Positions 1 through 64,000 of a DNA stretch of 64,000 nt are shown here, piece by piece (within the stretch, counting starts at the first letter, position 1; the number at the start of each line of letters is the position of its first letter). The stretch spans positions 198,110 to 262,109 of the forward strand of contig NW_003314378.1 in the NCBI RefSeq assembly GCF_000143415.4. Reading direction: 5' to 3'. This stretch comes from Selaginella moellendorffii. Lineage: Eukaryota; Plantae; Lycopodiophyta. The notes under the pieces were generated by a model. That model saw nothing but the letters and a program-made list of their open reading frames with translations, searched no databases and was not told where the DNA came from. A program made the position numbers and the translations under genes.

Positions 1-476
1 CGGCCTGAATTGGTGGAGCAAGTTCTACAACTTTGGGGACGACGTGAGGAGCGAAGAGTTTTACAAGCTGCCACTAAACCTCAACGATTACTTCCCGCAA
101 GCTTGAGAAAAAAATCCAGGCAAGAACATTGGTATACTATATTCTTTTCAAGGACGCTGCTGGCTTTCTTTGCGAGGACTAAACTTTTCCTGTGCAGGGA
201 CGTGGCAACCACTGGTGTGCCTATAATGATAAAGGCGCGACTTTGGTTGGATTCCCGCCACGTAGCCGACGAATATGCCCCTCCATGGAAGCCAGGTGCT
301 TCCTCTTCGTCGCCCAAGAACTAAAGAGATCTGTGTGTGCTGCAGTTAGAGGATAGGGTTAGGGTTTGCGATGCGCCTTCCAGTGGATGGAGAATTCCCG
401 GAAGCCGATGTCTAGAATGAGGTATAATACCGATCTCTTCTTTCTACCAAGCTGGTCGTCTCTGCCCACTGTGAGC

Positions 477-2283
477 ATGGGAATGCTAGCTCGTCTCTTT
501 TATGTTCTTCTTCTCTTCCTCTTTTCTCGCATTGGAGGGGCGGAGCTTCCTGTTGTATCCAGGATTGCTTTTGGTTCGTGTGCTCATCAGGACGTTCCTC
601 AGGTAAAAAAAAACATTTTTTTTGTGTGTGTGTGTCTGTTTACTGATCCATATTCTTTTGTTTTTTGTTTTCCAGCCGATATGGTCGGCTGTGCTGGATT
701 TCAAGCCGGAGGTGTTTATCTGGCTTGGAGACAACATTTACGCGGATAACAAGCGGCCGACTCGGGTGTTTGGAAAGGAACGCACTGCTGGGCCTTGGAA
801 GAACATCCCCCGCTTCTCTCCTGTGTCGCTTGAAGAAATGGCGGAGAAGTATCGGAAAGGGAAGAGCGTTCCCGAGTACAAGAGATTGAGAGCAACTACA
901 CAGGTTGGTTCGTCAATTTCTGGCTTGTTTATAGCACATTGCTCTTGGACAGATTATAGGAACTTGGGATGACCATGATTATGGCCTCAATGACGCTGGA
1001 AAGGAGTTTGAAGGCAAGAGGGAGAGCCAAAAGTTAATGCTGGAGAATTTGGACGAGCCTTTGGACAGCCCCAGGTAGGCAAGCGCGTAATTTTTCTATT
1101 ATTCATCTGCTTTTCGCTTTGTCTAGATGGTCCCAGGAGGGGGTCTATACGTCTTACTCTTATGGTCCTTTAGGAAAGAGAATTAAGGTATGATCGAAGC
1201 TTCGTTATCGTTTTGAGCTCCTGAAAGTAGCATTTACAAGCAGGTTATTCTTCTAGATACAAGGTACCACAGAGATCCGATTTTCAGCGACGGGACGGTG
1301 CTGGGAGAAAAGCAGTGGACGTTTCTGGAGAAAGAACTGACCGAGACCGATGCGCAAATCAATATCATAGCTTCGTCCATTCAAGTGAGTATCTTCTGCT
1401 ATTATCATGCTACATACGTGGGATTGATCTGGTTGCGCTTGTAAAGGTGTTGGGCAACTTTTCTTCGACTGTGCGACCTTTCTTTCACGTGGAAGCATGG
1501 TCGCATTTTCCAAAAGAGCAAGAACGACTTTTTGATGTAATTGCACGCTCGAATGTAAGTCTGGATGCTGAGGCTTTGGGATTTTGACATCCAGCTCTCT
1601 CCATGCACAGGCAAGTGGTGTTGTCTTTATCAGTGGGGATGTGCACTTTGGGGAAATCACTAGGTACGACTGTGGTATCAGCTACCCGCTTTATGATGTG
1701 ACATCGAGTGGCCTTACACAGGCAGTGGAGCAGTCTAAGCTTGCTCCGCTAGCAAGGTTCTCTGCCTGGCTAATGCCAACTAGTATGAGAGTATACAACC
1801 AATGGTGCCGATACAGCTCTTGCGTTTATGGTTCGTATCAGTCTCTCTTCTCTTCTACTCATGTCTTGAGAATTTTGCAAACCTTCGTCACTCCAGGCAA
1901 ACAAAACTTCGGAACTTTCCTCATCGACTGGACCGCGGACAATGTCAAAATTATCGCGGAGATCAGAGACGTGTTTGGACGGCCTGCGCTCAAGGAGATC
2001 ATCCCGCTCTCGAAACTCCAGGCACAAGATGGAGCAGAGAGAAACTTCAAGCGGCTAAAGAAGAAGATCCAGAGGCACTGTACACGGGAAGTCGACCTTC
2101 CGTGGTACCTGAGATACCGACTGGCTGCCGTCGTTTACTCTCTCTTCACTGGTAAGTTCCCTTGTTTGCTCGCTTCTCGTTCTGACACAAGCAAAATGTG
2201 CAGTGGTCATACTGGCTGTTTCTGTTTCCCTTTACTGTCTGGTGAGAGTGGGAAGCAGCAAGCTTCACAAGAAGTCCGAGTGA
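477..2283 (+). CDS. PhoD-like alkaline phosphatase D family metallophosphoesterase (multi-exon)
   Basis: Motifs RIAFGSC, FIWLGDNIYAD, GTWDDHDYG, LLDTRYHRD and FISGDVHFGE across GT-AG exons; N-terminal hydrophobic segment; last exon encodes a TM helix ending LHKKSE*. Confidence 0.9.
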
Positions 2284-2467
2284 AAGTTAAAAGTACGTAG
2301 AGTTTATACTTTTGTTCTATTTTTAATCCACAAAGGGGATAACACTTGTTTAAGGATAAAGTACTATCTTACTCAGATAGTTTTTAATAGCATCCGAAAT
2401 GATAGAGATGAGCAGGGCCTATAAAATGGTGCTACAATCACAAGGGTTCGTGGTATCAGAGCTTGTG

Positions 2468-4852
2468 ATGAGAATGGGAAGGAGGAGCATCTGCCTGGCG
2501 GCCTTTGTGGCGCTTTTGTGCCTGGGGTCGACGCTTGCTACACAGGTAAACTCTTCCCTTCTATCTTTTGTGTACTGATATCGGGGCTCCAGGAGAAGCG
2601 AGTCGCAGATCAAACATGTGGTTCCGGGTTCCAGGAAGGGGAAGTCGAGTTTTTCCCCAACATCTCGAAGATAGAGTACGAGGTCTGGGATTTCTCGTGT
2701 TTCTCATCTCAATACCTTTTCTAAACGCGCTCGGATGGGAATTTCAGGGACCCTCTAGCAAGAACCCACTTGCTTTCAAGTGGTACAATCCGGAGGAAGA
2801 GATCTATGGCAAGAAGATGAAGGTAGAAGCCACCATCATTCCATCCATGCGCTCGACAAAAATTCCCTTTTTCTTTCCTTTATCTGTGTAGGACTGGCTG
2901 AGGTTCAGTGTCGCCTTCTGGCATACATTCCGAGGCGATGGAAGTGATCCTTTTGGATCTCCGACGAAGCAGTGGCCTTGGGATGATGGAACGGACTCGC
3001 TCGAGATGGCCTTCACAAGAAGTACGTGTGCTTTGCGTTCGGTTTGGTGTTTATCTTGTTCTTGTCTCCAGTGCGGGCAAACTTTGAGTTCCTGAAAAAG
3101 CTTGGCCTTAACCGATGGTGCTTCCACGATAGAGATATTGCGCCAGAGGGCCGGACTCTGGAGGTTTGCTGGCTCGAAGTTTTTTCATTGATTGACAAAG
3201 CTTGGTGTTTCAGGAATCAAATGCCAACCTCGACAAAGTTGTTGCTTTAGCTAAGCAGCTACAGGAAGGCACAGACATCAGACCTCTCTGGGGAACCGCG
3301 CAGCTTTTCAAGCACCCAAGATACATGCATGGCGCAGCCACCAGGTATTAGATTTTCTTGTTGCTCTCTTTCCTATTATAGTTGTTTCTTCCCCTGGTAG
3401 TCCCGACGCTAGGATTTATGCTTATGCAGCCGCTCAAGTCAAGAAGGCTATGGAGGTATGTTACATGTTTTGCTTTTCTTTTATTTTGTTCATGCTGACG
3501 TCTGAGCTTTCTGCTTTCAGGCTACGAAAGAGCTTGGTGGAGAGAATTACGTGTTCTGGGGTGGCCGGGAAGGATATCAGTCTCTCTTGAACACAGACCT
3601 TGAGAGGGAGCTCAATCACCTGGTAATAATTTCTTTGTTCTCTTCAACTTCGGCAGCTATAACTCTTGGCTTTGCAGGGACAATTTTTGAAATCAGCCGC
3701 TGAGTACAAGAAGAAGATCGACTTTGACGGTAAGCATCTCACGCTAACTGCTTGGTACTGAGAGATTTTTTCATATCGCAGGCGTGCTTCTCATTGAACC
3801 AAAGCCTCAAGAACCCACGAAGCATCAGTACGGGCTTGCTTTAAACTTAATGCACCTTACTTAACGTTTGTTTATGTAGATATGATTGGGATGCTGCAAC
3901 TGCGATTGGATTCTTGCAAAAATATGGATTGAAGGGTAAGCTAGCTTGTGGTTTTCCCTGTAGATCCATCTAACTCTATTCCTACGGCGCAGACGACTTC
4001 AAGCTGAACATTGAATGCAACCACGCAACGCTTGCGGGTCACAGGTAAGACAGCCGAAAGTTTATTGTTTGTACTGATACTCGTGGAATGCAGCTGCTAT
4101 CATGAACTGGAAGTTTCTCGAATCAATGGAGTTTTGGGAAACATTGACGCCAACACTGGTGACGCTCAAACAGGTACTTTCGCTTCTTCGTTTCACGCAG
4201 TACTTAAGAGATGTTTTTTTCAGGATGGGATACCGACCAGTTCCTGATGGATATTGCAGAAACCACGCAAGTGATGCTTTCAGTGCTTCAGAATGTAAGC
4301 CACTCAAAAACATTTTTTTCGCCTGACCGTATCTTTTGTTGTAGGGAGGCCTTGCTCCTGGTGGATTCAACTTCGATGCCAAACTGTGCGTCTATTTAGA
4401 AACCATTCCTACCATTCCTACACCATTCGTGCTCACTTGTGTGTGGTGTGTTGTGTTTCAGGAGAAGGGAAAGTACAGACGTGGAAGACTTGTTCATCTC
4501 TCATATCGCTGGCATGGACGCAATGGCACGCGGGCTTCGCAATGCAGCCAAAATCCTTGAGGTAAAATTGCTTCATTTGTGGCATTTCTCACGGGCAAGA
4601 ATTCTCTTTCAGGAGGGTACTCTTCCAAGTATCGTGAAAGAGAGATATGCAAGCTTTGACTCTGCTTTGGGAGCTTCCATTGAGGTACACTAAAGCTTTC
4701 TACGATGTTTCACTTACCAATTGCTTTTGGTGTGCTAGTCTGGGGAGCTTGGATTTGAAGAGCTGGAGCGGGAGGCCCTGAGAATGGAGGAGCCACTACC
4801 CGCGTCTGGGAAGCAAGAGCTAGCTGAGATGGTGTTCTATAACTCCATATAA
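2468..4852 (+). CDS. XYLA: Xylose isomerase (class II, plant type, many short exons)
   Basis: [61 protein letters not shown] and SGKQELAEM; signal-peptide-like N-terminus. Confidence 0.95.
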
Positions 4853-5750
4853 CCACCATGTGATATACTCCATATAACCATGTGATATCTATGTAAAGGC
4901 TTGATTACTTGAACTTGTAAAGAATGTTATCACAAAATGTCTTTTACCTCTCAAGGATGAAAGTAGCTTCTCTTTTGTAATCGTCACCGTATCGCAACCA
5001 TCAATTTGCTCAGCTTCTTTACCAGGTTACAGAATGTCTCCAAGGTATGTATCTGCAGCGGGGGGCTGGAGCTGTATGGAAGCACTGAGATTAGTTTCCT
5101 GTAGACCTCTTCCTGGAGCACGCTATTTTGGTGCTCCTCAATTACTTCGTAGAACAGCTTCTTCTTGTCTGACTGGGGAGATGGGTTTTATGAACGAGGT
5201 TTGGAAGGAGGCCAGAGCTAAAGGTGTGGAAATCAGGCTGGATTTGAAAGATGTTTGGTCTAGCAAATTGCTTCCGGATGAAAGAAGACAGTCTCTTTGG
5301 TGCTTGAGATGGTTGCCAATGTCAAGGGTTATGAAAGAATGGTGTTGTGTCCATTGTATCCAACGGCAAAGCTGAGCCCAAAAGGGAAAAACCTTGTCAC
5401 TTCGGGCTTGAAACGGGCCCTGGACGATGAAATGACTGTAACTTGTTCTTGGATGCGAGAAAATAAGCTACCGAGCCTTCCCTCGTACTTTGAAGAAATA
5501 GAGTCTTCATCATGTTCACTGCTTTCACTACGTCATTGTAAGCGGATACGAAACAACCATGGTGAAGGTGTTCTATGTCTCGTCCAGCAACGACAAAGCA
5601 ATCCGGACATGTCCCTTCTTAAAATGCCTTGCGTTGGCACCCTGTCCAGAATCACGCTGATCAACTCATCGCTAAACAGCTCCTTCCTTTTGTGTAGAGT
5701 TGGGCCTTTCAACAGTGCGTCAACCGGTTTATTAATTTTTTTTAAAAAAA

Positions 5751-5946
5751 TTGGGACATATGAGGACTATTTGATGCCATGCAAAGAAAGAATCTCGTCT
5801 CGTGGACTGCCATGGTAATTCCAGCACGGGCATCTGGATGAGGCAAACCTTCTATGCCCGCATGGTTCATCTGGGGATTTAAATGGAAGTAGGCAGCTGT
5901 TTGAGAAAATGGAAGAAAAGAATTTGGTGTCGCAAATGCGATTTCT
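5751..5946 (+). pseudogene. PPR gene fragment
   Basis: Internally deleted copy of ~6370-6620 (tttgatgccatgca..aagaatct..gtctcgtggact). Confidence 0.7.
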
Positions 5947-6214
5947 CTGGCGAAACTTGGGTGCCCCTCATACTTCGTGGAAGTTTTAATAAGCTTGTCA
6001 TCCTTCCTAGCAAGATCACTGCATAGAAAGTTCTCGAAGAGCTCCATCCCGCGTTTGCTTTACATCGCTATACATCTCCTTTTGATCTGTAAAGTTTGGA
6101 GAGCCCGTAACATAGCCTTTCATCCAACTCCACGCTCTCATTCTTTAGCAGAACATCCGAGAGTTTTTAGTAAAATCAACGGTGAAAAAAAAAAGAAGCA
6201 GAGAATAACGCTTG

Positions 6215-7873
6215 ATGAGCTTATATTCCCAAACATCAGTTTTAACAGCAGCTGCCAACTCCGGGCATCTGGGAGATGCTAAGAGGATATTTGATGGCAT
6301 TGGGGAGCCAGACGTGGTGTGCTGGAATGCGATGCTTTCGGCATATGCCCGTGCCGGATGTATCTCAGATGCGAGAGGAATCTTTGATGCCATGCAGGCA
6401 AAGAATCTAGTCTCGTGGACTTCCATGGTGTGCGCATATTCTAAGCACGGGCATCTAGACGAGGCAAAGATTCTCCTTGGTGCCATGCCCGAGTGGAATG
6501 CGGTATCGTGGACAGCGATAATCGCTGCTTGTGGTTTAGCTGGAAACTTAAACGAGAGTAAGCAGATGTTTGAGATGATGGAAGAGAAGACTTTGGTGTC
6601 GTGGAATGTGATTCTCTCCGCAAATGCCCAAAACGGGCAATTTGCGAGTTCTCTGACGATCTTTCATGCGATGCCGCAGTGGGATCTGGTGTCGTGGATC
6701 ACGCTCCTGGGTGGAATTTCCAGCGATATTGATGCTCTGCTCGAGATTTTCCACGCAATGCCCGAGCACGACATCGTGTGCTGGAATGCGCTGCTATCGG
6801 CTCACGGGACTAGAGGCAGGATTGGCGATGCCCAGCTCGTGTTTGAGCGGATGCCGGAGAGGAATTTGATATCCTGGACTGCGATGCTCAATGCATGGAT
6901 CTTGTGCGGCGACCTGGAACTCGCGAGAGAGCTCTTTGATCGCATGCCGGAGAGGAACCTTGTTTCTTGGACCGCGATCATCGATGCGTATTCGCAGAGA
7001 GGAGATCCGTGCCAGGCCAAGAGCCTCTTCGCCCAGATGCCGGAGCAGAGCCTGGCCTCCTGGAACGCGATCCTCTCCGGCATCGCCCGGTTTGGAGATC
7101 TGGAAGAGGCTGGAGAGATCTTCGAGAGGATGCCGCAGTGGAATTCTTCCTCGTGGAACGCAATGCTGGCCGCCTACACCCTGTCCGGAAAGAATCTGGA
7201 AGAAGCCTGGGCGCTGTTCGCCAAGATCCCTCGCAAGAACCAGCTCTCTTGGAACCTGATACTCACCGCCGAGAGCCAGCCGCTGGAGTCATCGCTGGAG
7301 ATCTTCGCGTCGATGCCGGAGCGCGACGTCGTGTCCTGGACCGCGATTCTCACCGCATTTGCCCGCGCCGCCCACAACTCCCACGCGGAGAAGCTCTTCG
7401 CGCAAATCCCCAGCCCCAATCCCATCTCCTGGGCCGCCCTCCTGGCCGCGCTCTCCACCAGCGATCCATTCCCCGCCTTCCACGAGATGGCCATGCTCCA
7501 CGCACCCACGCCCGCGTGCTTCGCGTCGGTGCTGGCGGCGTGCGTCCACCGTGGCGCGCTGGAGCTTGCCACGTCATATTTCGCGGCCATGGTCCGCGAC
7601 CACGGCGTGACGCCCGGCCGGCAGCACTACGGCTGTATGGTGGACTTGATGGGCCGCGCGGGACGCGTGGATGACGCGCGGCACATTGTCGCCGCCATGC
7701 CATGCCACGTGGACGCGCTGGATTGGCGGTGCCTGCTTGGGGCTTGTAGATGGAGTGGCACGGAGGGTGATCGGTGTGGTACGGACGTGGCCGGGCTTGC
7801 GATGGGGTTGGATCCAGGTGACGCCGCTGCCTACGACCTGGTAGCAAGTGTGTATGAGTATAATAGCGTATAG
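6215..7873 (+). CDS. PLS-class pentatricopeptide repeat protein with E-like end, no DYW
   Basis: Intronless ORF with ~31-aa repeats (FxxMPERNLVSWTA..); C-terminal HYGCMVDLMGRAG...WRCLLGAC. Confidence 0.9.
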   Translation: MSLYSQTSVLTAAANSGHLGDAKRIFDGIGEPDVVCWNAMLSAYARAGCISDARGIFDAMQAKNLVSWTSMVCAYSKHGHLDEAKILLGAMPEWNAVSWTAIIAACGLAGNLNESKQMFEMMEEKTLVSWNVILSANAQNGQFASSLTIFHAMPQWDLVSWITLLGGISSDIDALLEIFHAMPEHDIVCWNALLSAHGTRGRIGDAQLVFERMPERNLISWTAMLNAWILCGDLELARELFDRMPERNLVSWTAIIDAYSQRGDPCQAKSLFAQMPEQSLASWNAILSGIARFGDLEEAGEIFERMPQWNSSSWNAMLAAYTLSGKNLEEAWALFAKIPRKNQLSWNLILTAESQPLESSLEIFASMPERDVVSWTAILTAFARAAHNSHAEKLFAQIPSPNPISWAALLAALSTSDPFPAFHEMAMLHAPTPACFASVLAACVHRGALELATSYFAAMVRDHGVTPGRQHYGCMVDLMGRAGRVDDARHIVAAMPCHVDALDWRCLLGACRWSGTEGDRCGTDVAGLAMGLDPGDAAAYDLVASVYEYNSV

Positions 7874-7996
7874 ATCTTGTATATGGAACGTGTTACCAGA
7901 CCAGATTAACTGCAAAGTGATTGATTGATATCATAGTTTTTGCTCAACACGACCAGAGTTTTATTTATTCACCAAAGTGATTGATTGATATCATCC

Positions 7997-8215
7997 TCAG
8001 GCAGAACGGAAATGGTGAAAGTTCCTCCGGCTCCAGAAGTCTTGGTGCTGGATCGAACTGGCGCAAGTATTCCCATTCCTGTTCTGGGGAGGACAAGTTC
8101 CAGCATCCGAGATCCAGTGAGTGCCGATGAAGAAGTGGTGATGTCATAGAAGTCCTTGTTGCTATTGTTGTTGATGGAAACCTCGGCCAGTCCAGTGCCG
8201 ACCTTTCCCACCCAG
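7997..8215 (-). pseudogene. Thaumatin-like gene 3' relic
   Basis: Deleted, frameshifted copy of 10542-10890 (LAEVSINNNSNKDFYDI, GAGGTFTI). Confidence 0.8.
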
Positions 8216-8225
8216 ACGACTTTCT

Positions 8226-8940
8226 GAATGCAACCAACGCTTGCGGGACACATGTAGCTGCTATCATAACTAGAAGTTTCTCGAATCATTGATGAACTGG
8301 AAAACATTGATACGTCTTCATTCATGCAGTGCTTAAGAGATTTTCTTTCAGGAAAGGATACCGACCGATGGATATTGTGGAAACCACAGAAGTAGTGCTT
8401 CAGAATGCAAGTCACTCAAAGACATGTTTCTTCGCCTGACCGTAACTCATGCGTTCCTGTTTCGTTTGTCTTCGTGTGGGGCGGTTTTGCTCCTGGTGGA
8501 TTCAACTTAGTTGCCAAACTGTACGTATATTTAGAACCATTGCTACCAATTCGTGCTCACTGTGTGTGTCGTGTTTCAGGAGAAGGGAAGGTACAGACGT
8601 GGAGGACTTGTTCATCTCTCATATCGCTGACATGGACGCAATGGCACGCGAGCTTCACAATGCAGCCAAAATCCTTGAGGTAAAATTCCTTGATTTGTGG
8701 CATTTCTCACGGGCACGAATTTTCTTTCAGGAGGGTACTCTTCCAAGTATCGTGAAAGAGCGATATGCAAGCTTTGACTCTGCTTTCGTTGAGGTACACT
8801 AAAGCTTTCTACGATGTTTCATTTACAAATTGCTGTCGGTGTGCTAGTCGGGGGAGCTTAGATTTGAAGGCTGGAGCAAGAGGCCCTGAGAGCCACTACC
8901 CGCGTCTGGGAAGCAAGAGCTAGTTGAGATGGTGGTCTAA
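8226..8940 (+). pseudogene. Xylose isomerase 3'-half duplicate
   Basis: Colinear with 4012-4852 including introns, with small deletions and stops. Confidence 0.9.
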
Positions 8941-9732
8941 TGTAAGTAAGGCGATATCTATGTGAAGGCTTGTTTAAACATTTTTACTGTCATGTATAAA
9001 GAATGTTATCGCAATTTTAAATCTTCATTTCAATACTTACCTGGCAGATCCCTCTCAAGGATGAAAGTACCTTCTCTCTTGTAATCGTTACCGTTTCGCA
9101 GCAGTTTTCTCACCATCAATTTGCACAGCTTCTCGTCTACCAGTTTCCAGAACGCCTGGTAAGTATCTGCAGCGGGATGCCTCCTTAGCAAAGTACTCTC
9201 GGTAGCTTATTGTGCTCGCATCCAAGAACAAGTCATATGCCTCAGTAGCTAGTGTTTCACCGTCCAGCATGAGGCCCCCTTTCAAGCTGGAAGTGACAAG
9301 GTTTTTCCCTTCCGGGCAGTTCACTGTACATCTCAAGCACATTTTTGGCGTTGGATGCAACATCACCTCCCTTTCCAAAGCTTCTTTTATAATGGACAAC
9401 ACTAAAGTGTGATCTTTGACCACGTCGAGATAAACCCTTGACATTGGCTCGTTAACCATCTCAAGCAACAAATTGTCATTGTATGGATGTATTTAAGGAA
9501 TGCTTGTCGTTGCTGAATTGGTAAACTCATTTAGATGTCTATGTGGGATCACTATGTGATTCTATAATTGATAATCAAGGAAAAACTCTGGATCGGCGCA
9601 CCGAAGGGGGATTGGATTGATCGCCTTGGCTGCAATGTAGGCAGGTGATCGCTTGGATGGAGTCATGCGACGAGAACACCTTTCCCATCTGCACCATCTT
9701 TGGGTGCTCTTTTGGAAACACCTTACAATTAG

Positions 9733-9812
9733 TGCCTCGCGTCTGGGAAGCAAGAGCAGCTGAAATGGTGTTCTATAACGCCATACAACACTGAATATCC
9801 ATGTAAAGGCTT
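9733..9812 (+). pseudogene. Third xylose isomerase terminal-exon fragment
   Basis: cgcgtctgggaagcaagagc..atggtgttctataac matches 4801-4850. Confidence 0.75.
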
Positions 9813-10296
9813 TGGTCATTTGATGAAGTCAAGCATTGATATGTGAACTCCATGCTAGGGACAGGGGGTGATGGGAAATTTGACTCTTTTAACTTCCACT
9901 TCCATAAGAGATGTTCAAATCTCACTAATAGTGTTTCAGTGAGAGGAGATTGTCGCTCGTTTCTTTATTTGTTGATCCACCATGTTCAACCCCATGGCTG
10001 GGCCGCATCCAGCGCCAGCTCCATGGCCAGGCCGCCAGCGCGAGCGCCATGCCCGCGATCACCCATGTAAGTCAAAATTAATGGATTGATTGTGATGAAA
10101 GGTTTTTTTTAGCAAAAAGTAGCTTTCTGATCCAGGGAAGTGATTACTTTTGCACAGTGAGAGCCATGGCCTAGCCAGGGCCACAAAGCACAGGGAATGG
10201 AGTCGTAGAGATTCTCATTCTCATAGGAATTAACATCGTCATCACTGCACTCTTCCTCATCACCGCTCTCATCATCCTCATCACTACTCTCATCAT

Positions 10297-10460
10297 CCAC
10301 TACGGCTGCATGGGACGTTTGTGGATGAGGCGCGGTACATGGTCCCCGCCATGGGGCTTGTAGATGGAACGATACGGAGGGCAGTAGGTGTGGTACGGAG
10401 GTGGCTGGGCTTGCGATTGGGATGGATCCAGGTGATGCCGCTGCGTACCACCAAGCTAAC
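10297..10460 (+). pseudogene. PPR 3' relic
   Basis: Deleted copy of 7626-7845 (cactacggctg.., ggggcttgtagatgg, ggatccaggtga). Confidence 0.8.
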
Positions 10461-10541
10461 GTATCGATCTGAATAAACGCGTGACAACATTTTTGCTATA
10501 GAATTTATTTCATTTATAAAGTGATTGAATAACACCATCGC

Positions 10542-11105
10542 TCACGGGCAGAACGTAATGGTGAAAGTTCCTCCGGTTCCAGTGGCAAAAGTCTTGGTGT
10601 CACCAGACCAGCTATAAGCATCCGGGCATGAGGCACGGACGTTCTGTGCATACTGGGAGTTTGGATCGTCGCGGTTGGGACTGGTACAGACATTCCCATT
10701 CGTGTTCTCGGGAGGACAAGTCGAAGCCTCCGCTCGGCAAGTCAGACCCCTGCCAGATCCAGTGATGCTCATCCCAGTGCCGATGAAGAAGCCATCCACG
10801 GCGCTGATGTCGTAGAAGTCATTGTTGCTGTTGCTGTTGATAGTGAACTCGGCCAGGAGGCCAGGAGTTCCAGTGCCGATGTTTCCCCCCCAGAGATCCG
10901 GAGGACTCAGTGAGCGAGATTCTCCGGGGGCGAGAGTGAATCCGGAGGTTCCGATCGAGGGGCCGGGGTTCTCGCGGACGACAATGTTCTGCGAGCCTCC
11001 GCAGCTATTGACAACGTTGAAGGAAGTGGCTGCTGCGAGTGGGATTGCTGCAAAACAATGGCTTAGAGCAACAAGAGCAACTAGGATGGCAGTAGAGCTT
11101 GCCAT
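10542..11105 (-). CDS. Small secreted thaumatin-like (PR-5) protein, 187 aa
   Basis: Signal peptide MASSTAILVALVALS; LAEFT, DFYDISAVDGF, CPDAYS and TITFCP; TATA-like CTATATAAAT on - strand near 11151-11161. Confidence 0.9.
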   Translation of the reverse strand: MASSTAILVALVALSHCFAAIPLAAATSFNVVNSCGGSQNIVVRENPGPSIGTSGFTLAPGESRSLSPPDLWGGNIGTGTPGLLAEFTINSNSNNDFYDISAVDGFFIGTGMSITGSGRGLTCRAEASTCPPENTNGNVCTSPNRDDPNSQYAQNVRASCPDAYSWSGDTKTFATGTGGTFTITFCP

Positions 11106-11846
11106 TGGAACTGTGTATGCTGTAATATATTTCTGTGAGTTTCTTTGGGGATTTATATAGTCTAGAGATATTACTGAAGGTGAAAGAGTCTGTAGTCCAC
11201 ACGCAAAGGAATACCACCCGTGAATAGTAGCCAAGCAAAAAAAATCATGACTGACTAGACTTTGAAAATCATGTTCATGACTTGAGTTTTGCATCATATA
11301 ATTACGGACAAATGAGAATATCCGTGCTTTGAATATTGAGTCAAGAATCTGCTGCCAAACTTTGTGAACTAGTGCCACCTCAATAAGTCCTAGTCTCACA
11401 TTCGGGATTTGTTTCTATGGCCAACTAATAACTAACCCTTTTAAGTATTAGTCAGCACACTTTATTAGCCATATAATTTTAATTATTTCTTTAACACCAA
11501 AATAGAAGCCCATCAGTTAGAATAATAATCTATAAAATAAAAATTTATAATAACATCAATTACATTGAAAAATAATTGAAAATTAACATTATTTCATAAT
11601 CCTTCTTACATCATAACATTATAACAAAAAAAGAGAGTATTATAGTTGTATCCAAGTGGTTCATGTTTTAAGCAAAAATTTGATTGTGTTTTGAATTTTC
11701 ACAAATTTTGCAAAACAATGAATGTACATATTCCTGCAGAGAGAAAAAAGAAAGAAAAACGATCAATCTTACCGCAAGTTCTTGCGTTTGCATTGCCAGT
11801 TTTTATGTATATAGAGGCTCGGTCGATCGATCCTGTATGAACAAAC

Positions 11847-14487
11847 TCACATTGACAGCATCTCCATCATCTGGACAATGGCAGCCATGGACGGCCTCCT
11901 GCTCGGATCCTGCGCAGTGCACAGCAGCCCGATCCTGAAAACCTGCATGATCTCGGCCTCTGGAAACGAGCTCATCTCATGGTCCAGGCACTGCAAGCCC
12001 CGCCCCTGCTCGAACGCCGCCTTGGCATACTCGCACAGCACCACCGCGTCCGTCTCCAAGTTTTGCACGGGCCTCCTCCCGGTGACCAACTCCAGCAGCA
12101 CCACCCCAAAGCTGTAGACGTCGCATTTGTCCGTCAGCCTCAGGTTCTGGACTGCCATCTCCGGCGCAACGTATCCCACCGCCAGCTCCAGCTTCCGGTC
12201 GGTCATGTACGTGTCCAGCTTCGGCAAAAGCCTCCGCAGGCCATAGTCCGAGATGTGAGGCTCAAACTCGTCGTCCAGAAGGATGTTGGTCGACTTCAAG
12301 TTGAAGAGGAGGACCTGTGGCCTGCAGTCGTGGTGAAGGTAAGCCAGCCCCCTCGCGGCGCCCAAGGCGATCTTGAACCGTCTCCACCAAGGCAATGGTA
12401 GCTGGCCTTCCATGCGCTGGTGTAAGTGATGGAAGAGACTGTCGTTGGGGAGGTACTCGGTTAGCAGCAGCTTTGTTGGAGGAGACCAGTAGTATCCTTC
12501 CAGCGTCACCACGTTCCTGTGCTTTACGTTCTTGAGGATCGCTATTTCCCGCTCGAAGGCCTCCTGGCTGGTTATCTGGCCGAGACTAGAGAGCTTCTTC
12601 ACAGCGAGTGCCACTCCGCCATCCACCACGGCCTTGTAAACAGTCCCCAGTGGTCCATACCCGATCACACAGTCCTTGTCTACAAGAGCTTTGGTTCCTT
12701 CCTGCCAGTTCTCGTACTTGGACGGGATGTTTGGGTTGAAGAGGACGAGCTTGCCGATCACACCTGTGCTCGAGTCTGGAGAAGGCGGAGTGCTTTCGTA
12801 GACGAGCACTTCAGCGGGAGTCTTCTTTGGCCTCGTCAAAACCTTGATGTTCAAGATGACGACGATAAAAACACCCAAGGCGACGAGGATTGCGGCGACG
12901 ATGGCTGCTATGGTGTAAGGTGTCAAGACGTGTGTTTTCCCACCACCTTCGAGCGTCGGCGATAATGCTGGTCCTGGCCAAACCATAGGAGTGCACCTCA
13001 GTGACAGCGGCGGACCACACAGAAACGTATTGCCAATGTAAGAGCTCCTGTCAAAACGCTGTAACACGCCCCGCCTGGGTATGAATCCAGTTAAGTTGTT
13101 GTAGGAGACGTTGAAGAGCACCAGATGCGACAAGTCACCCAGTTGGATAGGAATACTTCCGGTAATGTTGTTGAAAGAGAGATCCAGCCGCTCTAAGTGA
13201 GTTAGCCTTCCAACCTCGGCGGGAATAGAGCCCTGTAGCATGTTATGGCCAAGAAGGAGTGTCTTCAAGTATGTCAAGTTGTTGAGACTTCGCGGAATGG
13301 TACCACTAAAATCGTTGCTGGAAAGTTTGCTGGAACAAAGAACCATGGTTTAGAAAAAAACACATGAAGGAAGACGTTGAGCTACGTACAGTTCAATTAA
13401 GAACCTCGCCTGCGTTAGAGCTTGTGGAATACTGCCGTGCATGGCATTGCTGCTAAGATCCAGGCTGACCAGGAATGCGAGCTTCCCAATGGCATCGGGA
13501 ATCGGAGACGAAAACCTGTTGTGTGATAAGTTGATGAGCGATAATTCCTGACACTCTCCGAAGTTGGAAGGAATAGGACCTTCGAAGCTATTGTAAGACA
13601 AGTCCAGGACCTGCGTTCGAGAAAAGAAATTAAAAAGAGTAGAAGACGACATTGGCACCAGCAAATGGGACCTTCATTACCTCGAGTGATCGACACCCAT
13701 CATCACCTTGCCTGTCCGGGAGCCCACCGCTGAAAGCATTCTTCGAGCCATTGAGGATATCGAGAGAAGGAAGATAAAGAACCTCTGATGGAAAATCCCC
13801 CGAGAGCGAGTTCTCTTGGATAAGCAACAAAAGCAGCTCGTCCAAGAAAGCGATCTCCGCCGGCACGCTCCCAGTGAGCCGGTTGGAACTAAAATCCACA
13901 AACTTCAAGGATCCGCAAGAGCCCAGAGCCACTGGCAGGCTCCCAGCAAGCGCATTGCCTGACAGGCTCACGAATCTCAGCTTGGAGCAATTCCCGAACA
14001 GCTGCGGCGGGATCGCGCCAGTGAGGAGATTGGAGGAGAGATCGAGCATCCGGAGCCCCGGAATCTTGCCGATGGAGGCCGGGATTGTGCCGGCGAGCTC
14101 GTTGCTGCTGAGATTTAGCTTCCAGAGGCTCGAAATATGCGAGAGCTGCGAGGGAATGCTGCCTTTGAGGAGATTGTTGGAGAGGGAGAGCGTCCGCAGG
14201 AAAGGGAGGCCGCTGAGCGCCGGCGAGATGGTACCTGCGAGGCCGGCGCCATGGATCAGCAGCTTCTTGACGCGATTGTCATCGTCGCAGAAGACCCCAG
14301 TCCAGCCGCATGGATCCTCATCCGCCGCATTCCAGCTCGTGAAAATTCCAGTGGGATCCTGCGTAATCTGCATTCGAAAGGCCATGAGAGCGATCCCTTC
14401 CTCGTTGAGAGCTCGCGCCTGGAAGGCCGCGACGAGCACGACCAGGAACTCGATCGCAAGAATCCGACATTGCTGCCCGATCGACAT
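11847..14487 (-). CDS. LRR receptor-like kinase (LRR-VII-like), 3 exons
   Basis: Signal peptide, LRRNT ([10 protein letters not shown]), LxLSxNxLxGxIP repeats, TM helix and kinase with [17 protein letters not shown]; introns near 13330-13388 and 13612-13680. Confidence 0.92.
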
Positions 14488-14702
14488 TCTCACGAGACCC
14501 GGCCCACCGATTCATCTATCGCCGGGCGCCTCGAGCCGGCAATCCTAGAAACCCTACCCAAAACCCTACGCGCGGCCCCCAGCTCTCTCCTCCCGTGTGG
14601 TGCGTCCCACGCCATGGCTACAAAGCTCCAGAACACCAAGTCCGTAATGGCCATGGCCCAAAGTACGAAACACCACATATTTTACACGGTGGGAATATAA
14701 TG

Positions 14703-14859
14703 ACGTGGCAGCATGCTGTATGATGTGGCAGAGTGGTGCGTTACGTGGCACGGGGGACATTACTTTTTTCCCGTGTGAAAACTTGCGCGCCGGGGCTATG
14801 ACATGGCCAGCTAGGCAGGGAGGAGGACCGTTGGCAGTTGCTGTTGGAATTTACGTGGC
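14703..14859. promoter_or_regulatory. ABRE/G-box cluster (3x ACGTGGC) upstream of the LRR-RLK
   Basis: ACGTGGC at 14703, 14743 and 14853. Confidence 0.45.
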
Positions 14860-15131
14860 AGGTATGGGTGTCCATTTATTCGATCGTCCATCAATCAATG
14901 ACTCTCGGCACATATGTTACATCCTATCACCTTTGCTTGATTAAATCTCAGCCTTGACAGCAAAAGATACCTCGTCCCAAAGGTTGTAGAAAGTAAACGA
15001 TTGCATATATATGAACCACTTTACACTATCATAAAAATCGTACTTTGAATGTACAAACAAACCACAGTGGTGGAACTTGTGGTCGCGAATTCCATCGCGA
15101 TTTTTTGCTTCTCCATCTTCGTCATCTTCTT

Positions 15132-16784
15132 TCACTGCTGCTGGAGGCGGCTGGCGATGGCGGACCTGTTACCACGATCCACAACGCAGGAGCAATGGAC
15201 GGAGGTGAGATTGGTGCATCCACTTACGTTGAGCGAGTGCCTCTCGGGGCAAGTGTGGAGCGCCGGGAAGGAGTCGCACACCGCCTGGACGGCCTGGCCG
15301 GACAAGGCTGTGCAGCCGCTCAGGTTGAGCGAAACCAGACCATAGCCATCCTGGTCGCTGAGAATGCACTGCACGTAGCTCTTGGTGGACGTCGTGGTGC
15401 TGCTGTCGTTGCTGCTCTGGAAGCTGCTGTTGCTGGAGCTTCCGCTTGTGCTGCAGCTCCCGGTGCTGCTCCTCGTCACGGTGCTTCGAGCGGTAGCGCT
15501 CTCCTGGTTTCCACTCCCGGATGGCGAGAGTTTCTTTTTGCCGCTGCTGCCTTGGGCCCGGTACTTTCGGCTGTTCACCAGCGAGTACATGGACAGATCG
15601 GTGATGTTCCTGCAGCAGTGCAGGCCGAGATATCTCAAGCGGTGGCACTTCTCGGCCAGTGCAATCACGCTCACGTCTGGAAAAGCAAAAGCAGAAAAAG
15701 ATAAGAACCGAAACAGAGAAACGACACGCGGGGTTTTTAAGCCGTGTCAGGCAGTCACCTGAGATAAGATGGCAACCACAGAGATCGACTCCTCGCAAGT
15801 CGGGACACCAAATAGCCATTGCCGATATTCCTTCGTCAGTGATTCTGTCGCACCAGCCGGCATTTAAGATCTGGAGCCCGACGCAGTTCTGCGCGAGAGC
15901 CTGCAGGAAGAACAGGAAGAAGTTAAGAAAAGGAAGCAAAAACAAGCTTTTGGTCGACTTACCTTCAAAGCGTTGTCCGACCCCGCATTGTCGCATCCGC
16001 ACAGGTTCAGGTGCTTGAGCTGTCGGCAGCTCTCGGCTAACTGGACGAGCCCGGCCTCAGTGATCCCAATGCAGCCACTCAGGTCGAGCTTCTGGAGCAG
16101 CTTGCACCCGTTTGCCAAAGCCACCAGGGACAAGTCCGTGAGCCTGGTGCCGCTGGACCTCCCGTTTGACAAGTCCAAGCTCGACAGATCGTGGCAGTGC
16201 CGCGCGATCGCTTGCACGGCCTGGTCGTTAAGTAGTGTGCATCTTCGCAAGTTGCAGCTCTGCAAGCGGTAGAACTTGTAGGCCACGGATTGTACAAGCA
16301 TGCTCACACTCTTCCCACACCTGTGGATAAAGAACACGAAAAAAAAACGAAATGAGAACCCCAAGGATTTCCATACGTTAACACTACGTAAGAGTTGAGA
16401 AAAAAACGCAAAAAAGAGAAAGCGAGCTTACCAAGAGAATGAAAGCTCCAGGATGCCAAGAGACAAGGCATCTCGCCAGCCAGTGCACACGCCAGAGGCC
16501 ACCAAAACCGTGCGGTGGTCGACCAGCGCTAGTATCCGCACCAGGAGCTCCATGGGGATGTCTTGCCACTTGGAGTCGCCGACGAGCTCGTGAGCCTCGA
16601 AGACGGCGCTGTGCTTTAGGACCAGCTTCTTCCACTTGTCCCTCATAAACTGCGGTGGCGATTCCATCTCCTCGTCCTCGGTGTCGCGGAAGAACTGCGA
16701 CAGGCCTCCAGAGGCGGGGTAGAGTCGGGACTTTTGCTTCTCGTTCATCTCGGCGGTGGTGGTGTGATGAGCGTCCATATCCAT
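15132..16784 (-). CDS. SKP2: F-box/LRR protein, SKP2A/B-like
   Basis: F-box WQDIPMELLVRIL..ASGVCTGWRDA; AMN1-type LRRs; C-terminal VQAVCDSFPALHTCPERHSLNVSGC; probable 5'UTR intron upstream. Confidence 0.88.
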
Positions 16785-17718
16785 ATCACCTGCAAAGAGG
16801 AAACAAGAGAAATTAATCGTGAGGATCCATCACAAGAAGAAGAGACCCTTTACAAATAGAAAGAAAAAATAAAAAAACGAGCAAAGAGACCACGAGCTAA
16901 GTTTCGTCAAGACAGCTGCGTAGCTGCCGCTGACAACATATTCTGTGTTGGCATTTTGAAAAATAAATCCAGTCATACGTAACTTACAAAGATGCCAGAA
17001 AATAAAATTAAAGAGTAAAAAGAAAAAAAAGGAAAAAGACCAAGGCGACAGGAAAAAGCGGAAGCGAGGAAATCATCACAGAGAAAGCAAACAACCAAAA
17101 GCCCTCAATCGATAAAAACCTAATGGATGAAACACACATACCTCGCGAATTCGATGATCGCAAAACCCGCGCGTCTCATTCCATACCCTTGACCGATCGA
17201 TCAATCGATCGCGCAAAGAATGCCGTCGAAACAGTGGTACCTGGGCGAGCGCTTCCGAATCGATCCAAGACCCTTCTTTCCCTTTTCCTTTTTTTCCTTT
17301 CCTGCGCGAAGCAGTGGCCGAGAGGATCTAAAAACAAAAACAAACAAAATGGTCTCCCAGCAAAAAATTGCCAGCCGCAGATCCAAAGCATCAGAATCTA
17401 GTCACGCCAGCACGTGGCCCTCGCACAGCCGTTGGATCCAGCATCGTTGTCGTCTGACGCATTACTTTGTTTCACGCTATCGCGTCGATCGAGGCGAGCA
17501 TTGTTTCCCTTCGGCCCTGGAAAAGCTCTTGGTCCAGCTCCACAAGGAAAAGAAAAATGGAAAAACGAAAGAATTCTTGCTCCTTACCACGAAGAACTGA
17601 CGAGATTTACACAAGAGCTTGGGTATCGATCTCTATCCAAGCTCTGTATCAGCTTCTGCAAACCAAAAGCCTGGCCACTGTTACTACAAACGAGAGCTTC
17701 CTTGTCAAATCCACTTAC

Positions 17719-20603
17719 TTACACAGCGGGCTCCTTGAGCTGGAAAACTCTCGCAAGTTCTCGGGCCTTCTCGGGCTGGTTTAGAGAGAGTAGCATCTTC
17801 CGGACGGCCTGAGCGAGGGCCGCCACATCGCGCTTCTTCAGCTTCTCCAGCGTCCGTCCCAGGCTAATTACGTGCTGGATAAACGCACCAAGCTCAGGAC
17901 TGCGTAAAGAAAAAGAAGATAGATAGGCATAAAGTTAGCTACACGGAAAAAGTGGAAGAAGAAAAGGTAATAGTATACATACCACATGTCTTTAACGCCA
18001 CTGCTGATCCACGTACCGTGTAGAGCCACAAGCACCGTCTCGGTTCTCGCGACAGCGTCTTCAGGCGCAAGCACGCGGAGGTGTGGAAGAATTCTTCCGT
18101 TCAAGAGCTCCTCTAGTCCCAGCTGGTTCAGCTTAGACAGGGACAAAACATTCTTCCAAAGTCCGATGTTCCGTAGCAGTTTGATAGAAAGCCTGAACCG
18201 ATACTCCGCAATCTCGGCAGCCTGTTCCACGGCCGTTGTAAGTTGAGCACTCCAAGTAGGAACCTGAATGTTTTTCGAGGTCACGGTTAGATCGTCCACA
18301 GTACGAAAACCAATTATTACCTCCACTTCGGAGACAGCTGCTGCAATCCTGCTTCGGACTAGTGCGACCAAATCAATGAAAGCGTCGCTGGTTGCTGGCA
18401 CGTACACCGAAATCTCCTGGACGGCAGCAACGGCGTTTCTTGTTTGAGTCGTACTCAATCGGTCCCAGCAGTGTCCAATGTAATGATGCAATAACGGGAG
18501 CGCCACCCTCTCTACCAAACTTGGCACCAAGTCGGAGTCATCGTACTCGCAAAGGAGAGAATGCCTGGAACCAAAGAAAATCGTTTCAGCGAGCAGAACA
18601 CCACACAAGAATTACCTTACCATTTCATACTCTCAAATCCTGCACTGTCACGAAGAGGATCCCATTTGAGAAGCTCCAGTCGGACAAACGGTGCAAATAT
18701 GGCAGGAGCACTGAGCGAGACATAAGCATCCGTGTAGGCCGCTGGATACTCTCGATGCCACTCTGTCAGCCTGTTCTTTACCATCTCGAGTTGGGAGTAT
18801 TCTTCAGACGCGTCGCTGAAAATTCTCTCCGCAGTCTCCAAAGTTTCATCCCGACCAGAACCGAAAGCCATTTCGTTGTCGCTCTCGTCACTGGAACACT
18901 CCTCTGAGGAGGTCTTGGCAAGAACCCGAGATATCCGGCGCTTCCTTGCACTGGCTCTCGACTTCATTTCCATGCGCTTTTGGAGGCTCGTGTCCCTTCC
19001 AAACTCGTCCAGTTCCGGAGCAATGCCATTTAAAGCTGCAGCCGCAGCGGCCTGCGTAGCAGAGGAGGCATGAGCCGACGCTGTCTGTATGCTGCCACCT
19101 CGGGTCAAGACAGCCATAGCCGCTTCAATAGCCGAGTCAAGTTGCACTTTCTCATCAGCACCATCCAGTATCCGTCGTTGAAATACTGCATCCGCACGTT
19201 CCTCATGAAGCTTTTGCATGTGCTCCTCAAGTTCTTCAATCAACGGACTCTTGGCCTGAGAAGCAGCGTAAATACATGCACGACAAAAGAAAAACAGTAC
19301 ATACCTGTAAAAACGCGCATAGTGTTGACACAAAGTCTCTCAGTTGTTGCATGTAGATGTACTTCTTCCCAGCCGACGAGAACTTTTCTTCTAGCATCGT
19401 GATACTAGCAGCAGAAGAAGTTAAGTTCTGTTCCACCGAGTAAAGATCGGACTGCGTCTTTGCGTGAGATTCCTGTAGCCGCTTTAAGCCTTGCTGCAAG
19501 GCGAGCATGGCTGACTCTGCCTGCTGATCCAATGTAAACGTCGGATGCGCTACAAGCGGCCTGCTTGGAACCTGACCATAAGCACCACCGGGCAAGAGTG
19601 GAACACCTCTGCTGGAAGGATCCTCAACTCTCTTTCCAACCCCTTTCTTCAGCTGCTCTTCCTCCCACATCTTCTCCTCGTCTTCTTCTTCCACGTTCTC
19701 GACGAAATCAAACACGCCAGCTTTCTTTCCATTGTCCTTGTGGCCAATAAAAGTGAGCCTCCCTCGAACTTCCTCGGCCTCGTCGTCGCTAGAAACAGCC
19801 TCGTCTTTCTTCAACACCACCTCCGGAGCGTCACGAATCCTCGACCGAAAGTCGGCATCGCTGGACGATCCAACAGGGATATAATCCGGAGCACTGTGAG
19901 CAATCCTCTTCCGTTCCCGCTGTGCCTTGGCCGCGGCGATGGCAGCAGCGTCAGGAATCAGCCCGTCAACACCACCGAAAGCAGCTTCCATCACGGCATC
20001 CACACCATCCTCTGGCGGAACTACCGGCAACTCGTTGCTGCTGTTCACAAGCACGCTACTCTCACCACCTTCGTGAAGAACAGGCTTCAAAACTCCCTTA
20101 AGGATCACGAGAGGCTCGGCCGGAGGAGGCTTCGATTCCACTGGCAAAACCGGCTTGGCACCACCCAGCCGGATCGTGTTCTTCTGGAGCTCCTGGAGCC
20201 TCTCGGGAGTGTACTCCCCAGCTTGAGGTAAAACATTGGACACGGCTTGAGCTTTATCCTTGCCCGCCCCCATTGCGTGCCCCGAGCCATGGCTAGGCCC
20301 ATACCCTGATCTCTTGCGGCCCCGAGATGAATTTCCATCCTCCCCATCGAAGCTCAGCAATGTAGAGGAGGAAGCGGGCTTCCTGGGAGGCTTACCTCTC
20401 ACAGCATTCCTCTTCCCTGCCGTGGCCGCGATGCCGGGCGATGGATCATCGGCCTCCTCCGCCGCCTCCTCCGCAAAGCTCAGCAGCTGCTTCCTCCCAG
20501 GCTTGGACGCCGGAATCTTCTCCTTGAGGAGCTTCTGGTCGACCGGATCATCGTCGCCTGCTTCGCCATCGCCACGCTTCCGGAAATTCTTATTCTTGCT
20601 CAT
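17719..20603 (-). CDS. ILP1: GCFC-domain protein ILP1/NTR2/PAXBP1-like (spliceosome disassembly)
   Basis: SNVLPQAGEYTPERLQELQKNT, WEEEQLKKGVGKR, YIYMQQLRDFV, DEFGRD and PFVRLELLKWDPL; final exon ends FQLKEPAV*. Confidence 0.88.
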
Positions 20604-20610
20604 CCTCCCT

Positions 20611-20624
20611 AAACCCTAACCCTA
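20611..20624. promoter_or_regulatory. Telo-box (AAACCCTA) next to the ILP1 start
   Basis: aaaccctaacccta; similar motifs lie near the starts of PhoD (~355), RLK (~14548), MDH (~22363), UMPS (~24439) and NUP1 (~60419). Confidence 0.55.
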
Positions 20625-20765
20625 TTTGAGTATATCAAAGCATATTCCTAATATCAAAGCTGGGAATCAGTCAAGCATATTCTAATATCAAAGGTTTAGC
20701 ATATCGAATTTATTCTTTATCAAATGTCTGCCAAAAATCTGTCAAAACTTTGCCTCGAATGGTTC

Positions 20766-22332
20766 CTACACGGACGCCGCGGCTGGTTGCTTGTTAACGA
20801 AATTAATTCCCTTCTCGATGCTGCCCTTGAGCTCTGGAACCAAAGCCTGGAGAGCTTTCTCCTCGTACTCTGTCAAGCCCCGGATGTCCGTGTGGACGAA
20901 TGCCTCCACTCCATCCTTGCCCAGCTTCACTCGCGACGCGAAGAAGGGGAGCTCTTGCATCACCTGGACAGATCCAAGGAACAAGAGGTAAGAGGTTTTA
21001 ACACCGGAGTCCCCAAAAGTTTCAAATGCTTACATCCGACTTGACGTAAGTGCACTCGTAGACATCAGCGTCGCCGTCTATTGCACGAAGGCAAGACTCC
21101 GCAAAACGAGCAGCAGCATAAGCCTAGAACAAAAGAGAGTAAAGCGCTGAAAAAGAAAAACAAGTACCATCGACAAAGTCGCAGAGCCTGCTCCAGCCTT
21201 TGCCTGTTCGAAATGAAAAACGCGAAAATACTCGTCAACTCTCCAAGTGCGGGAAGAAATTCTCAGTTACCTCAACTACTTCTGTGCCAGCGTTTTGAAT
21301 CCTCACTGTCAGCTTCTCGATCTCCTCTTGCGTGAACTCGGTTTTGGGGCGTGTCTTGGACAGCAGCGGAAGAATGGTGATCCCGGCGTGTCCACCTACG
21401 ACCGGAACATCCACATCAATGAGCCTCAGAGTCTTCTGCTGGGCTACAAAAGTGTTTGCCCGCACAACGTCGAGAGTCGTCACACCAAAGAGCTTCTTTG
21501 GATCGAACACTCCCTTCTTTTTAAGAACCTCAGCAGCTATGGGCACGGTCGAGTTCACGGGATTGCTGATAATGTTGATCCAAGCCTGCCACAAGGTATT
21601 CAGTACATTTCATCCTTTTCTAGAGAAAAAAGACGAACCTTGGGTGCGTAATCTGCTGCTGCCTCGACAAGTGTCTTCACAATACCAGCGTTGATATTGA
21701 AAAGATCATCTCTCGTCATTCCTGGCTTTCGAGGAACTCCAGCAGGAATGATGATAAGATCTACACCCTTGAGTGACTCCGCGAGCTCCTCAGCTCCAGT
21801 GTAAGGCGTCACCTAGGAAAAAAGTTAGTTTTTTTTCGAAGAGAACGCGCAGAAACCTCGTACCAGTGATGGTGTGTTACAGTGACTCAAATCTGCAGCC
21901 ACGCCCTTGACGTTGGCAATATCGTAGAGGTTTAGATGCGAGAGCAGCGGCGACATCTTAAGCAGTAGAGAGAGCGGCTGCCCGATTCCTCCACCAGCTC
22001 CCAGCACGGCCGCCTTGTACGTCGCGGCAGCTCTGGGACGAACATCGGCGTTCCTGGCAGCGACAGTCACAAGGGGCTTGTGATTCCTCAGCGAAATATC
22101 GTGCATGTCGCCGCGGAAGAATGCGGCCTGCCGGCATTCTCCACTGGATTTCATGCCGATGAAGCTCTGGAATGCGGGCCTGGCAGGAGACACACAGACA
22201 ACACACAGATCCATCGATTTCGCGAGACCAAGAGCCGAATTACCTGCTGGAAATGGAAGGAGATCCGCCGGAGTGCTTCGCGCTCATTGGCGCCTGGACG
22301 AAGCTCGCTGTCGCTGCTGCCGCCGCGGCCAT
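20766..22332 (-). CDS. MDH: NAD-dependent malate dehydrogenase, plastid type
   Basis: Ala/Ser-rich transit peptide [11 protein letters not shown]..; [45 protein letters not shown] and [10 protein letters not shown]. Confidence 0.95.
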
Positions 22333-22554
22333 TGGTCCGAGAACACGAAAGAACGAGCGCCCAAACCCTAAGCCCTGTCCCTCGCACACAACCAAATGGT
22401 TATAACTTTAGTTCACGACACAAGGTCCAAGCATTATTTCAAGGAAATAGCATGGCAAAACAAAGCCAAGGGAGGTGGTATATGCTTGGATCAAATTCTT
22501 TGGATTGGGACAAATCAACAACAACCAAAGTTTCGCCTGCTATTCTTTTTTCTT

Positions 22555-24427
22555 CTACGCAGCGGCGATGCTTTTCAGGTACGCTTGCCACCCAGCGTTT
22601 CTATACTCGCGAGAGGCCAAGGCAGGATTTTTGGCCTTGATAATTCCCCTACCAACGATGATTATATCACTCTGTCGGTCAGCAATCACCTATAACATCC
22701 ACAGGAAGATTAGCAAATCAACGAACAAAAGAGAAGAAACAAACGAGCAAAGAGAAGAACCGAACGAGCAAAGAGAAGCAACGATCGAGCAAAGAGAAGA
22801 AACGGACGAACAAAACAGAAGAAACGAACGAGCAAACAGAAGAAAACTCTTACATTTTCAGGAGTGTTGTACTGCTGCCCAAGATCATCGCCCCCGGCGC
22901 TCATCTGCACTCCGGGAGTCATGTGGATGAATCCGGGATCCGCAGCTTGAGCCCACGCAGCAGGATTTATGGAGATGAATCCCATGACGAAGTCTGGATT
23001 GTCCGCGGCCATTTTTTCTGCTGCTGCTGTGTACTCGCCCTGTGCTAGAGTTCCTTTGGAGCTCATCTCGGCCAGTAGCAGCAAACCCCGCCCCTTCGCC
23101 AGTCCCTATAGCCAACAAAAGACGTAGAGTTTACCGTGACTGCTTGAAACTTTTTGGGACTTGTAAACCTTGAGCTTGAGACCGTCAATGATTCCAGGGC
23201 CAGGCACTATGTGCGCGTTTGTGATATCCGACCAGTCCACAATCTTAAACGGACCTCTACAAAGAAAAACTCTGCTTTGAGTACAAAAACATCAAAAGTA
23301 AAAAGGATTGTATCTTACCCCTCGTACTGCATAGAAACCGTGTTGCCGATATCAGCAAACTTCCGGTCCTCAAAGATCATAAAATCGTGCTTCTCCGCAA
23401 TCTGCAAACACACATTTTGTATATCAGAGGCCAAAAGGACACGAGAAGGAAGAAACAATAGACTCACCGCACGAAGCTTGACTGTGAGCTCCTCGCTAAA
23501 ATCCGAGAGCACATCAACGTGCGTCTTGAGCACGCATATCTCAGGCCCGACCTGTATGACCATCACAAACCTTGGATTCAGTGACAAACAAAACAAAGAA
23601 AGACAAAACGAACTCACAGCGTCGGCGAGCTTGAGAAGCTCCTCGGACGTCGCGACGTCCGCCGCAACACTCAAGTTACTCTTCTTCCGCTCCATGAGCT
23701 CCAAGAGTTTCTTCCCAGCAGCATTCTGCGCGAGCACGGCCCTTTCTCCATACGCCAACCTCTTTGGCTTCTTGGCGGCGACAAGAGAAGAAGCTCCAGG
23801 AGGATTTGCAGGAAGCTCCGCCCTGTTAGATCGAACAAAGCTCTTCACGGACGCCGCCACCTCCTCGCTCACTCTCCCATGCTTCACCAGAACATCCACC
23901 GCGTAGCTCAGAGTGATGGCGGAGTGGAGCCTCAATCCATGCTTGCGAAGGTTGTCGCCGCCACCCTGCTCTCTATCGATCAACACCACCACGTCCGAGA
24001 CCTTAAGCCCGGCGGCGGTGAGAGGCTCCACGGTCTCCAGCACCGATGCGCCGCTCGTCACTAGATCCTCGATCACCAGGCACGACTGGCCGCTGGAGAA
24101 GAAGCCCTCGATCGCCTTGCGGGTGCCATAGTCCTTGACCTCCTTGCGGCGCATCACCATTGGCACATTGTGCGCGAGGGAGATGCACGTCGCGATGGGC
24201 AGCGCGGTGTAGGGGACGCCGCAGATGAGGTCGAACGGGGCGGCGGGGGCGGCGGCGGCGGACCAGAGCGCGGCGGAGACCTGGCGGAGCAAATCAGGGT
24301 AGGAGACGATCACCCGGAGATCGATGTAGATTGGCGAGATGATGCCACTCTTGAGCTTGAACTCGCCGAATTTCACCGCCTCCGCGTCCGCGAGCGCAAG
24401 GACCAGCGCCGCCGCCTCCTCCCGCAT
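22555..24427 (-). CDS. UMPS: Bifunctional UMP synthase (OPRT + OMP decarboxylase)
   Basis: [51 protein letters not shown] and DIIIVGRG; ends KSIAAA*. Confidence 0.96.
22720..22847. repeat. ~21-bp minisatellite (~6 units) in the last UMPS intron
   Basis: Units like aacgagcaaagagaagaaccg. Confidence 0.85.
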
Positions 24428-24520
24428 TTCTTCCTCCTAAACCCTATACTTCACCTTTTGATAGCATCAAACGTCTTGTTCGTAGATTCGCCCATCGGCG
24501 TTAGATGATCATACGCCGGA

Positions 24521-25095
24521 TCACCCGACCTGGACGAGTGCCGCCCACGACACGGCGTTCTTGTCAGTGATCTCCTCGAATGCCGCTATGGAATCGTCGA
24601 AGCTCTGGCAGTGGGCGTACATTCTCACAGCACGGTGGATCGGTCGCCAGCAATCGCGTACATTGCCTTCCCAGATCCAAGAACTTGGGATCGCAGCACG
24701 CCGAGAGCGCAGTGGCGATCGTTGCAGCGTCCGGCAAAACCTGATCGAGCTCCACGAGCTCTTGGAAGAGATCCAGGCACTCGAGATGCCAGCCATTGCG
24801 GGCATACGCAGCAAGCATGGCATTCAACGCGCTTGCTCTCGATTTTTGCCAGGAATTCCTTCCCCAGCATGCTGATGCACAAGATCGAAATCGATCGATG
24901 CGAGAATTCGCTGGTGAAGATCCAATGCCCAGGGCAGCCCCAGCCAGAGCACGCGTCCACCATAGCCAAGAACGTGACCTTGTTTGCGCGAACCCCTTCC
25001 AGATCCATCCGCCGGAACGCTACCATCGGTTGCAACGGATTGCCCATTCCGGGCAAATGCCGCGATGAGGATCGTCCAGGACATTGCAATTGGCG
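24521..25095 (-). pseudogene. Frameshifted PLS-PPR relic
   Basis: SWTILIAAFARNG, FRRMDLEGVRANKVTF, NAMLAAYARNG and FEEITDKNAVSWAAL lie in different frames. Confidence 0.8.
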
Positions 25096-25097
25096 AT

Positions 25098-25652
25098 GAA
25101 GGAGTTCCTGGGTAGGGCAAGCACGTTCCCGCCCAGAACGGGCAAGCCGGGCGTTAGCCCGGCGAGCGCGTTCTGGAGGGAACGTGCGAGCCCGTGCCTG
25201 GAACGGCCTTTTAACGGGCTGTGGCGAGAACATGGAATAACATTATTCGAGGATGAGAGCGGTCGAATGAACATATGTGGCTATAAGTTATATGTTTTCT
25301 AGGGTTTTAGGGTTTTTTGTGCCGACGCCATGAGGCTATTGGATTCTCTCAGAAGTGGCAGCGGTAGTGGCAAGGCGGAAGCAATAGCGGCAAGGCATCA
25401 GGTGGCAGTAGCTTGCCAAGGTCAGATCTGAGGCATAGCAATTAAATTGATCCAGATCTACTACTTGTCCGTGTGTTTCAGAAATTTTGCAGCGGTTTCT
25501 TGTGGCACTCAAGGTAGGAGGAGCTTGGGTGCGTCAAGAGCAGCTTGAAAGCTGATAATCCCAATTTGCCCTCATTTTCTGGTTTTCTCTGGATTTCATA
25601 GTTTTTCCTTCTCAATCCTCTCGATTTTGTCTATCTGTAAATGGATCCTCCT
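25098..25652 (+). repeat. Repeat unit A (inverted copy at 33510-34101)
   Basis: gaaggagttcctgggtagggc.. at 25098 is the reverse complement of ..gccctacccaggaactccttc ending at 34101; similarity continues for ~550 bp. Confidence 0.88.
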
Positions 25653-25705
25653 TAACGGGCTGGCCCATTAACTTGATCTAGCCATTGGCAGCTGTCAGAT
25701 CGAGT

Positions 25706-27508
25706 TGTAAGCGACTAAATTTTCCATTCTACTTTAGTCACTTAACCACACCTCTGACCACTTGGAGGAGTCTCATTCACAACCTCCATAAGTCCAATCC
25801 AGGACTTGGGACTTGCTAGCCCCGAGAATGGCATCCATGCCACTCAACATTTGCACTTGGTCCAAGTGCTCCACGTGTCCGATCCCATGACCGACACTCA
25901 AAGGTACCACCGACATAGCAGCCCGTTACGCTAAGGCCATGCCCAATCACCTTTGCCACACTGGTAGTCCAATACCACTTGCATCACCGTCTTGGCTCTC
26001 CAAGACTAGGAAAACCATCCGTGAGTGGTCATCTCAGATCCACTCCTTAGCATCCTTAGGATGCCCACCGACAAGGGGAATAGCCTTCCCCAATATCCCT
26101 CTGTCAGTCCCCACTAAGTCCCTTTCTGCCCTTGGCCGTGTTTGCCAACACTGCCACTGGATCGAGACCCACAGGCCCGACCACTAAGTCCCACGGTCCT
26201 CTGGGACTTCCTCACCACATGACTGTGTCCTTGGTCACTACCCCAGAGGACTGCTCCTCTTCCTTTCCACAGTCTGGGCCTTTGGGACAACATTTCGGAA
26301 CACCGTGGCCTTACGCGAGCCACCTGGGTACTCTCCTCGCCTTCTGTCCTTGGGTGCTCTAGCCATGGGCTTAGAGCGGGTTCCATTGAGCCACGACAGG
26401 TATCCAAGTAGGTAGTGCCACCCACACTTGGACTGGGAGCATCGGCCAGTCGATCTCCCGGGGGAACTAGAGCCGGCTCTTGAACACTTCACCAAGCTAC
26501 CCCGCTTGTCGGTCTGTGTTCACTCTAGTCTTGGACTTCCCAGTGGGCAGCTCATCACCCAACACTGGGTCCGGCCTTCCTGGGCCAAACTGGCCTTTCC
26601 TGGCCAAACTGGCTCCACTGCAGTCCTCCCCCTACTATACTTTTGGAGCTCACCAAACCCCCCAGGGTCTGGGAGACGAACGCTTTGGGCTTTCACCCTC
26701 TCAGGCTTCGAACTCGGACTCGGACTCGGACTCGGACTCGGACTCGGACTCGGATTCGGACTCGGACTCGGACTCGGCCTCGGCCTCGGTCTCGGTCTCG
26801 GTCTCGGTCCCGATCTCGGTCTCGGTCTCGGTCCCGGTCTCGGTCTTGGTCCCGGTCTCGACTTCGGACTCCATCTCGGACTCCATCTCGGACTCCATCT
26901 CGGACTCCATCTCGGGTCCGTCTCGGACTCCATCTCGGACTCCATTTCGGGTCCATCTCGGGTCCACCTCGGACTCCATCTCGGACTCCATCTCGGACTC
27001 CATCTCGGGTCCATCTCGGACTCCATCTCGGGTCCATCTCGGACTCCATCTCGGACTCCATCTCGGGTCCATCTCGGGTCCACCTCGGACTCCATCTCGG
27101 ACTCCATCTCGGACTCCAACTCGGGTCCATGTCGGACTCCTCTTCGGACTCCAACTCGGGTCCATCTCGGCCTCCACGTCGGACTCCAACTCGGGTCCAT
27201 CTCGGACTCCACGTCGGACTCCAACTTGGGTCCATCTCGGACTCCACTTCGGACTCCAACTCGAGTCCATCTCGGACACTTCCACGTGTCATGTGTTGGT
27301 CCTTTTGGGTCCCTTTTTGGAGCCTCGCTTTTTGCTCGCTTCGTGCTCGTTCCTCGAGCACTTCGTTGGGAGTTCCACTCCCGCTCTTGACTTTTCAAGT
27401 CGGAGCTTTTGGTCCAAACGTGTTACGCTTGTTTGGCTTTCGCTTCGGCCACTACCACGTGGCACCCTTCCAGCTCCACTTTGGGGCCTAGGGATTTTGT
27501 GTCTCACA
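25706..27508 (-). repeat. 3' LTR (1803 bp) containing 6/12-bp minisatellite ~26710-27280
   Basis: Near-identical to 31563-33329; (ctcgga)n, (ctcggt)n and ctcggactccat/ctcgggtccat arrays. Confidence 0.93.
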
Positions 27509-30500
27509 ACTCCACCACCCATAGACGAAGTTCGATGTCCTCATTGAACGGTAAACCCTTTCATAAAGTAACACCCGCACGTGTTACCATTTCCATCCTT
27601 GGCACCTCGCCAATATTTGTCTATGGTTTGACACCAAAGGCTCACCATGCCTTGTCCATCCTCTAAGGAGCATAGCGTCCCTGACTTAGAGGCTCATTCG
27701 ACCTCTTGTGGTGGTTCTCTCCTTTTATTGGTTTAGTTCTCACTAAACCTGTTAGAGACATCTTCTCTAACTTAATTCCCACTACACATTCTCGAGTGGT
27801 TTCAATTCCCATCGATATAACCTTTGCACTTTGGAACTTTGAATTTTGACTTCTTGGAGTCAATTTCCTAGGTGTCTCCGACACCTTGCCTTGCACCTTT
27901 TGTGCAACTCCACTTCCCCTCCTAGGAAGTTCTCTACTCGAGGGCACCATCATCCTCTCTTCTATTTCGTGCCAAAGTTTCAGTTATCATACTTTGTGCT
28001 AGGGCTATTCATGGCCCTATCATTTGGCTACCTTACCGCTCCCTCCCTTGGAGCTTCCACTTTCGCCAAATCGGAGCATTTCGGAATCCCTCCTTGGAAA
28101 CACACTTCCTTTCCCGCAACTTGTTAGCGTCCAACACATTAGTGTTCCTCGCCTAACTTTGTCACTTGGATTCCTTCCAAGGGATTCCACGGCCCTATCT
28201 TGGCCACTCATCTTTTGCTCCTATCCGTTGATTGTTGCACCAAGCAACATCGAATCTCTACCTCCCTCCTTGAGGTATTGTTTCGGTTCCATAGCAAAGA
28301 CTCTTCTTTGCCAAGTCCGGAGGATGTTCACCCCTAGTACGTCTTTTTAGCATCTTCTGCTATGGGCTCTATCCACGGCCCAACTTCGTGACCCTCCCAT
28401 GGGTCTTTTATAGAGACTACTTTCCTCGGACTCACTATGCCATCGCACGGACATAGTTTATTTCCCTTAGGTGCTCTTCCCACTTGGTCATCACGACCAA
28501 GCCACACCACCTTAAACAGTTCAATTTCAACATTTTGAACCAGGAACTTCATTCCTTAGCCAACCAAGGACCTTGTCCTTATCTGGCCATAAGATCACCT
28601 AGTGATCTCACCTTGGCACCTTAACAGAGTTGCCAAGAGGTACTTGGTCTTCTAGACCTCCAAGTTGTTGACTATAACCCCGGGGGCATCCCCCACACTT
28701 GGTGGTGCACCCAAGCCAGCCCTTACGGCCAAGGGTTCATAGCAACTGAGATTAGGTGTCCCCATCTCACTCACCACGACCTTGGTGCCACTTGCACCAA
28801 AGCGTTCAAGTTAGATATGCTGAGCTTTCACACTAAGCAATCTAACCGTGCATCACGACTCCGAGGCATCCCTCGCTTGGCGGTGTGCCCAAACCAGTCT
28901 CCCCACTGAGAGTCCATGACCACCGAAATATGAGTGTCCTCATATTCCAAACCATCACCACGCCCTAGTGATTTGGGACTCGAACCCAAGCACTAGAGGG
29001 TCGGGACTCGAACCCAACCTCCGTATATGCATCTACGGACGGCATCACACAAGATGCCTGGCGTGACCCCCCACGCCGGTGCACCAACTTATTTTTAAAG
29101 CGCGCTACAGATCACAGCTTAGGAACCTAGTTCCTCCACACTGCCAAGTCCTCTCACTTGACATGTCTGTGATCATGCATGGACTCTTCCATGCTCGGCC
29201 CCATGGCCCACCCTTTTTGAAGTTATCACTTTCAACTAGGGTATTTGTTCCCCCGACGTGCCAATCTCGCTTGGCAAGTCCTCCGACCACTGTAACATGG
29301 TTCCTGCATAAGCGTGAAAGTCCTTGACCATCGACTTTCGTTCAAAGCCCTCTCCTTGAACACTCGGGAACTACTTCCCTAACCTTGATAGCCTTTCCTC
29401 ATGGCAAGCTTCAAGACCACGCTTCTGCTGCGCCACTCTGATTTCGAGCATTCCATGAACCATTTACACTTGGCCTTTCTAGGTACTAAGCTACCTAGAA
29501 TCGTCTTTGGGAACCTTGAAGGAACTCTGTCCCTCAGCTTGCTAAGGCCTCCCTTTTTGCAAGCCTTCCAAATGCCATATAGTCTAACATGGACAATTCC
29601 ATATTTTAGACTCTCCATGGCATCACGGTTGCTAGCGGCAACACCCTCGAGCCCCCACTTGATTCTCCACTCCCAGCTGGCATAACCAACCTTGGTTATG
29701 CCCTTTGATTCCTACGGTTCGGTTTTATCCCCTTACTTCTTGCTTTTTGGCTTCACACCTTTCCTTTGGTCATTCTCCTCCAGACCAGGAGGATAGCTTT
29801 GCACTTTCTATCATGCTTTAGCAAGTATTCTTAGGGATGAACCTACCCAATAGCCTAGGGAGTGGTTCCTCAATTCGGGTATGCTCACCTTATAATCACA
29901 CACACTGGGATTACATTGTTGCTTATGGGCCTTTACATGCCCATCACTAGCCTTGCCAAAATTCCATTTTTGGCTTTGTCCAACTCGGGTAGACAGTCCT
30001 CTCCTGTCTCCGCAACCTTGGACATTTGGATAGCACCTTCTATCCATCATTCGCTAGGGACTTAGTCCCTTGGGCTTTATCCATTGCCCTCGCGACATCA
30101 AACACCACCTTCTGGTGTTCTAGAGTGTTTGGGTGTCCCAATGATGGCTTTCTTGACAATGAGTATTTCCTTTTATGACATTGACTTACTATATCGCAAC
30201 ACAAGCAACTTATCCCCCGTAAGGGTATATCCAACTTCCCTATGCTATTAAGAAGTCTTGGGTAGCTACCTTCTACCCGTTTAACCAGTTATTTTGCATC
30301 TCTTGCTTAGTTGCCTCATAGTTGTCAAGTCCTACAACTCATTGCTTGGTGCTTTCACACCTCCATCATTATTTGGGTCACCACACTCCAACTGCATGTT
30401 CTGTAGCTTAAGCTATGCTATTCCCATTTCCATTGGGATTCCTTTGGCAAGGGGTTCCCATGAACCCACCAACATAGCCTCAAGGGATCACACCTTGGCA

Positions 30501-31562
30501 CATTTGGTGTCTCCACACCATCGGCTCCACGAGCCTACCTCTATGACATTTCCCCTTCGTGTCTAAGTCTTTGCCAAGACCAACACCGCTCTTTCTCATG
30601 CCAACCATCTGTTAGCATTGCACCATAGAGGTCACACACAACTTTATGTCAAAGTTGTTTTCTTCTGGGAACACCTTTCCCATAACTTTAGCATGGCACA
30701 TTTTGCCATCGATGAGATACCCTCTGTTCTCATCCTTAGATCCTATGATCCCCCCCCATCCTTTGTGGGGTACAACACACCTCAGTCCAAATGCTTCCAT
30801 CAGTCCTTTTAGGACCATTCCTTGACTCTACTTGAGTCATCCAGCAGTTTTGGACTTGGTTAACCCACAGACCCTTAAGGTCCTACTTGTGAGGCACTAG
30901 CTCACTGGAATACACTTCTTGCATTCCTGTCCTACTCAAAAGAACTATTTTCACAAGTGTTACTCCGACACTTGATTTTGTTCTCTAGGGGCAACTTTTG
31001 CCCCTTATGACTACTTGTCCATGCGATGAGAATACCTCTCATCTCTAAGTACACCCCCCAACTCCTTGGGTTGTTCCAGCATTTATTAAAGGTAGCCCTG
31101 GCTACCATTTCAAGGACTTGAGTCCTCTTCCGTATTTGACCTCTCACGGTCATTACCTCTGGTCTCACATTCATGAGCACCAACCTCAACTATATGAGGA
31201 TAATCTTGTGACTCCTTTATTGTTTTGGAGTCTCTATCTTTCCCGTGATCCCAACTTTAGTTGTTTACCACAACTACCTTAGCCAATTTGCTGAGACAAA
31301 TGCTCATCCGGATCACATCCTCAACTCAATGAGGAAAACCTTGCACTGTTCCCAAGATCCCAAAGTCGTTCCATTATTGGCCCTTTTCTATCCACCACCT
31401 CGTTTACAAGTTCACACATGAACTGTAATGGAGAGCCATGTCTTCCCGACTTGCTACTCCTCAAGGATAAGCCCACTCCTCGGACCTTCCAATGCCAACA
31501 CTAGTGGTGATATACTTGAGCACCAATAAAAGTCGGACTAAGGAACAGCTCCGATACCAAAT

Positions 31563-33329
31563 TGTAAGCGACTAAATTTTCCATTCTACTTTAGTCACTT
31601 AACCACACCTCTGACCACTTGGAGGAGTCTCATTCACAACCTCCATAAGTCCAATCCAGGACTTGGGACTTGCTAGCCCCGAGAATGGCATCCATGCCAC
31701 TCAACATTTGCACTTGGTCCAAGTGCTCCACGTGTCCGATCCCATGACCGACACTCAAAGGTACCACCGACATAGCAGCCCGTTACGCTAAGGCCATGCC
31801 CAATCACCTTTGCCACACTGGTAGTCCAATACCACTTGCATCACCGTCTTGGCTCTCCAAGACTAGGAAAACCATCCGTGAGTGGTCATCTCAGATCCAC
31901 TCCTTAGCATCCTTAGGATGCCCACCGACAAGGGGAATAGCCTTCCCCAATATCCCTCTGTCAGTCCCCACTAAGTCCCTTTCTGCCCTTGGCCGTGTTT
32001 GCCAACACTGCCACTGGATCGAGACCCACAGGCCCGACCACTAAGTCCCACGGTCCTCTGGGACTTCCTCACCACATGACTGTGTCCTTGGTCACTACCC
32101 CAGAGGACTGCTCCTCTTCCTTTCCACAGTCTGGGCCTTTGGGACAACATTTCGGAACACCGTGGCCTTACGCGAGCCACCTGGGTACTCTCCTCGCGTT
32201 CTGCCCTTGGGTGCTCTAGCCATGGGCTTAGAGCGGGTTCCATTGAGCCACACCAGGTATCCAAGTAGGTAGTGCCACCCACACTTGGACTGGGAGCATC
32301 GGCCAGTCGATCTCCCGGGGGAACTAGAGCCGGCTCTTGAACACTTCACCAAGCTACCCCGCTTGTCGGTCTGTGTTCACTCTAGTCTTGGACTTCCCAG
32401 TGGGCAGCTCATCACCCAACACTGGGTCCGGCCTTCCTGGGCCAAACTGGCCTTTCCTGGCCAAACTGGCTCCACTGCAGTCCTCCCCCTACTATACTTT
32501 TGGAGCTCACCAAACCCCCCAGGGTCTGGGAGACGAACGCTTTGGGCTTTCACCCTCTCAGGCTTCGAACTCGGACTCGGACTCGGACTCGGACTCGGAC
32601 TCGGACTCGGATTCGGACTCGGACTCGGACTCGGCCTCGACCTCAGTCTCGGTCTCGGTCTCGGTCCCGATCTCGGTCTCGGTCTCGGTCCCGGTCTCGG
32701 TCTTGGTCCCGGTCTCGACTTCGGACTCCATCTCGGACTCCATCTCGGGTCCGTCTCGGACTCCATCTCGGACTCCATTTCGGGTCCATCTCGGGTCCAC
32801 CTCGGACTCCATCTCGGACTCCATCTCGGACTCCATCTCGGGTCCATCTCGGACTCCATCTCGGGTCCATCTCGGACTCCATCTCGGGTCCATCTCGGGT
32901 CCACCTCGGACTCCATCTCGGACTCCATCTCGGACTCCAACTCGGGTCCATGTCGGACTCCTCTTCGGACTCCAACTCGGGTCCATCTCGGCCTCCACGT
33001 CGGACTCCAACTCGGGTCCATCTCGGACTCCACGTCGGACTCCAACTTGGGTCCATCTCGGACTCCACTTCGGACTCCAACTCGAGTCCATCTCGGACAC
33101 TTCCACGTGTCATGTGTTGGTCCTTTTGGGTCCCTTTTTGGAGCCTCGCTTTTTGCTCGCTTCGTGCTCGTTCCTCGAGCACTTCGTTGGGAGTTCCACT
33201 CCCGCTCTTGACTTTTCAAGTCGGAGCTTTTGGTCCAAACGTGTTACGCTCGTTTGGCTTTCGCTTCGGCCACTACCACGTGGCACCCTTCCAGCTCCAC
33301 TTTGGGGCCTAGGGATTTTGTGTCTCACA
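31563..33329 (-). repeat. 5' LTR (1767 bp)
   Basis: Followed on the - strand by the PBS; 36 bp shorter than its partner, within the minisatellite. Confidence 0.93.
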
Positions 33330-33509
33330 CGAGTTAGGTTCTCTACAAGAATTTTACTATTGTCAGCCACATTCTAGAGAATGTGGCTGACAGCTACCAA
33401 GTTCTGGAGAACATGGCTAACAGCTACCAGATTCTGGAGAACGTGGCTGCTGTCATCCAGGTTCTAGAGAACAAGATCAACGGCATTCTAGGACAATCCT
33501 AGATCAAAT

Positions 33510-34101
33510 GAAGGAGGATCCATCTATAGATAGACAAAATCAAGAGGATTGAGAAGGAAAAACTATGAAATCCAGAGAAAACCAGGAAATGAGGGCAAAC
33601 TGGGATTATCAGCTCTCAAGCTACTCTCGACACACACAAGCTCCTGCTGCCTTGAGCACCATAAGAAACCGCTGCAAAATTCCTGAAACACATGGACAAG
33701 TAGTAGATCTGGATCAATCTAGTTGCTATGCCTCAGATCTGACCTTGGCAAGCTGCTGCCACCCTGCCGCTGCTGCTGACGCCTTGCCACTACTGCTTCT
33801 GCCTTGCCGCTGCCGCTGCCACTTCCGAGAGAATCCAACAGCCTCACGGCATCGGCACAAAAAACCCTAAAACCCTAGAAAACATGTTATATATAACTTT
33901 TAGCCACGTGTTCTATGTTCATTCGACCACTCTCATCCTCGAATAACGTTATTTCATGTGTCTGTTAATGGTCTTGCCACAGCCTGTTAAGGCCGTTCCC
34001 GGCACAGGCTCGCACATTCCCTCCAGAACATGCTCGCCAGGCTAATGCCTGGCTCGCCCGTTCTGGGCGGGAACATGCTCGCCCTACCCAGGAACTCCTT
34101 C
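33510..34101 (-). repeat. Inverted copy of repeat unit A
   Basis: Reverse complement of 25098-25652. Confidence 0.88.
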
Positions 34102-34292
34102 TTCATTTGATCTGAGAGCCAAGTTCTCTAGAACCTAGATGACAGCAGCCATGTTCTCCAGAACCTGGTAGCTGTCAGCCACGTTCTCCAGAATGTGGCT
34201 GACAACAGTAAAATTTTCGCAGAGAACCTGACTCAATCCGATGGCTGCCAACGGCTGGATCAAGTTAATGGGCAAGCCACAGCCCGTTAAGG
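34102..34292 (-). repeat. Inverted copy of unit B (25650-25705 + 33335-33510), lacking the LTR insertion
   Basis: Reverse complement reads ..ggattgagtcaggttctct.. versus the reconstructed empty site agatcgagttaggttctct; shares 30-bp subrepeats. Confidence 0.85.
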
Positions 34293-35095
34293 GATCGAAG
34301 GTTGCTGCTAGAAACCCGGGAATCTCCTTGTCGAGATGTATGGGAGATGTGGGAGTACCGCCACCACTTTCCTTGTGTTTAGGGCATGGGATTTGGCTTG
34401 GGCAAAGGGGAAAATTATTACATACAGAGTACTTCATGTCAGCCGTTGATCCACCAAAATACCATATCGGGCCGTCCGACGACATAAAGGAAAGACCGTG
34501 ATTCGAGTTTTAATGCCAACCTTTTAATCTAAAGTCTAGAGCTCCCAGATCTTGCGCGTGCCCGATTCCAGAGGCTCGTCAAGGTAGTGGATAGATCGCC
34601 ATCATCTCCGTCTGTCGATGCACGGATTGCTTTCAAGGAGGAAGCGGCAGCACTGCTTCTTGGATCGGAGCTATGCGGGTGGCAACTTGTGGTGACTACT
34701 GTGGCGTCGCGGCTGCCCAATTCAAATACGCAGCTGGATGCCACAGCTTTTGAGGCGAGTCTTCACAGCTATCTCGAGGCGTGGCAGATGCTCTCCAAGC
34801 TGAGGGTGTGATATTTCACTGTGTTCTTTCATCTCGATCGAGGGTTTGGAAAATATTTTGTGTTCTTGATCTTCTTTCTCATTCAATATTTCTGTCTAAT
34901 CTATCTGTCCTGTGTGCAGAAAGGCCGATTTCTGTCTAATCCATCTGTCCTGTGCGCAGAAAGGCCGATCTCTGTGTTGCTTTTCGACAGATCAGCATTC
35001 CATAATCCCTTGAGAGACGACGACAAATCCATTATGGTTGTGGTGGCGGCCGTTTTCGACAAACTGGTTGTTGATAACAGTAGTGAGTTTTGATC

Positions 35096-35984
35096 TGCTC
35101 CAGTTGGTTGCGGTAGTGGGATGTCCCAATCGATCTGGTGTGTTACTTTGTTTCACTTGCATTGTAATAGATTGATGGAACTCTTTTTTTTCTCTCTCTC
35201 TCACTTTCAGCCCAAGAGGAGGTTGAACATCTTGTCACTTTGCTGCTAAGCGAATATGACGAAACAAGCTCAAGAAAACTTAATTAATGGACTTACTCCA
35301 AAACGTTTTGTGGGATCTTTGTGACACTTTTGCGTCACATCCCATCCTTGTTCAAGATGTGCAAATTACCAAAGTTACCAAGGTAAAAAATTATAAAGAG
35401 AAAAATGCTGATTCCATTGATCATCACAAGGAGTTGTTGGACATTGCGAAAGATTGCATAATGTAAATCATTGTTGCCAAGTTTGTATTCACAAATGCTC
35501 TAAAGGATTACAACATCAATGTTTTGCCAGATTATAATATTAACTAACAAGTCATGTAAAGTGTTGATCATAATTAGTGTTGTGATTTGGCAAAACATTG
35601 ATGTTGTAGACCTCTAGAGCACTTGTGAATACAAACTTAACAGCAGTGATTTGTATGGTGCAAGCTTTTGCAATGTCCAACAGTTTCTCATCATGATTAA
35701 TGGAATTAACATTTTTTTCTTCAAATTTTTTTACCTTCGTAACTTTGGTAACTTACACGTCTTGGACAACAAGGATAAGATGCAAGGAGAGAATGTGACA
35801 GAGATCCCATAGAACAAGCTTGTTTTGTCATATTTGCTTAGTGGCAAAATGACAAAATGTTCAACTTTCTCTTTGGCAGGAAAAAAAACAAAAAAAAAAT
35901 TCCATCAATCTATTATAATGCAAGTGAAATGAAATAATGTACCAGATCAACTGGGACATCCCACTACCACAACCAGCTGCAGCA
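35096..35984. repeat. Long foldback inverted repeat (~440-bp arms, ~50-bp spacer); MITE/hairpin-like
   Basis: ggtagtgggatgtccca (35112) / tgggacatcccactacc (35952); caacatcaatgttttgcca (35511) / tggcaaaacattgatgttg (35588). Confidence 0.88.
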
Positions 35985-36537
35985 CAATATGAACCAATTA
36001 AGCTGTAATGTTGTTGCTCCAAACCTCCATGCAAACCTCCAACTTGGATTGGAACGTGTACAAGAAATCCAGCACCAGGAACCCTCCAGCTCGAAATGTT
36101 GGTCTACTCCTCTTGTTGTGCTGGTTGGAATGCCGGAGCTCCATCCGATGTCGTTCCGCACAGACCAGCCGCTGATCAACACCCTGGCACTCCCCAAATT
36201 CTCCAAGGTGGCTGCGATTGGAGACAAGGGAGCTCTGCTCGAGGCTAGGATTCCAGCTCAAATCCAGGGTCCTCACGGCAGATTGGTTCTGCGTATCTTC
36301 GATCGAGAGCAGGAAGCGATCTCGACAATGTCAGGTTCGTTGTCAGGTTCGTCTTTTGTTCTCTGTTTGTTCTCTAACTGAGACGAAATGTTCTAGGAAT
36401 GTGATTCGGGGAAGGAACTCGAGGTCGTGGCGATCGTCCAGCCAACTCTTCACGGTATCTATATACTTTTGTGAGTTCTTTTCTTGCATGTCCTTCTGTT
36501 CAGGTCCAACAGCTGCTCTTCGAAAACGTACAGAGCT

Positions 36538-37015
36538 GCATCATGTCGCCAATCTACATCGATCTCCGGGTGATCGTCTCCTACCCTGATTTGCTCCGCC
36601 AGGTCTCTGCCGCGCTCTGGTCCCCCGGTGCCGCGTTCGGAGCCTCTCACCGATCGCTAGAGAGCAAGGTGGCGGTCGCAAGCATCTACGTGGTGGATCG
36701 ATCCAACAGGGCGGAGCTTCCTCCAAATCCTCCTGGAGCTTCTTCTCTTGTAGCCCAAAAGTTGGCGTATGGAGAAAGGGCCGTGAAGCTCATGGAGCGC
36801 ATGGCGGACGTCGTGAGCTTCTCAAACCTGCCGATGCTGTGAGTTCGTTTTCTCCTTCTTTCTTTCTTTATCACTGATTCCAAGTTTTGTGATGTTTATA
36901 CAGGTCGGGCCTGAGACATGCGTGCTCAAGACGCACGTTGATGTGCTCTCGGATTTTAGCGAGGAGCTCACAGTCAAGCTTCGTGCGGTGAGTCTATTGT
37001 TTCTTCCTTCTCGTG
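36538..37015 (+). pseudogene. Inverted, internally deleted UMPS copy
   Basis: [45 protein letters not shown] and [13 protein letters not shown], with UMPS introns retained. Confidence 0.92.
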
Positions 37016-37024
37016 CTCTTTTCC

Positions 37025-37494
37025 TAGCTGTCCAGAGATCATAAGCTAGAGCTGGAGTCGGAGAGCAGGAGGATCACTGTGGTGGAGACGTGATGAATGT
37101 CCGAGGTGTTTACAATCTCTCCAGAGCCTGGGCGACTTTATCTTCAAGGACAACAGAGAAGTCTCGGCTGAAGAACAGATGATTGTTGCTGTCCCGGAGA
37201 TCAAGGAGGTAGAAGTTGGCGAGGGGGACGAGTTTCTGATCTTTGCGTCGGATGGGATCTGGCAGCCGCGCGAAAACTCGAGCCTGGAAGTTAATGCAGT
37301 TTGTCAGGAACGACAAGAGAATCCCCGAGATAAAGCTCTCGGAAATATGCCTAGATTTTCTAGAGGCTTACATTGCTCGGGGACCTCGCTCGTGTGGTTT
37401 CCAAGAATTAGAAGGCGAGTTTTTCATGGAGGTTCTCGACCCTCGGAAAAGCAGTCGCCACGGGACTGATATGGTTGTCGTCCAGATTTCATAA
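37025..37494 (+). pseudogene. PP2C phosphatase fragment
   Basis: YNLSRA/GDFIFKDN (frameshifted), EEQMIVAVPEIK..DEFLIFASDGIW and DMVVVQI. Confidence 0.75.
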
Positions 37495-37842
37495 GCTCCT
37501 TTCCTGGGGGATCAATTGCTTTTAGCTTGCATTTTGCGGCACTAATTTTCTTTGCTGCTCGTCTCGTTCTTGCTTTCTCGGAACTGTATCCAAGAGGAAC
37601 CAAAGTTAAGACAACACGCAAGAGTAACAAAGACTCACCATCGACTCACTTTTTCCAGCTCTGTCAACCTGCTTCACAGTGCACGTCTGTGGCGGAAACA
37701 GGACGAGCTTGAAACTCGACCACCTGGCATAACATCGAAGTCACGCAGTCAGTCCCTGAAAGAAAGAAGTGAAACTTTCTATGCAGAAAGCTTACGTGTG
37801 TTGGCTTGTTCCAGACGAGGAGCGTTTTGAGTGCCACACGAT

Positions 37843-38862
37843 CTACGTAACTTCCACCCCGACCCGGTCACACTCCATCAATGTCCCCGCCTGGTCACAC
37901 ATTGCTCGTTCTCGCACGTCGGACACCGCCTTGAGATAGCTGTACCTTAGCTCCATTCCATCCCACAGCCGATGGAAGGCAGTGATGCATTCGCCCCTAT
38001 CCTTTCTATGGTCGCTCCTGGCACTCAAAGCCTCGCTAACCAATCCCAAGTTTGAGTTCCTGGGATCGCCCCAGTCCCTGGGACTGCCCTCCACCAGCAG
38101 CGGACCCTTCTTGCTACGGCTTGAAACCAGGAAGTTCATAGCGATGTCTTCGCAGTTGATAGCATCATCCACGTACTCCTTGACACCAGCCGGCATGGAG
38201 CAAGAGTACAAGTAAAGGTTCTCGGTCGCCAAGATCATGAACTTCGTCAGGAGTATCGAGTACCGGATTGAGCTCTTGGTGTAGATCCATGACTTTGTAC
38301 CCAGCTGGAAAGAGTGAGACCGCGGGAAGAGGCCCACTATCCTGTCTTGATTCTCGGACCACACTTGGAAAGCGAACTTGAGGCTGGATAGGTCCACGCT
38401 GATATCATCGTCACAAACCAAGACCGCCTGCGTGGAAATCTCCTTCCTTGGAAGAAATCTATTGTTGAGGCTGGAGGAAGGCTGGCGGACGAGGTAAATC
38501 GGCGCACCCAAGCTCTCGAGATTGGCGTTGAGCAGCACCTGGTCTGGCGTGGACGCGTTGCCCCAAAGAATGTAGACGGCGTCCACCACAGGCGAGGCGG
38601 AGTACGCCTGTGCGTGCTGCTCCAGGATGTGGATTCTGGCCTCGGAGAAGCCATTCATGAGCACTGTAAGCTGATCGGGGCGAAGATCGATCGATTGCGG
38701 GTACCTATCTCGTTGGCAAACCCCTGTTTCTCCTGCAAGATCTAGGCGCTTACTTGCTGGAGTGGCGGAAAGGAAGAAGAATGCCGCCAATGCTGTGAAG
38801 ATCACGCCAGATCCGAGCAACAGGATGGAGAAGCCCAGGCGCTTTCGCCTCTTTCTTGCCAT
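37843..38862 (-). CDS. Glycosyltransferase family 64 (EXTL-like), intronless
   Basis: Type II TM anchor; QLTVLMNGFSE, SSSLNNRFLP, LVCDDD, YSILLTK and NCEDIAMNF. Confidence 0.92.
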   Translation of the reverse strand: MARKRRKRLGFSILLLGSGVIFTALAAFFFLSATPASKRLDLAGETGVCQRDRYPQSIDLRPDQLTVLMNGFSEARIHILEQHAQAYSASPVVDAVYILWGNASTPDQVLLNANLESLGAPIYLVRQPSSSLNNRFLPRKEISTQAVLVCDDDISVDLSSLKFAFQVWSENQDRIVGLFPRSHSFQLGTKSWIYTKSSIRYSILLTKFMILATENLYLYSCSMPAGVKEYVDDAINCEDIAMNFLVSSRSKKGPLLVEGSPRDWGDPRNSNLGLVSEALSARSDHRKDRGECITAFHRLWDGMELRYSYLKAVSDVRERAMCDQAGTLMECDRVGVEVT

Positions 38863-38971
38863 GGAAATGTTTAGGGTTCCTTGATTGAAGGGATTTTTTG
38901 CTCCTTCGAAATTTTCCCGCCCAAAATACTTTCTCGAAAAAAATTCTAGGGTTCTACGGTGGTTTTGGGCG

Positions 38972-41900
38972 ATGCGAGGGGAGGCGGAGGCGCTGATCGT
39001 GGCGCTCGTCAAGGCGCAGGCGCTTAAGTTCGGTAAGCTCGACAGCGCCAGTCACCCGCCGATCGACATCGATCTTGGAGTGATTTGCTCGTACCCTGAT
39101 TTGCTACACCGGGTTATCGCTGCGCTATGGTCTGCCGTAGCCGAGCGTGCGACGTTCGATATCGTTTGCGCTGCGTCACACACGGCCGGGCCGATCGCAG
39201 TGTGCTTCGCACTCGTTTACAGGGTACCAATGGTGATGAGAAGAAGGGAGGTGACGGACTCTAGAGGCATTGATGGTTCCTTTGAGACTGGCCAAACCTG
39301 CTTAGTGATCGATGATCTACTCACTATCGGGGCTCCGGTGGCCGAAACTGTGGAGCTTCTCAGTGGTGCTGGGCTCAAGGTCTCGGACGTGGTGATCCTG
39401 GTCGATAGAGAAGAAGGTGGTGCCGAGAATCTACGCAAGAGTGGGCTTAAGGTCCACTCGGCCATCACTTGGAGCGACATAAGGGACGTTCATGGGAGAG
39501 TGACTGCCGACGCTGCTCCACCTGGAGAGAGTTTCGTGAGGACGACTTCGACTCAAGCTGATACATCTGTTACAGAGAAGGCATCGCCTCAAGATACGAA
39601 CTCGCGCTTCGTCGACGCAGATACGACTGGATGCGATGATCTCAAAACTCCTGACAATGTTAGTAACTTTTTTTTCTTTTCTCTTACGTCGTTAACTGTT
39701 TGTCTAACTGATGTTCTACAGGTTGTTGGTACAAGTAGAGGTGGCGAAAGGCGTTCTTTTCCCCCTCGTGATGAAGAGGACGATGAACTGTGGATCGTAA
39801 GCGAGAAGCGGAGCACGGGTCGCGAAAGTAAACCAGGGACGGCTGCTAACCAGGTGCAAGTTAACAGTGGCAATTCAAAGAACAAAGCTGTTGGAGCAAT
39901 TGAAACCCGCACTCATGAAGCAGATGATTTGACCTTGAAGACTCCGGAATGCAAGCGGTCGTGGTGGCCTCATGGCAAGGGCGCTAGATCGGAAGTCATT
40001 GATATCAGTGATGAGGAGAGTAATGGGGAGACGTCTATACTAGGTGAGAAGCGCAAGCTGCCATTGAGCTTCACACCTCGAGGGCGTCGGGAGACAGTCG
40101 CAGTGAAGGAAGAACCGGGATGGCGTGGTACGGGTGTAAAGAAGAAAGAGCCTCCCGGGAGCTATGCTCAAACAGCTGCCTGGAATGCAGCAACATCGTC
40201 TTACGGCTGGATAGTTGCTCCAAAGATGGAAGAGGTTTTGCCAATGGACAGAAGGTTTGGTAAGCCGGCATCGTCGGGTTCAGAACCGGGATGGCGGGGT
40301 CCGGGTGTAAAGAAGGAAGAGCCTCCGGGGAGCTATGCTCAAACAACTGCCTGGAATGGAGCAACTTCGTCTTACGGCTGGGGAGTTGCTCCAAAGATGG
40401 AAGAAGTTTTGCTGATGGGCAGAAGGTTTGACCAGCCGGCTTCGTCGGGTTCGTCTGTCCATGCAGGCCCAAAGAAGAAGGAAGAACCAGTTCAGAACAC
40501 GAGCACAAACACAACTCCAAATCAGCCTGCTCAACCGGTGCCCGTGGTTCGCCGGAATGGTCAAGCCAGCATAGCAACTTCGTCTTGCCGCTGGACAGCT
40601 CCTCCAAACAAGGAAGAAGTTTTGCCAACTGGTAGAAGGTTTGATCGGCCGTCGTTGTCGGGTTCGTATGTCCATGCAGGCCCAAAGAAGGAGCCTTTGA
40701 GTCAAGCAACTCCAAAGAAGGAAGAACCAGTTCACAACACGAGCACAAACACAACTCCAAATCAAGCTGCTCAACCGGTGCACGTAGACAAATGTCTTCG
40801 CCGGATCTTGGAGGTACACTTGCACTGACTGCTATTTGGATGTTTACATTTTCTTTTCCCACAGAGAATGATCACTCCTGATACAAACGAAGAGGCCACT
40901 CTAGATGAGGGAATGATGACTATCAATCTTTTGAAACATCAGGTATACTTCAAAATCTTCTATGTTTCACGGGTTTAAAGCGATCTTTGTAGAGAATAGC
41001 TTTAGCTTGGATGGTGAAGAGCGAGGAGCGTGGAAATTGTTCTGGTGGCTTTCTAGCAGATGACCAGGTGAGCCTTTTGTATGTCATATTGGTTGAACGA
41101 TCTCTTTGTCGTTGTCTCTAGGGTCTTGGCAAAACAGTGTCTACGATAGCTCTTATTCTCAAAGCTCGGTCGCCAATTCACCTGCTCAATCCGGAAACAC
41201 AAGCCATTAAACCTGAGATTAAACCTGAGATCAAACCGGAGCTTATGCAGAAGCCGGAGCCAAAAAGAAGGGGTGGCACTCTTGTCGTATGCCCGACAAG
41301 CGTTTTGAGACAGTGGTATCATGAGATCGAGGAAAAAGTTACAGCGGCGGCAAGGCTTTCAACACATATTTATCACGGCGGTAACAGGAAGAGGTGTCCC
41401 TACGAGTTAGCCAAATATGACGTTGTGCTAACCACGTACTCAATTGTAACAAATGAGGTGCCTAAGCCAGATGAGGAGATAGAAGCAGATGAGGAAACGT
41501 ATGCAGACTATGGCAGCAGCTGTTCGCAAGCATTTTCAAATAAGAAGACGAAGAAAAGGACCCCGACTCGTGGGGCAGGACCTCTAGCCGAAGTCAAATG
41601 GTTTCGAGTGGTGTTGGACGAGGCACAGACGATAAAAAATGCAAAAACACTAGCAGCGTACGCTTGCTGGGGACTGAAAGCCGAGAGACGATGGTGTTTG
41701 TCGGGTACACCACTTCAGAATACCATCGACGACCTCTTCAGCTACTTTCGATTCTTGCGCTTCGACCCGCTGGATTCATACTCAACCTTCAAGATAAAGG
41801 TGAAAGAACCAATCTCCCGAGATCCGAGCACAGGATATGCAAAGCTGCAGATGATACTCCAGGTGATTATGCTTCGTCGAACAAAAGGCAAGTTCTCAAT

Positions 41901-43067
41901 CTTTTGACTTAAGAGTGCAGGGGCCAAAGTTTTGATGTTACAGAAACTGTCATTGACGGAAAGCCCATTCTCCAGCTACCTGAAAAACATGTGACCATGC
42001 TACAGGCGGATTTCAGCAAAGAGGAACGCGAGTTCTACGACAGTTTGGAGCAGCGCTCACGCGATAAGTTTCAGGTATTATGTTCATTCCTGAGTTCTAA
42101 ACTTTTTATTTTGCTTTTGTTCCAGAGCTACCAACGACGTGGGACTGTTCAAAAAAACTACGCGAACATCATGGTTTTGCTCCTGCGCCTGAGACAAGCA
42201 TGCTGCCATCGGTCCCTTGTTCCGGAAGATAAAGAGTCAAAAATCGAAGATGAAGAGTCAAACATCGATGCAAAGGAAAACGTATCCATATGCACAATAT
42301 GTGAAGTAAGTGGTAAACGCAGTTGTTTCGTTACTGACGTTTAGTTTGACACTGTCAGGATGCTCCCGAACAGCCTTTTCTTAGCTGCTGTGGTCACGTC
42401 TTTTGCTCCCAGTGCATCTCAGAGAAATTGCTGACAAGCGAGGAATTGGCGGTCAAGTGTCCCGCTCCAGGCTGCTCTTGCACACTAGAGAGCTCTTTGC
42501 TGTCTAGCTTCATGTCCTTGGATTCCAACGGAGGATATGAGTCGTCCTCAAAGATCAATGCCGTCATGGAGCGCCTGATGAATCTTCCCGTGACGAGTCC
42601 TGCAGCAGCCGGGAAGAAAGCTGTTACCGAGAAAGCTCTTGTCTTCTCGCAGTGGACAAGTTTGCTTGATCTGGTCGAGCCTCGTCTGGAAAAGGCCGGC
42701 TTGGAATTCAGAAGGCTCGACGGCACAATGTCGGTCATGGAGCGGGACGCAGCAGTTTGCGAATTCAACGAAAAGCCCGAGGTACACTCGTAGCATCTGT
42801 TTCTCCATATTCTAATCTCTCTTTTTTCTTTTTTGGTTTTCTCTTGGAGGTGTCTGTGATGCTCATGGGCCTTAAAGTTGGAAGCTTGGGCCTCAACATG
42901 GTAGCTGCGTGCCATGTCCTTCTTCTCGACGTGTGGTGGAATCCCACGGTGGAGGATCAGGCCATCGATCGAGCTCATCGCATCGGACAGACCCGGGACG
43001 TTCACGTCACGAGGTTCACTGTGAAGAAAACCATTGAGGACCGGATCCTAGCTTTGCAGGTACCAAA

Positions 43068-43101
<34 letters not shown>

Positions 43102-43250
43102 GACATCAAGATCACTGTGACTGTGTTCTATTTGCACAGGAACAAAAGAAGCAAATGGTTTCGTCGGCATTTGGAGAGAGTGGGGGGAGGAACAATCGAC
43201 GGAACCGGCTCACCATGGATGATCTGCGCTTCCTGTTTACGAGTTATTAA
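38972..43250 (+). CDS. Chimeric OPRT-like domain + repeat linker + RAD5/RIS1(FRG)-type SNF2 helicase with RING finger
   Basis: Exon 1 homologous to the UMPS N-terminus; continuous frame to 40813; spliced LLKHQ|[15 protein letters not shown]|[51 protein letters not shown] and [11 protein letters not shown]; end [13 protein letters not shown]; one GC-AG intron 41888-41943. Confidence 0.82.
43071..43098. repeat. (CT)n microsatellite in the last SNF2 intron
   Basis: Directly visible. Confidence 0.9.
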
Positions 43251-43367
43251 CTTTTCTCTCATGATTTATTAACTTTTCCCGCGACTTTTACTCTGAATTG
43301 TATAGCATTAATTCGAAGTTACGTCTCTATACACTTATTAGGGCTTTGAGGGTGGCGAACTATAGTC

Positions 43368-44566
43368 ATGGGTGAGTTTTCTCTCAGGGAAGCTGCCTAC
43401 CAGATGTGCCAGTTGACCAGGCAGTGCAAGAAGATAGCGGCTTCTTCTCCAGCACCCATGTCCAATTGGAGCCGTGGCCACATTTTGGAGAGGATTTGGG
43501 GGCCTTCATCAACGGGCTGGACAACACGGAGAAGCGGCTATCGACCTTTTTTAGGGAGCGCAATCACCTGCTCGTCGCCTCGGAAGAAAGCATAATGCAT
43601 GCCCTCAACTTCATTGTCCTCCCGGTGGTGGAAGAAATGGCCGAGCAGCTATGCATCCCGTTCTGGTACCGGCACGCTGATGGGAGAGCCTACTGGTTTC
43701 CCACCCAGGTTGTTGTTGACACAAGCACGGCCTCTTCTCCTTTCTCGTGCAAAGGAGCCTCCAGGAACGAACCATCGGGGGTGCATGGGGTCGGACAGGT
43801 AGTCGGGCCCTGGAACGTGGAGCTGACCAAAGTGGGGACTAATGACCGCAGGGTTGAATACCACGTCGAGCGTCTCTTTGGCAGCATGGTGCTGGACTAG
43901 ATGCGGGTGGGCTACATCTCGCACAACGGTAGGAGCTTTCTTGTTCTTCCTTCAAGGACTCAAAGCTTGGATTTGGTGGATGCAAGCAGACTTGGCGGGA
44001 TGTCCGCGCTGAGCATACAGGAGCTCGGACTCACGGGCCGCGTCGCGGGTTGGGCCAGTTTCGGGGACGTCTTGGAGGCGTGTTTCAAGAGCACTGGGAT
44101 CAGGATCGTGCTCAAGACGTTTGATCTGCGGCAGGAGGGCGCGGCAGAGGCCTTTGTGCAGGAGCAGAAGGCCTACATTGCTATGCAAGACCTCTATGGT
44201 GTTTATACGCCAACTTTCTATGGGGTGGGCAGGCTGCCTCACTTCAACGCGGTCTACTTGGCGCTGTCAGATGAGGGCACAAGGAAGCTTGGAGATATCC
44301 GGGTGACAAGGTTCACTCTGGCTGCCTTGAGGTTGGGGCTGTACAAAATCCACACAAGGGGAGTTCTTCATGGGGATCTCAGGAAGCACAACGTGACGAT
44401 TGCTCGCGATGGAGGGCCCCGGTTCCTCGACTTCGACTGCTCTAAGATGCAGCCTAAACGCTGGGAAATGCTGGAGGAGATGAACCAAGTGCAAGAGCTT
44501 CTAGAGGAGGTAGGTTATGAAGAACAAACTAGAGCAGCCACGTTCTCTTTGTTTTCAGCCGAGTAA
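43368..44566 (+). pseudogene. Atypical kinase gene (possible Crinkler-like nuclease-fold + kinase) with one in-frame TAG and a probable 5' frameshift
   Basis: ORFs 43406-43900 and 43901-44566 abut in the same frame; VLKTFD, EQKAY, IHTRGVLHGDLRKHNV and FLDFD. Confidence 0.65.
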
Positions 44567-44661
44567 ATTATGGAAAACCTGGCGAAAAAAAAGAGGGTTT
44601 CACTAGTTTCTGGTAAGTTATGATTTTCTAAATCTTTTTCTAGCAACCTGGAGGCATGGCA

Positions 44662-45025
44662 CCTCCACCAAGGCAATGGTACCTGGCCTTCCATAGGCTG
44701 GTGTGATGGAAGAGACAGTCGTTGAGGAGGTACTCAGTTAGTAGCAGTTTTGTTGGAGGAGACCAGTACATTCTTAGTCACTATTTATCAAACTAGAGAG
44801 ATTCTTATAGCAATTGCCACTCTGCCATCTTGTAAATAGTCCCAGTGGTCCATACACAGTCCTTGTAGACAATAGTTTTGGTTCCTTCCTGTCAGTTCTC
44901 ATACTGCACGGGATGTTTGAGTCAGTCTTGCTGATCACACACCTGTGCTCGAGTCTGGAGAAGGTGCATGTATAAACGAGCATTTCGGTGGGAGTCTTCC
45001 CTCGTCAATTTACTTTGATGTTCAT
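44662..45025 (-). pseudogene. Relic of the LRR-RLK kinase region
   Basis: Colinear deleted copy of ~12383-12855 (ctccaccaaggcaatggta, tttgttggaggagaccagta, acacctgtgctcgagtctggagaagg). Confidence 0.88.
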
Positions 45026-45393
45026 GATAACCATAGCCTTCAGTGACTGCACAGTAGCCTAAATTGTGATTTTTATAAATGCAAAATTCCTTAACTATAT
45101 TCAACAAAACCTTCTACATGTACATGGGAGGGCATATTGATGAGGTCGCAGTGGTCAACCACCATGATGAGAGCGGATATATGGATAGACTTACCTGTTT
45201 CCCAAAAAGACAAATTATAATAATAAAAGATAGAAAAAGAATACTGTATTGTCTTTCATCCTAGCATCCTACTACAGTTCTGCGGTCAAGAAACAGTTGC
45301 TAATTTCTAGAAGAGTCCACATAACGCTAAATTTGAAGTCTCAGCACAATTTTGTATTTAAGCTGGAATAAACTTGAATACAATCCCACATCA

Positions 45394-45794
45394 ATGGCAT
45401 ACTATTTAGCAATCTGTTCTCTGGCTGTGCTTTCAGCTGTGGTACTTCAACAATCTCAAGTCTGTTCCCAAGGTAAATACCAAAGATTTTAAGAGAAATT
45501 AACTTATATATATATACAGATTTGCGAGCAATTGTACAAAGCATATGTGACGAATGTGCTGCAACAAACACTCGAAGAGCATGTGATTTATGCAGTGTTG
45601 TCAAAGGGCCTTCAGATGTGGAAATAGAGTGTTCCGAGCATTGTTATCATCCAGAGAGTTGTAAGCCTTGTGATACTTATAATCAAGCCATGAACATCAG
45701 CTTCTGCAAGAAAATTTGTGGTGAAAATTATCTGGAAAGATTTAAATTGTGCAAGTACTGCCCAGCTGATGCCCCAACTCCAGAACCATATTAA
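45394..45794 (+). CDS. Putative secreted cysteine-rich protein, 117 aa, 2 exons (45394-45472, 45520-45794)
   Basis: Signal-peptide exon MAYYLAICSLAVLSAVVLQQSQVCSQ; phase-1 GT-AG intron joins it in frame to a 12-Cys exon. Confidence 0.7.
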
Positions 45795-46873
45795 AGCTTT
45801 ATAAATATTTGAGCTTCATAAGCTTAATCAAATTGTCAAAGTTGTTCTTCATGGAGTCTTTGCCATTCCCTGAAGTCTAGGCTCCATAAAAAACCTAATC
45901 TTCCATGCATCACGCCTCGACACAGAAGAAAGGTACTACTCTTGGAGCATTCCTTTGTCGAATTCACAATGAGCTGTAGATCTTCCAAGACATTTCCATC
46001 TTCCTTGGCTGTGAAGCTCAAGGCTGGGGTAAGTTTCCTCCTTGGCAGAACCCCATCCCGGAATTTGGAGTTAGGAGGAGGAATGGATGTTCTCTTGGAT
46101 ATCTCAGCTGCATTCAATTTGCCTCACCTCTTCCAGGACGCTGGACGCCGGGAATAAGATCCACCATGTACAGCCTCAACAGAGATGATCAATTGTAGAC
46201 ACCACTCAATCACAAGGAAGAGTTTGGTTGCAGCCAAAGAATGTAGCTATACATTTGTCAGTGTGGTAGTAGATCATAGAGCGATCACTTCTCTAGAACT
46301 AATCACTTAAAACCAGGAGATTCTAGCTTTTCTACGAGATCACTGGATGAAGTTTGTGGATCTACTAAATTTTATTTCCTTGGGTGATGGCCTCATGCAA
46401 CCATGCGAGTGGCTGGGTTTCAGGAGAGGTTAATTCTCCATCTGAACTCACGAACTTTTTGAACGTTTCTACAGCTAAATAAACTTTAATAAAGACAACT
46501 GAATGTGAGGTCTACATTAATTATTTAACAGATTAAGACTGAAGTTAGGAATATCTCTAGAATATTTAGGCATATTCTATGATATTTTTAGTTTGGTTAA
46601 TCTAAAATATGCTTGGATATTCTAGGATATTTTATCATCTAATGTAAATATGTTATAAATTGTTAAACACTTCCTAGTATATTCTAAGTTATATTACCAT
46701 CTAATGGTTGTTATACAATTAAATTAATCTTATATATGATACAATTTTAATTAACAAGATTTATAAACTTAAGTTAGAGACCCACTCAAAATGTTTTGAA
46801 GGATAGACAAAATTTGCTACCAACCACCTCTTAATCTCCAGCTTAATATTTGGCAAAAGTGAATGCTAAAATA

Positions 46874-47460
46874 TTAAGTCTTTTGCCAAACAAGCTTGAT
46901 GATAGTGTCCATAGGAACACTTGGACGCTGAGAATCATCCCAAGCAAACATGTTCTTGTACCTCTGGAGAAGCTCTAACAATTGTATTGCATATGCAAGG
47001 GGAAGAGCATGCATAATCAAAATGGGATTTCTATCACCAATGAGGTGGATTTCACGAACTCTAGAATTTAGAGCTGAAGGGGTCTCACAATCAAGAAGAG
47101 GGTGGTTATCCTCCACTAAAGAAACAAAAGAATAAGGCTTCTCCTTCTCACTATGACTGCTTTATGGAGTTAGCCCAAAAATTCTTTGCTCATTGGAAGT
47201 TAAAATACTAGAAGCATTCCCTGAGGTCCACAGCACATTGCCAAAGGTCCTTGAGATTGTCCTTGTGGACCTAATATTTGCCATGAAGTTGACAGATAAT
47301 GAGTTATGAGTCTTTGATGAAAACCACATATTCGAGCTTGTGATCTTTAGCCAATTGCATAATAAGGTACTCAGCCTCATTTGCTAAAGTAGCAAGCTAG
47401 ATTATTGCAAAATGAGCCACCTTTATCTCTACTAGGTCATGAATCCAAACACCAATCCCT
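46874..47460 (-). mobile_element. Degenerate Ty3/gypsy-like pol fragment (protease-RT linker)
   Basis: VREIHLIG..PILI...QLLELLQRYKNMFAWDDSQRP resembles the LxxLLxEYxDVFAW segment preceding RT. Confidence 0.5.
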
Positions 47461-47604
47461 ATAAGTCTGTTCCTTAGACAAAACACCCTGTCAGAGAAAG
47501 TTGTGAAAATGGGATATAAAGCACTTAAGAAACTCACAACTTCACTCAGAGGTGGATGAAAAAATGCTCCTAGAACCCAGCTAATGGGATTCCATAGTGA
47601 AAAA

Positions 47605-48310
47605 TATACAGGTTTTCGAGCAATTGTAGAAGGTATATGTGATGAATGTGCAGAGCAACAAACACTGCAAGACCATGTGATTTATGCAGTGTTGTCAAAG
47701 GGCCTTCAGATGTGGAAATAGAGTGTTCCGAGCATTGCTATCATCCAGAGAATTGTAAGCCTTCTGATACTTAGAATCAAGCCATGAACATCAGCTTTTG
47801 CAAAAAAATTCATATGCTTAATCAAATTGTCAAAGTTGTTCTTCATTATAGAAGTGCTTTTGTTGCTTCTATGGAGACAACTGACTTCGCCCATTCCCTG
47901 AAGATCATAGAACTAGGCTCTATGAAAAACTTAACCTTCCACGCATTGGCACCAAGCATATTTGCTTCTCGTAAGAAAGGTATTACCCTTGGAACATTCC
48001 GTTGTAGAATTCACAATGAGCTGTAGATTTTCCAAAACATTTCCATCTTCCATATTTGTGAAGCTCAAAGTCATGGTAAGTTTCCTCCTTGGCAGAACCC
48101 CATCCAAATGCACAATCCAGCATCCCCACCTCCAAATGTTACTTGCTAAAATGTTTAAAATATTAGTAAATGTGCTAGATAATGTATTCTACCCTCTAGG
48201 AATGGATGTTCTCTTGGATATCATAGCTGCATTCAATTGCCTCGCCTCTTCCAGGATGCTTGACGCCAAGAATAAGATCCAACGGCCTCATAGCCAAGGA
48301 TGATCACTAC
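47605..48310 (+). pseudogene. Direct duplicate of ~45510-46190, including a disrupted Cys-rich exon
   Basis: High similarity; frameshifts near 47652-47670, TAG at ~47772, 3' part of the exon deleted, signal exon absent. Confidence 0.85.
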
Positions 48311-48533
48311 TCTATAGATGTACATATATGTGAGCTTTGGAAACGTTCAAGAAGCTCACAAGTTCAAATGGTACAACTTTGCGGCAGCCTTGCACAGTGC
48401 GTAAGCAAACAAGGACGGCAAGTGTGGTGGCAACATTCTCGTCAAGGACAACGATAAGTACTTCGCAACCGAGAGAAGGCCGTCATTCTCCATAGCCTAA
48501 AGTCACCGCTCACGTGTCCCTAGCAAAGACTCA

Positions 48534-48662
48534 GTCCCTAACTAGGAAGGTGAAAGGCTTGAGCTTGAGAGGCTTCTGGACCAGTGGGACCATAAAATTC
48601 GCTGAGGTAAACTGTATTGTTAAACCAAACGAAGCAGCAGGCAATGAAGCCAAAGATGGAAA
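48534..48662 (-). pseudogene. psbC: Plastid-derived psbC fragment (NUPT)
   Basis: [42 protein letters not shown] matches CP43, with a +1 frameshift. Confidence 0.9.
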
Positions 48663-48754
48663 GATGTGGGTTCCGTGGTGGTATTAGGGCCTTTAGCCAA
48701 GGTTCGCGGGAGGTGACCGGGTTTGGACCATTCCTCGAAGGAGGTTTTCGCGGG

Positions 48755-49640
48755 ATCCATTTCCATGCAAAGCTACGAAGAGAAGTTCGTGGTTGTGGAG
48801 CTCTCCGAGGAGACTCTGGTGGACACAATCGTCATCGCTCTACTCATCCAATCCAAGGGAGCTGGAGCTGCTGGGGAGCCAGTGGAAGCTCTTGCGGAAG
48901 TTCGAGGCGGAGAACGTGAGGCAACCTCAAAGGTTTGTGCTGCCGAAGCCGGAGTAGGCGAGGTATCTCAAGCTGAGGATACTGTCTCACTATGGGGCGG
49001 AGTTTTACTGCACGCTTAGCGCCGTCGAGGTGCTGGAAGGTTGGATTGGTAGGAAGAACTGGTGGCGATCCTTCACAAAAGCCGGATGTAGGAGACAAAA
49101 GGGACGCATCAACAACGCCTGACGGTCCTACGAACGCTGGTCCCGCAGGAGGTTCCACCGGTGGTTCCCATGGCTCTTCTACGACGTCGCTTAACATGTT
49201 CCTGATCGAAACGTTGAAGCGATTGGCAAGGGAACATAGAGTACGTTGACGATCTGAGCACCCATCACAGCGCGGTTTTGAAGGAGTACGATCAGGAGCT
49301 GTCGAACGTGATGAAGCGACTTAAGAATATGAATGACACGTGGAAGAAGCAAGTAAGATTATCATATTTTATGTTTCCTTCTCGTGCTCACTTTTCTGTG
49401 TAATTTGTTTGTCTTTGGAGCTACGTGTCGCTGAGGAGATGTTTTCCGAATCCACGAGGGAGCTCTCTGTCTCTCTTCGGTTCCTTCTTGCTGTCTATGT
49501 AGGCGCGCATGGCTGATCGAGAGCTCGTTGCGTTCAGTGTCGCGCTCCTGGCAGCAGCGCTTCTCATTTTACCAAAGACCGAATTCCCAACCGTCCTTAC
49601 GGGTGTAAGCTGCCTGGTGACGCTCATACTTCGTGTGACC
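48755..49640 (+). pseudogene. Mid-SUN domain (SUN3/4/5, SLP1-like) pseudogene
   Basis: [21 protein letters not shown] / [47 protein letters not shown]; coiled-coil and TM remnants follow. Confidence 0.8.
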
Positions 49641-52549
49641 GAGGACTGGAACAGCAGAGACAAGCTTTTGTCGATTCGAAGCGATCAAATCGTCGTGAGA
49701 CGTTGGCGATTTTATTTTTCCCAGGTGGCGATGATTTATAGGATTAGTGTAAAGGAGCAAACGAAGAGAGATCACCTTTTGTCCTTGTTATTTAGCGTGA
49801 ATCGTAAGAGGTTTTATTCGTAAGTGTTGGACAACTTTCAGACATTGTTTTGGTCAAGCAAGTCATTTTTTAGCAAACTACCCATAAAAAATTTACACTT
49901 CATTCAACTTTGGCAATTTGCAACCATGGTGCTTTCCTTTACTCTTGGATGGATTCTAGCCGTGGGCGTAGCTTCTTTAGCCGCATAGATCGATACCACA
50001 TGGTTGCTTCGGCGAGTTCGTCCTCCATGTCACCTCTACACTTGGGTCTCTCTTCGTCATGCCAAGTTATGGCACCCCACTTTGGAGATGAGTTGAAGAA
50101 TAGCTTGTAAATCACTCGCCACAATAATCCCCACATACTTTTCACAAATTTCCTTAGATAGGGTTCTTTAGTGCGACAGTCAGAAACAACCTTTTGCAGC
50201 CTATAAAGACTTAATAATGCAAAATACTTGTGAAATAACTAAAATAACATAAAGTTTTTTTATTGGACCCTGGCTTGGCAACCGACTTCTGTTTAGCACG
50301 ATTTTCCAGCCAAATCCAGGGAGCTGCTTTTTTAAAGTTAAGACACTGAATCCAGTCCCCAGATCGTTTTCCATCTTTCCTTGTGAAGGAATGAATAAGC
50401 TCCTCACGTACCACCAAGCACCTGCCTTCAACTCGACCAAGAGCAGCGTAGAAGACGCTAAGATCTTGTAGACAACCTGCCTCATGTTCATAGTCTCTGG
50501 CCTGCAACGCCTTCCATATTTGTCCACAATGATAATTGTCTAATTGTCTATGCTGTTTTTATCCACTCCGTAAGGTGATGCGACAAATGCCAGAGGTGCC
50601 TCTTTCATGGTGAATGGCTGCAAGGATGATGCTATCGTTCTACAGTATTTTCTTGGCATATGGGCTGACCTTCGTCCTTTATCAATATTTAGGAAGAGGG
50701 CTTGAAAAGAGAGAAATTGGGTGTGAGCCGGTAAGTTTTTTAATTGTATATTGTAGATGTTGTGTATATGCACCCATGACGGTACTATCTTGGCTGCTGC
50801 AGGCCAAGAGTTCTCACAACCCTTCACAAGGTGTGCGAGGCCATTTTTTTCCTTAAAATACGGTTTGCATTTATCAGGTGCTATGTTGGGAGAGATGGCC
50901 AGAATGATAGTGTGGAGTTCGTGCATTTTTTTGCTCGTGTGTGCAGTTTGTGGCAGGCAGAAGACCAGTGGTTGACAAGGATACTTGGATGCAAATTAAA
51001 TCAGTTTGTTTCCAGAGAGATCTAGGAGGCTCGCCAAGTGGAACCAATGTTCAGATTAAAATGCATGTGAGAAAAGCCGCTGCAAAAAGGATATATAAAG
51101 TGTTTGTACTAACTTTATGAGAGCATCGGCCAGGTGCTGGGATTGGTACATACGTTGATGTCTAAATCTTGATGATCTACTTTAATTTGTTACTAGCACA
51201 AGATTGCAATTGTGAGCCAGACAATTGCAACTAAATCTTTCACAGCTTTGATTGAGGCATGCTTTCTTTGCAGGTCTTGAAAGCAAGGCAAAGGAGGAAG
51301 GTGGGACGCAGCTGCAGTATTGAGAATTAGCAATGTCCTGAATGTGAACCCTCTTCCGAATGCGTCCAGGGAGGGCTGGTTTAAAGGTCCAATTGAGATG
51401 GTGGAGGTAAGGTTCAGTTTTTCTTGTTACTCTGTTCAAGAAAAGTGAATTTAGCTCAGGAGCTGGCAGCACCTGATTATTAGACCAGTGGTGCTAGATG
51501 ATGATGTCAAGAATTTACATTTCAATACTTACCTTGCTTGAAATATTGCAGTAGCGTGTGGCCTGGCACAAGCCTATGCCACAGATGCAAATTCATGCTT
51601 GCAAATTGGCCTTCCACTGATCCCAGGTTATTGCATATAATAAGATTGTAAAAATCACAGCTAGGGATATTCTAGAATATATTAAGGTTTCAGCATGGAA
51701 GTGAGCTCAACAGGTGATTTCTCCCTGTACATACAACTCTTCCATCAAGGAAAATGGTTATACCGAGGTACTCAAGCAAAAATCTGGGTACTTTACTTTC
51801 CTTGAGAATTTCTTGTAGTTTGATGTATGGAGTCCGATGACACAGCTACTTGTGTTCATGTTCGCGTGACAAGAGCCCATGCCAAAAGCATCAATCTACA
51901 GTTCAGTGGACCATGGAGCTTAAAACGAAGTAACAGGAGGCTGCGAAATTAATACTGTCGAGAGCAAATGGAGTTACAGTGATTGATTACAGGGATGCCA
52001 ACTCGTTTCAAATGCCATTGAAGGTACTGATCTGTGTACTTCATCCAATAGATTTCTCACTCATTTAAACTAGGTCTCTTATTCCGTTTTCACTGAGGAT
52101 TTGAGCCAAGGAAACGGTCGCATTTTCTTTCAGGCTAGGTGTGCGGCGATCAAATACGCAAAGGAACAGATCTGATCGCCGCGCAAACCGCCAAGAAGCT
52201 CTGGTGATGGAGGATGAAGTTTTTTATTTCACGACCATGCCGTTAGCCTACAAACATCCCAGTTACTAAAGCTGGGAAGCAGCAACACATTAATCACCTT
52301 GGCGTGATGATGAAGAAGTGACAGCCATGAGGGAGATAATAGTGGAACAGTTAATCTTATGTGTTGGATTACCTGAAATGTTTCTCTACAAAACAGCATT
52401 GAAATCGCAACCAGAGAGAACTAAAGAAACTGGCACGAACAATGACAAGAGGAACACCATGAAATGTGGAGCAGTTGACAACAACAATCTCAAACATCCC
52501 TTTTCAAAGTATGTATGATTTTGTTAATATTTAGTCCTGGAAATAAATC

Positions 52550-54200
52550 TTTCCTAAGTATTTTCAGGACATAGTGGGTAAGCCATTTTGTTTGAGCCAT
52601 TAGTTGCAAAATCTTGAATAATTTCCATATCAATTCTGTCACAATGTGAAATATAGGGAATGATAGCTGATAAGATTGTAAGACTTAATAAGCCTGCAAA
52701 ACATATATACAATTAATTCTTGTAAATGAAGCAAATGGGAAAATAAGAAAACTAAGGTAAATATAAAGGATAATTTATTTTATTTTCATAAATTTTTAAA
52801 TATTATATTTTAAAAGATATGAATGAGTATAGTAAATAAAATTTTTTGTTATATTTATTTGCAATTAAATATAAGGAATAAATCCTTTTTAGGTTCTTTA
52901 ACACTCCATCTATTTATCTTAGAAATTTATACTGGCGAATAGGGTAATTTTTTTTAACTTATCTATTAATTTAATTTTTTCTTTTGCTATGATGACTTTA
53001 ATTCTTTATTGTAAGAAGGATTATAAATTAATATTAAATTTCATTTAATTTTCAATATATTTAGTGTTATTATAAATGTTCATTTATAGATTGTTATTCT
53101 AGCAAATATAGAATAAAATGAGCTATTTCTTTTTTACTTTATCCATGTCGAAGAAATAATTGAGGAACTTATAGCTAATAAAACAATAATAATAAATTAT
53201 TTTTTCATTGTAAATTTAAATAATATGCTAGAAGTATTTGCTAAAAATATATATAATTGTCAAATGAATGCTTGAGTTATTTGATCAGAAATGAAGGTGA
53301 TGTTTATTTTGTGTTGATAAAGTTATAATAAAGTTTTGAATATTTCTAGAATAAAAGTCATTATAGTATGGGAAAAGAGAAAATTTAATTTATTTACAAT
53401 TTTAGATAATTTTGCAAAAGTGAGTTCTACTTTACCTTAAAAATTACGTAAAGAAGTGTACTCAAATCTTATAACACTTCTATCATTGTGTCCCTTGAGC
53501 TGCTACTAAAATTGCATAAAAATACTTAGCTTCATCTTTTGGAAATTTCAACTAAAATCATTTTATTATCATTTTACAGGCTCCAACTAGTTATCCCGAG
53601 TATAAAAGTTATTATATAAAAATAAATGAGTGAAAATAAATGGATTAAAATAGAAAAATTAATTTATTTGCAATTCTAAACAATTTTAAATAAGTGAAAT
53701 TTTTAAAAAATGAAGGATGGGAGGAACTTAGATAAATATAGAAAGGTAATTTTTTTATATATAATTTTTTAAATATTAAATTTTAAAGATGTGAGTGAGT
53801 TTACTTTTTATAAGATTTGTTTGCAAGTAAGGATAACAAATAAATCCTCTTTAGTTCTTTTACTATTTCATGTGTTTCTTTTTCAAAATAATTATACTAT
53901 CTAAAATTTCAAATAAGTTAAAATTTTTTACTTATTTATTAATTTACTTTTTTCTTTTGCTATAATGACTTTCATTCTTTGATGTAAGAATAATTATAAA
54001 TTCATGTTAATTTTCACTTCTTTTTCAATGGAATTAATGTTATTATAAATATTCATTTTAAAGATTGTTAATTTAGCCAATGTGGCATAAAATGATTCAT
54101 TTTCTTTTAATTTTGGCCATGCTAAAGAAATAAAGAAACTTATGGCAATATAATGAAAAGTATTAAAGCTATAAGTGTTACTATACTTATGCTTTTATAG
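52550..54200. repeat. Very AT-rich repeat island with direct (~52740-53180 vs ~53730-54150) and inverted subcopies
   Basis: Shared ttttttcttttgctat(g/a)atgacttt, gtaagaa..attataaatt and ttattataaat..catt; related inverted copy at ~11460-11635. Confidence 0.7.
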
Positions 54201-55830
54201 GGTTAAAACTTCTACTATTTGTAATAAATGTCAATTGTTTTTTATGGTGTAAACTCGGTTATTGCTAAGTTTGTTTTATGGCTCCAAAGGTTTGTTTTGA
54301 AATGTATGCTTGCCATGGTTAGGTTTTTTCATATCTTCTCATAAAGATTTTAAGTCAATAAATAACCTCTTCATATACTACTACACTATATAGACAATGT
54401 AGAACACACTATATCAATCACTAAGTTTTGCATAAAAATTTGGGAGGATATTGAACTCATATTTGATGTTATTGTGTAATGTGCTATCTTCTGCAATTCA
54501 TTAATATTATCAAAAATCTCAAGAAAATAAAAAATTTAGATATCATAATGATCTTTGACTAATAATTTCATATTAGGTCCTATTAGATTTTGGGAAGCTA
54601 TAACTAGAGGGGCACAAACAAATAATGTAGTACACTCTCATGCAAATTCAACCTTTCTTTTGTCCCTTTGAAATGCTTATGTATGAAGATTTTTTATGTT
54701 TATCTAAACAAAAGAAAAAACTTGTGAAGCTCTATAGATGAAAGAGGAATAACACTAACGCTATCTATTATTGCAAAAAGTATTATATTACCTTTGTCTT
54801 ACAAAATGATCATTGACCCAAGTTCATATCCAAAAAGAGTAAAGACTCCTATATGAATTTCTAACTATTTTCCAATTTTAAAGATCAAAATTTTGATTTA
54901 TTTTGAGTAAAACTTTGAGGAGTTGCAATGATGGAACCAATAGGTAAACCTCTTTCAATGAAAAAAATGAAAAAGCTCAAGAAATTATTATTGCAGATCT
55001 TGAGTATTTGTCAATCACTTAATGAAGTTGTTAATAGCTTAATGAAAAAAAGACTAGGTATGGCTATATAATTTTATTCATTGGAATCCAAGGTGGCATT
55101 ATGTTGGGAAAGATGGTAAGAATAGTAGTGTGTAGTATAGAATCGCCAGTCAAATATTTATTCTTGGCATTTAAACATTATTAATCAGTAATCTAATGGA
55201 TTGGAAATTTTTTTTTGGACATTTTGAATGGAATTTTTATATCTTATGGCATTAGTGTGATACACATGATAAAACTTTTATCTCTTTAAATTGCCCCATC
55301 ACAATTTCACAATATAGTGCAATTTTTAAGACGAAATCCATTGCATAATCACGATGATAGAGACATTTCTTAGGAGAATAACAATAACACCTTGTTTGAG
55401 AGAGAGTTTATGTGGTGGGAAACTGGAAGGTGTAATAAAATTTAAGAATTCTATTGAAATGTTTTTAAAATGTTCAATGTTAACAAAAATCAACACTTTG
55501 ATAAAGAAATTGTTTTATTCTTCAGCTTTTTCAATCACTGAACTTAAATTAGATAAATTTGCAATTCTTGCATTCTTGAAATTTGCTAAACCACTTTGCT
55601 ATCCTCATCGCCTACAAAGTGCTTAAGATCATTGTCCTGGGTTGACTGAGCTCCCTGTACCCTGCTGTTTGAGATCTGAGAGGGATAGTAAGAACTTTTT
55701 TTCCCCTCATATGTTTCTTCATTGCGCAGCCCTTACTACCAAATAAACGAAGTCCATTTTTGAAAAAGGAATAACCCTTTTTGGGGTATAAGTTCTGGGT
55801 TTGGTCTATAGGGCAAGAGCTAGGCTTAGG

Positions 55831-55930
55831 CATGTCCATCATTCCTGGACTTCCAGATGAGCTGGTGTTGGAACATGTCCTGCCCTGGGTACCACCATCT
55901 GCGAACATCCGGGTCCTGAAAAACCGGCAT
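55831..55930 (+). pseudogene. F-box (kelch-type) N-terminal fragment
   Basis: MSIIPGLPDELVLEHVLPWVP with no downstream domain. Confidence 0.5.
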
Positions 55931-56296
55931 TTTAGAAAGAAAGAAAGGACGATTGAATATCAAGGAAGAGGAGATAGAGTTCATATATCCGGCACATGGC
56001 ATACTGCTTGAACGAAGGCCTGGACAAGATCAGAGGCAGGATCCCCAGCGACGAATCCAGCCAGAAATCCCAAGCAGCAGCAGCAGCAGCACGGATGGAC
56101 GAGGCCCCGCATTATCAAAATGGCCAAGAGACAGTCTATCAAAGGGAGAGTAAATAAAGGAAGACATCCAAAAGGCGCGGTAAAGAACGGGTTTTTTCGT
56201 GTGCTCTGAGTGGGAGAACAAGATAAACTGCTGGTACTTCTCCAACGCGGTGCCTCTTTTCATCTCGGCCATTGTAAACGTCCTCGCGAGAGCAGT

Positions 56297-56609
56297 CCGG
56301 GATTGGCAGCTTGAGGCCAGGCAGCAGAATTTATGGAAATGAATCCGATGACGAAGTCCTGATGGTCTGCGGCCATTTCGCTGCTGCTGCTGCTGTGTAG
56401 TCGCCCTGTGCCAGAATTCCTTTGGGGCCAGTAGCAGCAAACCCCCTTCTTAGCGTAGAGTTTACCATGAAAGCTTGAAACTTTCCGGAACTTCTAACCT
56501 TGAGCTTGAGACAGGCACTATGTGCGCGTTTGTGATGTCCGACCAGTCCACAAGACCTCTACAAAGCAAAACTCGGCTTTGAGTACAAAACATCGAAAGA
56601 AGGATTGTA
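56297..56609 (-). pseudogene. UMPS (OMP decarboxylase part) relic
   Basis: Colinear deleted copy of 22933-23313 including intron sequence. Confidence 0.88.
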
Positions 56610-57370
56610 GAGAAACACTGGAACTTCAGGCCAAGTCACAAGCAAAAGCTCGCTAACAAATTCGCAAGGATACACATTCATCATGTTTCTGGCGCGTTCT
56701 TCTTGCACAGCTCCTGTGGTTAATGCAAGAATGACCATCGATTGAGCAAGAGGACTGGACATTTTCTATGGTCCTTGGACAGGACTCCACCGCCTGGTTT
56801 GTCTTTGTAGGACACTCTTCACTCTAGAAAACGTAGAGCCATGGCAACTACTACATAGAAATGCTGCTTGAACTTGTCCGGCAGATCTTCAGGATGGTTG
56901 TAGTTGTGTATGTGAACTCAGAACCATAACGAGAGAAGTGATGGTCATACTCAAAGAGTAGCGCACTCACTTCCACAAAAGATTTGCATTGCAAGCATAG
57001 CAATAATTAAGAAAAATTCTAAGAAGTTCCATAAACTTAACCCTAAAACAGTCCAAAGGTAAAGATGTGATTTGACGATGCGAATATGATTCCAAGCATT
57101 GGAATGTGATGACGTGCCGGAGGAAAAAAACCTTTGTGGCTTATCTAAGGATAAAGCGGCATTCCTCGGCCACAAAGCCCAGCGGACGGTCACGATTGGC
57201 GCTTCGCACCATTCAAAGGCGGTGACCGCCGGAGACTATGAGCCACTCGTCCCGGCCATCTCCAGCCGTTCATTTGCCCTGGTTATTATCATAACCCCCC
57301 ATGGTAATCTAATGCCAGCGGACTTCTTAAGGAGAGTGAGAAGGGAATAGTCTAGGCTAAGCTCGAGGCC

Positions 57371-59966
57371 ATGGCGTCTATCCAGTGCAATGCCGGGCGG
57401 CTCGCGGCGTCGGCGCCCTCCCTCCCGACCTCCTCGCAGCCGGATCGCGTCGCCAGCGCCCGATTCGCCTCCTACACAGGTCTGCGCCAGGCATCGAAAT
57501 CGCTCTTCGCCGGCGCCTCCTCGCCACAGATTCGTGCGCTGCCGATTCACAGATCTGGCAAGGCGTCGGCGACGGCCGTGGTGGAGACCGCGCAGAAGGC
57601 CGACACCAAGCTGATCGATCTTTCCGTCAACACGATCCGGTTTCTTGCCGTGGATGCCGTGGAGAAGGCGAATTCCGGCCACCCGGGGCTGCCGATGGGA
57701 TGCGCTCCAATGTCTCACATTCTTTTCGACGAGGTCATGAGGTTCAATCCCAAAAACCCTTACTGGTTCAACAGGGATCGCTTCGTTCTCTCGGCTGGTC
57801 ACGGATGCATGCTCCAATACGCCCTTCTCCATCTTGCTGGCTACGACAGTGTCAAGGTAGGCTCTCCATTGATCTAGTTTCGAGCTTTTCTATCAAAGTT
57901 CTTCCTTTCAACATGGATTTCTTGCTTGTTTCCAGGAAGAGGATTTGAAGCAATTCCGTCAATGGGGCAGCAGAACTCCTGGCCATCCAGAGAACTTCGA
58001 GACTCCCGGCGTGGAAGTCACGACTGGTAATTGTTGACTCACTCGTGTTGAATGGTTGTTGATTGTGGCTTGCTTTTCAAACAGGACCTCTTGGCCAAGG
58101 TGTTGGGAATGCGGTCGGCTTGGCTCTTGCTGAAGCAAATCTCGCTGCTCGCTTCAACAAGCCAGACGCTACAATTGTCGACCACTACACGTAAGTTCTC
58201 AGTTTTCTCGTTTGTGCGCGTTTCCTCTAAGAGATTTTTCCTCATTTTTCCTCACAGCTATGTGATTCTCGGGGATGGCTGCAACATGGAAGGCATTTCT
58301 AACGAGGCAGCGTCTCTTGCCGGACACTGGGGACTGAACAAACTTATTTGTTTCTACGATGACAACCATATCTCTATCGACGGGAGCACTGACATTGCGT
58401 TCACAGAAGATGTCGTGAAGAGGTTCGAGGCTCTTGGCTGGCACACTATCTGGGTAAAGAACGGAAATACTGGCTATGATGAGATTAGAGCTGCCATTGC
58501 TGAAGCTAAGACGATTAAAGACAAGCCAACCATGATCAAGGTATACGAGTCATTATTGTTATGATTTGTCATTGCCTTCTATTTTTTCTCTTAGGTGACG
58601 ACCACAATCGGATATGGTTCGCCGAACAAGGCCAATAGCTACAGTGTCCACGGCAGTGCACTAGGCTCGAAGGAAGTTGATGCTACGAGAAAGAACCTTG
58701 GCTGGCCTTATGAGCCATTCGTTGTTCCGGAAGAAGTAAAGAGGTATGTTTTGTCACATGATCATCGGGCTCGAAATGATTCACTTGTAATTCTTTTTCA
58801 GCCACTGGAGCAAGCACACCAAACTAGGAGCTGACTTGGAAGCTCAGTGGGAGGCCAGCTTGGCTGCTTATGAAAAGAAGTATCCAACAGAAGCTGCGGA
58901 GTTCAAACAGCTCATTAGTGGGGAGCTTCCAGACGGCTGGGACAAAGCTCTGCCGGTAAAACTTTCAGATTTGTTCATCCATGGTTTCTTAATTTCCTGT
59001 TCTCAGGTCTACACTCCCGAAAGCCCCGGTGACGCCACCAGGAACCTTTCACAAACCAATCTCAATGCATTGGTCAAGGTTCTTCCAGGACTTATCGGCG
59101 GCAGTGCCGATCTCGCCTCGTCCAACATGACACTGTTGAAGGCCTATGGCGATTTCCAAAAGAGCACCCCCGAGGAAAGAAACGTCCGGTTCGGCGTGAG
59201 GGAACACGGAATGGGAGCTATTTCCAACGGCATCGCTCTCCACGGCAGTGGCCTCATCCCCTACTGCGCAACGTTCTTCGTGTTCACAGACTACATGCGT
59301 GGAGCCATCCGGCTGTCCGCACTCGCCGAAGCCGGAGTTATCTACGTCATGACGCACGACTCCATCGGTCTCGGCGAGGACGGCCCGACTCACCAGCCGA
59401 TCGAGCACCTGGCCAGCTTCAGAGCAATGCCAAACATCTTCATGTTCCGGCCAGCCGACGGCAACGAGACGGCGGGCTCGTACAAGGTGGCAGTGCTCAG
59501 CAGGAAGACCCCCTCGATCCTGGCTCTCTCCAGGCAAAAGCTCCCTCAGCTCGCCGGCTCTTCGATCGACGCAGTTTCCAAGGGCGCTTACATCCTCAGC
59601 GACAACTCGTCCGGAAACAAGCCGGACCTCATCTTGATAGGCACCGGCTCCGAGGTGGAGATCGCTGCAAAGGCCGCGGACGTGATCAGAAAGGAAGGCA
59701 AGAGCGTGAGGGTGGTCTCGTTCCCGTGCTGGGAGCTGTTCGAGAAGCAAAGTGACGAGTACAAGGAGAGCGTCTTCCCGAGCGAAGTGACTGCCCGAGT
59801 GAGCGTGGAGGCCGGGTCGACGTTTGGATGGGGGAAGTACGTTGGAAGCCGGGGTGTGGCGATCGGACTGGACAGGTTTGGAGCGAGCGCTCCGGCAGGA
59901 ACTCTGTACAAGGAGTTTGGATTCACAGTTGACAACGTTGTTGCGAAGGCAAAGTCGCTGCTGTGA
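57371..59966 (+). CDS. TKL: Transketolase, chloroplastic
   Basis: Transit peptide; [55 protein letters not shown] and FGASAP. Confidence 0.97.
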
Positions 59967-60480
59967 TCTCTTCACATCCAATCCAGCAAAGAAGTTCCTT
60001 GGCGAAGTTTTTTTCTTCACGCGAGAGAGGAGGAGCTAATGAATCCGCTGACACTATTCTTATAAGTTTTTTTTTTTTTCTTGTTAGATTTTTTTTCTTG
60101 CAGTTAAGCATGAAGAAGAACGAAGAAAAAAAAAACCAAGCAAATCGGGAAGAGCGTTTCGAAAAGTTTGTGGCCGGTTTTGTTGCTGTAACGTTGCCAG
60201 GCTCTCTTTGTTCTATTCTATATGATTAAACGAAGTAATAAACCACAGCCCAAAAGAGGCTATTGGAATAAGACTGGTTTTCGATTCGATTCTTACAGCT
60301 CAAAAGGAAGAGGGCGCGTCGCACGACGACGATGGATAAGCTTTGATTTCTCAATGGCCGTACAGGCCACAGGTATGGCCGCCACTGGCATTTGTGGACC
60401 ACAGGGCGGCTGAGAGAGAAACCCTAGTTGTAGAGCTTTCCTCGCGCAGGCGCGCGCTAGGGCAGCCTAGGGTTTTGGGA

Positions 60481-63400
60481 ATGGCAGGGCCCCTGCAAGG
60501 TCCAGCAGCAGGATCGCTGGATCGGACTCCCTACGGCACAGGTCGCGGCGCTGCTGCTGGAGGGAAGATCAGGTCGGCGCGGCACCACCAGAATTTCAAT
60601 CAGGATCATCAGGTCTCCAAGCCCGGGGGAGTGAGGAGAGGGCCGTATGACAGGCCCGTAGGGCGGAATCCTCCGCAGCCGGCGGCTCGGCGAGGTGCTT
60701 GGATTGGATCCAGGATTCTCAGCGGCGCTTCGTCCTTTTTGTCTTCCCTCTTCCGCCGGGACGGCGACGAGACGCTTGCGCTGCCGGCGCCGCCACCGCC
60801 GCAATCTTATCAGGTGAGGAATGGGATTTTGGCAGCTCACTGACTGTAGATTTTGATGCTCGTCAGGAGGGTTTAGTGAATCACGATGTGAATTTTGGGG
60901 GCTCGGGAGACCAGATTGAGGATTTGCTCAAGGACCGGATTTTTACAAGGTATTTGTGGTGTGCTCTGTGTGTTCCTACTGACCTTGGTTTTTACCAGGG
61001 AGCAATGTGACCGCTTTATCAAGGTTTTGCAGTCCAAGCTCCAGCCCACTATTCCTAATGGTCTTGTTGGTGATCGAGATCAGCGCTACCCAGAGGATGA
61101 GCTGGAAAGAGAACGGGAGAATGAAGGGGAACGAGATCGACTTGCGCATAGAAACATGGTATGTATAAAGTCCTTGCTACTCATTTTGCTGTCGGTCTCA
61201 TGATAATACTTTTGGTGGTCTTTCAGGACCATCATGAGGACAGTGGGTCTTCGCCTGTTGACATCGCCAAGGCTTACATGGATAAGCGTTTGTCACCTGT
61301 TCCTGCGTCTGTATTTCCTATTAGAACTTTGGACTATGAGCGTACACATGAAGAGTACCGAGCTACTACTCCTCGAGTGGCTCCGACACCGCTTTCTCAT
61401 ATCAGAATAGCTACGCCGGGGCATACACCATATGTAAGACTGCCCAAACAACGCCCAAACAACGTGCGTGCGACTCCATATCCTGTGGAGGTTCGTGGTT
61501 GATTTTCTCTTGGTTGCATTTCTTATAACTTGTTTTCCGCAGAAAAAGAGACGTGTGGATGATGAGCTAGAATACACTGGGCGTCGTACAAAGTTGAAAA
61601 TGACTCCAGCAAATGGCCCGCCTGTTTCGCTACTGCCGAGCGCGTCCAACGGAGGCTTCGCTGGTAGTTATTCCGATCGAATGAAAAATCTTCAAAGAAA
61701 GAGATGGGAGAAACGGAGTAAAGAAGATTCTGCAGCGGCCGTGCCAATGCAATCGTCAGAAACAGCCAGGAGAATTCTTGAGACACTAGAAATCTTGACA
61801 CCGCCGAAGGTCATGTCTCTAGAGGAAGAACTTGCTGTCGTCAGGGAGAAGCGGCCAAAGGAACTATCACCTTCGATGATGAGCGAGCAGGCACGAAAAA
61901 CTGAGCTGACTTTGGAATGCCCACTTTCCGACGCTTTACAAGATCATTCTCCCAGCCACCGTGCTACTGAAACTGGAGAGCCATCGTCATCAGCAGCCCC
62001 AGTGACAACGTCGGCTGAGCCAGCTGAAAACGATGCTAAGGGTAAAGCGGTTACGACGTCACCCGAGCTAAGTTCTCGTCCGTGGTCGCCTGTCTCGGCA
62101 CAAATGACCAAAGGATTTCGTATGAATGCCGCTATGGAGGTAAGCTTTTGTTGTAAGAAGGGAACTTTGTGCTTACATTTTGTTGCTGTTATCGCAGGAG
62201 TCCAATTCTGATGATGAGGTCCAACCGATAGCAACCCCAGCAGTGTCTACACCCTCCGAAACAAAAACAACACAACTTTTTGCATCTCCAAGCTCTGTAG
62301 CTGACAGTAAGCCATCTTCTCCGCCTTTGGCCACTCTTACCGTACCGGCTGCCGAAAGCAAGAGTATGTTTGCATTTTCTACCGCGCCAGCGGCAGAGAA
62401 GAAAGCAACTTTTGAGGTGCAGAATTCGTCGCTTTTATTTACAACTTCTCCAGCAACCAGTACGGCTGCAGAAACGAAGTCAACTCAACTATTTGGATTT
62501 GCAACTGACAGTAAACCAGCATTTGCGCTTGCAGCAACTTCTACTGTTGCAGCGACCGAAGGCAAGGCTACTGTTGCGTTTCCTAGCACAGCAGTGGCAG
62601 AGAAGAAGCTATTCGCTGGGTTCGAGAGTTCTCATTCGACAGCACCTTCATTCACAGCTGCAAGTAAATCGGGTCCTCTATTTATGGCAACGACAGAGAC
62701 AAAATCAACTCAACCATTTGGATCTTCGAATGACAGTGGGACACTGTTTGCATTTGGCGCAGCTTCTACTGCACCGGTGGCTGAGAGCAGAGGTGCCTTT
62801 GGATTCTCTAGCGTTCCAGTGGTGGAGAAGAAATCAGCGTCCGAGTTTCCGACGCAGGAGATTAAATCATTTACCGCTCCTTCAGCTGTCAGTAAAGCCG
62901 TCGAAACGAAATCAACTCCGCTTTTCGCATCGTCAAGCTCTGCAACGGACATTACTCCTTCCACAACCACTCCTGCAATGCCGGCAGCTGAAAGCAAGGC
63001 TACTTTCGCATTCTCGAGCGCTCCAGTGGCGGAGAACAAAGCGAGCTTCGAGTTTTTGGCCTCTCAGACATCAGAGACAAAGCCGGCTTTTTCATTCATC
63101 GCCACTCCAGCATCAGCTACAAGTAAACCGGTGTTTGCACCCGTCCCGGCAGCTGAAAGCAAGCCGGCCTTTTCATTTACGAACGCGCCACCAGCGGAAA
63201 AGAAGGCAGGCTTTGAGTTTGGAGGCGTAACAACGCCGGCATCTTTCACCTTTGGTTCCAACACAAACACCAGCCCGAGTATCTTCGGCATAGCTTCCTC
63301 AGCACCTTCTCCCACCACAGGCACGAGCTCTGCCTTGGGAACCGGGGACATGGAACAGGACATGGCCGAAGAGCCCGCGAGTGCTGTGCAGACGTCGCAG

Positions 63401-63946
63401 CCTGTAGCGTTCGGCAACACTCCGGTCCCGGCGGCTCAACCGTTCGTGTTTGGAAGTCCTCCACCAGCACTGCCAACATTTGGAGCGGCGTCGGCTCCCG
63501 ACTTTGGTGCTCATCAGACATCGGCACCGGCATTTGGAGGCTTTGGATCGCAGCCATTTAGTTCTCAGTCTTCACCTTTTGGAGCTGCGGCTACTTCCGG
63601 CAGTGCTACCACCCCAGCGTCGGTTCAACCCTTCGTGTTTGGAAGCTCTCCGCCAGCACCAGCGTTTGGAGCGGCGTCAGCGCCTAGCTTTGGTGGTGGC
63701 AGTCCGCAAGCCAACCCGTTTGCGTCGCAGCCGCCGTTTGGTTCTCAGCCTTCGATCTTCGGCGCCCAGCAACCGGGGGCTGGAGCTACCCCGGCCGCTC
63801 CGGTGTTTGGATCTCAACCAGCAGGGGCGAATCCATTCAGTGGCTTTAGCGGATTTACAGTGGGAGCAGGGAATGCAGATGGCGAGCAGCGGACGAGGAA
63901 GCTTTTCAAGGCGAAGAGGACGGGTGCTTCGAAGAGGGGGAAGTGA
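60481..63946 (+). CDS. NUP1: Nuclear basket FG nucleoporin NUP1/NUP136-like
   Basis: GGKIR..GPYDRP, SSPVDIAKAYM and VPMQSSETARRILETL; FxFG/FAF repeats; basic tail RKLFKAKR. Confidence 0.82.
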
Positions 63947-64000
63947 GAGGAAGAGGAACAGGAAATGGTGGTGGTGGCGATGGCGGTGGCGACGGTGGCA

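What the first reader, a model, noticed from the sequence alone, without database searches (positions are those of the whole stretch)
38972..43250. OPRT (pyrimidine enzyme) domain fused to an intact SNF2-RING chromatin remodeller
Seen: the first ~170 codons are a copy of the OPRT half of the UMPS gene 15 kb away, starting at the equivalent Met ([12 protein letters not shown] vs [12 protein letters not shown]). The frame runs without stops into the helicase-gene exons; the predicted 63-bp intron 39659-39721 is itself in frame. In a 60-aa block I count 43 identities, mostly conservative changes, and many synonymous codon swaps, whereas the other UMPS copies in the window are shredded by deletions. 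The PRPP loop keeps its acidic pair ([10 protein letters not shown] vs [10 protein letters not shown]), but the KLKSG hood and the RKEVKDYG catalytic loop are altered ([14 protein letters not shown]). The helicase motifs and RING are intact. Known: RAD5/RIS1/FRG-type SNF2 proteins act in DNA repair and RNA-directed DNA methylation, and PRT folds are reused as nucleotide sensors (PyrR, PurR). Inference: a lineage-specific chimera under selection, possibly a PRPP/nucleotide-sensing remodeller. I know of no described example.
Basis: partly seen in the sequence, partly recalled or inferred. Interest (0 to 1): 0.88.

Follow-up and report, generated by a model that had tools for sequence, protein, structure and literature searches.

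The report
Dead OPRT domain on SNF2-RING remodeller
In the spikemoss Selaginella moellendorffii, a copy of the first exon of the neighbouring pyrimidine gene UMPS has become the transcribed first coding exon of a SNF2-RING chromatin-remodeller gene, but the copied enzyme domain has lost its catalytic residues and looks like a loosely constrained appendage, not a metabolite sensor.

Summary
Window 38972-43250 (+) is one ten-exon gene. It encodes a 1250-aa protein made of four parts in order: an OPRT-like domain (aa 1-~180), a ~400-aa domain-free linker, an SNF2 ATPase N-lobe, then a RING finger and Helicase_C.

All nine introns come from RNA joints or canonical splice sites. One RNA contig runs from 38948 through the OPRT-like exon and across the 63-nt intron into exon 2. 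At least six RNA runs from two studies hold exon 1.

The window is S. moellendorffii scaffold GL377682.1. The other haplotype (GL377681.1) also keeps the whole frame (1246 aa).

The OPRT-like exon is a local inverted duplicate of UMPS exon 1 and is sister to the Selaginella UMPS. Nearly all the protein change lies on its own branch. Pairwise dN/dS is 0.16-0.27 (bootstrap 0.165-0.39), so the amino-acid sequence was constrained.

It differs at 11 of the 26 most conserved OPRT positions, including the catalytic-loop lysine. The haplotypes differ by a 4-codon deletion in the hood and by Thr-to-Ala in the PRPP loop. It is therefore almost certainly not an enzyme, and the PRPP-sensor idea is weakly supported.

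I found no relative and no paper with this architecture. It is a real lineage-specific chimera of moderate interest.

The parts
38948..38971 (+). Minimal 5' UTR. The transcript start lies at or upstream of 38948, about 85 nt from the divergent GT64 start codon, so the two genes share a compact bidirectional promoter region.
   Evidence: RNA contig X2 record 7 begins at 38948. No ATG lies on the + strand between 38870 and 38972 (read).
38972..39658 (+). Exon 1 (aa 1-229). The OPRT-like domain covers aa 1-~180 (38972-~39511); the remainder is a short linker.
   Evidence: homology to UMPS exon 1. (human OPRT domain 2wns, 2.3e-33). (AF2 pLDDT 90.7; best PDB fold match 2wns, TM 0.8). (RNA contig 38948-39658 joined to 39722-40186).
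39659..39721 (+). Intron 1, 63 nt, GT..AG. It is in frame in this haplotype and 62 nt long in the other.
   Evidence: Joint 39658>39722 in contigs of X1 and X2. 1-nt deletion at 39668 in haplotype 2.
39722..40813 (+). Exon 2 (aa 230-593). Low-complexity linker without a known domain. It contains a 171-nt tandem duplication at 40111-40452.
   Evidence: No Pfam family. TRF. Haplotype differences 10 nonsynonymous: 2 synonymous over aa 181-593.
40865..41067 (+). Exons 3 (40865-40942) and 4 (40993-41067): the start of the SNF2 region.
   Evidence: Joints with GT..AG ends in RNA contigs and reads.
41122..41887 (+). Exon 5: SNF2 ATPase N-lobe (GLGKT, DEAQ, SGTPLQN). It is followed by a GC..AG intron at 41888-41943.
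   Evidence: PF00176 3.3e-43. RAD5 6l8n 2e-22. Joints.
41944..42305 (+). Exons 6 (41944-42074) and 7 (42126-42305). The end of exon 7 carries the first C-x2-C of the RING.
   Evidence: Joints; translation.
42359..42781 (+). Exon 8: the rest of the RING finger and the start of Helicase_C.
   Evidence: zf-RING_UBOX 25.9 bits (cut-off 25.2), zf-C3HC4 22.4 (cut-off 21), Helicase_C.
42850..43250 (+). Exons 9 (42850-43059) and 10 (43140-43250, with stop TAA at 43248-43250): the end of Helicase_C (motif VI) and the C-terminus.
   Evidence: Helicase_C 3.6e-09. Joint 42778>42847. The last intron (43060-43139) is inferred from canonical sites and the frame, because reads are cut at the CT repeat there.
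22700..24427 (-). Parent gene UMPS (OPRT + OMP decarboxylase). Exon 1 starts at ATG 24427.
   Evidence: The haplotype-2 copy is annotated as 483 aa with Pribosyltran + OMPdecase.
36498..37023 (+). Second, younger and fragmented UMPS copy, a pseudogene piece about 92% identical in DNA to UMPS.
   Evidence: tblastn; blastn.
37843..38862 (-). Single-exon GT64 glycosyltransferase gene, head-to-head with the chimera. The two ATGs are 110 nt apart.
   Evidence: PF09258 5e-69. Exact match to the annotated protein. RNA on the opposite strand.

Best explanation
This is a real, expressed chimeric gene of Selaginella moellendorffii.

Origin. A local inverted duplication copied the 5' part of UMPS exon 1, from the start codon on, to a spot across the GT64 gene. 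The parent UMPS lies only about 4.4 kb away in the haplotype that lacks the transposon insertion. A new GT donor at 39659 splices the copy in frame onto a Rad5/16-group (Ris1/FRG-like) SNF2-RING ATPase gene. The copy now supplies that gene's first AUG and shares a promoter region with GT64.

Product. The protein is 1250 aa: OPRT fold, about 400 aa of disordered linker, SNF2 N-lobe, RING, Helicase_C. The remodeller/E3 part is under clear purifying selection and presumably does the work. That work is ATP-dependent DNA translocation plus ubiquitin-ligase activity, as inferred from the family.

The OPRT-derived domain. It most likely still folds like OPRT but is catalytically dead. It has been kept under relaxed purifying selection, probably as a folded N-terminal module. 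It could be a dimerisation or interaction surface, since type I PRTs are dimers, but this is inference and untested. It is probably neither an enzyme nor a specific PRPP sensor.

Shown: the gene structure, transcription and splicing, intactness in two haplotypes, origin from UMPS, loss of conserved active-site residues, and dN/dS below the neutral expectation.

Inferred: retention of the fold, absence of catalysis, and the role of the domain.
For: Transcription and splicing. RNA contig 38948-39658|39722-40186; contig depth on exon 1 (12.5 and 5.9) is similar to the helicase exons (10 and 8.8); all other joints are canonical; exon 1 is held in >=6 RNA runs of two studies.

Gene model; a clean 1250-aa ORF.

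Haplotypes; the window is GL377682.1; the other haplotype, GL377681.1, keeps the frame (1246 aa).

Origin; homology runs from the ATG to about codon 178 only; the copy is sister to Selaginella UMPS (SH-aLRT 100), with a stem of 0.81 against 0.001 for UMPS; 45 changes on the copy branch against 5 on UMPS.

Constraint; dN/dS is 0.26 (NG86), 0.27 (LWL85) and 0.16 (ML), with bootstrap 0.165-0.39; substitutions are more conservative than the mutational null (6/1000).

Loss of function; 11 of 26 near-invariant OPRT columns are lost. Pfam Pribosyltran scores only 16.1 bits against a cut-off of 26.3.

Fold and domains; the model has the OPRT fold. SNF2, RING and Helicase_C; haplotype N:S in the helicase part is 2:5.
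Against: Continuity of a single transcript from exon 1 to the last exon rests on overlapping short-read contigs, not on one long molecule.

No protein-level evidence exists.

The fold prediction used an alignment of true OPRTs, so it would return an OPRT fold almost regardless.

The dN/dS estimates are near saturation (dS 1.0-1.7), and GC3 has shifted (0.63 against 0.86). The average constraint could equally reflect an early period as a working OPRT duplicate followed by neutral drift.

Present-day polymorphism in the domain (2 nonsynonymous, 1 synonymous, one 4-codon deletion) does not show constraint.

The two raw-read RNA runs (X14, X15) gave no read on exon 1. They gave almost none on the helicase exons either, and their reads at 40020-41400 carry the differences of a paralogous fragment.
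Confidence: 0.78

Rival explanations
1. Passenger exon. The OPRT-derived exon is translated only because it brings the promoter and the first AUG. Selection keeps just the reading frame, for the sake of the downstream remodeller, and the domain itself is decaying without function.
For: Near-invariant OPRT columns changed as often as ordinary ones (35% against about 40%). All indels being in frame is expected under frame-only selection. The hood deletion and T118A are polymorphic, and domain N:S is 2:1. The adjoining linker evolves at N:S 10:2.
Against: Pairwise dN/dS is 0.16-0.27, with an upper bootstrap bound of 0.39, below the ~0.5 expected if the copy were neutral. Substitutions are biased towards conservative ones. 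Detectable homology ends where the domain ends, and both the upstream sequence and the 3' continuation have decayed beyond recognition.
Confidence: 0.3
2. The OPRT-derived domain is a PRPP/OMP/nucleotide-binding sensor that couples pyrimidine status to remodeller activity, as PRT folds do in PyrR and PurR.
For: An OPRT fold is predicted. The acidic pair of the PRPP loop, the Gly of the loop and the Arg of the D-R-E-x-G-G motif are kept. Amino-acid constraint is present.
Against: The hood Lys>Asp, Tyr>Asp and Arg>Gly in the S-P-I-Y-I-D-L-R motif, the catalytic-loop Lys>Thr with a 3-aa deletion, and the PRPP-loop Ser>Pro. The PRPP-loop Thr118 is Ala in the other haplotype, and four hood residues are deleted there. 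The Pfam PRT score is below the cut-off.
Confidence: 0.07
3. Two separate transcription units: an OPRT-like gene ending inside exon 2, and a remodeller gene starting from an internal promoter. On this reading the fusion exists only as an open frame.
For: No single record spans the whole gene, because contigs break in the 171-nt repeat of exon 2. The deposited gene models start at Met87 and are clearly unreliable.
Against: Overlapping RNA contigs tile 38948 to the 3' end at even depth. No stop interrupts the frame, and the next in-frame Met after exon 1 is at aa 398. No terminator-like break or depth step is seen in exon 2.
Confidence: 0.07

Closest known systems
[quoted passage not shown]
   Same: SNF2 N-lobe, a RING finger inserted before Helicase_C, no HIRAN domain, and a long variable N-terminus. 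An Atlas lead names a 'CHR28' cluster. The family and its roles in RNA-directed DNA methylation and immunity are as summarised in PMC8171942.
   Different: It carries an OPRT-derived domain at the N-terminus, which I found in no other member. Orthology to a particular FRG gene was not tested.
UMP synthase (OPRT + OMP decarboxylase), the parent gene 4-15 kb away
   Same: The first ~180 residues are homologous (57% identity) and begin at the same Met. The predicted fold matches the human OPRT domain 2wns.
   Different: It has no OMP decarboxylase half. 11 of 26 near-invariant OPRT positions are changed, there is a 3-aa deletion in the catalytic loop, and GC3 has fallen from 0.86 to 0.63.
Other OPRT-domain fusions in the protein library (DHODH-OMPdecase-OPRT, OMPdecase-OPRT)
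   Same: The OPRT domain occurs as one module of a multidomain protein.
   Different: Those fusions join enzymes of the same pathway and keep a Pfam-significant PRT domain. This one joins an unrelated chromatin protein to a degenerate domain.
PRT-fold regulators PyrR and PurR (own knowledge)
   Same: A phosphoribosyltransferase fold is reused outside catalysis.
   Different: Those proteins retain a working PRPP/nucleotide site. Here the ligand-contacting loops are eroded and polymorphic.
RAD5 / HLTF
   Same: SNF2 + RING + Helicase_C. RAD5 (6l8n) is among the best solved-structure matches.
   Different: There is no HIRAN domain (no Pfam hit in exon 2).

Membership tests
Orotate phosphoribosyltransferase (type I PRT, PyrE / UMPS N-domain) | Sequence and fold homology to OPRT | tested here: met
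   57% identity to the S. moellendorffii UMPS; human OPRT domain 2wns 2.3e-33; model TM 0.8 to 2wns.
Orotate phosphoribosyltransferase (type I PRT, PyrE / UMPS N-domain) | Pfam PF00156 at or above the gathering score | tested here: not met
   16.1 bits against a cut-off of 26.3.
Orotate phosphoribosyltransferase (type I PRT, PyrE / UMPS N-domain) | Conserved lysines of the flexible catalytic loop (R-K-E-x-K-D-x-G) | tested here: not met
   [11 protein letters not shown] > RREVTD---SR. The Lys conserved in 95% of 113 domains is Thr, and the Gly conserved in 96% is deleted.
Orotate phosphoribosyltransferase (type I PRT, PyrE / UMPS N-domain) | Hood motifs (F-x-L-K-S-G and S-P-I-Y-I-D-L-R) | tested here: not met
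   K>D, G>A, S>P, Y>D and R>G, plus a 2-aa deletion. Four more residues are deleted in haplotype 2.
Orotate phosphoribosyltransferase (type I PRT, PyrE / UMPS N-domain) | PRPP-binding loop (acidic pair followed by T-x-G-x-S/T) | tested here: inconclusive
   [11 protein letters not shown]: the acidic pair, Thr and Gly are kept, but the Ser conserved in 98% is Pro and the Thr is Ala in haplotype 2.
Orotate phosphoribosyltransferase (type I PRT, PyrE / UMPS N-domain) | OPRT activity | not testable with these tools
   Needs an enzyme assay or complementation of a pyrE/ura5 mutant.
SNF2 family, Rad5/16-like group (Ris1/FRG type) | SNF2-related N-lobe with motifs I-III | tested here: met
   PF00176 3.3e-43. 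GLGKT, DEAQ and SGTPLQN are read.
SNF2 family, Rad5/16-like group (Ris1/FRG type) | Helicase_C lobe with motif VI | tested here: met
   PF00271 in exons 8 and 9. [11 protein letters not shown] is read.
SNF2 family, Rad5/16-like group (Ris1/FRG type) | RING finger inserted between the two lobes | tested here: met
   zf-RING_UBOX and zf-C3HC4 score above their cut-offs even on the exon-8 part alone. The C-x2-C of exon 7 completes it.
SNF2 family, Rad5/16-like group (Ris1/FRG type) | Orthology to Arabidopsis FRG1-5, as opposed to Rad16/SHPRH-type members | not tested
   There is only an Atlas lead to a 'CHR28' cluster.
RAD5 / HLTF | HIRAN domain N-terminal to the ATPase | tested here: not met
   No Pfam family in exon 2 or exons 3-4.
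PRT-fold ligand sensors (PyrR/PurR-like) | Intact PRPP/nucleotide-binding site | tested here: inconclusive
   The site is partly kept and partly eroded, and it is polymorphic. Binding itself cannot be tested here.

The most novel reading that the evidence does not exclude
The OPRT-derived domain could be a functional regulatory module. It might bind a pyrimidine-pathway ligand through a remodelled pocket. Alternatively it might pair with the OPRT domain of the real UMPS, since PRT folds dimerise. Either way it would link nucleotide metabolism to a chromatin remodeller/E3 ligase in a lycophyte.
Probability: 0.08. Interest if true: 0.85.

Novelty: new variant of a known kind. Interest (0 to 1): 0.42.

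Why it matters
This is a well-documented case of gene birth by exon capture, and all the pieces sit in one window. The parent gene, a younger dead copy and the captured, transcribed copy all lie within a few kilobases. Two haplotypes and RNA support back the gene model.

It adds a domain combination (OPRT fold + SNF2-RING) that I found in no protein library search and in no paper. It also corrects the deposited gene models, which start inside the domain and run on into the next gene.

Its wider importance depends on whether the domain does anything. The evidence here favours a degenerate pseudoenzyme module, so the metabolic-sensing remodeller idea is possible but unlikely.

Tried and rejected
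1. Raw-read runs X14 and X15 gave zero reads on exon 1. I first read this as possible absence of the exon from transcripts. I rejected that reading for three reasons. These runs have almost no reads on the helicase exons either. Their reads at 40020-41400 are only 95-99% alike. Their odd joints (40915>40991, 41111>41186) fit a partial paralogous copy of window 39950-41461 on scaffold GL377704.1 (L001).

2. The search of 1.84 billion representatives with exon 1 found no protein closer than about 50% identity and none over 841 aa. The longer hits are pyrimidine-enzyme fusions. That list did not show this locus's own deposited 1551-aa model either, so cluster representatives can hide such fusions. 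The blank is therefore weak evidence of absence.

3. The exon-2 search and the exon-1 search at 126-400 aa found no orthologue. The length window of that tool (0.55-1.75x) kept me from retrieving full-length relatives. No stop-free reference longer than 647 aa exists, so the spliced 1250-aa protein could not be handed to any search.

4. The GT64 neighbour search was meant to reach syntenic loci in other species. It gave the other haplotype only, and the next hits are <=60% identical and sit on short transcript contigs.

5. YN00 failed on saturation.

6. Paper searches for OPRT + SNF2, Selaginella + Snf2 + Ris1, and PRT-like pseudoenzyme all returned nothing relevant.

7. Earlier scan notes held nothing on this locus.

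Full report
WHAT IS THERE

The window is Selaginella moellendorffii. Positions 27843-48862 are 100% identical to scaffold GL377682.1 of GCA_000143415.2.

An open frame of 647 codons runs on the + strand from 38885 to 40828. From ATG 38972, its first ~190 codons match the OPRT half of the UMPS gene at 24427..23315 (-). BLASTP gives 57% identity over 187 aa, E 4e-59. At the DNA level, similarity is 70% over 528 nt. It begins exactly at the two start codons and ends near codon 178, with no detectable similarity upstream or downstream. The four indels against UMPS are 6, 3, 9 and 9 nt.

Downstream exons carry SNF2-rel_dom (3.3e-43), a RING finger and Helicase_C. The closest solved relatives of the ATPase lobe are a Sulfolobus SNF2 and yeast RAD5.

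A GT64 glycosyltransferase gene lies head-to-head with the chimera. Its ATG is at 38862 on the minus strand, 110 nt from ATG 38972.

GENE MODEL AND TRANSCRIPTION

I laid two sets of RNA contigs (X1, X2) and two raw-read RNA runs (X14, X15) on 38300-43450.

- One X2 contig of 1176 nt covers 38948-39658 and continues at 39722-40186.
- The same joint is in X1.
- Contig depth on exon 1 (12.5 in X2, 5.9 in X1) is similar to depth on the helicase exons (10 and 8.8).
- Seven further joints have canonical ends, one of them a GC..AG intron.
- The last intron (43060-43139) is inferred from its splice sites and the frame, because reads are cut at a CT repeat there.

Joining these exons gives an uninterrupted 1250-codon frame ending at TAA 43248-43250. 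Motifs GLGKT, DEAQ, SGTPLQN and [11 protein letters not shown] and a C3HC4-type RING are all intact. ATG 38972 is the first ATG downstream of the observed 5' end.

Exon 1 words are held by at least six RNA runs from two studies, all of the same organism.

There is one caveat. Contigs break inside a 171-nt tandem repeat in exon 2, so continuity from exon 1 to exon 10 rests on overlapping contigs, not on one molecule.

THE PUZZLING RAW-READ RUNS

X14 and X15 show no read on 38988-40019. They show almost none on the helicase exons either. Their reads at 40020-41400 are only 95-99% alike and carry non-canonical 'joints'.

A protein search with exon 2 found two S. moellendorffii models on another scaffold, GL377704.1. 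That locus holds a partial copy of window 39950-41461, about 92% identical and with deletions. Those reads come from that paralogous fragment, so they say nothing against exon 1.

THE OTHER HAPLOTYPE

The GT64 neighbour led to the allelic scaffold GL377681.1. It is 98.7% identical over 37031-43358.

Projected onto my exons, its frame is intact and gives 1246 aa. Differences in the OPRT-like domain are:

- a 12-nt in-frame deletion (39047-39058, residues A26-P29 of the hood);
- I64V;
- a synonymous change;
- T118A, which removes the Thr of the PRPP loop.

Counts of nonsynonymous to synonymous differences between the haplotypes:

| Region | Nonsynonymous : synonymous |
|---|---|
| OPRT fold | 2:1 |
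| Linker | 10:2 |
| Helicase/RING part | 2:5 |

Comparing the N-terminal 593 aa with the rest gives Fisher p = 0.05.

Intron 1 is 62 nt in that haplotype. It is therefore not kept as coding sequence.

This haplotype carries a ~10.9-kb insertion (window 24938-35818). It includes an LTR element whose 1.8-kb LTRs are 97.6% alike. Without that insertion, UMPS and the captured exon are only about 4.4 kb apart.

Both deposited gene models (1551 and 1524 aa) start at Met87 inside the domain and run on into the next, kinase-like gene. They are wrong at both ends.

ORIGIN AND SELECTION

In a tree of 48 OPRT domains, the two allelic copies are sister to the S. moellendorffii UMPS (SH-aLRT 100). The copy has a stem of 0.81 changes per site, against 0.001 for UMPS. 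Parsimony against 20 outgroups puts 45 changes on the copy, 5 on UMPS and 29 undecided.

Pairwise dN/dS over 185 codons:

| Method | dN/dS | Notes |
|---|---|---|
| NG86 | 0.26 | dN 0.27, dS 1.0; bootstrap 95% interval 0.165-0.39 |
| LWL85 | 0.27 | |
| ML | 0.16 | dS 1.7 |

If the copy had drifted neutrally while UMPS stayed constrained, the pairwise value should be about 0.5. The interval excludes that. Because almost all protein change is on the copy, its own branch comes out at roughly 0.3-0.5.

The substitutions are more conservative than random nucleotide changes would give. Mean BLOSUM62 is -0.11 against -0.61, and 6 of 1000 simulations reach the observed value.

GC3 has dropped from 0.86 to 0.63, towards the host gene's level. 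The estimates are near saturation. An early period as a working duplicate followed by drift would give the same average.

IS IT STILL AN OPRT, OR A SENSOR?

Among 113 OPRT domains, 26 columns are at least 90% conserved. The real UMPS matches all 26 and the copy differs at 11. In UMPS numbering the changes are:

- hood: K26>D and G28>A;
- S-P-I-Y-I-D-L-R motif: S31>P, Y34>D and R38>G;
- P72>S and Y73>H;
- catalytic loop: K98>T with loss of G101 in a 3-aa deletion;
- E107>D;
- PRPP loop: S128>P.

From my own knowledge of the Salmonella enzyme, the loop lysine corresponding to K98 (K103 there) is needed for catalysis.

The most conserved quartile of columns changed in 35% of cases, no less than the second quartile at 29%. 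The constraint that marks a working active site is therefore gone. Pfam's PRT model scores 16.1 bits against a cut-off of 26.3.

An AlphaFold model built on an alignment of true OPRTs is confident (pLDDT 90.7). Confidence dips at the hood (71) and the catalytic loop (84). The model matches the human OPRT domain 2wns at TM 0.8. Given the alignment used, this shows compatibility with the fold and does not prove that the domain folds.

Three of the four indels against UMPS, and the allelic deletion, fall in loops of that model.

With the PRPP-loop Thr and four hood residues differing between alleles, a specific PRPP or nucleotide pocket is unlikely, though it is not excluded.

COMPARISON WITH WHAT IS KNOWN

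The remodeller part has the architecture of the Rad5/16-like SNF2 group: SNF2 lobe, RING, Helicase_C. No HIRAN domain is found. [quoted passage not shown] An Atlas lead points to a CHR28-named cluster. I did not test orthology.

OPRT domains in longer proteins of the 1.84-billion-protein library are fusions with dihydroorotate dehydrogenase or OMP decarboxylase only. No protein closer to this domain than about 50% identity was found. No paper mentions OPRT with SNF2. These blanks are weak, for two reasons: lycophyte genomes are scarce in the collections, and the representative library did not even list this locus's own deposited model.

VERDICT

It is transcribed, spliced, first-AUG-initiated, intact in both haplotypes, and historically under some amino-acid constraint.

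The functional reading is only partly supported. The domain is best described as a catalytically dead, OPRT-derived N-terminal module under relaxed selection. The sensor idea has a probability of under one in ten.

This is a new domain variant of a known kind of protein and a tidy example of exon capture from a neighbouring gene. It is of moderate interest unless the domain proves to bind something.

Noticed in passing
window 24938-35818 (LTRs about 25705-27508 and 31562-33329): A ~10.9-kb insertion containing an LTR retroelement with 1.8-kb LTRs 97.6% alike. It is present in this haplotype and absent from the allelic scaffold GL377681.1. It pushes UMPS from ~4.4 kb to ~15 kb from the captured exon.
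   Followed up: partly
L001 (GL377704.1:169545-193621) 13636-14804; proteins P0151, P0152: A partial paralogous copy of window 39950-41461 (exon 2 to the start of exon 5, ~92% identical, with deletions). It is built into another chimeric gene model (LOC9630209) and appears to be transcribed, as the X14/X15 reads show. The same scaffold also carries a frameshifted UMPS-like gene (P0012, SELMODRAFT_236575).
   Followed up: partly
window 39230-45627 (deposited model); L002 3236-9633 and L003 3238-9644: The deposited gene models (1551 and 1524 aa) start at Met87 inside the OPRT-like domain. They read past the true stop at 43248-43250 into a downstream ORF with a weak, sub-threshold Pkinase match (43901-44566). 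They need correction.
   Followed up: partly
window 36498-37023 (+): A second UMPS-derived fragment, ~92% identical in DNA to UMPS and broken by deletions. It is much younger than the captured exon and lies on the other side of the GT64 gene.
   Followed up: partly
window 40111-40452 and 41206-41245: There is a 171-nt tandem duplication (2 copies, 90% alike) in exon 2. There is also a 12-nt x3.3 repeat encoding KPEI units inside the SNF2 N-lobe. An alternative GT..AG joint 41064>41248 skips the latter in some contigs and reads.
   Followed up: no
window 41888-41943: A GC..AG intron (56 nt) in the remodeller gene, supported by RNA contigs of two runs.
   Followed up: no
window 38862-38972: Only 110 nt separate the divergent start codons of GT64 and the chimera, and the chimera's RNA starts at or before 38948. 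This is a very compact bidirectional promoter, which the captured exon must have acquired or brought with it.
   Followed up: no
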